Assembly: GCF_900111835.1 (NCBI RefSeq)
Contig: NZ_FOJP01000010.1
Coordinates: forward strand, 205,397-269,396
From: Metapseudomonas otitidis
GTDB lineage: Bacteria > Pseudomonadota > Gammaproteobacteria > Pseudomonadales > Pseudomonadaceae
DNA length: 64,000 nt
Reading direction: 5' to 3'
In this document: piece after piece, positions 1 through 64,000 of the stretch
Position numbering within the stretch: the first letter of the stretch is position 1
How the letters are laid out: every line of letters starts with the position of its first letter
Program-made: the position numbers and the translations under genes
Notes under the pieces: model-generated
What the model was told of the DNA's origin: nothing
The model's database searches: none
What the model saw: the letters and a program-made list of their open reading frames with translations, nothing else

Positions 1-177
1 GATGGCGCCGATCCGTTCATCGGCCAGGTGGGGCAGGTCGAGCACCTGCCCGAGTGGAAGGTGGAGATGGTGGTAGCCGACGAGCTGATCCACGATGCGG
101 TGCGGGCCCTGAAGAAGGCCCATCCCTACGAGACCCCGGCCTTCGAGGTGTGGCGGTTGTCGGACCTGGTGTTCTGA
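1..177 (+). CDS. C-terminal fragment of a conserved protein (ends ...KKAHPYETPAFEVWRLSDLVF; CutA/PII-like HPYExP motif), 5' end outside window
   Basis: Open frame from position 1 to TGA at 175-177; the HPYE(T)PA motif recalls the CutA / PII-like fold; family not firmly identified. Confidence 0.3.
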   Translation, partial: DGADPFIGQVGQVEHLPEWKVEMVVADELIHDAVRALKKAHPYETPAFEVWRLSDLVF

Positions 178-196
178 ACTGATCGGCCAGGCATGA

Positions 197-223
197 AAAA
201 GGCGCCTTCAAGGCGCCTTTTCT
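197..223. terminator. Bidirectional rho-independent terminator (aaaaggcgcc-ttcaa-ggcgcctttt)
   Basis: Perfect 10-bp inverted repeat flanked by A-run and T-run, between two convergent genes. Confidence 0.65.
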
Positions 224-236
224 ATTGGGGCTGGGC

Positions 237-740
237 TCAGGGGCGGATCTCGATCAGCGTCCCGTCCTTCACCAGGCTCCAGATCTCGCGCATGTCGGCG
301 TTCTTCATGGCGATGCAGCCTTCGGTCCAGTCGAGGGTGTGGAAGTACCACTCGGGGTACTCCTCGTCCAACGGGGTGCCGTGGATCATGATCATGCCGC
401 CCGGGGGCACGCCCTTCTCGCGGGCCAGTTTGGCGTCGCGGGCATTGGGGTAGGAGATGTGCATGGCCAGGTTGAACTTGTCGCTGGTCTTGCGCCAGTC
501 GATCCAGTAGAAGCCCTCGGGGGTGCGCTGGTCGCCCTCGCGCAGCTTCGGCCCGTTGGGCTGCTTGCCCAGGGAGATGCGGTAGCTCTTGAGGATGTCG
601 CCGCGATTCATGAGCAGCAGCTTGCGCTCGGACTTCACCACCAGCACCTTGTCGATGGGCTTGCCGCCCAGGGCGGGTGCAGCGCTGGCGTGGGAAAGGG
701 TGGTGAACAGGAAAACAAAGGCTAGGAGCATCCAGCGCAT
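237..740 (-). CDS. L,D-transpeptidase (YkuD domain) family protein with signal peptide
   Basis: N-terminal signal peptide; YkuD-like catalytic region (...HGTPLDEEYPEWYFHTLDWTEGCIAM...) with conserved His/Cys. Confidence 0.85.
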   Translation of the reverse strand: MRWMLLAFVFLFTTLSHASAAPALGGKPIDKVLVVKSERKLLLMNRGDILKSYRISLGKQPNGPKLREGDQRTPEGFYWIDWRKTSDKFNLAMHISYPNARDAKLAREKGVPPGGMIMIHGTPLDEEYPEWYFHTLDWTEGCIAMKNADMREIWSLVKDGTLIEIRP

Positions 741-774
741 CTACAGCATCCCCGGGAACACGTGTTGGCAGCGA

Positions 775-1356
775 TCAGGCTTTCTTGTCATGGGCCACCA
801 GAGGGGCCAGCGGTTCGTTGCGCACCGGGTAGACCTGCTGCACCCGGTCGGCGAAGAAGCATTCTAAGGTACGGCCCACAGTGGGAAAAGCCAGCTCGGA
901 CCAAGGGATCTCGTGCTCGTGGAACAGCCGCACCTCGAGGCTTTCCTCGCCAGCGGCGAAGTCCAGGTCGGTGAGGTCGGCGAGGAACAGGGTGTAGACC
1001 TGGCTGATGTGGGGCAGGTCGAACAGCGTATACAGGCGCAGGTTGTGGACCCGGGCGCAGGCCTCTTCGGCGGTTTCCCGGGCGGCGGCCTGTTCCATGG
1101 TCTCGCCGTTCTCCATGAAGCCGGCCGGCAGCGTCCAGTAGCCACGGCGGGGCTCGATGGCCCGGCGGCACAGCAGCACCTGCTGGCCCCAGACCGGCAG
1201 GCAGCCGGAGACGATGCGCGGGTTCTGGTAGTGCACCGTGTCGCAGGCATCGCAGACGTGACGCAGGCGGTTGTCGCCCTGGGGGATGCGTTGCACCACG
1301 GGGGTGCCGCACTGGCTGCAGAACTTCATCGGGGGCCCTCGGTTGGAGGTCGTCAT
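775..1356 (-). CDS. NUDIX hydrolase with N-terminal Cys4 zinc ribbon (NudC-like); alternative start at MKFCSQCG (about 1329)
   Basis: CSQCG...CDAC zinc ribbon followed by Nudix box GfmExGEtmeqAAaRETaEE. Confidence 0.8.
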   Translation of the reverse strand: MTTSNRGPPMKFCSQCGTPVVQRIPQGDNRLRHVCDACDTVHYQNPRIVSGCLPVWGQQVLLCRRAIEPRRGYWTLPAGFMENGETMEQAAARETAEEACARVHNLRLYTLFDLPHISQVYTLFLADLTDLDFAAGEESLEVRLFHEHEIPWSELAFPTVGRTLECFFADRVQQVYPVRNEPLAPLVAHDKKA

Positions 1357-1481
1357 CTTGGCGCGCCGGCCAGGGGCTCGGCAAGCGGGGCGGGTGGCTG
1401 GATCGAAGGGCGGAACGGGGCTTGGGGGCCCCTGGCGGTTCGTGCCATGATGCCCGGCACAACAAGAGACCGAGACCTTCC

Positions 1482-2084
1482 ATGCTGGATGAGCTTCTCC
1501 GCCGGGTGCGGAGCCATTCCCCCACCGACCTGCCCATCGAGCGCAGCTTTCCCGAAGCGGCGGTGCTGGTGCCGGTGACCCGCAGCGACGACCCCGAACT
1601 GATCCTGACCCTGCGCGCCAGTGGCTTGTCCACCCATGGCGGCGAGGTGGCCTTTCCCGGTGGACGACGTGACCCCGAGGACCACGACCTGATCCACACC
1701 GCCCTGCGCGAGGCGGAAGAGGAGATCGGCCTGCCGCCAGGCCTGGTGGAAGTGGTCGGGCCCTTGAGCACCCTGGTGTCCCGCCACGGCATCAAGGTCA
1801 CGCCCTATGTCGGGCTGGTGCCCGATTACGTCGAGTACCACGCCAACCGGGGCGAGATTGACTCGGTGTTCAGCGTGCCGCTGTCGTTCTTCCGTGATGA
1901 CCCCCGCGAGGTCACCCACCGCATCGACTACCTCGGGCAGAGCTGGTACGTGCCCAGCTATCACTACGACGGGTACAAGATCTGGGGCCTCACCGCGATC
2001 ATGGTGGTGGAGCTGGTCAACCTCATCTTCGATGCCGGCATCGAGCTGCGCGAGCCGCCGGAATCCTTCGTCAAACTCACCTGA
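1482..2084 (+). CDS. nudL: NUDIX hydrolase, CoA pyrophosphatase (NudL) type
   Basis: Nudix box [32 protein letters not shown]; the real start is the internal Met of track ORF 1422..2084. Confidence 0.7.
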
Positions 2085-2106
2085 GTCCCGCATACAGGAG
2101 CGCCTG

Positions 2107-2631
2107 ATGAAATACCGCCTGGGCAACGCCCGTGTCGAAACCCATCCAGACAGCTGGATCGCCCCCGACGCCTCGGTGATCGGCAAGGTGCGCCTGGAGG
2201 CGGGCGCCAGCGTCTGGTTCGGTGCCGTGCTGCGCGGCGACAACGAGCTGATCCACATCGGCGAGCACTGCAACGTGCAGGACGGCGCGGTGATGCACAC
2301 CGACATGGGCTACCCGCTGACCCTCGGCAAGGGCGTCACCGTCGGTCACAACGCCATGCTCCACGGCTGCACGGTCGGCGACTACAGCCTGGTCGGCATC
2401 AATGCGGTGATCCTCAACGGGGCGAAGATCGGCAAGTACTGCATCATCGGCGCCAACGCGCTGATCGCCGAGGGTAAGGAAATACCCGATGGCTCGCTGG
2501 TGATGGGCTCTCCCGGTAAAATCGTCCGCGAGCTGACCGAGCCACAGAAGAAAATGCTCGAAGCCAGTGCCGCCCACTACGTACACAACGCCCAGCGCTA
2601 CGCCCGCGAGCTGGTCGAACAGGAAGACTGA
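2107..2631 (+). CDS. gamma-carbonic anhydrase / hexapeptide-repeat family protein (YrdA/PaaY-like)
   Basis: Left-handed beta-helix hexapeptide repeats with a conserved His triad region ([15 protein letters not shown]); the start is an internal Met of ORF 1807..2631. Confidence 0.8.
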
Positions 2632-2822
2632 TGGAAATCGAACGCCCCGTACCGTCCCCTTGCGTACACGTCTGTGCGCTGGACGATGACGATACCTGCA
2701 TCGGGTGCCAACGCAGCATTGATGAAATCAGCCGTTGGGGGCGTATGGACAACACCGAGCGCCGCGAGGTCCTGGCCCGTTGCCTGGAGCGCGCGCGCGA
2801 CAAGGGCCAGTTGATGGCCTGA
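2631..2822 (+). CDS. DUF1289-type small Cys-rich protein (putative Fe-S binding)
   Basis: [23 protein letters not shown] motif typical of DUF1289; start codon overlaps the previous stop. Confidence 0.6.
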
Positions 2823-2883
2823 CCCTTCCAGGCGCCGGTTGCGCCGGCGCCTCACCGACTCTTCATCCTTCGAGGAAACACCG

Positions 2884-4065
2884 ATGCCCCGTATTGGAAC
2901 CCCGCTGTCGCCGAGCGCGACCCGTGTACTGCTCTGCGGCTCTGGCGAGCTGGGCAAAGAAGTGGTGATCGAACTGCAACGCCTGGGCGTTGAAGTCATC
3001 GCCGTGGACCGCTACGAGAACGCACCGGCCATGCAGGTCGCCCACCGCAGCCATGTCATCAGCATGCTGGACGGCGAGGCCCTGCGCCGTGTCATCGAGC
3101 TGGAAAAGCCGCACTACATCGTGCCGGAGATCGAAGCCATCGCCACCGCCACCCTGGTTGAGCTGGAGGCCGAGGGCTACACCGTCATTCCCACTGCCCG
3201 CGCCGCGCAGCTGACCATGAACCGCGAGGGCATCCGGCGCCTGGCGGCCGAGGAACTGGGCCTGCCCACCTCGCCCTACCACTTCGCCGATACCTTCGAG
3301 GACTACCGCGCCGCCGTGGCCAGCGTCGGCTACCCCTGCGTGGTCAAGCCGATCATGAGCTCCTCCGGCAAGGGCCAGTCCGTGCTGAAGAGCGACGCCG
3401 ACCTGCAGAGCGCCTGGGACTACGCCCAGGAAGGCGGCCGGGCTGGCAAGGGCCGGGTCATCGTCGAGGGCTTCATCGACTTCGACTACGAGATCACCCT
3501 GCTCACCGTGCGCCACATCGGCGGCACCACCTTCTGCGCACCCATCGGCCACCGCCAGGTGAAGGGCGACTACCACGAGTCCTGGCAGCCCCAGGCCATG
3601 AGCCCGAAGGCGCTGGCCGAGTCCGAGCGCGTGGCCAAGGCCGTGACCGAGGCACTGGGCGGCCGTGGCCTGTTCGGCGTGGAGCTGTTCGTCAAGGGCG
3701 ACCAGGTGTGGTTCAGCGAGGTCTCGCCGCGCCCCCATGACACCGGCCTGGTGACCCTGATCTCCCAGGACCTCTCCGAGTTCGCCCTGCACGCGCGCGC
3801 CATCCTCGGCCTGCCGATCCCGGCCATCCGCCAGCAGGGGCCGTCGGCTTCCGCCGTCATCCTGGTGGAAGGCAAGTCCGGCGAAGTCAGCTTCGGCAAC
3901 CTCGCCGCCGCACTGAGCGAGCCGGACACCGCGCTGCGCCTGTTCGGCAAGCCGGAAGTCGATGGCCAGCGCCGCATGGGCGTAGCCCTGGCGCGTGACG
4001 AGTCCACCGACCTGGCCCGCACCAAGGCGACCCGTTCCGCCCAGGCGGTCGACGTCAAGCTGTGA
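2884..4065 (+). CDS. purT: formate-dependent phosphoribosylglycinamide formyltransferase (GAR transformylase 2)
   Basis: ATP-grasp protein with a full-length match to the PurT family ([12 protein letters not shown]...[16 protein letters not shown]...). Confidence 0.9.
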
Positions 4066-4823
4066 GCCGCTGGGCCGGGGCGCTCTGGTGGGCATCGGCG
4101 GTCACGCTGATGCCCCTCATGCTGCCCCTCGCCCTGCATACCCGGCGCACCGCCCTGCGCCTGCCGCCGGCATCAGGCCCCGAGCAGGGGGTGGCGGGCG
4201 CGGGGTTCGCCGGTGAGCCGATGCGGCTGCTGGTGATCGGCGAGTCCACCGTCGCGGGTGTCGGAGTCGACCTGCTCGAACGGGCACTTCCGGGGCAACT
4301 GGCCAATGCGCTGTCGCGCCGCCTGGAGCGCCCGGTAGCCTGGCGGGCCTGTGGGGAGAACGGCATCACCGCCGTGGAGGCCTGCGAGCGCCTGTTGCCG
4401 CAGGTGGCCGACGAGGCGCCCGACCTGGTGGTGATGGCCTTCGGCGTCAACGACACCACCCATTTCACTTCGCGATCCCGTTGGCGCCAGGCGCTGGAAG
4501 GGCTGGGCAGGCCCTTCCTCCAGCGTGGCGCCTGCGTGGCCTTTTCCGCCGTGCCGCCGCTCGGTCACTTCCGGGCCTTGCCCTGGCCGCTGCGCCTGCT
4601 GCTGGGCTGGCGTGCGCGCTTGATGGACCGGGTGCTGGCGGAGACGACCAGCCCCATGGGCGCCCTTCATTGCACCGCCACCCTGGCGATGCGCCCCGAC
4701 TACCTGGCGATCGATGGCTACCATCCGTCCGAGCTGGGCTGCGAGGTCTGGGCCGGCCTGCTGGCCGACCGCTTGTGGCTCGAGATGGTGCCGCAACCGC
4801 CCTTGGCTGCGGCAGCCGGTTAA
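4062..4823 (+). CDS. SGNH/GDSL-type hydrolase family protein
   Basis: [10 protein letters not shown] block, later GVND and DGYHP blocks of the SGNH fold; 4-bp overlap with purT. Confidence 0.6.
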
Positions 4824-6136
4824 CGCGGGCCGGACAGGTCCCGGTCGCGAGTTTCCTTCAGGCACAGCACGGCCAGCAGGCTGAGCAGCGCCGCTGCCGA
4901 TACATAGCCCCCCACCCATGACAGGCCGCCGAGGCTGACCAGCTTCTGGGCGAAGAACGGCGCCACCGAAGCGCCCACGATGCCCCCCAGGTTGTAGGCC
5001 GCCGAGGCGCCTGTGTAGCGCACCGGGGTGGGAAACAGCTCGGGCAGCAGCGCGCCCATGGGGGCGAAGGTCATCCCCATCAGGAACAGCTCCAGGCTGA
5101 GGAACAGGGTCACCGAAAGGGTGGACCCTTGGGTCAGCAGCGGCTCCATGGTGAAACCGGAGAGGATCGCCAGCACACAGCCGCCGATCAGCACCGGCTT
5201 GCGCCCGAAGCGGTCGCTGAGCCAGGCCGAGAGCGGGGTGGCCGCCGCCATGAACAGCACCGCGAAGCACAGCATGCCGAGGAAGCTCTCGCGGCTGTAG
5301 CCGAGGCTCGCCACGCCGTGGCTGAGGGAAAACACCGTGGAGATGTAGAACAGCGCGTAGCACACCACCATCGCCAGAGCGCCCAGCAGGATCGGGCGCC
5401 AGTGGCTGGCAAAGGCTTCCACCACCGGCAGCTTCACCTGGCGATGCTGGGCCAGGGCCTGGGCGAAGACCGGGGTTTCCTCCAGCTTCAGGCGCACATA
5501 GAGACCGACCATCACCAGCACGGCACTGAGCAGGAAGGGAATGCGCCAGCCCCAGGCCCGGAACTGCTCGTCACTGAGCAGCAGCGCCAGGGAGAGGAAC
5601 AGGCCGTTGGCGGCGAGGAAACCGATGGAGGGGCCGAGTTGCGGGAACATGCCGAACCAGGCGCGCTTGCCCGGTGGCGCGTTCTCGGTGGCCAGCAGCG
5701 CCGCACCGCCCCATTCGCCCCCCAGCCCCAGGCCCTGGCCGAAGCGCAGCAGGCACAGCAGGATCGGTGCCCAGGCGCCGATGCTGTCGTAGCCGGGCAG
5801 CACACCGATCAGGGTGGTGGAAACCCCCATCAGCAGCAGGGAGGCCACCAGGGTCGACTTGCGTCCGATACGGTCGCCGAAGTGCCCGAACAGGGCCGAG
5901 CCCAGCGGCCGCGCGAGGAAGGCGATGCCGAAGGTGAGGAAGGCCGAGAGCATCTGCGCGGTGCCGGATGTCTGCGGGAAGAACACCGTGCCGATCACCA
6001 GGGCGGCGGCGGTGGCGTAGATATAGAAGTCGTAGAACTCGATGGCCGTGCCGATGAAGCTGGCCGTGGCGACGCGGGCGGGCGAGTTCGCGGGAGGCGT
6101 GGTGGCCGGAGTCTCGGTGCAGGCAGTGGAAGTCAT
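4820..6136 (-). CDS. MFS transporter, metabolite:H+ symporter (MHS) family
   Basis: 12-TM profile, GWRIPFL motif, FGHFGDRIGRK loop typical of the ProP/KgtP-like MHS family. Confidence 0.8.
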   Translation of the reverse strand: MTSTACTETPATTPPANSPARVATASFIGTAIEFYDFYIYATAAALVIGTVFFPQTSGTAQMLSAFLTFGIAFLARPLGSALFGHFGDRIGRKSTLVASLLLMGVSTTLIGVLPGYDSIGAWAPILLCLLRFGQGLGLGGEWGGAALLATENAPPGKRAWFGMFPQLGPSIGFLAANGLFLSLALLLSDEQFRAWGWRIPFLLSAVLVMVGLYVRLKLEETPVFAQALAQHRQVKLPVVEAFASHWRPILLGALAMVVCYALFYISTVFSLSHGVASLGYSRESFLGMLCFAVLFMAAATPLSAWLSDRFGRKPVLIGGCVLAILSGFTMEPLLTQGSTLSVTLFLSLELFLMGMTFAPMGALLPELFPTPVRYTGASAAYNLGGIVGASVAPFFAQKLVSLGGLSWVGGYVSAAALLSLLAVLCLKETRDRDLSGPR

Positions 6137-6389
6137 GCGGTTGTCCCCTGGCGGGCGTCGGCACGGGCGACACCCCTGGTATTGGCGTGTGGACTGAGGG
6201 GCTGGGGCGAGGTCGGCGGATAGCCGGCTTCAGGGCCTTGCGACTGCTCCGTTGCGGCGGGTGGCGACAGGGCAGGGTGGTCTCAGGTGGCCGGGTCTGG
6301 CCGTGGCGGGGGCGGGTAGCCGGTGCGCGAGAGGGGCTGGATGAGCCGAGGGCGATTATAGGAAGGCCGGGAAAAAGCCGGCAAGGCGG

Positions 6390-7205
6390 TCAGGTTCGCC
6401 AGGCGCGCACACGCTGGATCCGGTTCTCGCCGGATTCGAGGATTTCCAGGCGGTAGCGGCCGATCTTCAGGCAGGCGCTGGCATCGGGCAGTTGTTCCAG
6501 GGCTTCGGTGATCAGACCATTGAGGGTCTTGGGGCCGTCGCACGGCAGGTGCCAGCCGAGCAGGCGGTTGAGCTCGCGCAGGTGCAGGCTGCCATCGAGT
6601 TCGTAGCTGCCGTCCTCGGCCGGGGTGATGGTGCGGGTGGGGGCGAAGTCCTCCAGGCTGCCGAACTCGCCGATCAGCTCCTGGAAGATGTCCTCCAGGC
6701 TCACCAGCCCGATCACGTCGCCGTATTCGTCGACCACGATGGCGACGCGGCGCTGTTCCTTCTGGAAGTTCACCAGCTGGGTCAGCAAGGGCGTGCTCTC
6801 GGGGATGAAGTAGGTTTCGCGGCACACGCCGAGCAACTCGTCGGCGGTGATCCCCGTCTTGGGCAGCAGCCGCGCCACCTGGCGCATGTGCAGCATGCCT
6901 TCCACCTGGTTGATGTCCTCGCGGTACACCGGCAGGCGGGTGTGGGTGGTGGCCCGCAGTTGTTCCAGGATGCGCTCCGGCGACTGAGCGATGTCGATGC
7001 CCTGGATCTCGCTGCGCGGAACCATGATCTCGCTGATGGTGACCCGCTGCAGGGCGCGGGTCAGCTCGTGGGGCAGGCGTTGCTGGGGGCTCTCGTCTTC
7101 CTGGATGCGCTCGGGAGCCGGCTTGCGGCGCGCCAGCACCCAGGCGCCTGCCGAGGCGATCAGCAGGCCGAGGATCAGGCCAAGGAGGAGGCCGGGGGCG
7201 GGCAT
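6390..7205 (-). CDS. CBS-pair plus CorC/HlyC transporter-associated domain protein with N-terminal membrane anchor
   Basis: Hydrophobic N-terminus, two CBS motifs, C-terminal CorC_HlyC-like region. Confidence 0.75.
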   Translation of the reverse strand: MPAPGLLLGLILGLLIASAGAWVLARRKPAPERIQEDESPQQRLPHELTRALQRVTISEIMVPRSEIQGIDIAQSPERILEQLRATTHTRLPVYREDINQVEGMLHMRQVARLLPKTGITADELLGVCRETYFIPESTPLLTQLVNFQKEQRRVAIVVDEYGDVIGLVSLEDIFQELIGEFGSLEDFAPTRTITPAEDGSYELDGSLHLRELNRLLGWHLPCDGPKTLNGLITEALEQLPDASACLKIGRYRLEILESGENRIQRVRAWRT

Positions 7206-7206
7206 C

Positions 7207-8007
7207 TCAGATGTGCAGGATGAATTCGCGGACCAGCTTGCTGCCGAAGTAGGCCAGCATCAGCAGGCAGAAGCCCGCCAGGGTCCAGCGGATCGCCTTG
7301 TGGCCACGCCAACCCAGCTGGTGGCGGCCCCAGAGCAGCACGGCGAACACCACCCAGGCGAAGCAGGAAAGGATGGTCTTGTGCGCCAGGTGCTGGGCGA
7401 AGAGGTTCTCGACGAACAGCCAGCCCGAGATCAGCGACAGCGACAGCAGGCCCCAGCCGGCCCAGAGGAAGCCGAACAGCAGGCTTTCCATGGTTTGCAG
7501 GGCGGGGAAGTTGCGGATCAGTCCGGACGGGTGCTTGTGCTTGAGCTGGTGGTCTTGGAGCAGCAGCAGCAGCGACTGGAACACGGCGATGGTCAACATG
7601 CCGTAGGCCAGGATCGACAGCAGGATGTGGGCGAGGATGCCCGGCTCCTCGTCGATCGGCTGCACCGTGCCGGAGGGCACGAAGATCGCCAGCAGCACCG
7701 TGAGCGCGCCGAGCGGATACAACAGCAGGAGCAGATTCTCCACCGGCATGCGGCTGCAGGCCAGGAGTGTGAGGCCGATCACGGCGGCGGCGATGAGGCT
7801 CGCGGCGTTGAAGAAGTCGAGGGTCAGGCCGGCCGGGGCGATGAGCTGGAAGAACAGCGCGGTGGCGTGGCTGATCAGGGCCAGCAGGCCGAGCACGGCG
7901 AGCATGCGCTTGTCCGGCGTCTTGCGCTCGCGCAGGCGAAGGCCCTGGTGGATGGCGCCGCCTACATAGAGGAAGGCAGCCAGGAGGCTGGGCAGCAGAG
8001 GGTGCAT
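7207..8007 (-). CDS. cytochrome c assembly family inner-membrane protein (CcsA/YpjD-like)
   Basis: Polytopic membrane protein with a W-rich segment (FGFLWAGWGLLSLSL); conserved position next to ffh; start taken at the second Met. Confidence 0.7.
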   Translation of the reverse strand: MHPLLPSLLAAFLYVGGAIHQGLRLRERKTPDKRMLAVLGLLALISHATALFFQLIAPAGLTLDFFNAASLIAAAVIGLTLLACSRMPVENLLLLLYPLGALTVLLAIFVPSGTVQPIDEEPGILAHILLSILAYGMLTIAVFQSLLLLLQDHQLKHKHPSGLIRNFPALQTMESLLFGFLWAGWGLLSLSLISGWLFVENLFAQHLAHKTILSCFAWVVFAVLLWGRHQLGWRGHKAIRWTLAGFCLLMLAYFGSKLVREFILHI

Positions 8008-8163
8008 AAGTCCTTGTAAGGCAAGCCCGAAAGGCGCTGAGTGTGGCACAGAACGGCGTGCTCACGAAAGACCGCTGGCGGTGTCGGCGCCGCCCGCTCT
8101 TCGCTATACTCCGCCGCCTGCCGCAAGCTCACCCGGGGCCTCCAGGGCCTGAAAGGATCGCGC

Positions 8164-9537
8164 ATGTTCGAAAATCTCACAGACCGCCTCTCGCAGACGC
8201 TGCGCCACGTCACCGGCAAGGCCAAGCTGACCGAGGACAACATCAAGGACACCCTGCGCGAAGTGCGCATGGCGCTGCTCGAAGCCGACGTGGCGCTGCC
8301 CGTCGTCAAGGACTTCGTCAACAAGGTCAAGGAACGCGCGGTCGGGACCGAGGTCTCCAAGAGCCTGACCCCGGGCCAGGCCTTCGTGAAGATCGTCCAG
8401 GCCGAACTGGTCGACCTGATGGGCGCCGCCAACGAAGACCTGGCGCTGAATGCCGCACCGCCGGCGGTCATCCTCATGGCCGGCCTGCAGGGCGCGGGCA
8501 AGACCACCACCGTCGGCAAGCTCGCGCGCTTCCTCAAGGAGCGCAAGAAGAAGTCGGTCCTGGTGGTGTCCGCCGACGTCTACCGCCCGGCGGCGATCAA
8601 GCAGCTGGAAACCCTGGCCAATGACCTGGAGGTGACCTTCTTCCCCTCCGACACCAGCCAGAAGCCGGTGGACATCGCCCAGGCAGCGATCCGCGAAGCC
8701 AAGCTGAAGTTCATCGACGTGGTCATCGTCGACACCGCCGGTCGCCTGCACGTCGACGGCGAGATGATGGAGGAGATCAAGCAGGTCCACGCGGCGATCA
8801 AGCCGGTGGAGACCCTGTTTGTGGTCGACGCCATGACCGGCCAGGACGCGGCCAACACCGCCAAGGCCTTCAACGATGCGCTGCCGCTGACCGGCGTGGT
8901 GCTGACCAAGGTCGACGGTGACGCCCGTGGCGGTGCTGCTCTTTCGGTCCGGGCCATCACCGGCAAGCCGATCAAGTTCCTCGGCATGGGCGAGAAGAGC
9001 GAAGCGCTCGATCCGTTCCACCCCGATCGCGTGGCGTCGCGCATCCTCGGCATGGGCGACGTGCTCAGCCTGATCGAACAGGCCGAGCAGGGCCTCGACC
9101 GCGAGAAGGCCGAGAAGCTCGCCAAGAAGATCAAGAAGGGCAAGGGCTTCGACCTCGAAGACTTCCGTGACCAACTGCAACAGATGAAGAACATGGGCGG
9201 CCTCGGCAGCCTCATGGACAAGCTGCCCATGCTTGGTGGCGTCAACCTCTCCCAGGTGGGGGGGGCGCAGAATGCCGCCGAGAAGCAGTTCAAGCAGATG
9301 GAAGCCATCATCAACTCCATGACGCCCGCCGAGCGCCGTGATCCCGAGATGATCAGCGGCTCGCGCAAGCGCCGCATCGCCCTCGGCTCCGGTACCCAGG
9401 TGCAGGACGTCGGCCGACTCATCAAGCAGCACAAGCAGATGCAGAAGATGATGAAGAAGGTCACCGCCAAGGGCGGCCTGTCGCGCATGATGCGTGGCAT
9501 GGGCGGCATGTTCCCCGGCGGCATGCCGAAGATGTAA
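8164..9537 (+). CDS. ffh: signal recognition particle protein Ffh
   Basis: MFENLTDRLS N-terminus, GLQGAGKTT P-loop, M-domain with Met-rich tail; the start is internal to track ORF 8041..9537. Confidence 0.95.
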   Translation: MFENLTDRLSQTLRHVTGKAKLTEDNIKDTLREVRMALLEADVALPVVKDFVNKVKERAVGTEVSKSLTPGQAFVKIVQAELVDLMGAANEDLALNAAPPAVILMAGLQGAGKTTTVGKLARFLKERKKKSVLVVSADVYRPAAIKQLETLANDLEVTFFPSDTSQKPVDIAQAAIREAKLKFIDVVIVDTAGRLHVDGEMMEEIKQVHAAIKPVETLFVVDAMTGQDAANTAKAFNDALPLTGVVLTKVDGDARGGAALSVRAITGKPIKFLGMGEKSEALDPFHPDRVASRILGMGDVLSLIEQAEQGLDREKAEKLAKKIKKGKGFDLEDFRDQLQQMKNMGGLGSLMDKLPMLGGVNLSQVGGAQNAAEKQFKQMEAIINSMTPAERRDPEMISGSRKRRIALGSGTQVQDVGRLIKQHKQMQKMMKKVTAKGGLSRMMRGMGGMFPGGMPKM

Positions 9538-9570
9538 GACCGCGCCAGCGGTCCTCTCCGTCAGCCGTGG

Positions 9571-9620
9571 TGAGGCGCTAGCGCCTCCAAGCCCCGCCCG
9601 GGGCGCGGCTTTCGGGGCCA
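9571..9620 (+). terminator. GC-rich palindromes after ffh (gaggcgctagcgcctc; gccccgcccggggc), weak terminator candidate
   Basis: Perfect 16-bp palindrome 34 bp after the ffh stop; no clear T-run. Confidence 0.3.
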
Positions 9621-9646
9621 CCGACAGGTGGCGCGTACAAACAGAT

Positions 9647-9674
9647 TTGCATTCGGCCGGATAATCCTTAGAAT
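9647..9674 (+). promoter_or_regulatory. sigma70-like promoter of the rpsP-rimM-trmD-rplS operon (TTGCAT-16-TAGAAT)
   Basis: Near-consensus -35/-10 hexamers about 75 bp upstream of rpsP. Confidence 0.45.
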
Positions 9675-9748
9675 ATGCGGCCTTTCGGGCCCATGGCCCA
9701 TGTGTGCACACACGCTTGAAAAGCACCGACCTACAGGAACGAAGTTCA

Positions 9749-10000
9749 ATGGTAACCATCCGTCTTGCCCGTGGCGGCTCCAAGAAGCGCCCCTTCTACC
9801 ACCTGACCGTGACCAACAGCCGCAACGCGCGCGATGGCCGCTTTGTTGAGCGCATCGGTTTCTTCAACCCGGTTGCCCAGGGTTCCGAAGTCAAGCTGTC
9901 CGTCAACCAGGAGCGCGTCAGCTACTGGCTGAGCCAAGGCGCCCAGCCGTCTGAGCGCGTTGCTCAGCTGCTGAAGGAAGCTGCCAAGGCTGCTGCCTAA
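9749..10000 (+). CDS. rpsP: 30S ribosomal protein S16
   Basis: [41 protein letters not shown]. Confidence 0.95.
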
Positions 10001-10009
10001 GCAACTCCC

Positions 10010-10546
10010 ATGAGCGCGACGCCGGCCGCCGCCGATGAACTGGTCGTTCTCGGCAAGATTTTCTCGGTGCACGGCGTACGTGGCGAGGTGAAGGTGTATT
10101 CCTTCACGGACCCACTGGATAACGTGCTCGATTACCCCCGCTGGACGCTCACGCGTGACGGCGAGGTCAAGCAAGTCGAAGTTGCCAGCGGACGTGTCCA
10201 AGGCAAGTTCCTGGTAGTGAAGCTGAAAGGGCTGGACGACCGCGATGTCGCCAGGACCTACGCGGGTTTTGAAATCCGTGTTCCCGAAAGCGAGCTGCCT
10301 GAACTTGAGGAAGACGAGTTCTACTGGCACCAGTTGGAAGGTCTCTCCGTGATCAACCAGGACGGGCAGCTGCTCGGCAAGGTCGATCATCTGCTGGAGA
10401 CCGGCGCCAACGATGTGATGGTGGTCAAGCCCTGCACCGGCAGCCTGGATGACCGCGAACGCCTGTTGCCCTACACGGAGCAATGCGTGCAAGCGATCGA
10501 TCTGGATGCGGGTGAAATGAGGGTGGACTGGGACGCCGACTTCTGA
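10010..10546 (+). CDS. rimM: ribosome maturation factor RimM
   Basis: RimM N-terminal ([15 protein letters not shown]) and PRC-barrel C-terminal regions; conserved operon position. Confidence 0.9.
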
Positions 10547-10556
10547 GCCGCATGAC

Positions 10557-11309
10557 ATGAAAAGCATGCAGGTCGAAGTCATCAGCATCTTCCCGGAGAT
10601 GTTCGCCGCCATCAGCGAGTACGGCATCACCAGCCGCGCGGTCAAGCAGGGGCTCCTGAAGCTCAATTGCTGGAACCCACGGAGCTTCACCGAGGATCGC
10701 CACCAGACGGTGGATGATCGGCCTTTCGGTGGTGGTCCCGGGATGGTGATGAAGATCGAACCGCTGGAACGGGCACTGGCAGCCGCCAAGGCCGCAGCGG
10801 GAGATCGGGCGAAGGTGATCTACCTTTCGCCGCAGGGGCGCCAGCTGAAGCAGGCGGCCGTGCGCGAACTGGCGCAGGAGGAAGCCCTCATCCTCATCGC
10901 CGGTCGCTACGAAGGCATTGACGAGCGTTTCATCGAGACGCATGTCGACGAGGAATGGTCGATTGGCGATTACGTCCTGTCCGGCGGTGAGCTGCCGGCC
11001 ATGGTGCTGATCGACGCGGTAACGCGATTGCTGCCCGGCGCGCTGGGCCACGCGGACTCCGCCGAGGAGGACTCGTTCACGGACGGCCTGCTCGATTGTC
11101 CTCACTACACCCGACCTGAGGTGTACGCGGATAAGCGTGTTCCTGAAGTGCTGCTCAGCGGCAACCACGAACACATCCGGCGATGGCGTTTGCAGCAGGC
11201 GCTTGGGCGCACCTGGGAACGTCGGGCCGATCTTCTGGATTGCCGCTCGCTTTCTGGAGAAGAGAAAAAGCTGCTGGAGGAGTACATCCGCCAGCGGGAC
11301 GATAGTTAA
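10557..11309 (+). CDS. trmD: tRNA (guanine37-N1)-methyltransferase
   Basis: SPOUT fold motifs ([22 protein letters not shown]). Confidence 0.95.
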
Positions 11310-11353
11310 CGTATCGATGGCACGCCCGAAAGGCCTGTCTTAGGAGCACAGCG

Positions 11354-11704
11354 ATGACCAACAAGATCATTCAGCAGATCGAAGCTGAACAAATGAACAA
11401 AGAGATCCCGGCGTTCGCCCCTGGCGACACCGTGATCGTGCAAGTGAAGGTGAAGGAAGGCGAGCGTTCCCGTCTGCAGGCCTTCGAAGGTGTGGTCATC
11501 GGCAAGCGTAACCGCGGCCTGAACAGCGCCTTCACCGTACGCAAGATCTCCAACGGCGTTGGCGTCGAGCGTACCTTCCAGACCTACTCCCCCCTGGTGG
11601 ACAGCCTGACCGTCAAGCGCCGCGGCGACGTGCGCAAGGCCAAGCTGTACTACCTCCGCGACCTGTCCGGCAAGGCTGCTCGCATCAAGGAGAAGCTGGT
11701 CTAA
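11354..11704 (+). CDS. rplS: 50S ribosomal protein L19
   Basis: Full-length L19 match. Confidence 0.95.
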
Positions 11705-11720
11705 GACCCGCTTCCACAAC

Positions 11721-11757
11721 AAAAAGCCCGCCCCGGGAAACCGCGGCGGGCTTTTTG
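11721..11757 (+). terminator. rho-independent terminator of the rpsP operon
   Basis: aaaaagcccgcc...ggcgggctttttg hairpin with T-run immediately after rplS. Confidence 0.7.
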
Positions 11758-11990
11758 TTGCCTTGCAGAAAGCGATATGCAGGCACTTGGGTGGGCAGGG
11801 TGTTCGAGCTTTTGAGGAAGCGGCAGTGGGAGTCGGGGGTTGGCTCTTGTCGTAGCGAATGAGCCTTATCGTCATCTGGCGTTGTTTGCATGGTTGTAGG
11901 CGGTTGACCGCCGGCGCTCGTCACGCCGGCGGGCCGGGTTGGTAGGGAGCCATCCCCGAGGCGGCCATCGGCACGCCGTTGGGGCGGGGC

Positions 11991-14900
11991 TCATATCGGC
12001 TCGGCGCAGAATTCCAGCAGTGCCTGTTCCAGGCGTTCGACTTCCCGGGTGACGTCGTGGGCGAGCTGCTCCATCACGTCCTCGGGCTGCCGAGCTTCCC
12101 AGGCTTCTTCCAGGGCCTCGCAACAGCTGACCAGGGGCTGTGCATGGACGATCCGCGCGGCGCCCTTGATCTTGTGGGCAGCTGCGGCGACTTCCTCCCA
12201 GACTTTCTCATCCAGGCTGCGATGCAGCTGATCGAGGTCCTCGCGATTGGCAGTCAGCAGGGTGTCCAGCAGGCGCTGGCGCAGTGCCGGGTCGCTGCCG
12301 GCCAGTTGCAGGAATTCCTTCATGCCGAAGAGGCCCTCTGGGTGCGTCGCCGGCAGTGCCGGTAGTTCTGGCATCTCAAGGGGCTCCAGCGCCTGTGAAG
12401 GCTGCAGGGTGGCCAGCTGCCGGGCCAGTTGACGCAGGCTGATGGGTTTGAACAGGCAGGCGTCCATGCCCGCCTTGCGGCAGCGCTCGTGTTCCTCGCT
12501 CTGGGCGTTGGCGGTGTAGCCGATGAAGTGCACGCGTCCGCTTTCCCGGCGGGCTTCTTCCTCCCGCACGGCACGGGCCAGGGCGTAGCCGTTCATCACC
12601 GGCATGTTGCAGTCGCTGATCACCAGGTCGAAGTGGCCCTTGCTCCAGTGGTCCAGCCCGTCGCGCCCGTCCACCGCCTCGGTGACGCGGTGGCCGAGGA
12701 AGGTCAGCTGCTGCTTGAGCAGTTCGCGGTTCGCGGGGTTGTCGTCCACCACCAGCACGTCCAGCGGCACCTGCCGTGCCACGGGGGCGTCTTCTTCCTC
12801 CTGGCGAGCGTGGCGGGGGAGCGGGTCCAGCTCCAGCAGGTCCAGCTCCACCCAGATGCAGGTGCCCCGGCCCAGTTCGCTTTCGAGGCGAATGGTGCCG
12901 CCCATCATTTCGCAAAGCACGCGACAGATCACCAGGCCCAGGCCGGTGCCCCGGCGTGCCTCGTCGGCGCCTACGCTGCCCTGGCTGAAGGCTTGGAACA
13001 GCTGTGCCTGGTCCTCGTCGGAGATGCCGCGGCCACTGTCCTCGACCTTGAGCAGGATGCCCAGGCGCTTGTCCGGGCGCGGTTGTGCCTGGATGTCGAT
13101 GGAGACCCCGCCGGCGTCGGTGAACTTGATGGCGTTGCCCACCAGGTTGGTGAGGATCTGGCGGAAGCGCACCGGGTCGACCAGTACGTCGCCACCTGCG
13201 CGGTGGTCGAACTCCAGGGTCAGGCGCAGGTTCTTCTGCCGGGCCAGGCCGTCGAACACCCGGATCACCGCTTCCGCCTGCTCCCGCAGGTTGCTGCGCA
13301 CCGGAGACAGGCTGAGACGCCCCGACTCGATGCGGGCGATGTCGAGGATGTTGCCGATGAGCTCCAGGAGGTCCCGCGCGGAGCCGTGGGCGATCTCGAT
13401 GGCGGCGCGGTCCCACTGGCCCTGGTCGGCCCGTTCGAGGGCCAGTTCCAGCATGCCGATCACGGCGTTCATCGGCGTGCGGATCTCGTGGCTCATGGTG
13501 GCCAGGAAGGTGCTCTTGGCCCGGTTGGCGTCATCGGCCCGCTCCTTGGCGGCCTGCAGGTCATCCACCAGTTGCAGGCGCTCGCTGATGTCGATCCATC
13601 CGCTGACCACGCCCTTGATCTCGCCACGGAAATCCCGGTACGGCTCGATCCAGTGATAGATGCTGAGGGGGCCGGCCTGGCTGTACAGCTCCCGGTCGCA
13701 GCGCAGCGGTACGCCGGACTCGGTCACCTTGCGGTAGTCGTCCAGCAGCGTCTGGCGCTGCCCCTCGCTGCCCAGCTTGGCGGCGGGCGGCGGTTGCCCG
13801 ATCACGTCCTCGCGCCGGAGGGCCAGGGCCTGCAGGTAGTTGTCATTGCACATCAGCAGGTGACCGTCGCGATCGCGAACGTAGATCGGGTGCGGCGTAC
13901 CGTTGACCAGTGCCTCCATAAGGTGGAACTGGTCGTTGAGGGCTTGCTCGGCTTTCTTCCGCCGGCCGATCTGGCGCCTGAGGTAGAGGATCCAGCCCAG
14001 CGACACCAGCAGCAGGAGCCCCGAAATGGAGAGGATCTGCATGATCAGCTCACGGTTCACGGTGCTGCGCGTGCCGCTGATCTCGACGTTCGAACGCCAT
14101 CGTTGCTTGACCAGCACCGCCAGCTCATCCGGCGGGATGGCAGCGGTTGCCTTGTCGAGGATCGACTGCAGCAGGGTGTCCTCCTTGCGCATGGCGAAGG
14201 CGATGCTTTCCTGGGGCACGTCGATGAGTTCGGAGATGCGCAGCTGCTCCGGGAACATCCGGCGGATGTAGTACTCGGCGACGATGGTGGACATCACGGC
14301 GCCCTCCGCCTCGCCGTTGGCGACTGCCACCAGGCAGTCCAGCAGCGAGCTGGTCTCCACCAGGCGAACACCGGGGTAGCGGCTGCGGATGTAGTCGTTG
14401 AGGAAGTAGCCGCGGATCACCGCCAGGCGCTGGCCGTGCAACTCGCTGAGTCGGGACGGGGACTTCGCGTCGTTGAGGGTGATGGTGGCGAACGGCACGT
14501 GCATGTAGGGGCGCGAATAGGCCATGTCGCGCTGGCGGATACGGGCTATGCCGTCAGCGCCGACGATGTCGGCTTCGCCGTTCAGCACGGCATTCATCAT
14601 GTCTTCGGGCTGGGGAGTGCGGACGATCTCGAAGCGCAGGCCGGTGCGGATGCGGATCTGGTCGAGGATGTCCGCCGTGATGCCGTGGTAGTTGCCCTCA
14701 TTGTCGAAGAACGACACCGGCGCGTAGTTGCCGTAGGTGGCGACACGTATGACCGGATGCGCCGCCAGCCAGGCGCGCTCCTCTTCGGTGAACGGCAGTT
14801 CCGGGTCCAGCAGGCTCGGGCTGGCGCCGCCGCTCCAGCGCTTGATCAGCGGCGTGCGGTTGCCCGTGGGCAAGCGCTGCAGGACCTTGTTCACCAGCGC

Positions 14901-15647
14901 CAGCAGGCGGGTGTTGCCGCGAGCGCTGGCGAAGCTGATGCCGCTGGCCTTCAGGTCTGCCAGGCGGACGATGTGCAGGTGGTCGTCATAGACCTGGTTG
15001 ATCTGGTAGTTCGCACTGACCAGATCCCCCAGGTACAGGTCGTTGTCGCCGTCGACCACCGAGTTGAGGGCCGCGCTGGTGGAGGGGTAGAGCGTCAGGA
15101 TGGCGTCCGGGTAGCGGTTCTGCACCATGTCCAGGGGCAGGTAGTTGCCGACGATGGCGATGCGCAGGCTGTCCAGGTCCCGGGGCCAGTCGCGCTTGTC
15201 CTGTTGCCGGGCGACCAGGCTGGGCTGGTCGGGGGCATAGGGAAGGCTCAAGGCCAGTGCCTGTTCGCGGCCTTCGAAGTCGTTGGACGCACTGAGCAGG
15301 TCGGCCTCGCCACTGCTCACTGCACGCAAGGCTGCGCTCCGACTGGGGTAGCGCTCGACGCGGACGGGTACTTGCAACTGGCGCGACAGCAGGCCGGCGA
15401 CGTCGGCGGTGATGCCCTCGAAGTCGCGGCCGCTGGACGTGATGTCGAAGGGGGGCAGGTCGTCCGCAATGGCCAGCCGCAGCTCACCGCGCTGGGCGAG
15501 CCAGGCCCGTTCCTCGGGCTCCAGGGTGATGTCCTCTTCCAGTGCGAGGGGACGGGCACCGAGGGGAATCGACTGGGAAGCGGCTTGCGCCAGCAGGGGC
15601 ACGGTGAGTGCGAGAAGCACGAGGGGCTTGAGCAGACGGAGGCACAT
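11991..15647 (-). CDS. BvgS/EvgS-like hybrid sensor histidine kinase: signal peptide, two periplasmic solute-binding (SBP_bac_3-like) domains, TM, PAS, HisKA, HATPase, REC, Hpt
   Basis: 1218 aa; H-box ATMSHEIRTPMNAV; G-boxes; receiver VLVVDDNPANR...DCNMPVMNG; C-terminal Hpt with HKIKGAA. Confidence 0.85.
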   Translation of the reverse strand: MCLRLLKPLVLLALTVPLLAQAASQSIPLGARPLALEEDITLEPEERAWLAQRGELRLAIADDLPPFDITSSGRDFEGITADVAGLLSRQLQVPVRVERYPSRSAALRAVSSGEADLLSASNDFEGREQALALSLPYAPDQPSLVARQQDKRDWPRDLDSLRIAIVGNYLPLDMVQNRYPDAILTLYPSTSAALNSVVDGDNDLYLGDLVSANYQINQVYDDHLHIVRLADLKASGISFASARGNTRLLALVNKVLQRLPTGNRTPLIKRWSGGASPSLLDPELPFTEEERAWLAAHPVIRVATYGNYAPVSFFDNEGNYHGITADILDQIRIRTGLRFEIVRTPQPEDMMNAVLNGEADIVGADGIARIRQRDMAYSRPYMHVPFATITLNDAKSPSRLSELHGQRLAVIRGYFLNDYIRSRYPGVRLVETSSLLDCLVAVANGEAEGAVMSTIVAEYYIRRMFPEQLRISELIDVPQESIAFAMRKEDTLLQSILDKATAAIPPDELAVLVKQRWRSNVEISGTRSTVNRELIMQILSISGLLLLVSLGWILYLRRQIGRRKKAEQALNDQFHLMEALVNGTPHPIYVRDRDGHLLMCNDNYLQALALRREDVIGQPPPAAKLGSEGQRQTLLDDYRKVTESGVPLRCDRELYSQAGPLSIYHWIEPYRDFRGEIKGVVSGWIDISERLQLVDDLQAAKERADDANRAKSTFLATMSHEIRTPMNAVIGMLELALERADQGQWDRAAIEIAHGSARDLLELIGNILDIARIESGRLSLSPVRSNLREQAEAVIRVFDGLARQKNLRLTLEFDHRAGGDVLVDPVRFRQILTNLVGNAIKFTDAGGVSIDIQAQPRPDKRLGILLKVEDSGRGISDEDQAQLFQAFSQGSVGADEARRGTGLGLVICRVLCEMMGGTIRLESELGRGTCIWVELDLLELDPLPRHARQEEEDAPVARQVPLDVLVVDDNPANRELLKQQLTFLGHRVTEAVDGRDGLDHWSKGHFDLVISDCNMPVMNGYALARAVREEEARRESGRVHFIGYTANAQSEEHERCRKAGMDACLFKPISLRQLARQLATLQPSQALEPLEMPELPALPATHPEGLFGMKEFLQLAGSDPALRQRLLDTLLTANREDLDQLHRSLDEKVWEEVAAAAHKIKGAARIVHAQPLVSCCEALEEAWEARQPEDVMEQLAHDVTREVERLEQALLEFCAEPI

Positions 15648-16139
15648 GGTCGTTTCCTAATGGTGGCGGGCGGTCTGGATTGCAGACCCTGGGCGCCGCG
15701 CAGAGAAAATATCCCAGTGCCCCGGTCGGGCCTATGCAGGGGGAGGGGGAATGAGCGTGTTTCAGGTTTTTCCCGCTTTTTGATCGGACGTTACTTACCT
15801 GAAGTCGGAAATTCTGGTTATTCCGAGCATGTCCGGCGCAAGTGCCTGCAAGGGGCGAGAGACCCGGCTGATACAGGGCCGGATTTCGAGAAGGACCGTT
15901 GTCAGTTGCCGGAACCGGACGTTCTTCAGGGAGGGGTATCCCGCCGTTGGCTCCTCACCCCATCGTGGCGGCAGTGGCTGTGGAATAATTCGCGCCCCGC
16001 GGCCTGGCCGTGGGGAGAGCGCTCCTGCCGAGGATCGACAGGCGCGTGGAGGCCCGGCGTATACCGCAGGGTGCACTTGCAAGCCCAGCCGTCACCAAGA
16101 TGTGGCCGCCACAGTGGGATTCACCGAGGTAGTCGTGGC

Positions 16140-16562
16140 ATGACCCCGAGAGAACGAGAGATAGAACGGCGCATCGCCTTGTCCGAGAGCCGTGTGACCA
16201 AGGCGGTGTTCCCGCCGACCACCAACCACCACAACACCCTGTTCGGCGGCACCGCGCTGGCCTGGATGGACGAGGTGTCCTTCATCTGCGCCACCCGCTT
16301 CTGCCGGCTGCCGCTGGTGACGGTTTCCACCGACCGCATCGACTTCAAGCACCCGATACCGGCCGGCTCCATCGTCGAGCTGATCGGGCGTGTGGTGAAG
16401 GTGGGCAACACCAGCCTCAAGGTGGAGGTCGAGGTGTTCGTCGAAGGGATGTACGAGGCCGGGCGCGAGCGCGCCATCAGCGGCGCGTTCAGCTTCGTCG
16501 CCATCGACGACGACAAGCGCCCGGTGCCGGTGCTGCCGGAAGCGGCAATCCCCGCCGACTGA
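16140..16562 (+). CDS. acyl-CoA thioesterase (hotdog fold, YciA-like)
   Basis: 140 aa; TNHHNTLFGGTALAWMDE hotdog motif; only the last 423 nt of track ORF 12429..16562 are genic. Confidence 0.75.
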   Translation: MTPREREIERRIALSESRVTKAVFPPTTNHHNTLFGGTALAWMDEVSFICATRFCRLPLVTVSTDRIDFKHPIPAGSIVELIGRVVKVGNTSLKVEVEVFVEGMYEAGRERAISGAFSFVAIDDDKRPVPVLPEAAIPAD

Positions 16563-16577
16563 GTCGGCGGGCTGCCT

Positions 16578-17255
16578 TCAGGGGCGCATGGCGATCTTCA
16601 GGGACGCCTGGGAGAGGTCGATGTCGTGCAGCGTCAGGCTGCCGAAGCTCCCGGCGTTCGGGCCGCTGCCGGCCACGCGGATATTGTCGAAGCGCAGCTC
16701 GCCGATGGAGCTGGGCAGGCGCACGTTGATGGAACCGTCGGCGTTCATCGTCGAGGTCAGCCGTGAGGTGTCGTAGACCACGCCCTTCATCGAGGTTTCC
16801 GCCTCCAGGCTGTTCAGCACTGGCATCACCAGGCGCGCCAGGCTCTGCACCGTGGCGATGCCGTCGCCTGCCTCCGCCTGCACGAACAGCCCCTGCAGCA
16901 CATCGTCCAGGCCCTGGGCACTCACGCTGCTCATCTCCGCTTCGCTCAGCGGCTGCATGCCGGGCGGCACGTAGTCCTGGCTCATTGCGCTGGGCAGTTG
17001 CTGGGCCTGGGCGCTGATCATCTGGAACGGGCTCAGCAGCGCCGCCACCAGCGTCGCCGCCAGTCGCAGGTTGCTCTGGCGCTTGAGCGCCTTCTCCAGT
17101 TGCCGCTTGCTGAGCAGGCCCTGCTCGATGAGCACCTCACCCAGGCGTTTGTCGCTGGTGAGCTGAACCTTGATGGCAGCATCCAGCTGCTGGGTGGTGA
17201 TCAGTCCCTTGTTGACCAGGATCTGGCCAAGACGCGAGTTCTGATGGTTGGACAT
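16578..17255 (-). CDS. MshEN (T2SS-E N-terminal)-domain protein, putative stand-alone c-di-GMP receptor
   Basis: Two tandem 24-aa motifs RLGQILVNKGLITTQQLDAAIKVQ / RLGEVLIEQGLLSKRQLEKALKRQ matching RLGxxLVxxG(I/L)(L/I)xxxxLxxxLxxQ. Confidence 0.6.
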   Translation of the reverse strand: MSNHQNSRLGQILVNKGLITTQQLDAAIKVQLTSDKRLGEVLIEQGLLSKRQLEKALKRQSNLRLAATLVAALLSPFQMISAQAQQLPSAMSQDYVPPGMQPLSEAEMSSVSAQGLDDVLQGLFVQAEAGDGIATVQSLARLVMPVLNSLEAETSMKGVVYDTSRLTSTMNADGSINVRLPSSIGELRFDNIRVAGSGPNAGSFGSLTLHDIDLSQASLKIAMRP

Positions 17256-17353
17256 GGGGGCGGGACCAGGGCAGGGATAGTGGCAAGGTAGAATCATCCT
17301 CTTGTGGGAAGAGGCTGTCACCCAACGAAGGATAGGCTTACATCGCCATCGGT

Positions 17354-19180
17354 CTATGACTCCGCGTCGCTGACAGTGTCGGCATCCACCAGGGCCACCA
17401 GGCTCCAGCCCGGCTGGGGTTCCAGCGCCTGCGAAGGCCCGGCGATGTGCACCCAGCCCCGGGTGTCACGGGCCAGCAGCAAGGTCGCATGGTTCCCGTG
17501 GAACGCCTGGTAGGCCGCCCAGTCGAAGGCCTCCGTCAGCGTGGTGATGCGGATCTCCGCCCCACGGCCGAGGCGGCTGGCGAACTGTGGATAGGTGAGT
17601 GCCGGCAGGCCCAGCTCACGGCCGCGAACCTGCTCGCTGCTGCGGTGCTTGTCGCTGCGCCGGCTGTCCGCCCCGCTGGGCAGGGTGAAGCGGCGAGGCT
17701 CGGCGAAATCATGGCGAAAGCGCATGCAGGCCAGGGCGTTCATCTCGCTGGAGGGTGACAGCGCCAGCAGGTGCCCGAGCCCCACCAGGTCCAGGTGGGC
17801 GTCCGCATGCTGGGAGGTGGGGTTGCCGAAGTAGGTGGGCAAGCCGTCCATGCGCGCCGCGCGGATGTTCTCCCAGCTGGAGTCGGTGAGCAGCACCCGG
17901 CTGCCGAGCTGGTTCAGCGCCTTGCCCAGCGCTCGTGCCACCGGGTTGGCACCGATGATCAGGAAGCCTGCCGGTGCGGGCTCGGCCACCCCCAGCAGGC
18001 GCGCGAGGGGGCGGGCGGTGGCGCTCTGCAGCACCACCGTGCCAATGATCACCAGGAAGGTCAGCGGCACCAGCAACTGGGCATTCGGGTCGCCGTGTTC
18101 CTGAAGGCGCAGGGCGAAGATGGCGGACACCGCCGCTGCCACGATGCCTCGGGGAGCGATCCACGCCAGCAGCGCCCGCTCGCGCCAGCTCAGCGTCGAG
18201 CCCAGGGTGCTCAGGCCGATGTTCAGCGGCCGCGCGATGAACTGGATCACCGCCAGCAACGCCAGGGTGGCCGGCCCCAGGGCCAGCAGCGCCTTCAGGT
18301 CGAGCCGCGCCGCCAGCAGGATGAACAGCCCCGAGATCAGCAGCACGCTGAGGTTTTCCTTGAAGTGCAGGATCGGCTTCACATCGACCCCACGCATGTT
18401 CGCCAGCCACATCCCCATCAGCGTCACTGCCAAAAGGCCCGACTCGTGCACCAGCAGGTTGGAGGCGATGAACACACCCAGCACCGCCGCCAACGCCGCC
18501 AGGTTGTGCAGGTACTCTGGCAGCCAGTGGCGGCGCAGCACCACGCCGAGCGCCCAGCCGCCCAGCACACCGAGCAGCGTGCCGCAGCCGATTACCCCGG
18601 CGAAGGTCGCCAGGCTCTGGCTCCAGCCGCCCTGGTCGCGGCTGACGATGAAGCTGAAGGTCACCACCGCCGCCAGGGCGCCGATGGGGTCGATGACGAT
18701 GCCTTCCCAGCGCAGGATGTTCGCCACCGAGGCCCGGGGGCGCACCACCCGCAGCATCGGCACGATCACCGTCGGCCCGGTCACCAGCGTCAGCGAGCCG
18801 AACAGCACCGCCAGTTCCCACGAAAAGCCCAGCAGCAGGTGTGTAGCCACGGCGATCACCACCCAGGTCGCCAGTGCCCCCAGGGTCACCATGCGGCGGA
18901 CCACCGAGCCGATCTCGCGCCATTCCGACAGGTGCAGCGTCAGGCTGCCCTCGAAGAGAATCAGCGCCACTGCCAGGGACGTCAGCGGGAAGAGCAGGGG
19001 GCCGAACAGCGCGCCCGGGTCCAGCACGCCGAGCACTGGCCCGGCGAGGATGCCCGACAGCAACAGGAAGAGGATCGCCGGCAGGCGCAGGCGCCAGGCC
19101 AGCCACTGGCTGCACAGCGCGGCCAGGCCGATGCCGCCGAGGGCCAGAAGGATGCGGGTTTCGTCCATCAGGACTCCTTG
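17354..19180 (-). CDS. Na+/H+ antiporter, CPA1 (NhaP-type) family
   Basis: 608 aa, about 12 TM N-terminal exchanger domain plus a cytoplasmic tail; the start MDETRILL is internal to track ORF 17354..20209. Confidence 0.85.
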   Translation of the reverse strand, partial: QGVLMDETRILLALGGIGLAALCSQWLAWRLRLPAILFLLLSGILAGPVLGVLDPGALFGPLLFPLTSLAVALILFEGSLTLHLSEWREIGSVVRRMVTLGALATWVVIAVATHLLLGFSWELAVLFGSLTLVTGPTVIVPMLRVVRPRASVANILRWEGIVIDPIGALAAVVTFSFIVSRDQGGWSQSLATFAGVIGCGTLLGVLGGWALGVVLRRHWLPEYLHNLAALAAVLGVFIASNLLVHESGLLAVTLMGMWLANMRGVDVKPILHFKENLSVLLISGLFILLAARLDLKALLALGPATLALLAVIQFIARPLNIGLSTLGSTLSWRERALLAWIAPRGIVAAAVSAIFALRLQEHGDPNAQLLVPLTFLVIIGTVVLQSATARPLARLLGVAEPAPAGFLIIGANPVARALGKALNQLGSRVLLTDSSWENIRAARMDGLPTYFGNPTSQHADAHLDLVGLGHLLALSPSSEMNALACMRFRHDFAEPRRFTLPSGADSRRSDKHRSSEQVRGRELGLPALTYPQFASRLGRGAEIRITTLTEAFDWAAYQAFHGNHATLLLARDTRGWVHIAGPSQALEPQPGWSLVALVDADTVSDAES

Positions 19181-19243
19181 TCGCTGGTGAGGGGCAGGAA
19201 CCTTGTGGAAGACTAGACGCCGTTCATCCCACCAGCGTTCCCC

Positions 19244-20140
19244 ATGCCTGCACTCGACCACCCCCTGATCGACCGCTTTCTCGACGCCCTCTGGCTGGAG
19301 AAAGGCCTTTCGCCCCACACCCGCTCCGCCTACCGCAGCGACCTGGCGCATTTCAATGGCTGGCTGCACGAGCGCGGCTGCAACCTGGCGGAGGCCGGGC
19401 GCGACGTATTGCTGGACCACCTCGCCTGGCGCCTGGAGCAGGGTTACAAGGCCCGCTCCACGGCGCGCTTCCTGTCCGGCGCGCGAGGCTTCTACCGCTT
19501 CCTGCTGGCCGAGGGCGAGATCGCCGAGGACCCGACCCTGCAGGTGGAGATGCCGCTGCTGGGCCGGCCGCTGCCCAAGTCGCTGTCCGAAGCCGATGTG
19601 GAGGCCCTGCTGGAGGCGCCGGACCTGGAGGACCCCATCGGCCTGCGCGACCGCGCCATGCTCGAGGTGCTCTATGCCTGCGGCCTGCGGGTCAGCGAAC
19701 TGGTGGGGCTGACCCTGGAGCAGGTGAACCTGCGCCAGGGCGTGGTCAAGGTCTTCGGCAAGGGCAGCAAGGAACGCCTGGTGCCGCTGGGCGAGGAAGC
19801 CATCGCCTGGATCGAGCGCTACGTCCGCGAAGCGCGGCCTTTCTTGCTGGATGGCAAGCCCAGCGACGTACTCTTCCCCAGCCTGCGCGGCGAGCAGATG
19901 ACCCGCCAGACCTTCTGGCACCGCATCAAGCACCAGGCGAAGGTGGCGGGCATCCTCAAGCCCCTGTCGCCCCACACCCTGCGGCACGCCTTCGCCACCC
20001 ACCTGCTCAACCACGGTGCCGACCTGCGGGTGGTGCAGATGCTGCTCGGCCATGCCGACCTGTCCACCACCCAGATCTACACCCACATCGCCCAGGCCCG
20101 CCTCAAGGACCTCCACGCCCGCCACCACCCGAGGGGGTGA
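19244..20140 (+). CDS. xerD: site-specific tyrosine recombinase XerD
   Basis: Full-length XerD; catalytic R..HxxR..Y (LLGHADLSTTQIYTH). Confidence 0.9.
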   Translation: MPALDHPLIDRFLDALWLEKGLSPHTRSAYRSDLAHFNGWLHERGCNLAEAGRDVLLDHLAWRLEQGYKARSTARFLSGARGFYRFLLAEGEIAEDPTLQVEMPLLGRPLPKSLSEADVEALLEAPDLEDPIGLRDRAMLEVLYACGLRVSELVGLTLEQVNLRQGVVKVFGKGSKERLVPLGEEAIAWIERYVREARPFLLDGKPSDVLFPSLRGEQMTRQTFWHRIKHQAKVAGILKPLSPHTLRHAFATHLLNHGADLRVVQMLLGHADLSTTQIYTHIAQARLKDLHARHHPRG

Positions 20141-20150
20141 GCCGGAAAAA

Positions 20151-20168
20151 GGCGACGCATGCGTCGCC
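20151..20168. terminator. Perfect 18-bp palindrome ggcgacgcatgcgtcgcc after xerD (terminator-like hairpin)
   Basis: Perfect inverted repeat 11 bp after the xerD stop, preceded by an A-run. Confidence 0.4.
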
Positions 20169-20489
20169 CCGGCGAACGACCGGCCATGGATGGCCGGGCC
20201 GGGGCTCAACGGAGCGATGCAGCCCCGACAGGGACGTCTTGCACGATGCTTATCTCCGCTCTGCGTCGCCCCGCTTTTTGCCTACACCCCCCAAGGCCGC
20301 CGCCTGCATCCTCCGAGGGTTGCTTCAGGGAACCTGGCTGCCCACACCGGCTCCAACCTCCGCGCAGCCCTCACAGCACCGCCCAGCCGTCCCCGGCGAG
20401 CCACCGTTCGGCTCCTCTGCACGGCCCGGCAGGCCTTCTGTGTTAGGCTTTCGCACCTATCCGACAGTCGCCGCTCCACAGGAGTAACC

Positions 20490-21221
20490 ATGCGCGTGAC
20501 CCGCCTTTTCGCGGCCATGGCCCTCGGCCTGGTCAGCTCCATCAGCCTTGCCGACGATCCGGACCAGGCCATCCGCAAGACCCTCGCCAGCCTTGACCTC
20601 GGCCTGCCCGTCGAATCCATCGGCGAAAGCCCGCTGGACGGCATCTACCAGGTCCAGCTCAAGGGCGGCCGCATGCTCTACACCAGCGCCGACGGCCAGT
20701 ACCTGATGCAGGGCTACCTGTACCACGTGCAGAACGGCAAGCCGGTGAACCTCACCGAGCAGTCCGAGAGCCGCTCCATCGCCAAGGAAATCAACGCGAT
20801 CCCCGCCGGTGAAATGGTGGTCTTCGCGCCCAAGGACCAGCCGGCCAAGGCCCACATCACCGTCTTCACCGACACCGATTGCGGCTACTGCCAGAAACTG
20901 CACAGCGAAGTGCCCGAGCTGAACCGTCGCGGCATCGAGGTGCGCTACGTCGCCTTCCCGCGCCAGGGCATCGGCAGCCACGGCTACAACACCCTGGTCA
21001 GCGTCTGGTGCAGCAAGGACCGGCAGGCCGCCATGAACCAGGCCAAGTCCCGCCTCGACGTGCCCGCCGCCAAGTGTGATAACCCGGTGGCCAAGCAGTT
21101 CGAACTGGGCCAGATGATCGGCGTGAATGGCACCCCTGCCATCGTTCTCGGCAACGGCCAACTGATTCCGGGCTACCAGCCCGCCCCGCAACTGGCCAAG
21201 CTCGCGCTCGACGCCAAGTGA
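20490..21221 (+). CDS. dsbC: thiol:disulfide interchange protein DsbC
   Basis: Signal peptide, dimerisation domain, CGYC thioredoxin motif; RBS ggagt upstream. Confidence 0.9.
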   Translation: MRVTRLFAAMALGLVSSISLADDPDQAIRKTLASLDLGLPVESIGESPLDGIYQVQLKGGRMLYTSADGQYLMQGYLYHVQNGKPVNLTEQSESRSIAKEINAIPAGEMVVFAPKDQPAKAHITVFTDTDCGYCQKLHSEVPELNRRGIEVRYVAFPRQGIGSHGYNTLVSVWCSKDRQAAMNQAKSRLDVPAAKCDNPVAKQFELGQMIGVNGTPAIVLGNGQLIPGYQPAPQLAKLALDAK

Positions 21222-21273
21222 GGCGAGGGCGCCAGCTCGATTGACCAACAATCGGGCGCTTCGTAAAGTGCGG

Positions 21274-21300
21274 TTCTTTTATACGGCCGGCGATTCGCCG
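21274..21300 (+). terminator. rho-independent terminator after dsbC
   Basis: cggccggcg-att-cgccggccg followed by ttttt. Confidence 0.6.
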
Positions 21301-21332
21301 GCCGTTTTTCGCAGTGAAATGGGGAGTTCAGC

Positions 21333-22637
21333 GTGAAGCCGGTAAAAGTAGGCATCTGTGGCCTGGGGACCGTCGGTGGCGGCACTTTCAACGTACTCAA
21401 ACGCAACGCCGAGGAGATTGCCCGCCGTGCCGGGCGTGGAATCGAGGTTGCCCAGATCGCTGCCCGTCGCCCCAACCCGAAGTGCGAAACCGGTGCTACC
21501 CCCATCACCGCCGACATCTTCGACGTGGCCAACAACCCTGAGATCGACATCGTCATCGAGCTGATCGGGGGCTACACCCTGGCCCGCGACCTGGTGCTCA
21601 AGGCCATCGAGAACGGCAAGCACGTGGTCACCGCCAACAAGGCGCTGATCGCCGTGCACGGCAACGAGATCTTCGCCAAGGCCCGCGAGAAGGGCGTCAT
21701 CGTCGCCTTCGAAGCCGCCGTCGCCGGTGGCATCCCGGTGATCAAGGCGATCCGCGAGGGCCTGGCCGCCAACCGCATCAACTGGCTGGCCGGCATCATC
21801 AACGGCACCGGCAACTTCATCCTCACCGAGATGCGCGAGAAGGGCCGTGCCTTCGAGGACGTCCTCAAGGAAGCCCAGGCCCTGGGTTATGCCGAAGCCG
21901 ACCCGACCTTCGACGTTGAAGGCATCGACGCTGCCCACAAGCTGACCATCCTCGCGTCCATCGCCTTCGGCATCCCGCTGCAGTTCGACAAGGCCTACAC
22001 CGAGGGCATCTCCAAGCTCACCAGCGCCGACGTCAACTACGCCGAAGCCCTGGGCTACCGCATCAAGCACCTGGGCGTGGCCCGCCGCACCAGCAGCGGC
22101 ATCGAGCTGCGCGTGCACCCGACCCTGATTCCGGCCGACCGCCTGATCGCCAACGTCAACGGCGTGATGAACGCCGTGATGGTCAACGGCGACGCTGCCG
22201 GCAGCACCCTCTACTACGGTGCCGGTGCCGGCATGGAGGCCACCGCCTCTGCCGTGGTCGCCGACGTGGTGGACGTGGTCCGCGCCCTGACCGCCGACCC
22301 GGAGAACCACGTACCGCACCTGGCCTTCCAGCCGGATGCGCTGTCCGATCACCCGATCCTGCCGATCGAAGCCTGCGAGAGCGCCTACTACCTGCGCATC
22401 CAGGCCAAGGACCACCCGGGCGTACTGGCCCAGGTGGCCACCATCCTGTCCGAACGTGGCATCAACATCGAATCCATCATGCAGAAGGAAGTCGAAGAGC
22501 AGGATGGCCTGGTGCCGATGATTCTGGTTACCCACCGGGTCGTCGAAGCGCGCGTTAACGACGCCATCGCCGCACTGGAAGCCCTCGACGACGTGGTGGG
22601 CAGCGTAGTCCGCATCCGCGTCGAACAGCTCAATTAA
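21333..22637 (+). CDS. hom: homoserine dehydrogenase
   Basis: GTG start; NAD-binding GICGLGTVGGG; C-terminal ACT domain. Confidence 0.95.
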   Translation: MKPVKVGICGLGTVGGGTFNVLKRNAEEIARRAGRGIEVAQIAARRPNPKCETGATPITADIFDVANNPEIDIVIELIGGYTLARDLVLKAIENGKHVVTANKALIAVHGNEIFAKAREKGVIVAFEAAVAGGIPVIKAIREGLAANRINWLAGIINGTGNFILTEMREKGRAFEDVLKEAQALGYAEADPTFDVEGIDAAHKLTILASIAFGIPLQFDKAYTEGISKLTSADVNYAEALGYRIKHLGVARRTSSGIELRVHPTLIPADRLIANVNGVMNAVMVNGDAAGSTLYYGAGAGMEATASAVVADVVDVVRALTADPENHVPHLAFQPDALSDHPILPIEACESAYYLRIQAKDHPGVLAQVATILSERGINIESIMQKEVEEQDGLVPMILVTHRVVEARVNDAIAALEALDDVVGSVVRIRVEQLN

Positions 22638-22725
22638 CTCGGAGCCGCCCGCGCGCAGGCCCGCCCGGTGCACAGACGCCGCCGGGCGCCGCGCTGCCGG
22701 CGGCTCGAACCGAAGGTTTGAAGAA

Positions 22726-24135
22726 ATGCGCTATATCAGCACCCGCGGCCAGGCCCCGGCCCTGAACTTCGAAGACGTCCTGCTGGCCGGCCTCGCCAGC
22801 GACGGCGGCCTCTACGTCCCGGAAAACCTGCCGCGCTTCACCCAGGAGGAAATCGCCTCCTGGGCCGGCCTGCCCTACCACGAACTGGCCTTCCAGGTGA
22901 TGCGCCCCTTCGTGACCGGCAGCATCCCGGACGCCGACTTCAAGAAGATCCTCGAGGAAACCTACGGCGTCTTCGCCCACAACGCCGTCGCGCCGCTGCG
23001 CCAGCTCAACGGCAACGAGTGGGTGCTGGAGCTGTTCCACGGCCCGACCCTGGCCTTCAAGGACTTCGCCCTGCAACTGCTCGGCCGCCTGCTGGACTAC
23101 GTCCTGGCCAAGCGCGGTGAGCGCGTGGTGATCATGGGCGCCACCTCCGGCGACACCGGCTCGGCTGCCATCGAAGGCTGCCGCCGCTGCGACAACGTCG
23201 ACATCTTCATCATGCACCCGCACAACCGCGTGTCCGAGGTGCAGCGCCGGCAGATGACCACCATCCTCGGCGAGAACATCCACAACATCGCCATCGAAGG
23301 CAACTTCGACGACTGCCAGGAAATGGTGAAGGCCAGCTTCGCCGACCAGGGCTTCCTCAAGGGCACCCGCCTGGTGGCCGTGAACTCGATCAACTGGGCG
23401 CGGATCATGGCCCAGATCGTCTACTACTTCCACGCCGCCCTGCAGTTGGGCGGCCCGGCGCGTTCCGTGGCCTTCTCGGTACCCACCGGCAACTTCGGCG
23501 ACATCTTCGCCGGTTACCTGGCGCGCAACATGGGCCTGCCGATCAGCCAGCTGATCGTCGCCACCAACCGCAACGACATCCTGCACCGCTTCATGAGCGG
23601 CAATCAGTACGTCAAGGAAACCCTGCACCCGACCCTGTCGCCGTCCATGGACATCATGGTCTCGTCCAACTTCGAGCGCCTGCTGTTCGACCTGCACGGC
23701 CGCAACGGCGCCGCCATCGCCCAGTTGATGGACACCTTCAAGCAGGGTGGCGGCTTCAGCGTCGAGCAGGACCGCTGGACCGAAGCCCGCAAGCTGTTCG
23801 ACTCCCTCGCCGTGACCGACGAGCAGACCTGCGAGACCATCGCCGAGGTCTACAAGGAGTGCGGCGAGCTGCTGGACCCGCACACCGCCATCGGCGTACG
23901 CGCCGCCCGCGAATGCCGCCGCAGCCTGTCCACCCCCATGGTCACCCTGGGCACCGCGCACCCGGTCAAGTTCCCCGAAGCGGTGGAGAAGGCCGGCGTT
24001 GGCCAGGCCCCGGCACTGCCGGCACACCTGTCCGACCTGTTCCAGCGCGAAGAGCGTTGCACCGTGCTGGCCAACGACCTCAAGCAGGTCCAGGCCTTCG
24101 TTGCGGCCCACGGCAACCGCGGCAAGCCGCTCTGA
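22726..24135 (+). CDS. thrC: threonine synthase
   Basis: 469-aa PLP enzyme; lysine motif FHGPTLAFKDFALQ. Confidence 0.95.
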   Translation: MRYISTRGQAPALNFEDVLLAGLASDGGLYVPENLPRFTQEEIASWAGLPYHELAFQVMRPFVTGSIPDADFKKILEETYGVFAHNAVAPLRQLNGNEWVLELFHGPTLAFKDFALQLLGRLLDYVLAKRGERVVIMGATSGDTGSAAIEGCRRCDNVDIFIMHPHNRVSEVQRRQMTTILGENIHNIAIEGNFDDCQEMVKASFADQGFLKGTRLVAVNSINWARIMAQIVYYFHAALQLGGPARSVAFSVPTGNFGDIFAGYLARNMGLPISQLIVATNRNDILHRFMSGNQYVKETLHPTLSPSMDIMVSSNFERLLFDLHGRNGAAIAQLMDTFKQGGGFSVEQDRWTEARKLFDSLAVTDEQTCETIAEVYKECGELLDPHTAIGVRAARECRRSLSTPMVTLGTAHPVKFPEAVEKAGVGQAPALPAHLSDLFQREERCTVLANDLKQVQAFVAAHGNRGKPL

Positions 24136-24149
24136 GCTGAACGGCCATG

Positions 24150-24184
24150 AAAAAGCCCCTGGCGAGCGATCGCCAGGGGCTTTT
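24150..24184. terminator. Bidirectional terminator between thrC and the convergent small gene
   Basis: aaaaagcccctggcg-agcgat-cgccaggggctttt. Confidence 0.7.
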
Positions 24185-24202
24185 CAGTTTCTGGTGCCGG
24201 GA

Positions 24203-24496
24203 TCAGTCCGTGCTCTCTTTCCCCTGCGCGTCCTGTTCCGTCACTGCAGGTGCGCTGCTTTCCAGCTCCAGCGCTCCCCAGTTCGTCATGTCCACCGGCG
24301 TGGAGACGGCGCGCTGTCCGGGCACATAGACGCCATAGTCGAGCTTGAAGTCGATCTTCATGTCCGGCGCCTTGATGTCGCGTATCACCTGCCAGGTTAT
24401 GGGCCGAGGGGTGTTCGGCAGCTGGGGCGGTTTCTGGAAAATCACACGGTCGCTGCCCTGCTGGCTCTGATTGATGACCTTGATTTCATATTTCAT
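24203..24496 (-). CDS. hypothetical 97-aa protein (paralog of the N-terminal region of 25208..25831)
   Basis: Start at MKYEIKVINQS; shares the V-x-KP-x-x-P ... (I/H)(T/A)WQV(I/L) N-terminal motif with 25208..25831; lower GC than the flanks. Confidence 0.5.
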   Translation of the reverse strand: MKYEIKVINQSQQGSDRVIFQKPPQLPNTPRPITWQVIRDIKAPDMKIDFKLDYGVYVPGQRAVSTPVDMTNWGALELESSAPAVTEQDAQGKESTD

Positions 24497-24668
24497 GTCC
24501 TTTCTCCCTGTCTCCGTCAGGCCCCGGACGCAATGGGGCAGACACCGATCATGGGCCAGTCCCCACCCCTTTGCCGGTTGATGGCTGTTCACAGATGCAA
24601 CCTGGACAAAGCCGGCTCCCCTCAGGGGGCCGGCCTTGTCCAGGTACGGGAAACGGTTGATGGCAGGC

Positions 24669-25007
24669 TCAGTCGTTGGCCAGGTTCCAGCGGTGCAGCA
24701 GGCGGTGGGCGAACGGGGTGACCACTACACCGAGCGCCACCAGGAAGACGCTGTCCAGGAACAACCCATACAGCGCGGCGAAGTATTTGCCAGCCAGGCT
24801 GCTCGGCGGGTGTGCAAGGCCCACCGAGCCCAGCATGGACAGTGCGTTCAGCGTGGCCTCGTGCCAGCCAAGGCCATCCAGCAGGTAGAAGCCAGCGATC
24901 CCCGGCAGCAGGCCCAGCATCAGAAAGACCAGGGCCATGGCCTGGAAGCGCAGTGCGCGCAGTACGAAGTGATCCAGTCGGGCCAGATCCTCGGTAAAAC
25001 GTTCCAT
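24669..25007 (-). CDS. hypothetical small inner-membrane protein (3 predicted TM)
   Basis: 112 aa, hydrophobic segments; no recognisable family. Confidence 0.45.
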   Translation of the reverse strand: MERFTEDLARLDHFVLRALRFQAMALVFLMLGLLPGIAGFYLLDGLGWHEATLNALSMLGSVGLAHPPSSLAGKYFAALYGLFLDSVFLVALGVVVTPFAHRLLHRWNLAND

Positions 25008-25145
25008 TTTTCACCTCTCCTGGCGCCTGGTGGCGCAGTGCTGACGTCGGGCCCCGATCCTACCCCAGGTGCTGCGGGCTCCGGCGCCACGCCCCTGCTG
25101 TTCCGAGCCATCCCACGGCATGCCGGGTGAATGCCGCAGGATGCC

Positions 25146-25182
25146 AGATGCCAAGAAGCCCCCGGCGATCACTCGCCGGGGG
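25146..25182 (-). terminator. terminator hairpin downstream of 25208..25831 (gaagcccccggcg-atcact-cgccgggggcttc)
   Basis: Perfect 13-bp stem flanked by A/T runs. Confidence 0.6.
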
Positions 25183-25207
25183 CTTCTTCATGGGGTGCGC
25201 CAGGGCT

Positions 25208-25831
25208 TCAGCGGGCGATGAAGTCGAAGGTCCACAGGCCACTCGGGCGGGTCAGGGTCACGTCCACTTCGGTGGCGGTGATGGGCGCCACGTAGCGGGT
25301 CATGTCCGAGAAGTTCTGCACGATGTAGGTCTGCCCGATCATGGGCGGGGTGGCGACCATGAAGTAGAAGTTGGGCTCGTACTCGAAGCTCACGGTCATG
25401 CGCGAGTCCACCTTGGGCATGGTCACCACCGGGCGGCCGTTGACGTACCAGTTGCTGTCGAACTGGGTGTAGGGGTTGGTCTTGTTGATCACCCCGCACT
25501 GCTGGGGCGTCAGTTTCTCCAGCGCCAGCGACGTGGAGGCCGGCTCCAGTTGCGGCGACAGGCCGCTCGGGCTGACCGCCTGCAGCAGCTGGCCGGGCAG
25601 GATGGGGCGGCGCCCGGAGATGATCTGGTTGCCGGCCTTCTCGCCGAGGCTGCTCACGTCGGTCTCGATCACCGCCTCGTAGTCGAAGGACTCCGTGGCA
25701 CCGGCCGAGCCGGTCAGCACCTGCCAGGCGTGGACGCGGTAGTCGCGCTGCGGGTTCTGCGGCTTGAGGAAGACCAGCACGGTCTTGCCTTCCATGTCGT
25801 CCACATTGAAGTTCACGTTGAAAGTCGTCAT
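25208..25831 (-). CDS. hypothetical 207-aa protein, N-terminal domain paralogous to 24203..24496
   Basis: MTTFNVNFNVDD...TVLVFLKPQNPQ...HAWQVL; no known family recognised. Confidence 0.5.
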   Translation of the reverse strand: MTTFNVNFNVDDMEGKTVLVFLKPQNPQRDYRVHAWQVLTGSAGATESFDYEAVIETDVSSLGEKAGNQIISGRRPILPGQLLQAVSPSGLSPQLEPASTSLALEKLTPQQCGVINKTNPYTQFDSNWYVNGRPVVTMPKVDSRMTVSFEYEPNFYFMVATPPMIGQTYIVQNFSDMTRYVAPITATEVDVTLTRPSGLWTFDFIAR

Positions 25832-26019
25832 GTCCTTTTCTCCTTGGTTCCGTTGTGACCCCAGCGAATGCCCGGGTCTGTCTCCCTGACGGCCGGCAGG
25901 GGCGGCTGTGAAGTGCCGTGCCGTCGCGTGCTGGGTGTCGGTGCGGCCTTCACGGATGCAGCCGCGTTGCGTCTTGCCTGCTGGGCACCTTCCGCCCAGT
26001 CCAGTAAAGGAGAAATGCC

Positions 26020-26715
26020 ATGGATCGCTTCGTTAACGCATTGCCGCTCGGCCTCCTGGCTGCCTGCTGCAGCCTCCCGGCCCTCGCCCAGATCGATTGC
26101 TCGGCCGGTGCCGCCGGGGTCAACCCGGTGCCGGTGCAGGTCGGTGCCGGTCTGGCCAACAGCCGCGTGAACCCCCAGATCAGCCAGCGCCATATCTTCT
26201 GTGGCGAGGTCAATGCCGGGGGCGCGGCGACGGGCTTCCACTCTCGGCCCAACAGCCATGACCCACGGTTGGGTGTGGGGCCGATGGCACCTTTCGCCGC
26301 CCAGATCACGGCGGGCGTGCAGTACATCGTCCAGCCTGGCATCAACCACCCCGGCGCCTATCGCTACCTGGGCAGAGGGATTCAGGTGGCCAATGCCGCT
26401 GGTGTGATGGTGCCCAAGGCTGCTCCGTCCACCTTCTTTCCGGACAGCTGCAGCCAGGTACAGGTGATCGCCTCGATCCGCTACGCCTATACCCATCCCT
26501 TCAAGGATGTCGGCCCATTCGTTCCTCCGCCGCCGCCTGGTGGCCCTGCACGTCCCCCGTATGCCAACTTCTTTGCCGGCCCGTCGGCTCCCTCGATCGG
26601 CGCCGTGGGCTACTGCACCGGTGAAGGGGGCAATCCCTTTACTGTCGGGGGCTACATCAAGCAGGTCGCGGGGCTCTGGACGCTGAGCACGGTCTACCCC
26701 ATCGCCAGCTTCTGA
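26020..26715 (+). CDS. hypothetical secreted protein (signal peptide; Gly/Pro-rich)
   Basis: MDRFVNALPLGLLAACCSLPALA signal; conserved Cys pairs; converges on the ECF sigma gene. Confidence 0.5.
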   Translation: MDRFVNALPLGLLAACCSLPALAQIDCSAGAAGVNPVPVQVGAGLANSRVNPQISQRHIFCGEVNAGGAATGFHSRPNSHDPRLGVGPMAPFAAQITAGVQYIVQPGINHPGAYRYLGRGIQVANAAGVMVPKAAPSTFFPDSCSQVQVIASIRYAYTHPFKDVGPFVPPPPPGGPARPPYANFFAGPSAPSIGAVGYCTGEGGNPFTVGGYIKQVAGLWTLSTVYPIASF

Positions 26716-26758
26716 ACCTGGGCCCACCTCGCATGCGAGGTGGGCTCTCCGGTGCCCC

Positions 26759-27319
26759 TCAGGGCTGCAACCCCTGGCACAACCCGCCGACCTGTTGCCT
26801 CAGCTGATCGCGGGCCAGTTGCACCCGCTTGCGCAGGTTGGGCTCCTTGATCTGCAGGTGGCGCGCCAGCTCGCCGTAGGCCATGCCGTCCACGCAGTGC
26901 TGCCAGAGTGCATCGCCGAGGTTGGGCGGCAGTTGGTGGAGCGCCTTGCCGAGGGTCTCCATCGCCTCCCGCAGGCAGGCCTGGCGTTCGGGTTCGTTGC
27001 CGGCGCTGTCGGCCGGGTGCAGGTCCAGCCAGTCGAGGCTGCAGGTGCTCGGGGTGCTGCGCAGCCGGTCGATGCAGTGGTTGCTGGCCACCCGTCGCAA
27101 CCACGCCGGCAGATTCTCGATGCGCTCCAGGCGCTGGGGCTCGCGCAGCAGCAGGGTGAAGAGCCGCAGGCGCAGTTCGCTGAGGGCGTCCTCGGCATCC
27201 TGGCGGTTGGCGGTGAGTTGCTGGCAGCGTCTGCGCAGCACGGGTTCATGATCGATCAGCAGTTTCCACACATGATGCGGCGTGCCTGTCTCGAGGCTCG
27301 CGTCCGGGTTGCTCGCCAT
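26759..27319 (-). CDS. RNA polymerase ECF-type sigma-70 factor
   Basis: Region 2 (ALSELRLRLFTLL, NLPAWLRRVASNHCIDRLR) and region 4 (MAYGELARHLQIKEPNLRKRVQLARDQLR). Confidence 0.85.
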   Translation of the reverse strand: MASNPDASLETGTPHHVWKLLIDHEPVLRRRCQQLTANRQDAEDALSELRLRLFTLLLREPQRLERIENLPAWLRRVASNHCIDRLRSTPSTCSLDWLDLHPADSAGNEPERQACLREAMETLGKALHQLPPNLGDALWQHCVDGMAYGELARHLQIKEPNLRKRVQLARDQLRQQVGGLCQGLQP

Positions 27320-27505
27320 GCTCGTACCTTTCCTTGTTGGTGCCGGTGGCGGTGCTGCAGGGGCAGCCCTTGCCAGGCCGGCTGGAGCAAGCAGGACGAA
27401 AGGTTTCCCGGGTTTGTGAAGGGGACGAAGGGGGCGTACGAGGGGGCGGATGGCGCCCCGATGGGCAGGGCGCGCGGAGAGAACGCTAAGGGAGGGGTAG
27501 GGGCG

Positions 27506-28705
27506 TCAGATCGCCCCGGCGGCGCGCAGGGCGTCGATGCGGGCCGCGTCGTAGCCCAGCTCGCCGAGCACCTCGGCGTTGTGCTGGCCTAGCTCCGGGC
27601 CGATCCAGTCCGCCGAGCCGGGGGTGTCCGAGAGCTTGGGCACGATGCCCGGCATGCGGAACGGCTGGCCGTCCGGGAGGCGGGCCTGCAGCAGCATCTC
27701 CCGCGCGAGGAACTGCGGGTCGCTGAACATGTCCTCGGCGGAGTAGATGCGACTGGCCGGCACCTCGGCGCGGTTCAGCGTCTCCAGCACCTGCTCCAGC
27801 GGCAGCGCCGCCACCCAGCGGTCGATTACCCCGTAGAGCTCGTCGCGGCGCGCATCGCGGCCATCATTGCTGGCCAGCTGCGGGTCGTTGGCCAGATCCT
27901 CGCGGCCGATGGCGAGCATGAAGCGCTTGAAGATGGCATCGCCGTTGGCGCCGATCTGCACGTGCCGGCCGTCCGCGCTGGTGTGGATGGAGGAGGGGGT
28001 GATGCCGGGCATGATGTTGCCGGTGCGTTCGCGGATGAAGCCGAACACGTCGAACTCCGGGACCATCGACTCCATCATCGCGAACACCGCCTCGTAGAGC
28101 GCCACGTCCACCACCTGGCCGAGCCCGCCGTTCACCTCCCGGTGCCGCAGGGCCATCAGCGCGCCGATCACCGCCCACAGCGCGGCGATGGAGTCGCCGA
28201 TGGAGATGCCGGTGCGCACTGGCGGGCGGTCCTCGAAGCCGGTGATGTAGCGCAGCCCTCCCATGGACTCGCCCACCGCGCCGAAGCCCGGCTGGTCCTT
28301 CATCGGCCCGGTCTGGCCGAAGCCGGACAGGCGCACCATCACCAGCTTCGGATTCAGTGCGTGGATCACCTCCCAGCTCAGCCCCAGCTTCTCCAGCACG
28401 CCGGGGCGGAAGTTCTCGATGAGGATGTCCGCCTCCGCCAGCAGGCGCTTGAGCACCTCCAGGCCCTCGGCGTGCTTGAGGTTGAGGGTGATGGACTTCT
28501 TGTTGCGCGCCTGCACGAACCACCACAGCGAAGTGCCTTCGTAGAGCTTGCGCCACTTGCGCAGCGGGTCGCCGCCGTCGGGCGACTCCACCTTGATCAC
28601 CTCGGCACCGAACTCGGCGCACAGGCGGGAGGCGAAGGGGCCGGCGATCAGCGTGCCGAGTTCGATCACTTTCAGGCCGGCGAGGGGCTTGTGGGAGGTG
28701 TCCAT
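27506..28705 (-). CDS. CoA-transferase family III (CaiB/BaiF) protein
   Basis: LAGLKVIELGTLIAGPFASRLCAEFGAEVIKVE N-terminus and conserved Asp region; start at the internal Met MDTSHKPL. Confidence 0.85.
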   Translation of the reverse strand: MDTSHKPLAGLKVIELGTLIAGPFASRLCAEFGAEVIKVESPDGGDPLRKWRKLYEGTSLWWFVQARNKKSITLNLKHAEGLEVLKRLLAEADILIENFRPGVLEKLGLSWEVIHALNPKLVMVRLSGFGQTGPMKDQPGFGAVGESMGGLRYITGFEDRPPVRTGISIGDSIAALWAVIGALMALRHREVNGGLGQVVDVALYEAVFAMMESMVPEFDVFGFIRERTGNIMPGITPSSIHTSADGRHVQIGANGDAIFKRFMLAIGREDLANDPQLASNDGRDARRDELYGVIDRWVAALPLEQVLETLNRAEVPASRIYSAEDMFSDPQFLAREMLLQARLPDGQPFRMPGIVPKLSDTPGSADWIGPELGQHNAEVLGELGYDAARIDALRAAGAI

Positions 28706-28882
28706 GGTCGTCCGGGAGGGCAGTGGAAAAGGTCGCGCTAGCCTAGACGATCCCTTCGCCCCTGGCAGCCACCGGCGTAACGCGAACCCCGTCGCGCCCC
28801 GGGACATCCGTGCTGTCCCTGGCTGGCATCGGCAGGTCTAATCGGCTCGGGAATCGGTGGTGTGAATCGGTGCGCGACTATT

Positions 28883-28910
28883 ACATGTGAGCTATTGCGG
28901 GCTCACATGT
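28883..28910. promoter_or_regulatory. Perfect 10-N8-10 palindrome ACATGTGAGC-tattgcgg-GCTCACATGT in the divergent intergenic region upstream of the PspA/flotillin/ATPase cluster
   Basis: Exact inverted repeat; it sits in the 226-bp divergent region between the CoA-transferase (start 28705) and the first cluster gene (28932). Confidence 0.4.
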
Positions 28911-28931
28911 GATGGTCTAGGCTCCGACCCC

Positions 28932-29549
28932 ATGCAGAAATCATCCGCCCACTACCAGCGACTCTTCCGCCAGCGCCTGCGTGACCAGGGGCTGGTCAAG
29001 AAAGAGGTCTGGATCCTCCCCGAGAACGCCCGCGCGCTGCTCGCGGTGGAGCGGACGCTGCGCCAGCCCCAGCCGGGGCCGGTTCACCTGGAACAGGAGA
29101 ATGCGATGGAGATGCCGCAGATCTGGAACGCCCGCGCGCTGTGCGACGCCCTGGCCGCCACCGAGCTGTTCCGCCAGGGCGAGGCCCAGGTGGAGCTGAT
29201 CGAAGGCGCCGAGCCGAGCCTGCTGGTGACCATGCGCGAGTTCGGCGACCTGCCCCTGTTCCTCGCCGTGCACGGCGAGCAGATCCTCGTCGAGGCACTG
29301 CTCTGGCCCCAGTCCGAAGTCCGCGACGTGGCGCGCTTCAACGAAGAAATCCTGCTCAGCCGCCAGCTCTTTCCGCTCTCCAGCATCGGCCTGGAGACGC
29401 GTCCCGGCGGCGAGCGTTGCTACATCATGTTCGGCGCCTTGAGCGCCCGTTCGATCCTGTCCAACGTGGTGTTCGAGATCGAGACCCTGGCCAGCAACGT
29501 CATCCGCGCCACGGAAGCCTACGAAGGCTACCTGGCGCCCCAGGCCTGA
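28932..29549 (+). CDS. DUF2170 (YjfI-like) family protein
   Basis: Immediately precedes a PspA/IM30 homolog, as in the E. coli yjfI-yjfJ pair; start chosen at MQKSSAHYQ to avoid the palindrome. Confidence 0.55.
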   Translation: MQKSSAHYQRLFRQRLRDQGLVKKEVWILPENARALLAVERTLRQPQPGPVHLEQENAMEMPQIWNARALCDALAATELFRQGEAQVELIEGAEPSLLVTMREFGDLPLFLAVHGEQILVEALLWPQSEVRDVARFNEEILLSRQLFPLSSIGLETRPGGERCYIMFGALSARSILSNVVFEIETLASNVIRATEAYEGYLAPQA

Positions 29550-29563
29550 CCCCGGAGAAACCC

Positions 29564-30250
29564 ATGAACGTATGGAGCAAGCTGATCGACGCCCTGCGTG
29601 GCGGCCTCGGCGAAGCCGGCGACGCCCTGGTGGACAGCCAGGCCCTGCGCATCCTCGACCAGGAGATCCGCGACGCCGACCAGGCCCTGCGCCAGGCCCG
29701 CGAAGCCCTGGCCGGCGTCATGGCCCGGCAGAAGCTCGCCGACGAGCGCGCCGCCCAGTGCCAGGCCAAGGTCGACGAATACGAAGGCTATGCCCTCAAG
29801 GCCCTGGAAAGCGGCAACGAGGCCCTGGCCCGTGAAGTGGCGGAGAAGATCGCCGAGCTGGAAGCGCAGCACCGGAGCGAGCGCGGCCAGGCCGAAGGCT
29901 TCAGCGCCCAGGTCGCCCAGCTGCGCAAGGCCGTGACCCAGGCCGAGGCCAACATCCGCCACCTCAAGCAACAGGTGGACACGGTCAAGGCCACCGAAAG
30001 CGTGCAGCGTGCCCAGCAGGCCGTGGCCCAGCGCCAGGGCGATACCCACAGCCGCCTGGGCACCGCCCTGGACTCGCTGGAGCGCCTCAAGCGCCAGCAG
30101 GCCGAGCGTGCCGCGCGGCTGGAGGCGGCCGACGAACTGGCCAGTGCCGAGCGTGGCGACGACCTGGAAGCGCGCCTGCGGGCCGCCGGCATCGCCACCG
30201 GGCCCAGCAGCGCCGACAGCGTCCTGGCGAGGCTGCGGGACAAACGCTGA
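29564..30250 (+). CDS. PspA/IM30 family protein (YjfJ-like)
   Basis: 228-aa all-coiled-coil protein with PspA/IM30 heptad pattern. Confidence 0.85.
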   Translation: MNVWSKLIDALRGGLGEAGDALVDSQALRILDQEIRDADQALRQAREALAGVMARQKLADERAAQCQAKVDEYEGYALKALESGNEALAREVAEKIAELEAQHRSERGQAEGFSAQVAQLRKAVTQAEANIRHLKQQVDTVKATESVQRAQQAVAQRQGDTHSRLGTALDSLERLKRQQAERAARLEAADELASAERGDDLEARLRAAGIATGPSSADSVLARLRDKR

Positions 30251-30297
30251 CAAACCCGACCGCGGCCCCGCCCGCCCTGTTTCAAGGACTGGAAACG

Positions 30298-30939
30298 ATG
30301 GACCTCTTCCTGATCACCGCCCTCTCGTTCCCCACCGTGGTGTTCAGCTTCCTGCTGCTCATCGCGGTCATCTACTGGACCGTGGTCGCCTTCGGTCTGC
30401 TGGAGGTGGACCTGCTGGATGTCGAGGCCGACTCCCTGCTCGAAGGCCACGGCAACGCCGAAGGCCTCGCCGGCCTGCTGTCCAAGCTCAAGCTCAACGG
30501 CGTGCCGGTCACCTTGGTGCTGACCCTGCTGTTCTTCTTCGGCTGGTTCATCAGCTACTTCGTCGAACTCTGGCTGCTCGGCCAATTGCCCCTCGGCTGG
30601 CTGCGCTACCCGCTCGGCCTGGTGGTGATGATCGGCGCCCTGGTGCTGGCCGTGCCCATCGCCTCCACCCTGTGCCGCCCCCTGCGCCCGCTGTTCCTCA
30701 AGGCCGAGGCCACCAGCACCCGCAGCGTCATCGGCCAGACGGCCGTGGTGCGCAGTGGCCGCGTCACCGCCGGGCAGGGCGAAGCCGTGCTGGAGGACGG
30801 TGGCGCCGGGCTGATCCTCAAGGTCCGTGCCGACGAAGCCCTCGGGCTCAAGCGCGGCGACCGCGTCGTGTTACTGGAATACCTGGAGGCGCAGCACGCC
30901 TATCGGGTCATCACCGAGGACGAATTCCGCGGGCTCTGA
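30298..30939 (+). CDS. NfeD-like / YqiJ-like membrane protein with C-terminal OB-fold domain
   Basis: Four TM segments then a soluble beta-rich C-terminus (VVRSGRVTAGQGEAVLEDGGAGLILKVRAD...GDRVVLLEY); precedes flotillin. Confidence 0.7.
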   Translation: MDLFLITALSFPTVVFSFLLLIAVIYWTVVAFGLLEVDLLDVEADSLLEGHGNAEGLAGLLSKLKLNGVPVTLVLTLLFFFGWFISYFVELWLLGQLPLGWLRYPLGLVVMIGALVLAVPIASTLCRPLRPLFLKAEATSTRSVIGQTAVVRSGRVTAGQGEAVLEDGGAGLILKVRADEALGLKRGDRVVLLEYLEAQHAYRVITEDEFRGL

Positions 30940-30976
30940 CCCCGGTGTGCCTCAGCATCAAAGGAGAATGATTGCA

Positions 30977-33025
30977 ATGAACCTAGCCTCGCTGCTGCCC
31001 ATCCTGATCGGCGTCGGTCTCGTCGTCCTCGTGGTCGTCGGGCTCCTGGCCCTGTTCAAGGCCTTCTACATCAAGGTCCCGCAGGGCACCGCACTGATCG
31101 TCAACGACATGTCCTCCACCCCCAAGGTGCACTTCACCGGCGCCCTGGTGTACCCGGTCATCCACCTCAAGGAGTTCATGCGCATCTCGCTGATCACCCT
31201 GGAAGTGGACCGCCGTGGCAAGGACGGCCTCATCTGCCGTGACAACATGCGCGCCGACATCACCGTCGCCTTCTACCTGCGCGTCAACGAAACCCAGCAG
31301 GACGTGCTCAAGGTGGCCAAGGCCATCGGCGTCGACCGCGCCTCCGACCGGGGCGCGGTGAACGAACTGTTCAACGCCAAGTTCTCCGAAGCGCTGAAGA
31401 CCGTCGGCAAGCAGTTCGACTTCGTCGAACTGTTCGAGAACCGCCAGGACTTCCGCGACCGCATCATCGAAGTGATCGGCAACGACCTGAACGGCTACGT
31501 GCTGGAAGACGTCGCCATCGACTACCTGGAACAGACCGCCAAGCACTCCCTCGACCCGAGCAACATCCTCGACGCCGAAGGCATCCGCAAGATCACCGAA
31601 CTGACCGCCAACCAGAACGTCATCACCAACGAGCTGGAGCGCAACCAGGAACTGGCGATCCAGAAGAAGAACGTCGAGACCCGCGAAGCCGCTCTGGCTC
31701 TCGAACGCCAGCAGGCCGACGCCGAGGCCCGGCAGAAGCGCGAGATCGAGACCATCCGCGCCCGCGAGGAAGCCGAGACCGCCAAGGTCAAGGAAGAGGA
31801 ACGCCTCAAGGCCGAGCAGGCGCGCATCCAGGCGCAGCAGGAGATCGACATCCGCGTCGAGAACCACCAGCGCGAAGTGGAAGTGGCCCAGCAGAACCGC
31901 CAGCGCGCCGTGGTCATCGAAGTGGAGAAGGTCACCCGCGCCAAGGACCTGGAAGTGGTCGCCCGCGAGCGCGAAGTCGAGCTGCAGCGCATCGAGAAGG
32001 AAAAGGCGCTGGAAGAACAGCGCAAGAACATCGCCAACGTGATCCGCGAGCGCGTCGCCGTCGAGAAGACCGTCGCCCAGGAAGAAGAGCGCATCAAGGA
32101 AGTGCGTGAAGTCTCCGAAGCCGAGCGCGCCAAACAGGTCATCGTCCTCCAGGCACAGGCCGAAGCCGAGCAGGAGCTGGTGCGCCAGGTCAAGCAGGCC
32201 GAAGCCGACGAGACCCGCTCCAAGCACAAGGCCGTCGAGATCAACAACCTCGCCCAGGCCGAACTGGAAGCCGCCGCCAAGCAGGCCGAAGCCAAGAAAC
32301 GCATGGCCGAAGGCATCGAGGCCGAGCGCGCCGCCCCCGGCCTGGCCGATGCCCGCGTTCTGGAAGCGACCGCCACCGCGAAGGAGAAGGACGGCCTCGC
32401 CGACGCCCGCGTGCGCGCTGAACAGCTGATCGCCGAAGCCCGTGGCGAGCAGGAGAAGGGCCTCGCCGAAGCCCGCATCCTCGAAGCCCAGGCCGCCGCT
32501 AAGGAGAAGGACGGTCTCGCCGAAGCCAAGGTGCTGGAAGAGAAGCTCGGCGCTCAGGCCCGAGGCGAAGAACAGCTCGGCGCCGCCAAGGCCAAGGCCA
32601 CCAAGGACCTGGGTTCGGCGGAAGCGGAAATCCTCCTGCAGCGCCTCAACGCCGAGGCCGAAGGCCTGGGCAAGAAGTTCAGCGCCCTCGACGCCCTCAG
32701 CGACAGCGCCCGCCAGCACGAAGAGTTCCGCATGCAGCTGGAGAAGAGCTTCGAGGAAGCCATGGCCGCCATCGCCGCCAACAAGGACATCGCCAAGGAC
32801 CAGGCCGAGGTGCTCGCCACCGCCCTGGGCAAGGCGAAGATCGAGATCGTCGGCGGCGAAGGCGACTTCTTCAATTCCTTCGCCAAGTCGCTCTCCGTCG
32901 GCAAGGCCATCGAAGGCGTGGTGGGCAAGAGCCCCGTGGTGCAGGACGTGCTCGCCCGCCTGCTCAACGGCCGCACCCCGGCCGTCGCGCCCAAGGCTGA
33001 CGCCGCCCCGGCTGCCGAAGCCTGA
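30977..33025 (+). CDS. flotillin (SPFH/band-7) family protein, YqiK-like
   Basis: N-terminal TM, SPFH domain, long EA-rich coiled-coil with repeated AEAR/AKEKDGLAEA units. Confidence 0.9.
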   Translation: MNLASLLPILIGVGLVVLVVVGLLALFKAFYIKVPQGTALIVNDMSSTPKVHFTGALVYPVIHLKEFMRISLITLEVDRRGKDGLICRDNMRADITVAFYLRVNETQQDVLKVAKAIGVDRASDRGAVNELFNAKFSEALKTVGKQFDFVELFENRQDFRDRIIEVIGNDLNGYVLEDVAIDYLEQTAKHSLDPSNILDAEGIRKITELTANQNVITNELERNQELAIQKKNVETREAALALERQQADAEARQKREIETIRAREEAETAKVKEEERLKAEQARIQAQQEIDIRVENHQREVEVAQQNRQRAVVIEVEKVTRAKDLEVVAREREVELQRIEKEKALEEQRKNIANVIRERVAVEKTVAQEEERIKEVREVSEAERAKQVIVLQAQAEAEQELVRQVKQAEADETRSKHKAVEINNLAQAELEAAAKQAEAKKRMAEGIEAERAAPGLADARVLEATATAKEKDGLADARVRAEQLIAEARGEQEKGLAEARILEAQAAAKEKDGLAEAKVLEEKLGAQARGEEQLGAAKAKATKDLGSAEAEILLQRLNAEAEGLGKKFSALDALSDSARQHEEFRMQLEKSFEEAMAAIAANKDIAKDQAEVLATALGKAKIEIVGGEGDFFNSFAKSLSVGKAIEGVVGKSPVVQDVLARLLNGRTPAVAPKADAAPAAEA

Positions 33026-33036
33026 TCGAGCGGGCC

Positions 33037-33059
33037 CCGGAACCCCCGGGGCCCGACGC
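33037..33059 (+). other. Perfect 9-bp stem hairpin (gggccccgg-aaccc-ccggggccc) in the flotillin/small-ORF gap
   Basis: Exact inverted repeat 12 bp after the flotillin stop, no T-run; possible intra-operon attenuator or RNA-processing site. Confidence 0.35.
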
Positions 33060-33127
33060 CGCGCACAGGGTCCGCCCCGCCTTGCGAAAGGGGCCGGGCC
33101 CGCCTACCCGCCAAGAGGAACCCCGCC

Positions 33128-33367
33128 ATGGCCGAATCCCGTGACTACCTGGAGCTGTCCTTCCGCTCCATCCACTGCTTCGCCAACGACGGCCGCCTGG
33201 ACGTGCACGAACTGGCCGCCCTGCTGGCCATCGCCGAGCGCGACGGCGTCATCGACGACAACGAGAAGCGCGTGCTGAAGAAGATCCTCGCCCACGTCAG
33301 GCCCGAGGAAATCGACCCCGCCCTGCGCGAGCAGATGGCCGAAGTCGCCCGCAAGATCGGCGCCTGA
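33128..33367 (+). CDS. 79-aa hypothetical protein (TerB-like helical fold?)
   Basis: Small acidic protein between the flotillin and the giant ATPase; DGRLDVHELAALLAIAERDGVIDDNEKRVLKKI resembles TerB-type motifs. Confidence 0.45.
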   Translation: MAESRDYLELSFRSIHCFANDGRLDVHELAALLAIAERDGVIDDNEKRVLKKILAHVRPEEIDPALREQMAEVARKIGA

Positions 33368-33450
33368 GCCCAGGCCCCGCGCCCCCGCGTACCCGGCCCC
33401 TCCGCCCGAGGGGCCCTGTTCGCAGACCCAGCAGATTCAGGAAGAACACG

Positions 33451-36400
33451 ATGTCGGACGTCACCGCCGCAACCCCCGCACAGGATGTATTGGACAAGGC
33501 CGTCGCCGAAGGCGGCGCCTACGAGGTGCTGCACAAGCGCCTGCAGGACCAGGGGCAGCGCCTGCGGCAGACCACCGACAGCCTCAACCAGCGGCGCCTC
33601 GAAGCCTTCGGCGACAGCCGTATGGACGTGGTCGGCCGGGTGCGCATCCGCACCGAGAACAACTGCATCGCCCGCGACATCGTCCAGGTCGGCGACTGCC
33701 TGCTGTTCGGTTACAACGTCTTCATCGGCCTGAGGAAGGAAACCGGCATCGCCGACGTCTTCTCCCTCTACCGCCTGGTGGAAGGGGAGGAGGGCTATGA
33801 GGCCGAGCCGGTGCCGCTGGAAGGCACCTTCCTCGCCGCCCAGGGCTTCCTCAACGACTTCAACGAGCTCTACACCTACTACAAGAACACCCGCCTGCTG
33901 CAGCTGGCCATCCGCGACGGCAAGCTGCTGGCGAGCTTCCAGATCGGCGAGCGCATCACCGACATCCGCGTGTTCCGCTGGTCCCTCTCCAGCGACGGGC
34001 GCGAGGTGCGCTACATCGACAACCGCGGCGAGCGCGACATCGCCCTGCCGTCGCCCTTCGACTTCGAATGGAAGAAGGCCACCCGCGAGATGGTGGTCCA
34101 GGGCCGCCACCCGCACCTGAACATCCTCGACACCGTGTTCGTCGAGACCATCGGCGGCGACCTCACCATCAAGGTGGAGAACAACACCGAGGACGGCCTC
34201 GGCATCTACCGCGAAGAGGTGGTGGACAAGACCCAGTCCCTCGACGACGCCCAGATCGAATTCGCCCGCCTCGGCAGCCTGGTGCTGCTCAAGGTGCTGC
34301 CCTACCGCGAGGAGCAGTGGCGCTACCTGGTCTACAACAGCCTGACCCGCCAGGTGGAGCGCATCGACGCCATCGGCCAGGCCTGCGTCCAGCTGCCCGA
34401 GGACCACGGCATCATCTTCCCCGGCGGCTGCTACCTGCAGAACGGCGAATACAAGACCTTCGACGCCTCCATGGCCGGCATGCGCTTCAAGCGCAGCGTG
34501 CGCTCGCCCAACGGCGAAGACGTGCAGTACATCTTCTACCACCCCGAGGAGGGCCGTTCGGTCCTGCTCACCTACAACCTCATCAGCCGCCAGCTGCAGA
34601 ACCCGCTGTTCGGCCACGGCTACGCGCGCCTGGAAGACGGGCGCATGGTGATCTTCGCCGCCGAGGGCGACGAGCCGACCCGCATCCACCCCATGCAGAT
34701 CTGGCAGACCCCGTTCTTCACCGAGGAGTACGCCGCCCGCCAGCCGGCCCGCAGCGGCTTCTTCGGGCGCATCGGCAACGCCGAGCTGGTGCGCGGCGTC
34801 TCCGACCTGTACGGCCTGTGCCGCGAGATCGAAACCCCCTCCGTCTCGGTGCAGCGCTACACCCAGCTGTGCCAGGGCACCCGCCGCCTGTTCGACGTCT
34901 ACCACTGGCTCGGCAGCGACGAGCTCGACGGGCTCGCCCCGCTGCTGCGGGAAGTGGCCGCCACCGCCGAACGGGTGCTGGACGAATACGAGAAGGTCGA
35001 GAGCATCCGCCGCCAGTCCGACCAGGCCATGGCCGGCGCCGAAGCGCAGCAGAAGGCCCTGCTCGGGCGCCTCCAGGCCGCCGGCTGGGAACAGGCCCAG
35101 GACTACGTTGACGCCCTCAACGGCATCACTGCCCAGCGTGGCCTGCTGCTGACCATCCGTGACTACCGCTACATCGACGTCGCCCGCATCGACGCCATGG
35201 AAACCGAGCTGCAGGAGGCCCAGGCGCGCACCGCGGCCGCCACCGCCACCTTCCTCGCCAGCGACCAGGCCCTGCAGCCCTTCGTCACCCGCCTGGAGAC
35301 GCTGGACGCCGACGCGCAGAAGGCCGAGACCGTCGCCCTCCTGGCACCGCCGCTGGAGGCCTTGCAGGCCATGGCCGGCGACCTGGACATGCTGTCCAAC
35401 CTGATGGGCTCGCTGCAGATCGACGACGCCACCCAGCGCACCCGCATCATCGAGTCCATCTCCGAGATCTACGCCCGCCTCAACCAGGCCAAGGCCCGCG
35501 CCGAGCAGCGCCGCAAGGCCCTCGGCTCCACCGAATCGGTGGCCCAGTTCGGCGCCCAGTTCAAGCTGTTCGGCCAGGGCATCGTCAACGCCCTGGCCCA
35601 GGCCCAGGACCCCGAGCGCTGCGACGAGCAGCTGTCGCGCCTGCTGGTGCAGCTGGAGGAACTGGAGAGCCGCTTCGGCGATCACGAGCAGTTCCTCGGC
35701 GACATCCTCAGCAAGCGCGAGGAGCTGCTGGAAACCTTCGAGGCCCACAAGCAATCCCTGCTCGACGAGCGCCAGCGCAAGGCCCAGGGCCTGCAGGACG
35801 CCGCCCGGCGCATCCTCGACAGCCTCGGCCGACGTACCGCCAAGTTCACCCAGGCCGAGGAGCTCAACGCCTTCTTCGCCGCTGACCCGCTGATCCTCAA
35901 GCTGCGCGAACTGGCCCAGCGCCTGCGCGAGCTCAACGACAGCGTCAAGGCCGACGACGTCGAAGCCCGCCTCAAGGGCGCCCGCGACCAGGCCGTGCGC
36001 GCCCTGCGCGACAAGAGCGAACTGTTCGAAGCCGGCGGCAACGTCATCAAGCTCGGCCCGCGCCACCGCTTCAGCGTCAACACCCAGGAGCTGGACCTGA
36101 CCCTGCTGCCCCGGGGCGACGGGCTCTACCTGCACCTCACCGGCACCGACTTCCTCGAACCCCTGCACGACCCCGAGCTGGACGCCCTCAAGGCCTACTG
36201 GCAGGTGGCGCTGGAGTCCGAGTCCGAGCGCCTCTACCGCGCCGAATACCTGGCCGGGGAAGTCCTCGACGCCGCCGACGGCCAGCGTGAAGGCCTCAGC
36301 CTGGACGGCCTCAAGGCCCTGCTGGCGCAGCCCGAGGAACTGGCCCGGGTGGTGCGCGACTTCGCCGCCCCGCGCTACCGCGACGGCTACGAGAAGGGCA

Positions 36401-38694
36401 TCCACGACCACGACGCCGCCGCCATCCTCCAGCACCTGCTGCCCCTGCGCGAAAGCGCCGGGCTGCTGTGCTTCGGCGCCGTGCCCCGGGCCTTCGCCAC
36501 GCTGTTCTGGGACGCCGCCCGGCAGGGCGAGAGCGGCACCGCCTGGCCGGAACGCGCCCGCACCAGCCGGCACATCCAGCAGCTGTTCGGCCGCGCCGAC
36601 GGCCTGCTGGCGCTGCAGGCCGAAGTGACCGACGCCCTGCAGGCCTTCCTCGCCGAGCACCCGCTGCCCCTGCAGCCGGGCCAGGTCGCCGAGGCCGCCG
36701 AGTACCTGGTGCAGGAACTGGCCGCCGAGCGCATCGAATTCACCTTCAGCAAGTACGCCCGCCAGCTGCACGAAGGGCTCAAGCTGCGCCTGCAAGGCGC
36801 GCGCATGTGGGACGACTACCAGGCCGCCGTGGGCCGCCTGGAGGGGCGCCCGGCGGCCCAGTGGGCGCTGGTCGGGCACTGGCTCGACGGCCTCTGCGGC
36901 GAAGAGGGCTTCGCCGGCCTCGCCGATTACCGGGCCGAAGCCGTGGCCCTGGCGCTGCTGCGTGCCGACTTCCCGCAGCGCTTCACCGAAGTGGACCTGC
37001 GCTTCAGCGTCAGCGGCCTGATGGGCGAGCACCCGCGCATCCAGGACCACAGCCTGGCACTGGCAGTGGACGACTTCTTCGGCCGCCTGCGCGAACACCG
37101 CGAGCAGGTGCTGCCCGGCCTGCGCCAGTACCAGGCGCTGCGCCAGGCCCTGGTCGCCCGCCAGCGCGAGGCCCTGCGCCTGGCCGAGTTCAAGCCGCGC
37201 CCGCTGACCTCCTTCGTGCGCAACAAACTGATCAACGACGTCTACCTCGGCATCATCGGCGACAACCTGGCCAAGCAGATGGGCACCGTCGGCGAGAACA
37301 AGCGCACCGACCTCATGGGCCTGCTGATGCTCATCTCGCCCCCCGGCTACGGCAAGACCACCCTGATGGAGTACGTCGCCCACCGCCTCGGCCTGATCTT
37401 CATGAAGATCAACGGCCCGGCCCTGGGCCACGAGGTGCGCTCGCTGGACCCGGCCCAGGCGCCCGACGCCACCTCGCGCCAGGAGCTGGAGAAGCTCAAC
37501 CTGGCCCTGGAGATGGGCAACAACGTGATGCTCTACGTCGACGACATCCAGCACACCCACCCGGAGTTCCTGCAGAAGTTCATCTCCCTCTGCGACGGCA
37601 CCCGGCGCATCGAGGGCGTGTGGAAGGGCCGCACCAAGACCTACGACATGCGTGGCAAGAAGTTCTGCGTGGTGATGTCCGGCAACCCCTACACCGAGTC
37701 CGGCGATGTGTTCCGCATCCCCGACATGCTCGCCAACCGCGCCGACATCTATAACCTCGGCGACACCCTGGGCGGCATGCAGGACGCCTTCGCCCTCAGC
37801 TACATCGAGAACGCCCTGACCTCCAACCCGGTGCTGGCGCCCCTGGCCACCCGCGACATGGCCGACGTCTACCGCTTCGTCGACCGTGCCGAGGGCAAGC
37901 CCTTCTCCGCCAACGAACTGGGCCACAGCTACAGCGGCGCCGAGATCAACGAGATCACCACCACCCTGCAACGCCTCATGCAGGTGCGCGACGTGGTGCT
38001 CAAGGTCAACCAGCAGTACATCGCCAGTGCCGCCCAGGCCGACCAGTACCGCACCGAGCCGCCGTTCAAGCTGCAGGGCAGCTACCGCAACATGAACAAG
38101 ATGGCGGAGAAGATCTCCGCCGTGATGAACGACGCCGAGCTGATGCAACTGCTGGCCGACCACTACCAGGGCGAGTCCCAGCTGCTCACCACCGGCGCCG
38201 AGGAGAACCTGCTCAAGCTCGCCGAACTGCGTGGCAACCAGAGCGCCGAGCAGGCGGAGCGCTGGACCCAGATCAAGCGCGACTTCATGCGCAACAAATC
38301 CATGGGCGGCAGCGACAGCGACGTCGGCACCCGCGTGGTGGCCCAGCTCAACGACCTGGTGGAGAGCGTGCGCGGGCTGGCCCGCAGCGAAGCCCCCGCA
38401 CCGGCCGCCGCCGAGGTGCCGTGGGAGGCCCTGCTGCAACGCCTGGAGGCGCTGGTGCAACCGCCCGCCGCGTTCAAGGTGGACGTCACCGCCCCGGCCC
38501 AGGAGGGCGTGCGCGAAGTCCTGCTGAGCCTGGCCGACTGCCTGGAGAACAGCTTCATGCCGCTGATCCGCATCATGGACAAGAAGATCGACGTCGACCT
38601 GCGCACCCATCACCGCATCACCGACATCGCCAATCGCCTCAACGAGCTGGGTGGCGCCCTGCCGGCGCCCGGCACCGACGGCACGCCCACCTGA
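33451..38694 (+). CDS. 1747-aa multidomain protein with P-loop NTPase (AAA-like) module in its C-terminal third
   Basis: Walker A LISPPGYGKTTLMEY (about residue 1300), Walker B NVMLYVDDIQHT (about residue 1365); about 1250 aa of N-terminal beta-rich and coiled-coil regions with no assignable family. Confidence 0.8.
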   Translation: MSDVTAATPAQDVLDKAVAEGGAYEVLHKRLQDQGQRLRQTTDSLNQRRLEAFGDSRMDVVGRVRIRTENNCIARDIVQVGDCLLFGYNVFIGLRKETGIADVFSLYRLVEGEEGYEAEPVPLEGTFLAAQGFLNDFNELYTYYKNTRLLQLAIRDGKLLASFQIGERITDIRVFRWSLSSDGREVRYIDNRGERDIALPSPFDFEWKKATREMVVQGRHPHLNILDTVFVETIGGDLTIKVENNTEDGLGIYREEVVDKTQSLDDAQIEFARLGSLVLLKVLPYREEQWRYLVYNSLTRQVERIDAIGQACVQLPEDHGIIFPGGCYLQNGEYKTFDASMAGMRFKRSVRSPNGEDVQYIFYHPEEGRSVLLTYNLISRQLQNPLFGHGYARLEDGRMVIFAAEGDEPTRIHPMQIWQTPFFTEEYAARQPARSGFFGRIGNAELVRGVSDLYGLCREIETPSVSVQRYTQLCQGTRRLFDVYHWLGSDELDGLAPLLREVAATAERVLDEYEKVESIRRQSDQAMAGAEAQQKALLGRLQAAGWEQAQDYVDALNGITAQRGLLLTIRDYRYIDVARIDAMETELQEAQARTAAATATFLASDQALQPFVTRLETLDADAQKAETVALLAPPLEALQAMAGDLDMLSNLMGSLQIDDATQRTRIIESISEIYARLNQAKARAEQRRKALGSTESVAQFGAQFKLFGQGIVNALAQAQDPERCDEQLSRLLVQLEELESRFGDHEQFLGDILSKREELLETFEAHKQSLLDERQRKAQGLQDAARRILDSLGRRTAKFTQAEELNAFFAADPLILKLRELAQRLRELNDSVKADDVEARLKGARDQAVRALRDKSELFEAGGNVIKLGPRHRFSVNTQELDLTLLPRGDGLYLHLTGTDFLEPLHDPELDALKAYWQVALESESERLYRAEYLAGEVLDAADGQREGLSLDGLKALLAQPEELARVVRDFAAPRYRDGYEKGIHDHDAAAILQHLLPLRESAGLLCFGAVPRAFATLFWDAARQGESGTAWPERARTSRHIQQLFGRADGLLALQAEVTDALQAFLAEHPLPLQPGQVAEAAEYLVQELAAERIEFTFSKYARQLHEGLKLRLQGARMWDDYQAAVGRLEGRPAAQWALVGHWLDGLCGEEGFAGLADYRAEAVALALLRADFPQRFTEVDLRFSVSGLMGEHPRIQDHSLALAVDDFFGRLREHREQVLPGLRQYQALRQALVARQREALRLAEFKPRPLTSFVRNKLINDVYLGIIGDNLAKQMGTVGENKRTDLMGLLMLISPPGYGKTTLMEYVAHRLGLIFMKINGPALGHEVRSLDPAQAPDATSRQELEKLNLALEMGNNVMLYVDDIQHTHPEFLQKFISLCDGTRRIEGVWKGRTKTYDMRGKKFCVVMSGNPYTESGDVFRIPDMLANRADIYNLGDTLGGMQDAFALSYIENALTSNPVLAPLATRDMADVYRFVDRAEGKPFSANELGHSYSGAEINEITTTLQRLMQVRDVVLKVNQQYIASAAQADQYRTEPPFKLQGSYRNMNKMAEKISAVMNDAELMQLLADHYQGESQLLTTGAEENLLKLAELRGNQSAEQAERWTQIKRDFMRNKSMGGSDSDVGTRVVAQLNDLVESVRGLARSEAPAPAAAEVPWEALLQRLEALVQPPAAFKVDVTAPAQEGVREVLLSLADCLENSFMPLIRIMDKKIDVDLRTHHRITDIANRLNELGGALPAPGTDGTPT

Positions 38695-38707
38695 CCCGGA
38701 GGTCGCC

Positions 38708-39397
38708 ATGGATTTCGCAGGACTCGACCAGCAGCTGCGCGACAGCCTGCAGGACCTGAAGCTGAGCAACGAGGAGCGCGACGAGCTGCGCGAACTGGGC
38801 AGCGAGCTGGGCCCGGACCAGGTGCGCTACCTGCGCAACCGCGCCTTCGACCTGGTGCGCGAGCTGTGCCAGGCCGACCCGGCCAACCTGCAACCGGCGC
38901 TCAAGTGGCTGGAGCAGGTGGTGCGCACCCTCGACCTTGCCGGCGCCGTCGCCCCGGCCGTGGCCAGCGCCCACTTCAGCCCCGGCGAGGAGTGCCGGCG
39001 CAAGATCCGCGAGCTGTGCCGCCAGGCCCGGCACAGCGTGGACATCTGCGTCTACACCATCTCCGACGACCAGCTCAGCAGCGAGATCCTCGCCTGCCAC
39101 GGGCGCGGCATCCGTGTGCGGGTGATCAGCGACAACGAGAAACAGCACGACGAGGGCAGCGACATCCAGGCCCTGCGCCACGCCGGAGTCGATGTGCGCA
39201 TCGACGACAGCCCCTTCCACATGCACCACAAGTTCGCCCTGTTCGACGGCCGCCTGCTGCTCAACGGCAGTTTCAACTGGACCCGCAGCGCCAGCACCAG
39301 CAACGAGGAGAACCTCCTGGTGATCGACAACGCCCACCTGGTGGCGCGCTACCTGGCGGAGTTCGACAGCCTCTGGGGGCGCTACGCCCCACGCTGA
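38708..39397 (+). CDS. phospholipase D-family (single HKD) nuclease, Nuc-like
   Basis: HKD motif HMHHKFALFDGRLLLNGSFNWTRSA; starts 13 bp after the giant ATPase. Confidence 0.85.
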   Translation: MDFAGLDQQLRDSLQDLKLSNEERDELRELGSELGPDQVRYLRNRAFDLVRELCQADPANLQPALKWLEQVVRTLDLAGAVAPAVASAHFSPGEECRRKIRELCRQARHSVDICVYTISDDQLSSEILACHGRGIRVRVISDNEKQHDEGSDIQALRHAGVDVRIDDSPFHMHHKFALFDGRLLLNGSFNWTRSASTSNEENLLVIDNAHLVARYLAEFDSLWGRYAPR

Positions 39398-39524
39398 AAC
39401 GCCGTGCGTGACGCTGTCACAGTCGGGGAGTAAAGTGCGAAGCCGTTCGCATTACGGCCGATAACCCCACCGCCCGCGCGTCGCCTTCCCCAGGCTGGCC
39501 GCCGGGAGCTTCCCGCCCTGGACC

Positions 39525-40709
39525 GTGCAGATGGACCTTCACATCCCCACCCTGGTGCTGGTGGACGTCTACATCCTCGCCCTGCTCGGCATCCTCGCCG
39601 GGCGGGCCTGGCGTCGCGGCACCCCGGAGCCGACCCTCGGCTACCTGAGCCTGACCCTGCTGCTCGGCGCCTTCTGCACCGTGCTCGGCAGCCTGCGCGG
39701 CCTGGGCATGGACTGGGTGCCGATCATCATCGGCAACGTTCTGCTGCAGCTCAGCTGCGCCGCCAGCTGGACCTCCATGCGGGTGTTCGCCGGCCGGCCC
39801 GTTCATCTCGCCGGCTTCCTCGCCGGGCCGCTGCTGTGGTTGGCGCTCTGCGCCGTGCCGGCGTTCTACGCCTCGCTGCCGGCGCGGATCATGCTCAGCT
39901 GCGTGCTGATGATCACCTACACCGCCCTCGCGGCCTTCGAGCTGTGGCGCGCCCGGCGCAGCCTGCAGGTGTCCATCGCCCCGGCCATGGCGCTGCACCT
40001 CATGCACGTGGCGACCTACGGCGTGCGCCTGGCGCTGGACCGGGGCGAGCCGTTCCAGCGGCTGGTCAACGGCCAGGCCAGCCCCTTCTTCGCGATGCTG
40101 GTGTTCGAGACGCTGCTGTACGCCATCGGCGTCGCCTTCGTCACCCTGGCCATGGTCCGTGAGCGGGCCGAGCTGCAGTACAAGCACGCCGCCTACAGCG
40201 ACCCGCTGACCGGTGTCGGCAACCGCCGTGCCTTCATGGATTCCGGCCAGGCCCTGCTGGAGCGCTGCGCACGGCGCGGGGAGGGCGTGGTGCTGCTGCT
40301 CTGCGACCTGGACAACTTCAAGCGCCTCAACGACTCCTACGGCCACGCCAGCGGCGACGCCGCCCTGGTGGACTTCACCCGTATCGTCGCCGCGCGCATG
40401 CGTCGGCACGACGTGTTCGGGCGCATCGGTGGGGAAGAGTTCGCCTGCCTGCTGGCCGATGCCGACGGCGCCACCGCCGTGCTGGTGGCCGAGCGCATCC
40501 GCCGCGAGTTCGCCGAGAGCTGCCCCGAGGCACCGGGGCCGCTCAGCGTCAGCATCGGCGTGGCCGGCAGTGGCGAGGCGGGGTACGACCTGTCGCGGTT
40601 GCTGTCCCTGGCGGACAAGGCCCTGTACCGGGCCAAGGCCCAGGGGCGCAACCGCGTGGAGTGCTACCGCGAGGCCCCGGCCGAGCCCAGCGGCGAGTCG
40701 GCGGCCTGA
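39525..40709 (+). CDS. diguanylate cyclase (GGDEF) with N-terminal membrane sensor domain
   Basis: Seven TM segments then GGEEF (RIGGEEFACLL) and RxxD I-site. Confidence 0.85.
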   Translation: MQMDLHIPTLVLVDVYILALLGILAGRAWRRGTPEPTLGYLSLTLLLGAFCTVLGSLRGLGMDWVPIIIGNVLLQLSCAASWTSMRVFAGRPVHLAGFLAGPLLWLALCAVPAFYASLPARIMLSCVLMITYTALAAFELWRARRSLQVSIAPAMALHLMHVATYGVRLALDRGEPFQRLVNGQASPFFAMLVFETLLYAIGVAFVTLAMVRERAELQYKHAAYSDPLTGVGNRRAFMDSGQALLERCARRGEGVVLLLCDLDNFKRLNDSYGHASGDAALVDFTRIVAARMRRHDVFGRIGGEEFACLLADADGATAVLVAERIRREFAESCPEAPGPLSVSIGVAGSGEAGYDLSRLLSLADKALYRAKAQGRNRVECYREAPAEPSGESAA

Positions 40710-40737
40710 GCCGTCGGCCTCCGTTGCTGGGCGGCCT

Positions 40738-42468
40738 TCAGGCCGCCACGGGAAGGGGGTGGACCAGGCCGTTGTTCAGCGCCTCCAGCAACTGCTGGCG
40801 CAGGGCGGCGGCCCGTGGCGGGTCTTCCGCCTGCAGGTGGTCGATGGCCTGGTGCAGCTGGGCGAGGGGGTTCTCCTCCCGCATCACGTTGGTCAGCGAC
40901 AGGCTGGCGATGGCGTCTTCGAAGCGGCCGTGCCGGATGTGGTCCAGCAGCAGGGCTTCGTCCAGCCTGCGTTCGGCGCTTTGCATCGCTTGCAGCCGAG
41001 CTTGCAGGGCCTGGGCCCTGGCCGTGTCGCCCAGGGCCAGGTAGGCCAGGCCGATGGCTTCCAGGTAAATGCCGAGGTCCTCGTCGTCTTCCAGGGCCTC
41101 GGCCTGCTGCGCATCGTCCAGGGTGACGAGGCAGGCCTCCACCCAGCGCAGGGCGCGGGGTGCTTCGCCCAGGTCGCGCAGCAGCGGGGCCTGCTCGGCC
41201 AGCTTGGTCACGCGGCCGTCCAGGTCCAGGGCGGCATTCAGCTGCTCGAGCTCCTCCAGGTGCGTGCGCACCCCGTAGGCGTCGCGCTGGTGCGCCGGCA
41301 GGGCGGCCTGCTGGCGCAGCCAGCCTTCCAGGGCGAACAGGCGCAGCCAGCCCCAGTTGTCCTCGCCACGGATCCGCTCCAGCTCGATCAACGCCTGGCG
41401 CCGCAGCTCGTCGGCCCAGGACGGGTGCCGGCCGAGGTGGTGCTCCCACAGGGTGAGCAGCAGCCAGATGCGCTGGCCCGGCTCGTGGGCGCGGGAGTCC
41501 AGCAGGGCGTTGGCCTGGGCCAGGTCGCCCTGCTCGGCGTGCCAGTCCACCAGGCGCAGCAGCAGTTCGTCGTAGTGATGCACCGGCGCGCAGTCCACCA
41601 CCCGCAGCGCGGTATCCGGCTGCGCCATGGCCAGGGCGTGGTCCATCAGCTCGGTGTGGGTGAAGTAGCCGGTCTGCTCGCCCAGGTCGGCCAGCAGTTC
41701 GAAGGCGGCCTCGGTCTGGCCACCCTCCATCAAGGCCAGCACGGCCTGGCCCTGTTCCTCCACCGGCAGTTGCCTGGCCAGCGCCAGGGCACGGGGCACC
41801 TCGCCCAGTTCGGCAAGGCCAGCGAGCACCGCCTTCAGGTCATGGAGGGGCAGGCTGGTGTCCGGCTCCGGGTGGGCCAGCAGCTCCCAGGCCCGCTCCA
41901 GGCTGCGCAGGGCCGCCTGGGGTTGCTGCAGGCGACGCTGCAGCCCGGCGAGGATGAGGTTCTGCGGGCCGGACAGGCTCTGGCCGGTGCCCTGTTCCTG
42001 TTGCTGGGTGAGGGTGTCGAGCTGGGCTCGGGCCTGGGCGTCCTGGCCGCAGGCGAGCAGCAGCGGGATCTGCAGCAGCGGCGACTCCGGCAGCGGACGC
42101 TCCAGGCGCTCCAGCAGGGACAGCGCCGCGTGCGGGTCCTGGGCTTCCAGGTAGTGCTCCAGCATGTTGTCCAGGGCGCTCTGCTGGTAGCCGTCGCGCA
42201 GCTCGGCCAGGGCGGTGAGTGCGGCCTGTTCCTCGCCGGCACGCAGCAGCGCCGGGGCCACCTGGTGCAATGCCAGCTGGCGGGCCTCGCCTTGCAGGCC
42301 CTGGGCCATGTCCAGCGCCAGGCGCGGCTCGAACAGGCTCAGCAGGGCCGTGCGGTTCACCTGGCCAGCCTCCTGCAGATAGGCTTCCAGGCTGCCGTCG
42401 TCGCGGTTGACGGCGTACAGCACCGCCGCGATGAGCACGACCACGACCAGGGCAATGAGTAGTTCCAT
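40738..42468 (-). CDS. membrane-anchored TPR-like repeat protein (hypothetical)
   Basis: N-terminal signal-anchor MELLIALVVVVLIAAVLY, Ala/Leu-rich helical repeats; start is an internal Met of ORF 40738..42654. Confidence 0.5.
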   Translation of the reverse strand: MELLIALVVVVLIAAVLYAVNRDDGSLEAYLQEAGQVNRTALLSLFEPRLALDMAQGLQGEARQLALHQVAPALLRAGEEQAALTALAELRDGYQQSALDNMLEHYLEAQDPHAALSLLERLERPLPESPLLQIPLLLACGQDAQARAQLDTLTQQQEQGTGQSLSGPQNLILAGLQRRLQQPQAALRSLERAWELLAHPEPDTSLPLHDLKAVLAGLAELGEVPRALALARQLPVEEQGQAVLALMEGGQTEAAFELLADLGEQTGYFTHTELMDHALAMAQPDTALRVVDCAPVHHYDELLLRLVDWHAEQGDLAQANALLDSRAHEPGQRIWLLLTLWEHHLGRHPSWADELRRQALIELERIRGEDNWGWLRLFALEGWLRQQAALPAHQRDAYGVRTHLEELEQLNAALDLDGRVTKLAEQAPLLRDLGEAPRALRWVEACLVTLDDAQQAEALEDDEDLGIYLEAIGLAYLALGDTARAQALQARLQAMQSAERRLDEALLLDHIRHGRFEDAIASLSLTNVMREENPLAQLHQAIDHLQAEDPPRAAALRQQLLEALNNGLVHPLPVAA

Positions 42469-42668
42469 GGGCTTCCCTTTCCTGTGTTCCATGCGCCCGA
42501 CCGGGCGCGGCGTCGGTCTTATAAAGGCCGTCGCCGGGCCTGGCAACCCGCGCTGCGCATACCTGGGACTGATTGCCCATTTCCGCCCCGCGCGCCGCCG
42601 TACGGGCCGGGCATGGGGGGCGCTTTCAAGGTAGACTTGCCGCCTTTTCGCCAACCAGGACGCCCTTC

Positions 42669-43208
42669 ATGGCCCTCCAAGCGACGCCTTACAAAGTCGA
42701 ACTCAACCTCACCGACCTGGACCGTGGCGTCTACGAGACCCTGCGCTTCACCGTGGCCCGGCACCCCTCCGAGACTGAGGAGCGCCTGGCGGTCCGCCTG
42801 ATCGCCTACGGCCTCTGGTACCACGAGCAGCTGGCCTTCGGCCGTGGCCTGTCGGACGTGGACGAGCCGGCGCTGTGGGAGAAGAGTCTGGACGACCGTG
42901 TGCTGCACTGGATCGAAGTCGGCCAGCCCGATGCCGAGCGCATCACCTGGTGCTCGCGCCGCTGCGAACGCTTCAGCCTGCTGGCCTACGGCAGCCTGCG
43001 GGTGTGGCAGACCAAGGTGCTGGACAGCGTGCGCAACCTGAAGAACATCAACGTCGTCGCCGTCGGCCAGGAAGCCCTGGAAGAACTGGCCCGCGACCTG
43101 CCGCGTTCCATCAGCTGGACCCTGATGATCAGCGACGGCTCGCTGTTCATCACCGACGAACGCGGCCAGCACGACGTGCCGCTGGAATGGCTGGTCGGCG
43201 AACGCTGA
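42669..43208 (+). CDS. YaeQ family protein
   Basis: ATPYKVELNLTDLDRGVYETLRFTVARHPSETEERL matches the YaeQ N-terminus. Confidence 0.75.
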   Translation: MALQATPYKVELNLTDLDRGVYETLRFTVARHPSETEERLAVRLIAYGLWYHEQLAFGRGLSDVDEPALWEKSLDDRVLHWIEVGQPDAERITWCSRRCERFSLLAYGSLRVWQTKVLDSVRNLKNINVVAVGQEALEELARDLPRSISWTLMISDGSLFITDERGQHDVPLEWLVGER

Positions 43209-43242
43209 TCCATCCCCTTTTCGCCCCGGAAGACCGAGTCGC

Positions 43243-44958
43243 ATGCGTATCGAGCCCCGCCCCCTGCCCGCCACACTGCCCGACCTGGGCAACCTGCCGC
43301 CCCTGCTGACCCGCCTCTACGCCGCCCGTGGCGTGAGCTGCGCGGAGGAGCTGGACAAGGGCCTGGCGCGGCTCATCCCCTACACGCAGATGAAGGGCAT
43401 CGACGCCGCGGTGACGCTGCTGGTGGAGGCCCTGGAGCAGCGCCAGCGCATCCTCTTCGTCGGTGATTTCGACGCCGACGGCGCCACCGCCAGCTGCGTC
43501 GGCGTGCTCGGCCTGCGCATGCTCGGCGCCGCCCACGTCGACTACCTGGTGCCCAACCGCTTCGAGTACGGCTACGGGCTGACCCCGGAGATCGTCGCCG
43601 TCGCCCTGCAGCGCGAACCGCAGCTGCTGGTGACCGTGGACAACGGCATCTCCAGCGTCGACGGCGTGGCCGCCGCCAAGGCCGCCGGGCTCAAGGTGCT
43701 GGTCACCGACCACCACCTGCCGGGCCCGGAACTGCCGGCGGCGGACGCCATCGTCAACCCCAACCAGCCGGGCTGCGAGTTCCCCAGCAAGTCCATGGCC
43801 GGGGTCGGGGTGATCTTCTACGTGCTGCTGGCCCTGCGCGCGCGCCTGCGCGAGCTGGGCTGGTTCGCCGGGCGCGGCATGGCCGAGCCGAACCTCGCCG
43901 AGCTGCTGGACCTGGTGGCCCTGGGCAGCGTCGCCGACGTGGTGCCGCTGGACGCCAACAACCGCATCCTGGTGCACCAGGGCCTGGCGCGCATCCGCGC
44001 CGGCCGTGCCCGTCCCGGCCTCAAGGCGCTGCTGGAGGTGGCCGGCCGCCCGGCGGCGCGCATCACCTCCACCGACCTCGGCTTCATCCTCGGCCCGCGC
44101 CTCAACGCCGCCGGCCGCCTGGACGACATGAGCCTGGGCATCGAATGCCTGCTCTGCGAAGACCAGGCCCTGGCCCAGGACATGGCCGTGGAGCTGGACC
44201 AGCTCAACCAGGACCGCAAGCAGATCGAGCAGGGCATGCAGCGCGAGGCCCTGGCCCAGCTCAAGGACCTGCCGCTGGAAGACCTGCCGTTCGGCCTCTG
44301 CCTGTTCGAGCCGGACTGGCACCAGGGCGTCATCGGCATCCTCGCCTCGCGCCTCAAGGAGCGTTACCACCGCCCGACCATCGCCTTCGCCGATGCCGGT
44401 GACGGCCTGCTCAAGGGCTCGGCGCGCTCGGTGCCGGGGTTCCACATCCGCGATGCGCTGGACGCCGTCGCCGCCCGCCATCCGGGGCTGATCAGCAAGT
44501 TCGGCGGCCACGCCATGGCCGCCGGCCTGTCGCTGCCGGTGGAGCATTTCGGCGCCTTCGCCAGCGCTTTCGACGCCGAGGTGCGCCGCCAGCTCACCGA
44601 GGACGACCTCACCGGCCGCCTGCTCTCCGACGGCCAGCTGAGCCTGCAGGAATTCCACCTGGAACTGGCCCGCGCCCTGCGCCAGGCCGGCCCCTGGGGC
44701 CAGCACTTCCCCGAGCCGCTGTTCCACGGCGTGTTCCAGATCGCCCAGCAGCGCCTGGTGGGCGAACGCCACCTGAAGCTGGTGCTCAAGAGCGAGTGCG
44801 GCTCCCTGCAGCTGGACGGCATCGCCTTCAACATCGACCGCGACGTCTGGCCGAACCCCACCGTGCGCTGGGCCGAGCTGGCCTACCGCCTGGACGTGAA
44901 CGAGTTTCGCGGGCAGGAGAGCGTGCAGTTGATGGTGGTGCACATCGCCCCGCGCTAG
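43243..44958 (+). CDS. recJ: single-stranded-DNA-specific exonuclease RecJ
   Basis: DHH (ILFVGDFDADGATA, VTDHH) and DHHA1 motifs, C-terminal OB domain. Confidence 0.95.
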   Translation: MRIEPRPLPATLPDLGNLPPLLTRLYAARGVSCAEELDKGLARLIPYTQMKGIDAAVTLLVEALEQRQRILFVGDFDADGATASCVGVLGLRMLGAAHVDYLVPNRFEYGYGLTPEIVAVALQREPQLLVTVDNGISSVDGVAAAKAAGLKVLVTDHHLPGPELPAADAIVNPNQPGCEFPSKSMAGVGVIFYVLLALRARLRELGWFAGRGMAEPNLAELLDLVALGSVADVVPLDANNRILVHQGLARIRAGRARPGLKALLEVAGRPAARITSTDLGFILGPRLNAAGRLDDMSLGIECLLCEDQALAQDMAVELDQLNQDRKQIEQGMQREALAQLKDLPLEDLPFGLCLFEPDWHQGVIGILASRLKERYHRPTIAFADAGDGLLKGSARSVPGFHIRDALDAVAARHPGLISKFGGHAMAAGLSLPVEHFGAFASAFDAEVRRQLTEDDLTGRLLSDGQLSLQEFHLELARALRQAGPWGQHFPEPLFHGVFQIAQQRLVGERHLKLVLKSECGSLQLDGIAFNIDRDVWPNPTVRWAELAYRLDVNEFRGQESVQLMVVHIAPR

Positions 44959-44981
44959 CCCCCGTTCCCGCCCGCGGGTTC

Positions 44982-45290
44982 TCAGCGCGGGCGGATCGCC
45001 TCGGGCTCCACTTCCGCCGTGTGCCCGGGGCCCAGTTCCAGCAGGACGTGGAACGCCCCGCTCGGGCGTTCGAAGGTGAAGCTGGAGTCCTCGCCCAGGG
45101 TGCCGTGGATGAGCACCTGCCCCTCATCGTCGAGCACGTCCAGGGTCGCCCCCGGCGTGGCGGTGCCGTCCGAGAGACCGCCCACGCAGCGCACTTGCGT
45201 GGCATCCAGGGCCTGGCATTCGCAGTAGATCCCGTGGCCCCAGGCGTTGCCACCGGCCAGCAGGAGCAGGGCACCGAGCCAGCGCTTCAT
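44982..45290 (-). CDS. small secreted Cys-containing protein (hypothetical)
   Basis: Signal peptide MKRWLGALLLLAGGNAWG then CECQ...C; 4-bp overlap with the upstream gene. Confidence 0.45.
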   Translation of the reverse strand: MKRWLGALLLLAGGNAWGHGIYCECQALDATQVRCVGGLSDGTATPGATLDVLDDEGQVLIHGTLGEDSSFTFERPSGAFHVLLELGPGHTAEVEPEAIRPR

Positions 45291-45817
45291 CGGCCACCTC
45301 CACGCTTGCCGAGCCAGGCCACCACGTCGGGGGAGGCCTGGGCGAGGGGCAGGGCGGCCTGGTGCACCGAGCCGTCCCAGCCTTCCACCGTCAGCCACAG
45401 CTCGGCGTCCGCCGGGGCGTCCTCGGGGATGCGCACTTCCGCCAGGCGCCGGTAGGGGCTGCCCGAGGCGAGGGCGCCGGCCGCGCGCAGGTAGCGCGGC
45501 TTGCCCACGCGCAGGTAGGCCGCCTTGATCGCGGCGTCGCACTCGCGGCAGAACGCCAGGCTGAAGTCCTTCATGTAGCCGGCCTTGCCCTCGCGCACCG
45601 GCTCGCCCCGTTCCCATTCCGCCAGGCGCACGTGCCAGGGGCCGACCGCCAGCTCGCCGATGGGGCGCTCGCCCAGGCCCTGGAGGCCGCGCTCCAGGCT
45701 GGCTTCGTGGAAGTAGGCGGGCATGTAGCCGAGGGGGATGAGCACCAGCAGGGCGCTCAGGTGGAAGCGCCAGCGCAGCCAGAGGCGGGCAGGGCGGGAG
45801 CGGACGGGGGCGGTCAT
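45287..45817 (-). CDS. hypothetical membrane protein in the PepSY operon
   Basis: 176 aa with one TM; 4-bp overlaps on both sides. Confidence 0.45.
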   Translation of the reverse strand: MTAPVRSRPARLWLRWRFHLSALLVLIPLGYMPAYFHEASLERGLQGLGERPIGELAVGPWHVRLAEWERGEPVREGKAGYMKDFSLAFCRECDAAIKAAYLRVGKPRYLRAAGALASGSPYRRLAEVRIPEDAPADAELWLTVEGWDGSVHQAALPLAQASPDVVAWLGKRGGGR

Positions 45818-46995
45818 TCGGTCACCTCGGTGGCGGGGCGCGGGGTGGGCCGTGGGCGCGGCGGGCGTTTCATCGCCTTGGCGGTGGCCAGCACGGTGCG
45901 TTTGCTCCAGATCAGCAGGCCGCTGAGCACCATCAGCGTCAGCAGCAGGCCGAACACGAACCACAGCAGCTTGACCCAGATGCCGCCGAAATCGCCGGTG
46001 TGCAGCGGGCGCATGGACTCGGTGACGAACTCCAGGGCGTTGCGGTCGCCGAGCAGGTGAGAGCCCAGCAGGGTGCCGTCGTAGGGGTTCACCTCAGCGG
46101 TCTGGAACATCAGCGGGTACCAGCCCCGGCCGCCCACCTCCAGCGGGGTGAAGGCGTCCGCCGGGAAGATCACGAAGCTCACCTCGAAGCCGGGGATGGT
46201 GCGCGTCGCCACCTCCACCGCCTGGTCCACGCAGATGCGCGGCACCGGCTGGCCGGGCTCGGGGCGCGGCAGCGCCTCGCGGGCGATCAGCGTGGGCGGG
46301 CCTTCGCTGGAGATGGAGATGTGGTTGTCGTAGAGCACCGCGCGGATCAGGAACCAGGTGCCGGTGACGGCGATCACCGCGATGAACCAGATGGACCAGA
46401 TGCCCACCAGGCGGTGGAAGTCGCCCCAGAAGATCCGCGCGCCCTGGCGGATGCGCAGGGTCGGCCGCAGGAAGCCGCGCCAGAAGCGCTTGTACACCAC
46501 CAGGCCGGTGACCAGCGAGGCGAGCATCGGCAGGGCCAGCAGCGACACCAGGTACCAGCCCCAGCTGTAGCCGTTGGTGAAGGGCACCAGCCACCAGCCG
46601 TGCAGGGCGCGGGTGAACTGGCGGAAGTCGAACAGCGGGCTGCTGCCCTGGATCACCCCGGTGTACGGGTTGACGTAGAGCGTGGCGGTGCGGGTGTCGG
46701 GGTAGCTGACCGCCGCCGTGAGGGCGAAGTGGTCCTCCTCCGGCTTGGCCAGCCACTCGATGGCGGCATCCGGCTGCTGGCGGGCGATGGCGGCGACGAC
46801 CTGGTCGAAGCCGAGGGGCTGGGCGTCATCGGCGGGGCGGGTGGCGCGCACGTCGGGGTTGGCCAGCCAGATGATCTCCTCACTGAGCACCGCCAGGGTG
46901 CCGGTGGCGCAGACGAGGAAGACGAAGAACCAGATCGGCAGGGCCAGCCAGCTGTGGACCAGGAACCAGGTTCGCGAGCGGGACTTCTTGGACAT
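45814..46995 (-). CDS. PepSY-associated TM helix domain protein
   Basis: Four TM segments with characteristic spacing and His residues (YSWGWYLVSLLALP, FHRLVGIWSIWF). Confidence 0.8.
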   Translation of the reverse strand: MSKKSRSRTWFLVHSWLALPIWFFVFLVCATGTLAVLSEEIIWLANPDVRATRPADDAQPLGFDQVVAAIARQQPDAAIEWLAKPEEDHFALTAAVSYPDTRTATLYVNPYTGVIQGSSPLFDFRQFTRALHGWWLVPFTNGYSWGWYLVSLLALPMLASLVTGLVVYKRFWRGFLRPTLRIRQGARIFWGDFHRLVGIWSIWFIAVIAVTGTWFLIRAVLYDNHISISSEGPPTLIAREALPRPEPGQPVPRICVDQAVEVATRTIPGFEVSFVIFPADAFTPLEVGGRGWYPLMFQTAEVNPYDGTLLGSHLLGDRNALEFVTESMRPLHTGDFGGIWVKLLWFVFGLLLTLMVLSGLLIWSKRTVLATAKAMKRPPRPRPTPRPATEVTE

Positions 46996-47042
46996 GACGG
47001 AGCGCGGTCCTGACTGTTCGGGGCGATGAAAAAGACCGCCCG

Positions 47043-47072
47043 CCGGGATGGCGGGCGGAAACTAGCCAAAGG
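47043..47072 (-). terminator. rho-independent terminator (minus strand) after 47205..47507
   Basis: ccgcccgccgggatggcgggcgg followed on the minus strand by tcttttt. Confidence 0.5.
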
Positions 47073-47204
47073 GGCGCTCGGCACCGGCCCGCCCCGGCAA
47101 GGGCGCGGCAGGTGCATGGAGAGGAGTGCCTAACAGTAAGGACGGATGAGCGCGGAAAAACCGACAGGGTCAGGTGAAAGAAAATGTTTCCGCGCCGGCC
47201 GGGC

Positions 47205-47507
47205 TCAGCCCATGTGGGAGCTGGAGCGGCGCACGAACTTGATGGAGTGCTTCAGGGTGGGCTTGCGGGTGACGCTGATGGCGCGGCGGGTCACCGTGTC
47301 GATGGTGATGTTCCAGAAGCCGGTGCTGGGCACCGTGATGCGCGCCGGGAAGCGGTCGAAGGCGCCGCCGTGGTAGGTGTGGCGGCCGCCGTTCTTGAAG
47401 CTGCGGAAGTTGGCATCGCTCATCAGGCGGATGTTGCAGACCTGCGAGCACTCGATGACGACCAGGTCGCCTTCGTTGAGGTGTTCGCGTTGATGGATGA
47501 ACTTCAT
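47205..47507 (-). CDS. small conserved hypothetical protein (DUF1883-like)
   Basis: 100 aa; MKFIHQREHLNEGDLVVIECSQVCNIRLMSDANF pattern. Confidence 0.45.
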   Translation of the reverse strand: MKFIHQREHLNEGDLVVIECSQVCNIRLMSDANFRSFKNGGRHTYHGGAFDRFPARITVPSTGFWNITIDTVTRRAISVTRKPTLKHSIKFVRRSSSHMG

Positions 47508-47749
47508 GGCAAGGCTCCGGAGCAGGGGTGACGCGGGGGCGCAACGATAGCACGGCCGGCCCGCGTCCCGCTGCCCCGGGCGCGGCGTGCGCGACGGAAT
47601 GCCCGGATTCGCCAGGGCGCGGTTGCCGGGCGCCGATGGCCCGGGAATGATCCCCCGCTGCGGGCGCGAGCCCGGTCTACGCTGCGCAGCGAAAGATCGC
47701 AATTCCTGCAAATCCGCTGCCGCTAGCGTCTGGTCCAGGGAGGCTGACC

Positions 47750-48586
47750 ATGAAACCCGAAACCCTCGCTCACTATGCCCGCCGCATCGACCCGGTGCTG
47801 CGCTGGCTGGCTGCTCACCCGGACGCCGATCCGGACCTCCACCACCTGGCGGAGCTGGCCTGCCTGTCGCCGTACCACTTCCACCGCGTGTACCGCGCGA
47901 TGCTCGGCGAGACGGTCAATGCCACGGTCCAGCGGCTGCGCATGCACCGCGCGGCGGTGGCCCTGGCCGGTACGGGGGATTCGCTGGAACGGGTCGGCCG
48001 GCGTGCCGGGTACAGCTCGCACGCCGCCTTCAACCGCGCCTTTGGCGCCCACTTCGGGCTGCCCCCGGGACGCTACCGCGAAACCCGGGCCCGCCCGCTC
48101 GACCCCCAGGAGCTCGCCATGTACCCCATCGCCATCGAAACCTTCCCAGGCGCCGTCCTCGCCACGCTGCCGCACCAGGGCAGCTACCAGGGCATCGGCC
48201 CGTTGTTCGGCCGCGCCTTCATGCTCGCCATGGGCCAGGGGCTGCTCGGCCCCGACTGCCTGATGTACGGCGTCTACTTCGACGACCCGGCCCAGGTGCC
48301 CGAGGCGCGCCTGCGCTCGCTGGCGGGCATTTCCGTGTCCCCGCAGGCGGTGATCGGCGGCGAGCTGGAGCGCTACGAGATCCCCGCCGGGCGCTGCGCC
48401 ATGCTCACCTACACCGGGCCCTACAACGAGATGGGTAAGGCCTATGACTGGCTGTACTCGCGCTGGCTGCCGGAGAGCGGGCTGGAGCCGGGCGACTGCC
48501 CGATGTTCGAGCAGTACCTGAACGACCCGCGCAGCACCCCGCCCGCCCAGTTGCAGACGCGCATCTGCATGATGCTCGCGGGCTGA
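47750..48586 (+). CDS. AraC-family transcriptional regulator with C-terminal GyrI-like effector-binding domain
   Basis: N-terminal HTH_AraC (LSPYHFHRVYRAMLGET...) plus a GyrI-like domain. Confidence 0.85.
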   Translation: MKPETLAHYARRIDPVLRWLAAHPDADPDLHHLAELACLSPYHFHRVYRAMLGETVNATVQRLRMHRAAVALAGTGDSLERVGRRAGYSSHAAFNRAFGAHFGLPPGRYRETRARPLDPQELAMYPIAIETFPGAVLATLPHQGSYQGIGPLFGRAFMLAMGQGLLGPDCLMYGVYFDDPAQVPEARLRSLAGISVSPQAVIGGELERYEIPAGRCAMLTYTGPYNEMGKAYDWLYSRWLPESGLEPGDCPMFEQYLNDPRSTPPAQLQTRICMMLAG

Positions 48587-48823
48587 CGCCCGGCGCCGCC
48601 TTCCCGGGGGAAGGCGGCGCGATAGTTTGCAGAATCCGCAACTGAGTATTTGTCCTGTCCGATGTATCCCGAGCAACCGCTTGGCTAGAGTCCGGCGCAC
48701 AACCATTACAACAACGCCGAGCACTGCCATGCCTGACGCCTCGTTCGCCCTGCGCCCCGTCCCCTCGTCCTGATCCGCGCCCGTCGCCGCGCCTTCAACT
48801 TCCCTACCGGACGAGGACTTCCC

Positions 48824-50248
48824 ATGACTCAACAGCACGACGCGCGCCCGATGATCGAGGTGCGCTCCATCGACTACGTGCCCCGCCACGAACGCCACGG
48901 CAAGGTGTGGCACCAGGGGCCGTTCTGGTTCACCGGCAACTTCGTGCTCACCACCCTGGTCACCGGCTTCACCGGGCCGGCCCTGGGGCTGGGGGTGCTG
49001 GGTTCGATCCTGGCGATCCTCATCGGCGTGTGCATCGGCACCTTCTTCATGGCCTTCCACGCCAACCAGGGCCCGCGCATGGGCCTGCCGCAGATGATCC
49101 AGTCGCGCCCGCAGTTCGGCGTGCGCGGCGCGGTGGTGCCGTTCCTCGCCGTGGTGTTCGTGTACATCGGCTTCAACGTGTTCAACGTCATCCTCGCCAC
49201 CGACGCCATCAACACCGTGCTGCCCGGCGCGCGCACCCCCTGGTACGTGCTGCTGGTGGGGCTGGCGGTGCTGCTGGCCATCGTCGGCCATGACCTGCTG
49301 CACGCCGTGCAGCGCTGGCTGACCTGGCTGATGATCGCGGTGTTCGGCGCCCTGACCCTGTTCGCCGTGACCCAGCTCAGCGCCGATGCCGCGTTGCAGG
49401 GCAGCGGCTTCAGCTGGAGCGCCTTCCTCGTGCAGCTCTCGGCGGCCGCCGGCTACCAGATCAGCTACTCGGTGTACGTCTCCGACTACTCGCGCTACCT
49501 GCCGGAGGAAACCCCCGCCGGCAAGGTCATCTTCTGGACCTACCTGGGGGCCGGCGCCTCGGCGCTGTGGCTGATGTCCCTCGGTGCCTTCCTCGCCTCG
49601 GCCCTGCCGGCGCCGGACGCCATCGGCAGCGTGCGCGAGCTGGGTAACCAGCTGTACGACGGCTTCGGCACCCTCATCGTGCTGGTGGCGGTGCCCTCGC
49701 TGGTGGGCATCATGGCGGTCAACTGCTACGGCGCCATGCTCACCGGGCTCAGCGCGCTGGACGCCTTCTCCCGCGTGCGCCCGACCCTGGGCGTGCGGGT
49801 GGCCGGCATCAGTGTGGTGGCGCTGGTGATCCTGCTGGTGGCACGGATGATCCCGGAGAGCTACCTGGGCAGCTTCAACACCTTCGTGCTGCTGATGCTC
49901 TACTTCCTCGTGCCGTGGACGGCGGTGAACCTGGTGGACTTCTACCTGGTGCGCAAGGGCCGCTACGCCATCGCCGAGATCTTCAACCCCGAGGGCGTCT
50001 ACCGCGGCTGGTCGCGCCCCGGCCTGGTGGCCTACGGCCTGGGCCTGCTGGCCATGGTGCCGTTCATGTCCCTGAGCTTCTGGAGCGGCCCCTTCGCCAC
50101 CGCCCTGGGCGGTGCCGACATCGCCTTCGCCATCGGCCTGCCGGTGGCCGGCCTGGCCTACTGGCTGCAATGCCGCCACCAGGACCGCAGCGAGGAAGAA
50201 CGCCTCGCCGCCCTCGACCCGCAACGTCTGGAGGACCCGCGCCCATGA
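48824..50248 (+). CDS. NCS1 family permease (cytosine/purine/allantoin/hydantoin type)
   Basis: 474 aa, 12 TM, NCS1 signature near the N-terminus (FWFTGNFVLTT, QMIQSRPQFGVRG). Confidence 0.85.
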   Translation: MTQQHDARPMIEVRSIDYVPRHERHGKVWHQGPFWFTGNFVLTTLVTGFTGPALGLGVLGSILAILIGVCIGTFFMAFHANQGPRMGLPQMIQSRPQFGVRGAVVPFLAVVFVYIGFNVFNVILATDAINTVLPGARTPWYVLLVGLAVLLAIVGHDLLHAVQRWLTWLMIAVFGALTLFAVTQLSADAALQGSGFSWSAFLVQLSAAAGYQISYSVYVSDYSRYLPEETPAGKVIFWTYLGAGASALWLMSLGAFLASALPAPDAIGSVRELGNQLYDGFGTLIVLVAVPSLVGIMAVNCYGAMLTGLSALDAFSRVRPTLGVRVAGISVVALVILLVARMIPESYLGSFNTFVLLMLYFLVPWTAVNLVDFYLVRKGRYAIAEIFNPEGVYRGWSRPGLVAYGLGLLAMVPFMSLSFWSGPFATALGGADIAFAIGLPVAGLAYWLQCRHQDRSEEERLAALDPQRLEDPRP

Positions 50249-51081
50249 ACACCCGCCCCGTCGCCCCGGTGAAGGTGGCCTGCTGCCAGGTGGCGCCGCG
50301 CATCGGCGAACTGGCCCACAACCGCGCCCTGGCCGAGGGCGCCATCCGCCGTGCGGCCCTGGAGGGCGCGCACATCATCGTCCTGCCGGAGCTGGTGCAG
50401 AGCGGCTACCTGTTCCGCGACAAGGCCGAGGCCCTGGCGCTTTCCGAGCCCCTGGACGGCCCGGCGGTCAGCCACTGGCAGGCCCTGGCGCGGGAGCTGG
50501 GGGTGGTGATCGCCGCCGGCTTCTGCGAACGCCGCGACGACGGCGAGCTGGCCAACAGCGCCGTGCTGGTGGACCCGGACGGCCTGCGCGCGCATTACCG
50601 CAAGGCCCACCTGTGGGATGCCGAGAAGGCCCTGTTCATCCCCGGCGACGCAGCGCCGCCGATGGTGGACACCGTCCACGGCCGCCTGGGGCTGATGATC
50701 TGCTACGACCTGGAGTTCCCCGAATGGGTGCGCCTGCCGGCCCTGGCCGGCGCCCAGCTGCTCTGTGCCCCGGTGAACTGGCCCCTGGGCCCGCGTCCCC
50801 AGGGCGAACGCCCGGCGGAAGTGGTGCGGGTGCAGGCCAACGCGGCGGTGAACCGCATGTTCATCGCCGCCTGCGACCGCCATGGCCACGAGCGCGGGCA
50901 GGACTGGGTGCAGGGCTCGGTGATCGTCGATGCCGACGGCTTCCCCCTGGCCGGCCCGGTGGAGGGCGGCGAGCGCCTGCTGCTGGCGACCCTCGACCTG
51001 GCCCAGGCCGACGACAAGCGCATCAGCGCCCGCAACGACGTCCACGGCGACCGCCGCCCCGCGCTCTACCAGGCCCCCTGA
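50245..51081 (+). CDS. carbon-nitrogen hydrolase (nitrilase/amidase) family protein
   Basis: E-K-C triad context (VLPE, RKAHLWD, LMICYDLEFPE); 4-bp overlap with the permease. Confidence 0.85.
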   Translation: MNTRPVAPVKVACCQVAPRIGELAHNRALAEGAIRRAALEGAHIIVLPELVQSGYLFRDKAEALALSEPLDGPAVSHWQALARELGVVIAAGFCERRDDGELANSAVLVDPDGLRAHYRKAHLWDAEKALFIPGDAAPPMVDTVHGRLGLMICYDLEFPEWVRLPALAGAQLLCAPVNWPLGPRPQGERPAEVVRVQANAAVNRMFIAACDRHGHERGQDWVQGSVIVDADGFPLAGPVEGGERLLLATLDLAQADDKRISARNDVHGDRRPALYQAP

Positions 51082-51342
51082 GGGGCCTGCCTCCCTTTCT
51101 GCGTAAAACGTGAAACAGGCATGCCAGAGCCTGTGAAGCAGTCGTCACTGTGACGGAGCGCATACCCTTCGGTGAGCGATGGGTTCAGACTACGCGCCCC
51201 CGTTTCACAACGGCGACAAGGGTGCCGAGGGTGGCTTCGCTGCGCGACGCCAGGCATCCGGTCCGTCATCACAAACACAATAAAGGGGCGACCGGTCACA
51301 GCGCCGTGCCCCGCGAACCAACAGCAAAAGAGGGAGTTTTCC

Positions 51343-52374
51343 ATGGTTGTTGCGGTAAGACGCGCCCTGGGCCTGGCGCTGGCAGTCACCTGCCTGCCGG
51401 CCTCGGCGGATTTCGTCACGGTCATCACCTTCGGCGGTGCCAACAAGGACGTGCAGAAGGAAGCCTTCTTCAAGCCGTTCAAGGCCAGCACCGGCGACGC
51501 CGTGGTCCACGGCTCGTACAACGGTGATCTCGACAAGCTCAAGCACATGATCGACATCAGCCACGTCACCTGGGACGTGGTGGAGATGGAAGCTCCCGAA
51601 CTGGCACGCGGCTGTGAAGAAGGCCTGTTCGAGAAGATCGACCCGGCCCTGGTGGGCAACCCCAGCGACTTCGTCGCCGGTGCCCTGCAACCCTGTGGCG
51701 TGGGCATCTTCGTCTGGTCCACCGTGCTCGCCTACGACTCCGCTCGCATCAAGGACGCCCCGCGCGGCTGGGCCGACTTCTGGGACCTGCGCAAGTACCC
51801 CGGCAAGCGCGGCCTGCGCCACGGCGCCAAGTACAACCTGGAATTCGCCCTGATGGCCGACGGCGTCGCGCCGAACGAGGTCTACCAGGTGCTCGACACC
51901 CCCGCCGGTGTCGACCGCGCCTTCCGCAAGCTCGACGAGATCAAGTCCAGCGTCGTCTGGTGGAAGGCCGGCGCCGAGCCGGTGCGCGCCCTGCAGGACG
52001 GCAAGGTGGCCATGAGCTCCGCCTACAACGGCCGCATCGCCACCGCCCAGAAGGAGACCCGCAGCCTGGCCATGGCCTGGAGCGGCAACATCTACGACTT
52101 CGACTACTGGGCCCTGCCCAAGGGCTCGTGGAAAGGCGAGCTGGCGAAGAAGTTCGTCCACTTCGTCAGCCAGCCGGAGCCGCAGAAGGCCTTCGCCGAA
52201 GGCATCTCCTACAGCCCGGTGAACAACAAGGCGATCGCCATGATCAACCCGGCCATCGCCGCCACCCTGCCCACCGCCCCGCAGAACATCCGCGAAGCCC
52301 TGCCGATGAACGTCACGTTCTGGGCGGCCCATGCCGACCTCGAAGCGCGTTTCGAGAACTGGGTGAAGAACTGA
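51343..52374 (+). CDS. ABC-transporter periplasmic substrate-binding protein (family 1, PotD/PotF-like) without adjacent permease or ATPase
   Basis: Signal peptide, SBP_bac_1-like sequence; RBS agggag. Confidence 0.65.
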   Translation: MVVAVRRALGLALAVTCLPASADFVTVITFGGANKDVQKEAFFKPFKASTGDAVVHGSYNGDLDKLKHMIDISHVTWDVVEMEAPELARGCEEGLFEKIDPALVGNPSDFVAGALQPCGVGIFVWSTVLAYDSARIKDAPRGWADFWDLRKYPGKRGLRHGAKYNLEFALMADGVAPNEVYQVLDTPAGVDRAFRKLDEIKSSVVWWKAGAEPVRALQDGKVAMSSAYNGRIATAQKETRSLAMAWSGNIYDFDYWALPKGSWKGELAKKFVHFVSQPEPQKAFAEGISYSPVNNKAIAMINPAIAATLPTAPQNIREALPMNVTFWAAHADLEARFENWVKN

Positions 52375-52522
52375 CCCCGCCCCACCATGAAGCGGCCGTC
52401 CAGGCCGCTTCGTTTTTCCGGCAGCGCCTTCCGCTACGGTCGACGTCCGGCCCGCGCCTCTGGCACGCTGCGCCAGCCCCGGCACAGCGTAGCCGGGCAG
52501 CCGCCTGACAGGGAGCGAAGCG

Positions 52523-53629
52523 ATGGCAGTGGATATCGAATGCGTGGTGGTGGGGGCCGGCGTGGTCGGCCTGGCCGTGGCCCGCGCACTGGCCCAGGCA
52601 GGGCGCGAAGTGGTGATCGTCGAAGCGGCCGACGCCATCGGCACCGGCATCAGCTCGCGCAATTCCGAAGTGATCCACGCCGGCATCTACTACCCGCCGG
52701 GCAGCCTCAAGGCGCGCCTGTGCGTCGACGGTCGCCATCGGCTCCTGGCCTTCTGCCGCAGCCACGGCGTGGCCGTGCAACAGCTCGGCAAGCTGATCGT
52801 CGCCACCGATGACGCCCAGGTGGCGCCGCTCCAGGCCCTGCTGGCGCGGGGGCTGGCCAACGGCGTGGATGACCTGCGCCTGCTGAGCCGCGACCAGGCC
52901 CTGGCGCTGGAACCCGACCTGCACTGCGTGGCCGCGCTGCATTCGCCGTCCACCGGCATCGTCGACTCCCACGGCCTGATGCTGGCGCTGCTCGGCGACG
53001 CCGAGGCCGCCGGCGCCGCCCTGGCCTTGGGTTCGCCGTTGCTGTCGGCGCAGGTGCAGGGCGACGGCTTCCAGCTGACGGTGGGCGGCGCCAGCCCGAC
53101 CACCCTCGGTTGCCGCCTGCTGGTCAACGCCGCTGGCCTCGGCGCCCCAGGCCTGGCTGGCCGCATCGACGGGCTGCCGGCCGCCCATGTCCCGCGCGGC
53201 TACCTGTGCAAGGGCCACTACTTCAGCCTCGCCGGACCGGCACCGTTCAGCCGCCTGGTCTACCCCGCACCGGAAGCCGCCGGCCTGGGCGTGCACATGA
53301 CCCTCGACCTGGGCGGCCAGGCCCGCTTCGGCCCCGACGTGCAGTGGACGGACACCGAGGACTACCAGGTCGACCCACGCCGCTCCGACGGCTTCTACGC
53401 CGCCATCCGCCGCTACTGGCCGGGCCTGCCCGACGGCGCGCTGCAGCCGGACTACGCCGGCATCCGCCCGAAGATCAGCAGCCCCGACGAGCCCGCAGCG
53501 GACTTCCGCATCAGCGGCCCCGAGGACCACTGCATCCCCGGCTTGGTGAACCTGTTCGGCATCGAATCCCCCGGCCTCACCTCCAGCCTGGCCATCGCCG
53601 ACGGGGTGCGGCAGGCGCTGGAGCGTTAG
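52523..53629 (+). CDS. FAD-dependent oxidoreductase (DAO family; L-2-hydroxyglutarate oxidase-like)
   Basis: Rossmann [28 protein letters not shown]-terminus; DAO-family length. Confidence 0.8.
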
Positions 53630-53640
53630 GGGCGAGGTGT

Positions 53641-53718
53641 TGCCTGTAGCCTGTAGCCCGGACTTCAGTCCGGGAGTGCCCCGCGACATTTCCCTGGGCT
53701 GAAGCCCAGGCTACGGGG
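53641..53718. repeat. Single copy of an 80-bp composite palindromic repeat (REP-like double hairpin)
   Basis: ctgtagcccggacttcagtccggg...cctgggctgaagcccaggctacgg; the same unit recurs three times at 54256-54481. Confidence 0.7.
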
Positions 53719-53778
53719 GCTTAGGCGTTGTCTGGCGGGTTGTTGCGGTAAACATCGGATTTCTGTTCAGGAGGGAGC

Positions 53779-54261
53779 ATGGCCATCTGGCAATTCGATT
53801 TCAGCCTTGTGCCCAAGGCGGCTGTGGTGGCGCTTCACGGGTGTGTGCCGGACAATCTGGACGGCTACGCGGCCTTCGATCTGGAGGAGGAGTTCGATCT
53901 GGACTCGGACTACCCCAACTACTGGGAAGGGGGTGTCAGTCATCAGGTCGTGCAGGCTGTGCGGGAGCGATTGCCGCTTCGCCGCTCCTGGAGCGAGGAG
54001 GCTGAAATGTACGGAGACGAGCGCGGCACCAGCGTCGAAATCTGGAGCGATGACGTGAATTGTCGCGTTGATGCGCGATCCAGTCCGCTACCTGATCTGG
54101 AGTTTTTTGCACAACTTGCCTGTGATGCTGAGTGCCTGATCGTCCTCAAGGGAACCGGTTCGCCGCTTGAGCCTTCGCTGCTCTCATTGCTATGTGCCTT
54201 CAAGGCATCGCGGGCGTATCGCTTCTGCAAGGACCCCATCGGCACCCTTCATGAGCTGTAG
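53779..54261 (+). CDS. hypothetical acidic 160-aa protein (orphan); stop codon lies inside the repeat unit
   Basis: ORF with RBS ggaggga; no family recognised; bracketed by the repeat copies. Confidence 0.5.
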   Translation: MAIWQFDFSLVPKAAVVALHGCVPDNLDGYAAFDLEEEFDLDSDYPNYWEGGVSHQVVQAVRERLPLRRSWSEEAEMYGDERGTSVEIWSDDVNCRVDARSSPLPDLEFFAQLACDAECLIVLKGTGSPLEPSLLSLLCAFKASRAYRFCKDPIGTLHEL

Positions 54262-54481
54262 CCCGGACTTCAGTCCGGGGATGCCCCGCACCTTTTCCCT
54301 GGGCTGAAGCCCAGGCTACGGGTGCCAGGGGGTTGCCTGTAGCCCGGACTTCAGTCCGGGAGTGCCCCGCGCCATTTTCCTGGGCTGAAGCCCAGGCTAC
54401 GGGTGCCAGGGTGTTGCCTGTAGCCCGGACTTCAGTCCGGGATGCCCCGCACCATTTCCCTGGGTGGAAGCCCAGGCTACG
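54256..54481. repeat. Three directly abutting tandem copies (80-bp period) of the composite palindromic repeat
   Basis: ctgtagcc anchors at 54256, 54336 and 54416; each unit has two hairpins (cccgga-cttcag-tccggg and cctggg-ctgaag-cccagg) with complementary loops; no spacers. Confidence 0.8.
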
Positions 54482-54510
54482 AGCACAGCTGCTTTCGCGA
54501 GGAGAAATGA

Positions 54511-54907
54511 GATGTCCATCCTGATGTGCCTGGAGGTCGAAGAAGGCGTTCCGCTTGCGGTCGTGGAGGCCATTCTTCGTGCGAGTGGGGAGCGGTGGGA
54601 GGAGGGGCCGGATCGACTGGAGGGCGTGTTCGAACGCTCGTGGGCGGTATTCGCGTTCCGTCGGGAGGAGCCTGCTCGGGACGTGGGACTCGACCACCAC
54701 GGCGTGGATTGGAGGGTCGGTTTAAGCGGCGTTTTTCATTGCGCCAACAATCGCTTGGCGGAGAGCTGGGGCGACATCCATCACCTTATCGTCCAGCTTG
54801 CGGCTGCAACCTCTGCGCGCTTCCTGCTGTCATTTCAATACGAGTCCCTTTATGCCTACCGCGATCACGAAGGGCTCACGCTGGTACAGGCCATGGTGCT
54901 GGACTGA
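54511..54907 (+). CDS. hypothetical 132-aa protein (orphan)
   Basis: ORF directly after the repeat array; no family recognised. Confidence 0.45.
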
Positions 54908-55110
54908 GGTCGCACTGCATTCGGGCTGCCCTCGGTCGTCTTGCATTTTGCAAGGCGATCAACGTGCCATCGTGCAGGCTGCATATATCAAACTGCCTTC
55001 ATTTCTAATAAATTCCTTTTAAATCAATTAGATAGATTTATCGTTCGGCTGGCATGCGCCCTGCAAATGCCTGGGTCCAAGAGCCCAATCCACTGACAGG
55101 GAGCCGAACA

Positions 55111-55470
55111 ATGCAGATCGCCATCAAGGAATTCTTCGACGCTTTTCCCGGTTACGAAGTGTCCATCCGCCCGCGTCCGGACGGCATGTTGCTGCTGACC
55201 CTGGGCAAGGACGGCGAGGAGCCGTTGCGCAAGGCCATCCCGAGCGATGCGGTGTTCTGCATCGAGCGGGTGCGTGGGGTGATCCGCGAGATGCAGCGGG
55301 AAATGAAGCTGGCCTCCGGCGAAGTGACCTGGAAGGGCGAAGGCGACACCTGGCTCGACCGCGAGCTGCCCACCTTCAGCGGTGGCCCGATCCACATGAC
55401 CGCCGCCAAGACCCTGGTCGAGCGCCGCCGCCTGGAACTGCTCAACGCCCGTCGCGCCGTGGCCAACTGA
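55111..55470 (+). CDS. hypothetical 119-aa protein (orphan) preceded by an AT-rich tract
   Basis: The start is an internal Met of ORF 55054..55470; the AT-rich region 54990-55050 is atypical for this genome. Confidence 0.4.
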   Translation: MQIAIKEFFDAFPGYEVSIRPRPDGMLLLTLGKDGEEPLRKAIPSDAVFCIERVRGVIREMQREMKLASGEVTWKGEGDTWLDRELPTFSGGPIHMTAAKTLVERRRLELLNARRAVAN

Positions 55471-55694
55471 GGCCCGGCGCAGCGGATCGGCGATGTCGTC
55501 GGTCCGCTGACGGGGAATTTTTCGCGATTTCCGTACTCCACCATTCCGAACCCCGTCGGAAGAATCGTTATGCCAGCAACGACTGCTGGTAGAGGTTCTG
55601 ATAGTTTGTGCCCTCGTTCACGTCAGATCCGGCCTATTACCCGGTAAGTCGTGTGGGTTTTCCCCGCCGCGAGGACACGAAAGGAGATCGCGTT

Positions 55695-57962
55695 GTGACA
55701 CCCATCGACAGCACCGAGGACCTGGCGGCTGCGACCGAAGCCTGTGCCGAAGAGCCCATCCACATCCCGGGCAGCATCCAGCCCCACGGTTTCATGCTGG
55801 TCTTCGACGAAGGCCGTGGCTGCGTGGTGCAGGCCAGCGAGAACGTCCAGGACTGGCTCGGCCTGCCCGCCAGCGAACTGATCGGGCTCCCGTTCGAGCG
55901 CCTCTTCGAACACGCCGCTGTGCTCCAGGGCCGCCTGCAGGGGCTGGCCCTGGAAGACCCCAATCCCTTCCACCTGGGGGACGTGCGCTTTGCCATCGGC
56001 CAGGAGCGTTCGCTCCCGGTGGCGATGATGGTGCACCGCCACGACCAGGTGCTGATCGCCGAGTTCGAGCCGGCCAGCGACGCCATCGCCGCCTACGGCA
56101 ACTTCTACCCGCTGGTGCGCAGCTTCGTCGCCCGCCTGCAGGACGCCGACAGCGTCGACGAGCTGTGCCGCCACGCGGTGCAGGAGATGAAGTGCATCAC
56201 CGGCTTCGGCCGGGTCAAGGCCTACCGCTTCGACGCCGAGGGCAACGGCCTGGTGCTGGCCGAAGAGGCCGACGAGGGCTACCCGCGCTACCTCGGCCTG
56301 TGCTTTCCCGCTTCCGACATCCCTCCCCAGGCCCGCGCGCTGTACCGCGCCAACCGCATCCGCGTGATCGAGGACGCCCACTACACGCCCTCGCCGCTGT
56401 ACCCGGCGCAGAACCCGCTCACCGGGTGCCCGCTTGACCTCAGCTTCGCCGCCCTGCGCAGCGTCTCGCCGGTGCACCTGCAGTACATGCGCAACATGGG
56501 CACCCTGGCTTCCATGTCCGTCTCCATCGTGGTGCGTGGCGAGCTGTGGGGGCTGATCTCCTGCCACGACCTGCACCCCCGGGGCGTGGGCTTCCAGACC
56601 CGTACCGCCTGCGAAATGCTCGGCAGCGTGCTCTCGCTGCAGATCGAGAGCCGCGAGGCCCACGACCGCACCGAGCACCTGCTGAGCCTGCGCCAGCACA
56701 TCGTCCAGATGCTCTCGGCCATGGCCGACCGCGACAGCATCAGCGGCGGCCTGCTGGCCCAGCCGGAGACCTTCCTCGGCTTCGCAAAGGCCAGCGGCGC
56801 AGCGATCATTTCCGCCGCCCGCTGCGACCTGGTGGGCGAGACCCCGCCCCAGGCCCAGGTGACGGCGCTGGTGCACTGGCTGGCCCGGCGCCCCGGCATC
56901 AACGTGTTCCACAGCGACAACGTCGGCCGCGACATCGACGAACTGCCCGAACTCGCCCGGCATGCCGCGGGTGTACTGGCCGTGGCCATCTCGCAGATCC
57001 ATTCCCACTACCTGGTGTGGTTCAAGCCCGAGCAGGCGCGCACCGTCGAATGGGCCGGGCGCCCGGAAAAAAGCGTCGACCCCAGCGGTGGCCTCAGCCC
57101 GCGGCACAGCTTCGAACGCTGGCAGCAGACCGTACGCGGCTACTCGAGTCCCTGGGACCCGCTGGAGATCGAGGGCGTCTGGGAGCTGCGCACCGCCGTG
57201 CTCGGCATCGTTCTGCGCAAGGCCGAGGAGATGGCAGTGCTGGCCAGCGAGCTGAAGAAATCCAACAAGGAACTGGAAGCCTTCTCCTACAGCGTGTCCC
57301 ATGACCTGCGCGCACCGTTGCGGCACATCGCGGGTTACGCCGAGCTGCTGGGGGAATTCGAAGGCAGTCGCCTGTCCGAACGGGGGCTGCGCTTCCTTGA
57401 CCATATCGGCGAATCCGCCCGCTTCGCCGGCACCCTGGTGGACAACCTGCTGAGCTTCTCGCAGATGGGCCGCGCAGCCCTGCGCTTCTCCGACGTGGAC
57501 CTGCAGGCCCTGGTGGACGCCATCCTCAAGGAGATGGAGCCGGACCTGGTAGGCCGCAACATCCAATGGCGCATCGCCGGGCTGCCCACGCTCATCGCCG
57601 ATGCCGCCTTCCTCCACCTGGCCATGCGCAACCTGCTGGCCAACGCCGTGAAGTACAGCCGCGACCGCGACCCGGCGGTGATCGAGGTCAGCGCCCGCAC
57701 CGAGGGCGACGAAGTGGTGGTGACGGTGAGCGACAACGGCGTGGGCTTCGACATGGCGTACGCCGGCAAGCTGTTCGGCGTGTTCCAGCGCCTGCATCGC
57801 ATGGAGGAGTTCGAGGGCACCGGCATCGGCCTGGCCAGTGTGCGCCGCATCATCGAACGCCACGACGGCCGCGTATGGGCCGAGGGACGCGTGGGCGAGG
57901 GCGCCCGATTTCATTTCGCACTGCCCCTGAGGGCGCAGCACAGTCAACTACCCACTGAGTGA
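55695..57962 (+). CDS. bphP: bacteriophytochrome histidine kinase BphP (PAS-GAF-PHY-HK)
   Basis: N-terminal biliverdin-binding Cys context EACAEEPIHIPGSIQPHGF; GAF/PHY regions; HisKA (FSYSVSHDLRAPLRHI) and HATPase; GTG start 9 nt after aaggag. Confidence 0.9.
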   Translation: MTPIDSTEDLAAATEACAEEPIHIPGSIQPHGFMLVFDEGRGCVVQASENVQDWLGLPASELIGLPFERLFEHAAVLQGRLQGLALEDPNPFHLGDVRFAIGQERSLPVAMMVHRHDQVLIAEFEPASDAIAAYGNFYPLVRSFVARLQDADSVDELCRHAVQEMKCITGFGRVKAYRFDAEGNGLVLAEEADEGYPRYLGLCFPASDIPPQARALYRANRIRVIEDAHYTPSPLYPAQNPLTGCPLDLSFAALRSVSPVHLQYMRNMGTLASMSVSIVVRGELWGLISCHDLHPRGVGFQTRTACEMLGSVLSLQIESREAHDRTEHLLSLRQHIVQMLSAMADRDSISGGLLAQPETFLGFAKASGAAIISAARCDLVGETPPQAQVTALVHWLARRPGINVFHSDNVGRDIDELPELARHAAGVLAVAISQIHSHYLVWFKPEQARTVEWAGRPEKSVDPSGGLSPRHSFERWQQTVRGYSSPWDPLEIEGVWELRTAVLGIVLRKAEEMAVLASELKKSNKELEAFSYSVSHDLRAPLRHIAGYAELLGEFEGSRLSERGLRFLDHIGESARFAGTLVDNLLSFSQMGRAALRFSDVDLQALVDAILKEMEPDLVGRNIQWRIAGLPTLIADAAFLHLAMRNLLANAVKYSRDRDPAVIEVSARTEGDEVVVTVSDNGVGFDMAYAGKLFGVFQRLHRMEEFEGTGIGLASVRRIIERHDGRVWAEGRVGEGARFHFALPLRAQHSQLPTE

Positions 57963-57968
57963 TTACCC

Positions 57969-58430
57969 ATGCTCAAACCCATCCTGCTGGTCGAGGACAA
58001 CCCCCACGACCTGGAACTCACGCTGGTCGCTTTGGAGCGCAGCCAGCTGGCCAACGATGTCGTCGTCATGCGTGACGGCGCCGACGCCCTCGATTACCTG
58101 TTGCGTCGCAACCACTACGCCCAGCGTGACGACGGCAACCCCGCCGTGCTGCTGCTGGACCTGAAGCTGCCCAAGGTCGACGGCCTGGAAGTGCTCAAGG
58201 TGGTGCGCGAGACGCCCGAGCTGCGCAGCATCCCCACCGTGATGCTGACTTCCTCCCGCGAGGAGCCGGACCTGCAGCGCGCCTACGAGCTGGGCGTGAA
58301 CGCCTACGTGGTCAAGCCGGTCGAATTCAAGGAATTCGTCACCGCCATCTCCGACCTCGGCGTGTTCTGGGCCGTGCTCAACGAGCCGCCGCCGGGCTCG
58401 CTGCGACTGCAGCGCCGCCCCGGAAGCTGA
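57969..58430 (+). CDS. single-domain CheY-like response regulator (phytochrome partner)
   Basis: ILLVEDNPHD...LLLDLKLPKVDG...YVVKP receiver motifs; 6 bp after bphP. Confidence 0.85.
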   Translation: MLKPILLVEDNPHDLELTLVALERSQLANDVVVMRDGADALDYLLRRNHYAQRDDGNPAVLLLDLKLPKVDGLEVLKVVRETPELRSIPTVMLTSSREEPDLQRAYELGVNAYVVKPVEFKEFVTAISDLGVFWAVLNEPPPGSLRLQRRPGS

Positions 58431-58466
58431 TACGGCCCGCCGACCCACAGGAAGCCCCCACACTCC

Positions 58467-60854
58467 ATGCCGCAAACGCCACTCAAACTGCTGCTGGTCG
58501 AAGACAGCCCGCGGGACGCCGAACTGGCCCTGCTGATTCTGGAACGCAGCGGCCTCGAGGTCGACTCGACCCTGGTCTACCACCACGCCGGGGTCGAGCA
58601 GGCCCTGGCAGCCGCCACCTTCGACCTGATCCTCTGCGATTTCATCCTGCCCGGCTCGTCCGGCGCCCAGGCCCTGGAAGTGGCCCGGCGCCTGGCGCCG
58701 AAGACGCCCTTCATCTTCCTCTCCGGCGTGTTCGGCGAAGAACACGCGGTGGAGATGATGCGCCAGGGCGCCGTCGACTACGTGCTCAAGCAGAACCTCA
58801 GCCTGCTGCCCAAGGCCGTGGGCCGGGCCCTGGCCGAAGTGCGCGAGCGCGAGCGCCGGCGCCGCGCCGAAGAGGCGCTGATGGAGGTGGAGGTGCGTGC
58901 GCGCCTGGCCATCGACGCCGCGCGCATGGGCATGTGGGACTACAACCCGCAGACCGGCCGGCTGCTCTGGGACGAACGCTGCAAGGCCCTCTACGAACTG
59001 CCCCGGGACGCCGAGGTGGACCTGGTCACCTTCTTCGACCGCTGCCACCCCAAGGACCGCCCCCTGCTGGAGCGCAAGGTCCAGGAGGCGCTGGCCGTGG
59101 ACAGCGGCAACGAGTACCAGGCCGAGTACCGCGTGCAGCTGCCGGGCGGGCGCGAGCGCTGGGTGCTCACCAGTGGCCGGGCCTTCTTCGAGGCGGGGCG
59201 CTGCGTGCGCTTCATCGGCGTGCTGCAGGACATCAGCGAGCAGAAGTACGCCACCGAGGCCCTGCAGCGGCTCAACGAAATGCTCGGCGAGCGCGTCGAA
59301 CGGCGCACCCGCGAGCGCGACCGCACCTGGGAGCTCTCCCGCGAGCTGCTGGCGGTGATGCGCTTCGACATGACGCCCATCGCCCTCAACCCCGCCTGGG
59401 AAGACACCCTCGGCCTCACCCGCGAGCAGCTCACCCGGGTGCAGCTGTGGCAGCTGATCCACCCCGACGACATCGAGGCGACCCTGCGCGAGACCGAGAG
59501 CGTGGCCGACGGCAACGTCTCCACCCGCTTCGTCAACCGCATGCGCCACACCGACGGCGACTACCGCTGGCTGTCCTGGACCATCGTCCCCGACGAGGGG
59601 CTGATGTACGCCGCCGTGCGCGACATCACCGGCGAGCGCGCGGTGCTGGACGAACTGGCCACCACCAACCAGCGCCTGCGCGAGCAGATCCGCGAGCGTG
59701 AACGCATCGAGGCGACCCTGCAGCAGATGCAGCGCCTGGAAGCCATCGGCCAGCTCACCGCCGGGGTCGCCCACGACTTCAACAACCTGCTCACCGTCAT
59801 CCTCACCAGCGCCACCTTCCTCGAGCGCGACGTCGAGCGCGGCAACCACGAGCGCATCCTCGGCCGCCTGCACAACATCCGCGAGGCCGGCGAGCGCGGC
59901 GCCAAGCTCACCGGGCAGTTGCTGGCGTTCTCCCGCCGGCAGCGCCTGGAGCCGGTACCGGTCAACCTCAACGACACCCTGCAGGGCCTGCTGGAGCTGC
60001 TGCAGCGCACCCTCGGCGGCGGCATCTGGGTGGAAACTCACACCGCCCCCGACCTCTGGCGGGCGCTGGTGGACCCGACCCAGACCGAGATGATCATCCT
60101 CAACCTCGCCATCAACGCCCGCGACGCCATGCCCCAGGGCGGCACCCTGCGCCTGGTGACCGCCAACGAGGTGGTGCAGGCCGCCGCGCAGCGCCCCGAA
60201 GACCCGGAGCCGGGCCCCTATGTGGTGCTGAGCATCGAGGACACCGGCGTGGGCATGACCGAGGAGGTGCTGGCCAAGGCCTTCGAGCCGTTCTTCACCA
60301 CCAAGGAGGTGGGCAAGGGCTCCGGGCTCGGCCTGGCCCAGGTGTTCGGCTTCGCCAAGCAGTCCGGCGGCGGCGTCAGCATCCACACCGAGCCGGGGCG
60401 CGGCACGCGGGTCAAGGTCTACCTGCCGTGCATCCATGACGACCCTGGCGAGGCCTGCGCCGAGCGTCCGGCGGCCGTGCCGGTACCGGGGCCGAGCAGC
60501 ACCGCGCGGACCATCCTGCTGGTGGACGACGACCCCCGCGTGCGCGAGGTGACCGCCGCGCTGCTGGACTCGCTGGGCTACCGGGTGCTGGAGGTCGGCA
60601 GCGGCAGCGAAGCGTTGCAGCGCCTGGAACAGGGCGTCGACCTGCTGCTCACCGACTACGCCATGCCCGGCATGAACGGCGCCGAGCTGGCCAACCTGGC
60701 GCAGCAGCAGCGGCCCGATCTGCCCGTCATCTTCATCACCGGCTACGCCGAACTGGGCGGGCTGGACCTGCCCGACCAGGTGGTGGTGCAGAAACCCTTC
60801 CGTGAAGCGGACATCGCCGCCAAGCTGCGCGCCGCCCTGGAGGAGCGCCCATGA
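58467..60854 (+). CDS. hybrid sensor histidine kinase: N-terminal REC, PAS/PAC domains, HisKA, HATPase, C-terminal REC
   Basis: KLLLVEDSPRD...DFILPG receiver; H-box GVAHDFNNLLTVI; G-boxes; C-terminal receiver ILLVDDDPRVRE...DYAMPGMNG. Confidence 0.85.
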   Translation: MPQTPLKLLLVEDSPRDAELALLILERSGLEVDSTLVYHHAGVEQALAAATFDLILCDFILPGSSGAQALEVARRLAPKTPFIFLSGVFGEEHAVEMMRQGAVDYVLKQNLSLLPKAVGRALAEVRERERRRRAEEALMEVEVRARLAIDAARMGMWDYNPQTGRLLWDERCKALYELPRDAEVDLVTFFDRCHPKDRPLLERKVQEALAVDSGNEYQAEYRVQLPGGRERWVLTSGRAFFEAGRCVRFIGVLQDISEQKYATEALQRLNEMLGERVERRTRERDRTWELSRELLAVMRFDMTPIALNPAWEDTLGLTREQLTRVQLWQLIHPDDIEATLRETESVADGNVSTRFVNRMRHTDGDYRWLSWTIVPDEGLMYAAVRDITGERAVLDELATTNQRLREQIRERERIEATLQQMQRLEAIGQLTAGVAHDFNNLLTVILTSATFLERDVERGNHERILGRLHNIREAGERGAKLTGQLLAFSRRQRLEPVPVNLNDTLQGLLELLQRTLGGGIWVETHTAPDLWRALVDPTQTEMIILNLAINARDAMPQGGTLRLVTANEVVQAAAQRPEDPEPGPYVVLSIEDTGVGMTEEVLAKAFEPFFTTKEVGKGSGLGLAQVFGFAKQSGGGVSIHTEPGRGTRVKVYLPCIHDDPGEACAERPAAVPVPGPSSTARTILLVDDDPRVREVTAALLDSLGYRVLEVGSGSEALQRLEQGVDLLLTDYAMPGMNGAELANLAQQQRPDLPVIFITGYAELGGLDLPDQVVVQKPFREADIAAKLRAALEERP

Positions 60855-61438
60855 GGGTGCGCGAGCACCTGCGCCAGGCCGGCGCCCCGTGGCACGAGGC
60901 CGTGGACGCCGCCTTCTCCCGCTTCGACCTGAGCCAGGCGGACGGCTACCGCGCCTTCCTGCGCGCCCATGCCCGCGCCTTGCCGGGGCTGGAGCAGGCC
61001 CTGGAGCAGGCCGGCATCGCCGAGCTGGTGCCGGACTGGCCGGCACGTCGCCGCCGCCAGGCCCTGCTGGAGGACCTGGCCGATCTGGGGTTGTCGCCGC
61101 CACCGACAGCCGCGCCCTGCCTGGACGCCAAACCGGGCCTGCTCTGGGGCCTGGCCTACGTGCTGGAAGGCTCGCGCCTGGGCGGTCGCCTGCTGGCCCG
61201 ACAGGTCACCGGCGCCCAGGCTGACCTGCCCGTGCGCTACCTCGGCCACGGCCATGACCAACCCCTCTGGCCCGACTTCCTCCGCCAGTTGGAAGCCCAC
61301 GCCCACGACCTGCCCCAAGCCGACCTGGAACAGGGCGTGATCCTCGGCTTCCGCCACTTCCTGAACGCCGCCGAGCCCCCTGCCGAACAATCCGCAGGAT
61401 GCGCTGAGCTCGGCGAGCCGCATCGAATTCCCGCATGA
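60851..61438 (+). CDS. bphO: heme oxygenase (biliverdin-producing, BphO-like)
   Basis: YRAFLRAHARAL, LLEDLADLG and GLAYVLEGSRLGGRLLARQ match the heme-oxygenase proximal/distal helix pattern (YVxEGSxLGG); 4-bp overlap with the hybrid kinase. Confidence 0.7.
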   Translation: MRVREHLRQAGAPWHEAVDAAFSRFDLSQADGYRAFLRAHARALPGLEQALEQAGIAELVPDWPARRRRQALLEDLADLGLSPPPTAAPCLDAKPGLLWGLAYVLEGSRLGGRLLARQVTGAQADLPVRYLGHGHDQPLWPDFLRQLEAHAHDLPQADLEQGVILGFRHFLNAAEPPAEQSAGCAELGEPHRIPA

Positions 61439-61612
61439 GGCCGCCACGATGGGCTTCGCACAGCTCAGCCCATCCTACGTTTGTCGCCGTGCCCGGCCGG
61501 ACACTCCGTGCTTCACCGGTCCACCGCCTCGACGCACATCGGGCACCCGTAGGATGCGGTGAGCTCGGCGAACCGCATCAACCCGCGCCATTCCCCGCAG
61601 CCGTCTCCATAC

Positions 61613-62851
61613 CTACCCCTCACTACGCTCCGCCATGAGCCGGCGGTAATGGCGGGTGCGGTGGAGGGTGTGCCATTGCTCCTTGAGCAAGGCGCGCAGG
61701 GGGGAGACGCCGGGGCGGGGGGATTGGCCGTCGCCGAGGCGGCGCATCTGGTATTTCACGGCCGACATGTAGGCCAGCGCAGCGAGGGATTTGTTGCGCC
61801 AGCGGATGGGCGGCAGCTCGGCGCTGGCGGTGTTGTCGCCTTCACGCCAGCGGCGCGGCAGGGCCGGGTCCAGGGCCAGGGCGGTGGCGATGCCTGCCAG
61901 GCTCACGCCGCTGGCGAGCACCTGCTCCACCACCGGCAGCCGGCGGATGCCGCCGGTGACCATCACCGGCATGCGCGCTTCGGTGGCCAGTTCGCGGGCG
62001 AATTCCAGGAAGTACGCCTCCCGCGCGAGGGTGCGACCATCCCGGGCGTCGCCCTGCATGGCCGGTGCCTCGTAGCTGCCGCCGGAGAGTTCCACCAGGT
62101 CCACCTGCAGGTCGTTCAGCCACAGCAGCACCTGGCGGGCGTCTTGCGGCTCGAAGCCGCCGCGCTGGAAGTCCGCCGAGTTGAGCTTCACCCCCACGCC
62201 GAAGCGTGGGGATACCCGCGCCCGAACCGCCTTCACCACCTCCAGCAGCAGGCGCGCGCGGTTCTCCAGGGAACCGCCCCAGCGGTCCTGGCGGCGGTTG
62301 GTCAGCGGCGATAGGAACTGGCTGAGCAGGTAGCCGTGGGCGGCGTGGATCTGCACGCCGTCGAAGCCGGCCTGCTCGGCCAGCACGGCGCTGGTGGCGA
62401 AGCGCTCGATCAGGGCGGCGATGTCCTGTTCCTCCAGCGCACGCGGGGTGGGGAACATCCGCGACAGGCTGCCCATCTCCAGGGCCACCGCCGACGGGGC
62501 CACGGTCGCCTGGCCGAGGTTGGCCTGCATCTGCCGGCCGGGGTGGTTCAGTTGCAGCCAGAACTGCGCGCCATGGGCCTTGCCCACCGTTGCCCATTCG
62601 CGGAAGCGCGGCAGCTGGCGGTCATCCTCCAGCACCACGCCGCCGGGGCCGGTCATGGCGCGGGCGTCCACCATCACATTGCCGCTGAGCAGCAACCCCA
62701 CACCGCCTTCGGCCCAGGCCGCGTAGAGGCGCATCAGCGCATCGGACGGCGCCTGGCGGGGATCGGCGAGGTTCTCCTCCATGGAGGCCTTGGCGATGCG
62801 GTTGGGCAGGGTGGTGCCATTGGGCAGGCTGAGCGGCTGGAAGGGCGACAT
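61613..62851 (-). CDS. NADH:flavin oxidoreductase, Old Yellow Enzyme family
   Basis: TIM-barrel OYE motifs (GFDGVQIHAAHGYLLSQFLSP, LSGGSYE); start at the internal Met MSPFQPLSL. Confidence 0.85.
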   Translation of the reverse strand: MSPFQPLSLPNGTTLPNRIAKASMEENLADPRQAPSDALMRLYAAWAEGGVGLLLSGNVMVDARAMTGPGGVVLEDDRQLPRFREWATVGKAHGAQFWLQLNHPGRQMQANLGQATVAPSAVALEMGSLSRMFPTPRALEEQDIAALIERFATSAVLAEQAGFDGVQIHAAHGYLLSQFLSPLTNRRQDRWGGSLENRARLLLEVVKAVRARVSPRFGVGVKLNSADFQRGGFEPQDARQVLLWLNDLQVDLVELSGGSYEAPAMQGDARDGRTLAREAYFLEFARELATEARMPVMVTGGIRRLPVVEQVLASGVSLAGIATALALDPALPRRWREGDNTASAELPPIRWRNKSLAALAYMSAVKYQMRRLGDGQSPRPGVSPLRALLKEQWHTLHRTRHYRRLMAERSEG

Positions 62852-62951
62852 GGTGGGTGTCCTCGGGCGGGCATCGACGAAAGGTAGAAGAGCTGCGGCA
62901 GAGCCTAAGGTTAAAGTCAGCTTCAAGGTCAATAGGTGGAGAACCCCTGCC

Positions 62952-63377
62952 ATGAAAATCGGCGAACTGGCGCGACGCAGCGGCCTGACCGCCTCGCGCA
63001 TCCGCTTCTACGAGGCCAGCGGCCTGATCGCCGCCCAGCGCCTGGGCAATGGCTACCGGGACTACCCCGAGCAAGCCCTCGCGGTGCTGGAGCTGATCGC
63101 CTGCGGCCAGCAGGCCGGCTTCAGCCTGGAGGAGATGCGCCACCTGCTGCCCAGCCCCGGCCAGGTACACGGCAACCACGAGCGGATGCTGGAGGGCCTG
63201 CGGCGCAAGGTGGCGGAGATCGAGGCCATGCAGGCGCGCCTGGTGGTGGCCCGCGAGCGGCTCCTGCAGGTGATCGACAGCATCGAGCACAAGCCCGAGG
63301 GCATGGGCTGCGAGGAGAATGCCGAGCGCGTGCTGGGGCGCCTGCGCAGTGGCACACAGGCGCTGCCGCAGCGCTGA
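62952..63377 (+). CDS. MerR-family transcriptional regulator
   Basis: MKIGELARRSGLTASRIRFYEASGLI HTH; divergent from the OYE gene (classic MerR-target arrangement). Confidence 0.85.
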   Translation: MKIGELARRSGLTASRIRFYEASGLIAAQRLGNGYRDYPEQALAVLELIACGQQAGFSLEEMRHLLPSPGQVHGNHERMLEGLRRKVAEIEAMQARLVVARERLLQVIDSIEHKPEGMGCEENAERVLGRLRSGTQALPQR

Positions 63378-63491
63378 ATTGGCGTTTTTGCCGGGCCACT
63401 TCGCGGCGGCGCGGGACGTTTGCAGCGACACTGCGCGCGGTTCCGGGGCGCGCAGGGTTCGCCCATCGATCAGTCAGTGGAGGGCAGGGCA

Positions 63492-64000
63492 ATGAAAGAG
63501 TTGGCAGCGGTGTGTGCAGGGATGGCGTTATCCACAGGGGCGGCCTGGGCAGGCGCATTGCCCGATCCGCAGGCATCCGGCGCGGCGGCCAAGGCGCCGG
63601 CAGTGCTGGAGCACTACGCCGGCGCGCTGGGCTGCAGCTTCTCGATGCCGGTGAAGACGCTGGTGCCCTTCACCGTGGTGGAGCCCGCCACCCTGGAGGA
63701 ACACCCCCTGTACCTGGCGCTGTTCCAGGTGGACGAGGGCTGCGTGGGCGACGCGAGTGCAGTGCGCACCCACATCGCGGCGCTCCAGCCCGCCCGGAAC
63801 GGCGGCCTCTATGTGGTGCCGGGTTATTCCCAGACCTCGCCCTACCTGCCCCAGCGCATCGACCGCCTGTTCGTCGAGGGCGAGGCATTGCGCTACACCG
63901 GCCAGGCCAGCCTGGACCCGGCCAACCCCGAGCCGCAGGCCGGCCAGTTGAGCCAGGAAGGCGGCCGCTGGATCGACGCCAATCTGGAGCCCCTGGGCGA
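63492..64000 (+). CDS. hypothetical secreted protein, 3' end outside window
   Basis: ATG with signal peptide MKELAAVCAGMALSTGAAWA; open to the window end; genome-typical GC3 bias. Confidence 0.45.
   Translation, partial: MKELAAVCAGMALSTGAAWAGALPDPQASGAAAKAPAVLEHYAGALGCSFSMPVKTLVPFTVVEPATLEEHPLYLALFQVDEGCVGDASAVRTHIAALQPARNGGLYVVPGYSQTSPYLPQRIDRLFVEGEALRYTGQASLDPANPEPQAGQLSQEGGRWIDANLEPLG

Follow-up and report, generated by a model that had tools for sequence, protein, structure and literature searches.

The locus examined here raises the question of why genes for a giant ATPase and a PLD-family enzyme should directly follow genes for a PspA/flotillin membrane scaffold. It lies within a 64,000-nucleotide stretch of Metapseudomonas otitidis DNA, which was analysed as a whole and is called the window below. 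An initial annotation, made from the sequence letters, had read the arrangement as a membrane-anchored machine for nucleic-acid processing, acting in defence or DNA repair.

Operon layout and identity

The cluster consists of seven + strand ORFs, separated in order by 14, 47, 37, 102, 83 and 13 bp; the ORF coordinates agree with the layout reported in the initial annotation. All seven genes (7/7) were conserved at the protein level in other genomes, and the ORFs are far from chance ORFs. A sequence scan of the + strand detected no terminator-like site within the cluster. Pfam/NCBIfam scans showed that the domains had been called correctly, with HMM support weak for the NfeD/YqiJ call on the third gene and the flotillin call on the fourth.

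The initial annotation had likened the first four genes to the P. aeruginosa bac cluster, and this was borne out. The first gene, bacA (28932–29549), matched the NCBIfam BacA equivalog NF050185 over its full length (343.8 bits, cut-off 300), and P. aeruginosa-clade orthologues occurred in order. In tblastn comparisons with P. paraeruginosa, protein identity was 70% for bacA, 67% for PspA, 73% for the NfeD-like protein, 92% for flotillin, 83% for the ATPase and 75% for the PLD protein; these orthologues lay on one strand in the identical order bacA-PspA-NfeD-flotillin-ATPase-PLD. The P. aeruginosa operon bacABCDEF (PA3732-PA3727 / PA14_16140-16200; Mace 2008, Wallart 2024) thus shares with our cluster its genes, order and strand, about 70–92% protein identity as measured to P. 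aeruginosa-clade loci, and the downstream yaeQ-recJ genes, whereas in the window a 79-aa TerB-like gene separates bacD from bacE, and bacF is followed by a GGDEF gene. Synteny next to yaeQ-recJ was kept across Pseudomonas species, and the site is no variable island. We consider, with moderate confidence, that the cluster is the orthologue of bacABCDEF, a PspA/flotillin envelope-stress operon, plus one extra TerB-like gene; this confidence is a joint figure for the operon identity, regulation, core machine and accessories set out below.

The operon kind and its ATPase and occasional PLD partners were already published, so that presenting the downstream partners as an unnoticed addition was outdated (PMC10948618, PMC11237479). 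In strain PA14, RT-PCR joined every junction from bacA to PA14_16200, the ATPase PA14_16190 being bacE and PA14_16200 being bacF, and a bacA mutant over-accumulated BacB-F 6- to 13-fold, indicating co-derepression (PMC10948618). A second paper also gives the ATPase as PA14_16190 (PMC8855297). Phage infection raises PA3728-PA3732 (PMC12041424), osmotic shock raises PA3731 (PMC2587700), and deletion of paFlo3 (bacD) in PA14 left biofilm only ~20% lower, with other phenotypes absent (PMC13086221). The operon influences biofilm, swarming and virulence in P. aeruginosa. The 2024 PspA survey of Ravi et al. (PMC11237479) described CesT/Tir-PspA with band-7/flotillin, a novel AAA+ ATPase and YqiJ/YuaF, with PLD added in some Proteobacteria; that survey was without frequencies, a regulator or operator, the TerB-like gene, or the rhomboid and TelA genes after the ATPase, which are quantified here. 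The TerB-like gene, a predicted MazE-like N-terminal domain of BacA and a pair of TYACATGTRA palindromes are new here.

Two further candidates in the region were rejected. The downstream GGDEF gene was not accepted as an operon member, an orthologue of it standing beside the bac genes at just one further locus, and a GC-rich hairpin 3' of bacD folded no better than shuffled sequence (z = −0.77).

The gene after bacA, bacB (29564–30250; 228 aa), encodes a PspA/IM30 protein of the ESCRT-III superfamily and matched PspA_IM30 at full length (6.6e-50, 170 bits, residues 2–226). It is followed by bacC (30298–30939; 213 aa), encoding a YqiJ/short-NfeD-like membrane protein whose hydropathy profile showed about four hydrophobic segments and then a soluble C-terminal domain. 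Matches in the bacC family were weak: of 31 members, seven matched YqiJ_N (best E 0.0018) and two NfeD (E 0.31). The product of bacD (30977–33025; 682 aa) has a transmembrane segment at its N-terminus and a long coiled coil rich in E, A and K, and appears to be a divergent member of the SPFH/flotillin proteins. It matched NCBIfam FloT weakly (E 0.004), and four of the 31 members of its family matched Flot and one Band_7. Neither BacC nor BacD itself matched a Pfam model above threshold, PDB profile searches with the flotillin and NfeD-like families returned nothing significant, and the best PDB match of BacD, flotillin-1, was not significant either (E 0.57). The PA14 orthologue of bacD has been named PaFlo3 and classed as SPFH (PMC13086221). 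The flotillin and NfeD/YqiJ labels are consistent with what has been published on the P. aeruginosa orthologues.

The extra gene (33128–33367, 79 aa) has a good Shine-Dalgarno sequence, AAGAGGAA, and its product is small and acidic and contains two DGxxDxxE..L repeats. It was kept in 24 loci, at a place within the operon that varies. TerB matched 12 of 23 family members (best E 5.8e-5), the window copy scoring below the cut-off (E 0.021), and EF-hand models also matched the family. We describe it as a conserved, putatively TerB-like gene of variable operon position, one not reported before.

The giant ATPase and its gene neighbours

The largest gene, bacE (33451–38694; 1747 aa), encodes a giant AAA+ ATPase with Pfam matches to DUF3686 (1.6e-206), DUF7902 and AAA_5/AAA. 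Its layout comprises an N-terminal helix (residues 23–53), a beta-propeller (59–420, DUF3686), a long helical/coiled-coil region (425–860, with DUF7902 at 606–689), a small beta domain (882–905), a helical domain (930–1157), the AAA+ core (about 1280–1450) and a helical C-terminal region. The structural model likewise consisted of a beta-propeller followed by helical domains, with a putative AAA+ fold in the C-terminal part, and no transmembrane segment was found in BacE. The stretch from Walker A to Walker B (37345–37545, + strand) encodes GYGKTT at residues 1299–1304 and VMLYVDD at residues 1359–1365. These fit the patterns GxxxxGK[ST] and hhhhD[DE], Walker B ending in DD and not DE, and every Walker residue was invariant in 60 homologues; the two motifs that the initial annotation had picked out are therefore intact and not degenerate. 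When the PDB was searched with BacE, by sequence and by profile, the matches were confined to short P-loop stretches of RuvB and p97. A Foldseek search with the N-terminal model matched nothing beyond generic beta-propellers and proteins that combine a propeller with a solenoid (nucleoporin, IFT-A, clathrin), all at TM ≤ 0.13, and we claim no protocoatomer kinship for BacE.

Databases label this protein as a DNA-repair ATPase, which would make it SMC/SbcC-like or RuvB-like. The Pfam text for DUF3686 reads 'ATPase involved in DNA repair', the NCBI name is 'DNA repair ATPase', there are weak RuvB P-loop matches, and recJ lies 4 kb downstream. We regard this reading as very improbable, for the RuvB matches span about 45 residues at the P-loop (E 1e-3 to 1e-2), the SMC-like (LmuB) match is confined to the coiled coil (residues 507–886), and the gene context was one of membrane stress in every locus examined. 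The literature searched does not mention DUF3686; a search for the family returned no papers. The label looks like a coiled-coil artefact.

We then compared gene neighbourhoods among the best-scoring 80 loci/genomes, a sample at ≥ 54% identity that is almost all Proteobacteria and phylogenetically non-independent. Flotillin and NfeD-like genes stood directly 5' of the ATPase gene in 68/68 loci, and the NfeD-like gene was always directly 5' of the flotillin gene. Of these 68 loci, 50 had BacA and 49 had PspA. A PLD gene occurred in 28/70 loci and was missing in 42/70. The slot 3' of the ATPase gene was occupied by a rhomboid protease in 22 loci, mostly with a start/stop overlap with the ATPase (ATGA), by TelA in 18 loci, and by an MscS-like protein and an M90 peptidase in single loci; on plasmid pQBR103 the module was fused with yjfKLMC-type genes and a rhomboid. 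Even where identity drops to about 30%, in Vibrio and one metagenome contig, flotillin and ATPase remained paired. We concluded that the ATPase belongs invariably with the flotillin/NfeD scaffold, and that the PLD is an optional add-on. Because the PLD is optional and the ATPase is fixed to the scaffold, a machine for DNA processing or phage defence is not supported, and grouping the ATPase with flotillin/NfeD rather than with PLD or DNA repair redirects functional testing.

The same census bears on whether BacE could serve BacB, as a Vps4-like ATPase that disassembles an ESCRT-III-type BacB polymer while flotillin and NfeD merely mark the site. ESCRT-III homologues include the PspA/IM30 proteins, ATP-dependent remodelling by PspA-AAA+ pairs has been proposed (PMC11237479), and BacB and BacE share a transcript and regulation (PMC10948618). 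Nevertheless, the NfeD-like/flotillin/ATPase triad lacked an adjacent pspA in 19/68 loci, whereas the ATPase was without flotillin in none, and in Vibrio and the metagenome contig, both distant, the stretches examined showed no PspA_IM30 gene. The substrate could nonetheless be a PspA whose gene lies at another site in the genome; on balance we judge the Vps4-like role unlikely. Comparison with ESCRT-III/Vps4 and with E. coli pspFABCDE/yjfIJKLMC agrees in part: all pair a PspA-family protein with a controlling partner, are inducible by stress or phage, and the YjfI-YjfJ dyad recurs. In contrast, bac has no PspF, PspB or PspC, and its ATPase tracks flotillin, not PspA.

In the explanation that we favour, BacC, BacD and BacE would form a membrane-microdomain machine. 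The linkage of their genes is observed; a complex of BacE with BacC/BacD is proposed from that gene linkage. BacE would dock through its beta-propeller and helical arms, and ATP would drive assembly, disassembly or emptying of the flotillin scaffold, while the PspA homologue may repair or remodel the bilayer. HflK/C-FtsH and SLP2-PARL-YME1L offer an analogy for the BacC-BacD-BacE core, in that an SPFH protein and an AAA+ ATPase (with a rhomboid in 22 related loci) are encoded together and are membrane associated. Unlike those systems, BacE has a beta-propeller and neither a protease domain nor a transmembrane segment; the analogy is one of organisation and not of ATPase homology. Lineage-specific accessories, namely the TerB-like protein, rhomboid, TelA and the PLD6-like BacF, may join this core.

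The PLD enzyme BacF

The last gene, bacF (38708–39397; 229 aa), encodes a single-HKD PLD protein of the Nuc/Zucchini (PLD6) type that matched PLDc_2 (1.2e-29, 103 bits, cut-off 27). Its HKD motif, HMHHKFALFDGRLLLNGSFN at residues 171–190, is intact, as the initial annotation had it, and HHKFALFDGRLLLNGSFN fits the single-HKD pattern HxK(x)4D(x)6GSxN. In the PDB, human/mouse PLD6 matched at ~2e-30 with 39% identity over 139 aa (9lkx_K 2.2e-30, 4ggj 2.1e-28), and Nuc matched at 4.5e-11 (1byr). By sequence, the closest solved relatives of BacF are PLD6 (MitoPLD/Zucchini) and Nuc. Zucchini/MitoPLD, Nuc and NucT, its closest characterised relatives, are nucleases in vitro, and BacF is possibly a nuclease biochemically. 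It shares the single HKD motif with MitoPLD/Zucchini (PLD6) and Nuc/NucT and, like them, presumably acts as a homodimer. No transmembrane or hydrophobic segment was found in BacF, hence no N-terminal anchor like that of MitoPLD; it has instead a helical N-terminal domain (residues 1–90), possibly TerB-like, of which residues 2–40 resemble the 79-aa protein (hhalign, 62% probability).

The defence model of the initial annotation, in which a flotillin/PspA scaffold anchors the ATPase and the PLD nuclease as an effector pair that targets phage or incoming DNA, for instance through nucleic-acid degradation at a membrane breach, draws on several observations. The PLD falls within the Nuc/Zucchini clade and has sub-threshold matches to the defence nucleases DrmC, MkoB/C and DpdK; two lytic phages induce PA3728-PA3732; the RsmA regulon includes bacE alongside T6SS genes; the cluster is patchily distributed and present on megaplasmids; and in one Vibrio locus the triad lies beside RNA-ligase/kinase-like genes and hipA. 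We nonetheless find the model improbable. The ATPase never occurred without flotillin and the NfeD-like gene, while the PLD is dispensable, and the substitutes in the PLD slot were membrane proteins or proteases of a membrane-stress kind, with no nucleases among them. PADLOC gave no match for bacA, bacC, bacD or the TerB-like gene, and what bacB and the ATPase matched were SMC-like models, through their coiled coils alone (LmuB for the latter, 3.8e-5). BacF scored 35 bits against NCBIfam DrmC_I (cut-off 133) and 24 bits against DpdK (cut-off 100). DISARM DrmC, Mokosh and Dpd resemble the locus in having a PLD-family enzyme next to a large ATPase, but these scores lie far under the family cut-offs, the partner genes are absent, and the bac core does without the PLD. 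The syntenic yaeQ-recJ position is not hypervariable, and classical Psp systems are induced by phage likewise.

Under the favoured explanation, BacF would act at the membrane surface, cutting nucleic acid or hydrolysing cardiolipin, and would not be the main point of the system. A bolder proposal makes BacF the bacterial counterpart of MitoPLD/Zucchini which, together with a cage of flotillin, a polymer of PspA and a giant motor of the AAA+ type, would form an effector triggered by membrane damage, either destroying nucleic acid at the breach (phage/foreign-DNA defence) or converting cardiolipin to phosphatidic acid for resealing. We think this doubtful. If true, it would provide a tractable bacterial model for the long-disputed question of lipase versus nuclease activity in PLD6; in any case the cluster puts a bacterial protein closely related to human PLD6 into a membrane-remodelling setting.

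BacA and its promoter region

BacA (205 aa) has a basic, MazE-like N-terminal domain (residues about 3–48) and a CesT/Tir-like DUF2170 domain (residues 65–201; Pfam 1.3e-50). The N-terminal domain was highly conserved, being kept in about 50 loci, and its codon-position diversity (0.30/0.18/0.57) indicates coding constraint. MazE-like PF11455 was the best or only match for six of nine BacA N-terminal sequences (E 0.0013–0.1), all sub-threshold (maximum 19.1 bits, cut-off 22), and was the only Pfam family to recur among the matches; the N-terminus of the window's own BacA did not match it. A tblastn search of plasmids with the BacA N-terminus found YjfI proteins only.

Two operator-like palindromes of consensus TYACATGTRA lie on the + strand 5' of bacA, TTACATGTGA at 28881–28890 and TCACATGTGA at 28903–28912, 22 bp apart. 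The window contains two matches to this consensus against 0.05 expected. The pair was found 5' of bacA in most related loci, at a usual spacing of 21–24 bp; the palindrome occurred almost only upstream of bacA and was absent in every bacA-less locus. A candidate sigma-70-like promoter (28895–28923, + strand) would consist of a −35-like TTGCGG (28895–28900), a 17-nt spacer and a −10-like TAGGCT (28918–28923). A strict consensus promoter scan did not call this element; in related loci the palindromes again flank a −35-like TTGAca, and TAGtcT comes after them. As the −10 element ends only 8 nt 5' of the ATG, the leader would be very short or absent.

Two papers have proposed a sigma-54 promoter for bacA. 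Our scan from −300 to +260 bp around the ATG, covering the window and four Pseudomonas loci, found nothing credible or conserved: the best GG-N10-GC matches near bacA reached 7–8 of 11, at positions that vary between species. The window thus differs from the published operon in having the palindrome pair within a sigma-70-like promoter in place of a credible sigma-54 site. Because the palindromes co-occur with bacA, autorepression by BacA is favoured over the published sigma-54 control. BacA would then be the operon's own repressor, its basic MazE-like domain binding the two palindromes that bracket the −35 element and its CesT-like domain binding the PspA homologue BacB; when BacB is on damaged membrane, partner switching would relieve repression.

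Most likely, then, BacA carries an overlooked, predicted DNA-binding domain for a defined operator pair. The N-terminal extension falls outside the 137-position Pfam DUF2170 model, and the bac papers give BacA as a 16-kDa/139-aa form against 205 aa in the window; both published BacA studies appear to have used a truncated gene model together with the sigma-54 hypothesis.

Identity of the cluster

The initial annotation had described seven plus-strand genes (g1–g7, 28932–39397) with gaps of 14, 47, 37, 102, 83 and 13 bp, and the sequence matched this description exactly. Pfam and NCBIfam recovered DUF2170/BacA (g1), PspA_IM30 (g2), DUF3686, DUF7902 and AAA (g6) and PLDc_2 (g7); g3 and g4 themselves were not recognized by Pfam, and weak matches to YqiJ_N/NfeD and Flot/Band_7, respectively, were found in members of their families. 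Several domain assignments are sub-threshold matches. Walker A (GYGKTT, residues 1299–1304) and Walker B (VMLYVDD, residues 1359–1365) of g6 and the HKD motif of g7, beginning at residue 171, were canonical and not degenerate, and the Walker residues were invariant in 60 homologues. A Shine-Dalgarno sequence preceded six of the seven genes, bacA being the exception, and we found no terminator-like site on the plus strand inside the cluster.

Sequence comparison identifies the cluster as an orthologue of P. aeruginosa bacABCDEF. Gene g1 scored above the NCBIfam cut-off for the BacA equivalog, identity to the P. aeruginosa counterparts was 83% for the ATPase and 75% for the PLD protein, and the P. 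paraeruginosa locus had the same gene order minus g5, the 79-aa gene. PA14_16140 to PA14_16200 form a single transcript by RT-PCR (Wallart et al. 2024, PMC10948618), and the same neighbourhood, including a beta-propeller AAA+ ATPase and an occasional PLD, has been described across bacteria (Ravi et al. 2024, PMC11237479). The genes after the flotillin gene, initially regarded as unknown partners, have therefore been published before, as have the cluster and its architecture. In one study, PA3728–PA3732 were induced in every phage-infected sample (PMC12041424). Our analysis adds how often each gene occurs, which genes occupy the variable post-ATPase slot, the TerB-like nature of g5, the affinity of g7 to PLD6 and a BacA operator hypothesis.

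The ATPase and its flotillin partner

The 80 best-scoring loci of a genome scan with g6, all at ≥54% identity, came from gamma- and beta-proteobacteria, Longimicrobium and Candidatus Adiutrix, and genes were counted by tblastn with g1–g7. Among these mutually related, almost all proteobacterial loci, a flotillin and an NfeD-like gene lay upstream of the ATPase on the same strand in 68/68, BacA was present in 50/68 and PspA in 49/68. Of the ATPase–PLD pair proposed to be linked to the flotillin module, the ATPase was its invariant partner and the PLD gene was optional, following the ATPase in 28/70 loci (27/47 with BacA/B and 1/17 without). Flotillin–ATPase pairing was still seen at ~30% identity, in Vibrio and one metagenome contig. 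The DUF3686 family had 747 representatives at 50% clustering; among those listed, the longer proteins were mostly 1500–1900 aa, with the domain N-terminal in nearly all.

The best-supported reading of the cluster is an envelope-stress module. The NfeD-like protein, flotillin and AAA+ ATPase would form its invariant core, PspA and BacA a regulatory and repair arm, and the accessory proteins would vary with lineage. Linkage, together with analogy to HflK/C–FtsH and SLP2–PARL–YME1L, suggests that BacE (g6) could remodel or empty the flotillin scaffold. That BacE acts as a Vps4-like ATPase for PspA is a weaker proposal, since the ATPase co-occurs with flotillin more consistently than with PspA. 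The defence or nucleic-acid machine first suggested for the cluster depends on its sole dispensable component, the PLD protein, and we consider it improbable.

An AF2 model of ATPase residues 1–1160 (pLDDT 80) contained, in order, a helix, a beta-propeller (59–420, corresponding to DUF3686), a stretch of long helices spanning ~430 residues, then a small beta domain and finally a helical domain. Foldseek with this model returned generic propellers alone, and sequence search found no solved relative. PA14_16190 is annotated ‘ATPase involved in DNA repair’ and was among the most-changed genes in an rsmA mutant (PMC8855297). We found no support for the repair label, which is very unlikely to be correct: the sole SMC-like match was to LmuB in the coiled coil (residues 507–886), and RuvB matches were confined to the P-loop.

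The PA14 bacE orthologue was strongly up in the rsmA mutant (PMC8855297). The bacE ribosome-binding region (33436–33450, TTCAGGAAGAACACG) has GGA within its Shine-Dalgarno sequence, and direct RsmA binding there is conceivable. Just 3′ of the bacD stop lies a perfect 10-bp G+C hairpin without a T tract (33031–33055, GGGCCCCGG-AACCC-CCGGGGCCC); this region in its entirety folded no better than shuffled sequence.

Accessory genes and the slot after the ATPase

The nearest solved relatives of g7 (BacF) were human and mouse PLD6 (MitoPLD/Zucchini; 2e-30, 39% identity over 139 aa), followed by Nuc and NucT, and no TM anchor was found in g7. Those members of the clade that have been characterized show nuclease activity in vitro, and a cardiolipin-hydrolase role for MitoPLD is under debate; g7 may therefore act on nucleic acid or on cardiolipin. 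Its N-terminal domain of 90 residues was conserved, and residues 2–40 resembled the g5 repeat (hhalign 62% probability, E 7.5e-5). BacF residues 1–91 (38708–38980) form a helical domain with a D..LSxxExxELR repeat common to the 79-aa TerB-like protein, and the two may share a docking module. Gene g5 was conserved in 24 loci and absent from the P. aeruginosa clade. Its position varied: it lay between bacD and bacE in some loci, upstream of bacA or downstream of the ATPase in others and, in one locus, between pspA and the NfeD-like gene. Two DGxxDxxE..L repeats are present in g5, and 12/23 family members matched TerB.

The content of the post-ATPase slot varied among related loci. A rhomboid protease occupied it in 22, its ATG overlapping the ATPase stop (ATGA) in most; neither the window nor the P. 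aeruginosa clade had one. This ~185-aa intramembrane protease occurred in L008–L013, L015–L018, L021, L025, L079 and other related loci, and loci with both genes had the order ATPase–rhomboid–PLD. Other occupants were TelA (18 loci), an uncharacterized 230–258-aa protein (14), a zinc-ribbon protein (six), and an MscS-like protein and an M90 peptidase (one each). In Stenotrophomonas/Lysobacter-type loci the uncharacterized protein and TelA (toxic anion resistance) replaced PLD after the ATPase; these loci were L026–L029, L033–L040, L047, L050, L061, L062, L071, L072, L081 and L087.

Megaplasmid pQBR103 (L085, NC_009444.1 84437–97641) had the order YjfI–PspA–rhomboid–DUF2491–DUF350–DUF1190–GspS–NfeD–SPFH–ATPase, placing the YjfI–PspA dyad, the rhomboid, yjfKLMC-type polyamine genes and the NfeD–SPFH–ATPase triad in one operon; the module is therefore mobile. 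All partners point to the membrane, the nucleic-acid pointers being PLD itself and one Vibrio locus. There (V. chagasii L086, 3022–8891) a distant triad at ~30% identity immediately followed RNA-ligase, HD/KTI12/AAA_33 kinase-like and R2K ATP-grasp genes, with hipBA, TelA and NAD-salvage genes nearby, suggesting for this lineage a possible connection with RNA repair or a defence island. In the window, a membrane-bound GGDEF diguanylate cyclase gene (39531–40709) followed bacF on the same strand after 133 bp, with no terminator-like site between them; its orthologue directly followed the ATPase in P. linyingensis (L014) and in no other locus.

Operator-like palindromes and the BacA N-terminus

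Two TYACATGTRA palindromes (28881–28890 and 28903–28912) preceded bacA; the 64-kb window contained no others, the expected number being 0.05. The pair flanks a TTG-type −35-like element and is followed by a −10-like TAGGCT ending 8 nt before the bacA ATG; because no Shine-Dalgarno sequence is present, the bacA transcript may have little or no leader. The pair occurred upstream of bacA in nearly all bacA-bearing loci and in the pQBR103 operon, mostly spaced 21–24 bp apart and with a variant in some lineages (TTTCATGTAA), and in no related locus without bacA.

BacA residues 1–49 (28932–29078, plus strand) form a highly conserved basic domain that includes the segment SSAHYQRxxRxRLRxQGLVKKEVWILPE, more conserved than the DUF2170 domain and with codon-position diversity (0.30/0.18/0.57) typical of coding sequence; its sole recurrent Pfam match, below threshold, was the MazE-like antitoxin family (PF11455). 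Published P. aeruginosa studies used a 16-kDa/139-residue BacA, from which this domain is missing, and sought an RpoN site ‘upstream’ of that form, a region that is probably the N-terminal coding segment. We infer that BacA is a putative operator-binding autorepressor, which fits the published derepression in a bacA mutant.

What the first reader, a model, noticed from the sequence alone, without database searches (positions are those of the whole stretch)
33451..38694. Giant protein with ATPase module in the last third and about 1250 aa of unassigned N-terminal sequence
The NTPase core sits between residues about 1260 and 1500 of 1747. It is preceded by a beta-rich N-terminal region (about 1-480) and a long helical/coiled-coil region (about 500-1200, rich in ARLEA/QRLRE heptads). 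A tail of about 250 aa follows the core. This is neither an SMC-, RecN- nor helicase-type arrangement. It looks more like an MoxR/dynein-like AAA embedded in a scaffold, and its reading frame is immediately followed by a nuclease gene.
Basis: seen in the sequence. Interest (0 to 1): 0.55.

Follow-up and report, generated by a model that had tools for sequence, protein, structure and literature searches.

The report
BacE: flotillin-linked giant AAA+ ATPase
The 1747-residue reading frame is a real, very widely conserved gene, the counterpart of Pseudomonas aeruginosa BacE/PA3728: a soluble giant ATPase that always sits next to a flotillin membrane-scaffold gene pair, whose layout and operon are already published but whose function nobody has tested.

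Summary
ORF 33451..38694 (+) is a genuine gene (GC3 0.95), and the longer antisense ORF is a high-GC shadow. It is not a fusion artefact: more than 5,600 homologue clusters share the same collinear 1,550-1,950 aa architecture.

It is the orthologue (83% identity, same synteny) of P. aeruginosa PA3728/BacE, fifth gene of the bacABCDEF operon. That operon encodes YjfI-like BacA, PspA-like BacB, NfeD/YqiJ-like BacC, flotillin BacD, BacE and the PLD protein BacF.

Ravi et al. [quoted passage not shown] Wallart et al. 2024 showed that the six genes are co-transcribed. Function is untested, and the database name "DNA repair ATPase" has no visible basis.

High-confidence models give, in order:
- a beta-propeller;
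- a spectrin-repeat-like rod;
- an orphan helical domain;
- a single AAA+ module closest to MoxR (CbbQ/NorQ), dynein and midasin, with an invariant non-canonical Walker B (DD).

The NfeD-like gene, flotillin and BacE form a strict triad across five phyla. PspA, PLD, TelA and a small TerB-like protein are accessories.

Most likely role (inferred): nucleotide-driven remodelling of the flotillin/PspA membrane-stress scaffold.

Verdict: already known, modest interest.

The parts
28881..28912 (+). Two copies of TYACATGTRA, 22 bp apart, ending about 20 nt before the bacA start. Operator-like element of the operon that contains the giant gene.
   Evidence: These are the only two matches in the 64 kb window (0.05 expected). 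The same arrangement occurs upstream of yjfI/bacA in 53 of 58 related loci from several families.
28932..29549 (+). bacA: YjfI/DUF2170 (CesT/Tir-like) protein, first gene of the operon.
   Evidence: NCBIfam equivalog 'biofilm formation regulator BacA', E 3e-103, above cut-off. Pfam DUF2170, E 1.6e-50.
29561..30250 (+). bacB: PspA/IM30-family protein (YjfJ-like).
   Evidence: Pfam PspA_IM30, E 6.7e-50.
30298..30939 (+). bacC: three-TM YqiJ / short-NfeD-like membrane protein.
   Evidence: Three hydrophobic segments. Its homologue lies directly upstream of flotillin in 71/71 loci. The homologue in Flammeovirga carries YqiJ_N. It is called short NfeD in PMC13086221.
30968..33025 (+). bacD: flotillin-like SPFH protein with one N-terminal TM segment (PaFlo3 in P. 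aeruginosa).
   Evidence: Weak NCBIfam FloT match, E 0.004. One TM segment. Homologues are annotated 'flotillin family protein' or carry Band_7. Present in 71/71 loci at up to 94% identity.
33128..33367 (+). Small 79-aa TerB-like gene between bacD and bacE (accessory, not in the P. aeruginosa-type loci).
   Evidence: RBS AAGAGGA. Pfam TerB/DUF533, E 0.021. Conserved at 40-77% identity in 27/80 loci, at varying positions in the cluster.
33451..38694 (+). bacE: the 1747-aa giant ATPase (whole gene including stop).
33625..34710 (+). aa 59-420: beta-propeller (core of Pfam DUF3686), preceded by an N-terminal helix (aa 9-53).
   Evidence: Model pLDDT is mostly above 90, with about 27 strands. Foldseek matches WD40-type and other propellers (Elp1, Ski8, clathrin terminal domain, prolyl oligopeptidase) at E 1e-6 to 1e-4, prob 1.00.
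34711..36030 (+). aa 421-860: rod of long helices, spectrin-repeat-like; contains Pfam DUF7902 (aa 606-689).
36031..37200 (+). aa 861-1250: small beta domain (about 865-905) plus a globular helical domain with an invariant G-x-H-D-x-D motif (983-988). No detectable relatives.
   Evidence: pLDDT 93-98. No Pfam hit when scanned alone. A family profile against PDB sequences matches only the Walker A stretch. Invariant residues.
37201..37800 (+). aa 1251-1450: AAA+ alpha/beta domain. Walker A lies at nt 37336-37362 and Walker B (DD) at nt 37531-37554. A pre-sensor-1 beta-hairpin covers aa 1386-1399. Sensor-1 is N1412 and the candidate arginine finger is R1430.
37801..38400 (+). aa 1451-1650: AAA lid with a helical insertion and a conserved helical extension. 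Contains QGSYR (1542-1546), the candidate sensor-2.
   Evidence: pLDDT above 90 up to about aa 1620. Conservation 0.5-0.7, with invariant R1534, P1537 and G1543-R1546.
38401..38691 (+). aa 1651-1747: variable C-terminal tail ending in one long helix.
   Evidence: Column conservation 0.15 with 50% gaps. pLDDT 44-83.
38708..39397 (+). bacF: single-HKD PLD-family protein with an N-terminal extension of about 95 aa.
   Evidence: Pfam PLDc_2, E 1.2e-29. Best PDB relatives: mitochondrial cardiolipin hydrolase/Zucchini 2e-30, Nuc 4.5e-11, NucT 1.7e-7. Present downstream of the giant in 42/75 loci.

Best explanation
**What it is (shown).** The gene is the orthologue of P. aeruginosa bacE (PA3728 / PA14_16190). 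It belongs to the DUF3686 family that databases call 'DNA repair ATPase'. The protein is soluble (no TM segment). From N to C terminus it has a beta-propeller, a spectrin-repeat-like helical rod, an orphan helical domain, and one C-terminal AAA+ module of the MoxR/dynein/midasin structural class. Its gene is always placed directly after a short-NfeD/YqiJ-like membrane protein gene and a flotillin gene. In Pseudomonas this triad is embedded in the bacABCDEF operon with a YjfI-like chaperone/regulator, a PspA homologue and a PLD-family enzyme.

**How it most likely works (inferred).** BacE would be recruited to the inner face of the membrane by the flotillin/NfeD scaffold. The propeller and rod would act as the docking and spacing elements. 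Nucleotide binding and hydrolysis in an oligomerised AAA+ ring would then assemble, disassemble or reposition the flotillin (and, where present, PspA) assemblies during envelope stress. The job would be analogous to what dedicated AAA+ partners do for other membrane scaffolds.

The invariant Asp in place of the catalytic Walker B Glu suggests slow, switch-like hydrolysis rather than a fast threading motor. No aromatic pore loop is conserved.

PLD, TelA and the TerB-like protein are optional add-ons that would act on the same stressed membrane patch.
For: **Identity**
- 83% identity over 99% of the length to the P. aeruginosa protein (P0006).
- Same gene order in P. paraeruginosa, from yjfI to recJ (L003).
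- BacA equivalog hit, E 3e-103.
- PMC10948618 shows by RT-PCR that bacA-F form one transcript, and that BacB-F proteins rise 6-13-fold in a bacA mutant.

**Architecture**
- Pfam DUF3686, DUF7902 and AAA_5.
- Models with pLDDT 91.2 / pTM 0.80 and pLDDT 87.8 / pTM 0.67.
- Propeller matches, spectrin-repeat matches, MoxR/dynein/midasin matches.

**Coupling to flotillin**
- Flotillin and the YqiJ-like gene are present upstream in 71/71 loci. yjfI is in 56/71, pspA in 54/71 and PLD in 42/75.
- The same small-protein / roughly 650-710 aa flotillin / giant triad occurs in Flammeovirga, Streptomyces and Deinococcus, and in relatives at only 30% identity.

**Published comparative genomics** describes the same operon and proposes ATP-dependent membrane remodelling for PspA-linked AAA+ proteins (PMC11237479).

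**Stress link**
- PA3728-PA3732 are induced by phage infection (PMC12041424) and co-upregulated in a stressed suppressor strain (PMC13637947).
- An SPFH protein links PspA to the membrane in B. subtilis (title of PMC8581546).

**Cytoplasmic, peripheral protein:** no hydrophobic segment in BacE, three in BacC and one in BacD.

**ATPase features:** conserved Walker A, DD Walker B, N1412, R1430 and GSYR across 72 homologues down to about 30% identity.
Against: - No experiment addresses BacE. No interaction with flotillin, NfeD or PspA has been shown, and none could be modelled here.
- A pa3728 transposon mutant grows normally on standard media, and a flotillin (paFlo3) deletion has only a marginal biofilm phenotype. 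Any role is therefore conditional.
- MoxR-class ATPases usually work with a VWA-domain partner, and none is encoded here.
- The oligomeric state is unknown.
- The catalytic Glu is replaced by Asp, so robust ATP hydrolysis is not assured.
- Gene adjacency would equally fit BacE being a client or a regulator of the scaffold rather than its remodeller.
Confidence: 0.5

Rival explanations
1. Nucleotide-dependent switch or maturation chaperone. BacE does not remodel flotillin. It uses the flotillin platform as a place to act on another membrane client, as MoxR ATPases do for Rubisco, NorB or LdcI. Or it acts as an ATP-gated signalling scaffold.
For: - The closest compact structural relatives are the MoxR proteins CbbQ and NorQ.
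- The invariant DD Walker B recalls slow, switch-type AAA+ proteins such as DnaA (own knowledge).
- No conserved aromatic pore loop.
- The large propeller and spectrin-like rod look like interaction surfaces.
Against: - No VWA partner and no candidate client gene is conserved beside it. The only invariant neighbours are the flotillin and NfeD-like genes.
Confidence: 0.22
2. Anti-phage defence or abortive-infection module. The giant ATPase senses infection and the PLD-family enzyme is a nuclease effector.
For: [quoted passage not shown]
- The PLD has weak similarity to NucT, DISARM DrmC and DpdK.
- Giant ATPase plus nuclease pairs are common in defence systems (own knowledge).
Against: - No PADLOC model matches apart from a coiled-coil-only LmuB hit at E 3.8e-5.
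- The gene sits at a fixed core-genome position between thrC and recJ in Pseudomonas.
- It is very strongly conserved (58-88% identity across orders), unlike fast-evolving defence genes.
- It is absent from 50,697 phage records and present in only 13 of 72,556 plasmid records, mostly megaplasmids.
- The PLD is missing from 33 of 75 loci, while flotillin is never missing.
- Induction by phage is what a membrane-stress ('phage shock') response does anyway.
Confidence: 0.1
3. A DNA repair ATPase, as the database name says.
For: - The Pfam DUF3686 description and the NCBI product name.
- recJ lies 4.5 kb downstream in Pseudomonas.
- The PLD could be a nuclease.
Against: - No DNA-binding, nuclease or SMC/Rad50-type domain was found.
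- The ATPase is AAA+, not ABC-type.
- All conserved neighbours are membrane or membrane-stress proteins.
- The recJ linkage is absent outside Pseudomonadaceae.
- No paper in the library mentions DUF3686.
- The name probably derives from coiled-coil similarity to SbcC-like proteins (inference).
Confidence: 0.04
4. Assembly or annotation artefact: a fusion of separate genes.
For: None beyond the unusual length.
Against: - An identical protein is found on 4 independent contigs. More than 5,600 homologue clusters have 93-100% query coverage.
- Full-length relatives of 1,550-1,950 aa exist down to 30% identity.
- GC3 stays at 0.95 throughout.
- Both halves give confident single-chain models.
Confidence: 0.01

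Closest known systems
[quoted passage not shown] 2024
   Same: Orthologous: 83% identity, the same six-gene order, the same Pfam domains, and the same neighbours from thrC to recJ.
   Different: Nothing essential. This window additionally carries a 79-aa TerB-like gene between bacD and bacE, and a GGDEF gene after bacF.
MoxR-family AAA+ ATPases (CbbQ, NorQ, RavA)
   Different: MoxR proteins are about 300 aa, have a DE Walker B and work with a VWA-domain partner. BacE is 1747 aa, has an invariant DD and has no VWA neighbour. Sequence similarity is confined to the P-loop.
Dynein heavy chain and midasin/Rea1
   Different: Those carry six AAA modules in one chain. BacE has one and would have to oligomerise. 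There is no homology outside the AAA fold.
HflK/C-FtsH (an SPFH cage enclosing an AAA+ protease); NfeD-SPFH operon pairs
   Same: An SPFH-family scaffold genetically and functionally coupled to an AAA+ machine, with an NfeD-type partner (own knowledge for HflK/C-FtsH; for this locus).
   Different: FtsH is a membrane-anchored classical-clade AAA protease. BacE is soluble, of MoxR/dynein class, and has no protease domain.
Vps4 with ESCRT-III (PspA/Vipp1 are ESCRT-III superfamily members)
   Same: An AAA+ ATPase encoded with a PspA homologue. ATP-dependent remodelling of such polymers has been proposed for PspA-linked AAA+ proteins (PMC11237479).
SMC / Rad50 / RecN / Lamassu LmuB coiled-coil ATPases
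   Same: Long helical region; a weak PADLOC LmuB hit (E 3.8e-5) over aa 507-886.
   Different: Those are ABC-type ATPases with a head split by the coiled coil. Here the P-loop is a single C-terminal AAA+ module and the match is limited to the helical rod.

Membership tests
BacE / DUF3686 'DNA repair ATPase' family | N-terminal DUF3686 domain | tested here: met
   Pfam PF12458, aa 38-485, covering 2-448 of 448 profile positions, E 1.6e-206.
BacE / DUF3686 'DNA repair ATPase' family | DUF7902 in the helical region and a single C-terminal AAA+ module with the family motifs SPPGYGKTT and DDIQH | tested here: met
   PF25472, E 9e-30; AAA_5 above cut-off. The motifs are invariant in 72 homologues.
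BacE / DUF3686 'DNA repair ATPase' family | Collinear full-length architecture of about 1,550-1,950 aa | tested here: met
   The 120 best hits cover 93-100% of the query, apart from one 65% fragment. 65 full-length representatives at 30-58% identity.
BacE / DUF3686 'DNA repair ATPase' family | Gene placed directly after the YqiJ/NfeD-like and flotillin genes | tested here: met
   71/71 loci, plus Bacteroidota, Actinomycetota, Deinococcota and 30%-identity relatives.
BacE / DUF3686 'DNA repair ATPase' family | Orthology to P. aeruginosa bacE (operon with the bacA equivalog) | tested here: met
   83% identity. BacA NCBIfam equivalog above cut-off. Identical gene order in L003.
MoxR AAA+ family | AAA+ fold of the MoxR/dynein class with a pre-sensor-1 beta-hairpin | tested here: met
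MoxR AAA+ family | Canonical Walker B hhhhDE | tested here: not met
   LYVDD: D1365 is invariant in place of Glu.
MoxR AAA+ family | Adjacent VWA-domain partner gene | tested here: not met
   No VWA domain in any neighbour scanned.
MoxR AAA+ family | Sequence membership (Pfam AAA_3 or a MoxR profile) | tested here: not met
   Only AAA_5, AAA and AAA_22 hits of 24-26 bits. Profile against PDB sequences matches only the Walker A stretch.
Dynein / midasin | Six concatenated AAA modules in one polypeptide | tested here: not met
   One P-loop and one AAA fold in 1747 aa.
SMC / Rad50 / RecN-type ATPases | ABC-type head formed by N- and C-terminal halves flanking an antiparallel coiled coil | tested here: not met
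   No SMC or ABC domain by Pfam or NCBIfam. The N-terminus is a beta-propeller. The LmuB hit covers only the helical rod.
Vps4-type ESCRT-III disassemblase | N-terminal MIT domain and a classical-clade AAA module | tested here: not met
Known anti-phage defence systems (PADLOC-DB 2.0) | Match to a defence-protein model | tested here: not met
   Only LmuB (coiled-coil region, E 3.8e-5) and mad8 (E 0.045).
DNA repair proteins (as named) | DNA-binding or nuclease domain, or a conserved DNA-repair gene context | tested here: not met
   No such domain. Conserved neighbours are membrane-stress genes. The recJ linkage occurs only in Pseudomonadaceae.
DNA repair proteins (as named) | DNA-dependent ATPase activity or a DNA-damage phenotype | not testable with these tools
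   Needs biochemistry and genetics.

The most novel reading that the evidence does not exclude
BacE is the dedicated ATP-driven assembly/disassembly machine for bacterial flotillin cages, also acting on PspA polymers where these are present. That would make it a prokaryotic counterpart of what Vps4 does for ESCRT-III. It would also mean that flotillin microdomains in many bacteria are actively, energy-dependently turned over. The propeller-plus-spectrin-like rod would be the element that reads or spans the flotillin dome.
Probability: 0.3. Interest if true: 0.7.

Novelty: already known. Interest (0 to 1): 0.33.

Why it matters
- **Bacterial flotillins.** Their roles are still poorly defined, and single deletions give weak phenotypes. 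A 1,700-aa ATPase welded to the flotillin/NfeD pair across at least five phyla says this scaffold has an energy-consuming step that nobody has studied.
- **Pathogen relevance.** The operon affects biofilm and virulence in P. aeruginosa (abstracts of PMC2587700 and PMC10948618). It is induced by phage infection. PA3728 is listed among genes recurrently mutated in cystic fibrosis isolates.
- **Annotation.** Thousands of genomes label this protein 'DNA repair ATPase'. The evidence here finds no support for that name.
- **Limit.** None of this makes the first-stage finding new. It is a correct rediscovery of a published but functionally open family.

Tried and rejected
- **PDB sequence searches.** The single sequence and the 72-sequence family profile matched only about 35 residues around the Walker A motif of RuvB, p97, NVL and Rix7. 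No solved relative exists.
- **Pfam on isolated segments.** The middle domain (aa 861-1250) and the C-terminal 297 aa gave nothing credible.
- **PADLOC.** The LmuB hit is a coiled-coil artefact.
- **Sigma-54 promoter** upstream of bacA, as proposed for P. aeruginosa. No TGGCAC-N5-TTGCW match with 3 or fewer mismatches lies between 28643 and 28957, and matches in the window as a whole are at chance level.
- **Sigma-70 and terminator scan of 28.5-41 kb.** No promoter passed, and terminator-like sites were below shuffled expectation.
- **AlphaFold database fold search.** The library was unavailable. Eukaryotic or archaeal relatives of the propeller were therefore not checked.
- **Arc pathways paper** (PMC8926400). 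PA3729 appears only as immunoprecipitation background, so it is irrelevant here.
- **Flotillin against PDB sequences and Pfam.** No significant hit despite clear family membership by context and annotation.
Full report

Yes. The window has about 68% G+C, so long ORFs appear on both strands. At this position there is a 1747-aa ORF on the + strand (33451..38694) and an even longer 1874-aa ORF on the - strand.

The + frame has codon-position G+C of 0.71/0.40/0.95. The antisense ORF has its G+C peak at position 1 (0.92), so it simply mirrors the third positions of the real gene. The + strand product has normal composition, whereas the antisense product is an A/G/V/L-rich shadow.

The start codon is preceded by AGGAAG, and homologues align from residue 1. 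An identical protein occurs on four independent public contigs. 5,647 homologue clusters were scored below E 1e-5. The best 120 range from 100% down to 64% identity and nearly all cover 93-100% of the query. A fusion or assembly artefact is excluded.

**2. Domain anatomy**

Pfam assigns three domains:
- DUF3686 ('ATPase involved in DNA repair') to aa 38-485, E 1.6e-206;
- DUF7902 to aa 606-689, E 9e-30;
- AAA_5 (dynein-related) to aa 1292-1418, E 9e-6, above its cut-off.

NCBIfam and the PDB sequence search recognise only the P-loop. A profile built from 72 diverse homologues does no better.

Two AlphaFold2 models were built on alignments of those 72 homologues. Both are confident: aa 851-1747 has pLDDT 91.2 and pTM 0.80, and aa 1-870 has pLDDT 87.8 and pTM 0.67.

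*N-terminal half.*
- An N-terminal helix (aa 9-53) is followed by about 27 beta-strands between aa 59 and 419.
- Foldseek matches these strands to WD40-type and other beta-propellers: Elp1, Ski8, the clathrin terminal domain and prolyl oligopeptidase, at E 1e-6 to 1e-4 and probability 1.00.

*Middle region.* The second model shows a small beta domain (about aa 865-905) and a globular helical domain (about aa 930-1250). No relative was detectable for these. This region carries an invariant G-x-H-D-x-D motif at 983-988, which I cannot explain.

*AAA+ module.*
- beta1 with Walker A SPPGYGKTT (1296-1304);
- beta3 with Walker B LYVDD (D1364, D1365);
- a beta-hairpin at 1386-1399, immediately before beta4, which is the pre-sensor-1 hairpin;
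- sensor-1 N1412;
- the conserved P-D-M-L-x-N-R-A-D stretch with R1430;
- a lid containing QGSYR (1542-1546).

This core is the most conserved part of the protein, at 76% column conservation over aa 1251-1450. The last roughly 100 residues are variable and poorly modelled.

Two points deserve note:
- The residue that is normally the catalytic Glu of Walker B is an invariant Asp (DDIQH).
- No aromatic pore-loop motif is conserved between beta2 and helix 2.

From general knowledge of AAA+ proteins (for example DnaA, whose Walker B is also DD), this suggests slow or switch-like hydrolysis rather than a fast polypeptide-threading motor. That is inference only.

BacE has no hydrophobic segment, so it is a soluble cytoplasmic protein.

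**3. Genomic context in the window**

All of the following genes lie on the + strand with short gaps:
- a YjfI/DUF2170 protein (28932..29549). It scores as the NCBIfam equivalog 'biofilm formation regulator BacA', E 3e-103, above cut-off;
- a PspA/IM30 protein (29561..30250);
- a three-TM YqiJ/short-NfeD-like protein (30298..30939);
- a 685-aa flotillin-like protein with one TM segment (30968..33025);
- an unlisted 79-aa TerB-like gene (33128..33367);
- the giant gene;
- 13 nt after its stop, a 229-aa single-HKD PLD-family protein (38708..39397).

After that come a GGDEF gene, an unassigned 638-aa gene on the opposite strand, yaeQ and recJ. thrC lies upstream. This is the thrC-recJ region of Pseudomonas genomes, and P. 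paraeruginosa has the same order (L003).

**4. What is already published**

- Ravi et al. (mSystems 2024; PMC11237479) describe exactly this operon class. [quoted passage not shown] They also note that shorter versions with flotillin, YqiJ and sometimes the ATPase are more widespread.
- Wallart et al. (Front Microbiol 2024; PMC10948618) showed by RT-PCR in P. aeruginosa PA14 that six genes form one operon. They named PA14_16190 bacE and PA14_16200 bacF. They found that BacB-F accumulate 6-13-fold in a bacA mutant. They state that no experimental data exist for the function of the downstream genes.
- By gene order, bacE is PA3728.
- PA3728-PA3732 are upregulated in phage-infected cells and in a stressed suppressor strain.
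- PA3728 is listed among genes recurrently mutated in cystic fibrosis isolates.
- A pa3728 transposon mutant grows normally and has even been used as a neutral control.
- The flotillin (PaFlo3) deletion has only a marginal biofilm defect.
- No paper in the searchable library mentions DUF3686.

**5. What the comparative data add**

I fetched 80 loci from species-representative genomes and searched them with the window's neighbouring proteins.

| Component | Loci with it / loci with enough flank |
|---|---|
| Flotillin, directly upstream | 71 / 71 |
| YqiJ-like gene, directly upstream | 71 / 71 |
| yjfI | 56 / 71 |
| pspA | 54 / 71 |
| PLD, downstream | 42 / 75 |
| 79-aa TerB-like gene, any position | 27 / 80 |

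The TerB-like gene sits in varying positions: before yjfI, between flotillin and the giant, or after the giant.

These 80 loci are the closest ones (at least 55% identity, mostly Gammaproteobacteria). I therefore also inspected distant members.
- Flammeovirga (Bacteroidota), Streptomyces, Deinococcus, a Vibrio relative at 31% identity and a metagenomic relative at 30% identity were checked.
- All five show the order: small protein, then a 647-710 aa flotillin/Band_7-type protein, then the giant.
- Longimicrobium (Gemmatimonadota) carries copies 65% identical to the Pseudomonas protein.

A TelA gene (Pfam E 5.7e-72) follows the giant in nine Lysobacteraceae loci. One also lies near it in both 30%-identity relatives. 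TelA and TerB are not mentioned in the main text of Ravi et al..

A search with the propeller region against 1.84 billion representative proteins found 750 clusters at E 1e-3 or better. The full-length ones all measure about 1,550-1,950 aa.

The gene is absent from 50,697 phage records. It is present in only 13 of 72,556 plasmid records, mostly megaplasmids or mislabelled chromosomes.

The obligatory partnership is therefore with the flotillin/NfeD pair. PspA/YjfI, PLD, TelA and the TerB-like protein are lineage-specific accessories, and all of them belong to membrane-stress families.

**6. Mechanism**

*Shown:*
- domain order and fold classes;
- conservation of the nucleotide-binding residues;
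- solubility;
- strict adjacency to flotillin and NfeD;
- co-transcription and co-regulation in P. aeruginosa, from the literature.

*Inferred:*
- BacE is recruited to flotillin assemblies on the cytoplasmic face of the membrane.
- It oligomerises through its AAA+ module and uses the nucleotide cycle to remodel the flotillin scaffold, and PspA polymers where present, during envelope stress.

The analogies are the SPFH cage HflK/C with the AAA+ protease FtsH, and ESCRT-III with Vps4 (both from general knowledge). Eukaryotic flotillin forms a 44-mer dome on the membrane (abstract of PMC13000311), and an SPFH protein links PspA to the membrane in B. subtilis (title of PMC8581546).

I put about 0.5 on this explanation as a whole. 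Identity as a BacE orthologue and flotillin-coupled AAA+ protein is near certain. The remodelling mechanism itself deserves about 0.4.

*Main rival:* BacE acts as a MoxR-style chaperone or switch on some other client at the flotillin platform (0.22). The DD Walker B and the absence of a pore loop favour this. The absence of a VWA partner or of any conserved client gene argues against it.

*Other rivals:*
- A defence-system reading (0.10) rests on phage induction and on the PLD. Against it stand the fixed core-genome position, the very high conservation, the absence from mobile elements, the lack of any PADLOC model, and the dispensability of the PLD.
- The 'DNA repair' label (0.04) has no support in domains or context.

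**7. The PLD**

Its closest solved relatives are mitochondrial cardiolipin hydrolase/Zucchini (E 2e-30 and 2e-28), ahead of Salmonella Nuc (4.5e-11) and NucT (1.7e-7). It scores below cut-off for NucT, DrmC and DpdK. That family is itself debated between phospholipase and nuclease activity (own knowledge). Calling it a nuclease is therefore premature, and in this membrane context a lipid substrate is at least as plausible.

**8. Noticed on the way**

Two copies of TYACATGTRA, 22 bp apart, lie just upstream of bacA (28881-28890 and 28903-28912). They are the only two matches in 64 kb, against 0.05 expected.

The same pair, ending about 24 nt before the start codon, is present in 53 of 58 loci that carry yjfI. 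These range from Pseudomonas to Lysobacteraceae, Cellvibrionaceae and Lampropedia.

By eye, a -35-like TTGAY lies between the two copies, and a -10-like TAGTCT lies 17 nt further on. That would give a nearly leaderless transcript, but this is untested. The bacA paper does not mention the element. The sigma-54 site proposed there has no counterpart in this window at 3 or fewer mismatches.

**9. Verdict**

However, the protein family, its architecture and its operon partners are in the literature, and the gene has a name.

New here, and only incremental:
- the confident fold assignment (propeller, spectrin-like rod, orphan helical domain, MoxR/dynein-class AAA+ with a DD Walker B);
- the quantification of flotillin/NfeD as the invariant partners across five phyla;
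- the TelA and TerB-like accessories;
- the conserved operator-like repeat.

Novelty: already known. Interest: about 0.33, because the function of a universally flotillin-linked giant ATPase remains a genuine and experimentally approachable open question.

Noticed in passing
window 33128-33367 (+): Unlisted 79-aa gene between the flotillin gene and the giant gene. It has an AAGAGGA ribosome-binding site and a weak TerB/DUF533-like signature (E 0.021). It is conserved in 27 of 80 related loci, but at three different positions in the cluster, and is absent from the P. aeruginosa-type loci.
   Followed up: partly
window 28881-28912 (+), upstream of bacA (start 28932): Two copies of TYACATGTRA, 22 bp apart. 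They are the only matches in the window (0.05 expected). The same pair occurs about 24 nt before the yjfI/bacA start in 53 of 58 loci from several bacterial families. It looks like an operator flanking a -35-like TTGAY. It is not mentioned in the bacA paper, which proposes a sigma-54 site that I could not find here.
   Followed up: partly
L036, L037, L042, L046, L048, L056, L060, L063, L079 (about 15.9-17.2 kb; 8.8-9.8 kb in L048); L084 12502-13608; L085 12001-13221: A TelA (toxic anion resistance) gene follows the giant ATPase gene in Lysobacteraceae, usually after a 256-aa protein of unknown family. One also lies near it in relatives only 30% identical. TelA is therefore a recurrent accessory partner. 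It is not mentioned in the main text of the published operon description.
   Followed up: partly
L057 6527-9968: In Lampropedia hyalina the flotillin and giant genes are separated by a 3.3 kb insertion. It carries an alpha/beta-hydrolase-like ORF, an NYN-domain protein and a nucleotidyltransferase/HepT toxin-antitoxin pair.
   Followed up: partly
window 36397-36414 (aa 983-988 of the giant protein): An invariant G-x-H-D-x-D motif, plus invariant E1163 and H1194, in the orphan middle helical domain. It could be a metal or ligand site or an interdomain contact. I have no explanation.
   Followed up: no
window 37531-37554 (aa 1361-1368): The Walker B motif is LYVDDIQH, with Asp instead of the catalytic Glu. 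It is invariant in 72 homologues down to about 30% identity.
   Followed up: partly
window 38708-39397 (+): The closest solved relatives of the PLD-family protein BacF are mitochondrial cardiolipin hydrolase/Zucchini rather than bacterial Nuc or NucT. It has an N-terminal extension of about 95 aa that gave weak TerB-like cross-hits in two loci (L045, L070).
   Followed up: partly
window 30968-33025 (+): The flotillin-like protein is up to 94% identical across Pseudomonas species. Even so, it fails every Pfam model (Band_7 included) and every PDB sequence. Its only hit is a weak NCBIfam FloT match (E 0.004).
   Followed up: partly
window 33145-38769 (-): An 1874-aa antisense ORF, longer than the real gene. 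It is a high-GC shadow frame (GC1 0.92) and not a gene.
   Followed up: yes
window 40738-42654 (-): A 638-aa ORF with no Pfam or NCBIfam family. It is conserved at only 30-40% identity in some Pseudomonas loci. The neighbouring GGDEF gene (39525-40709) is likewise only variably present.
   Followed up: no
L050, L061, L068 (Longimicrobium, Gemmatimonadota): These giant ATPase copies are 65-66% identical to the Pseudomonas protein. That is as close as many Gammaproteobacteria, which suggests lateral transfer of the yqiJ-flotillin-bacE triad.
   Followed up: no
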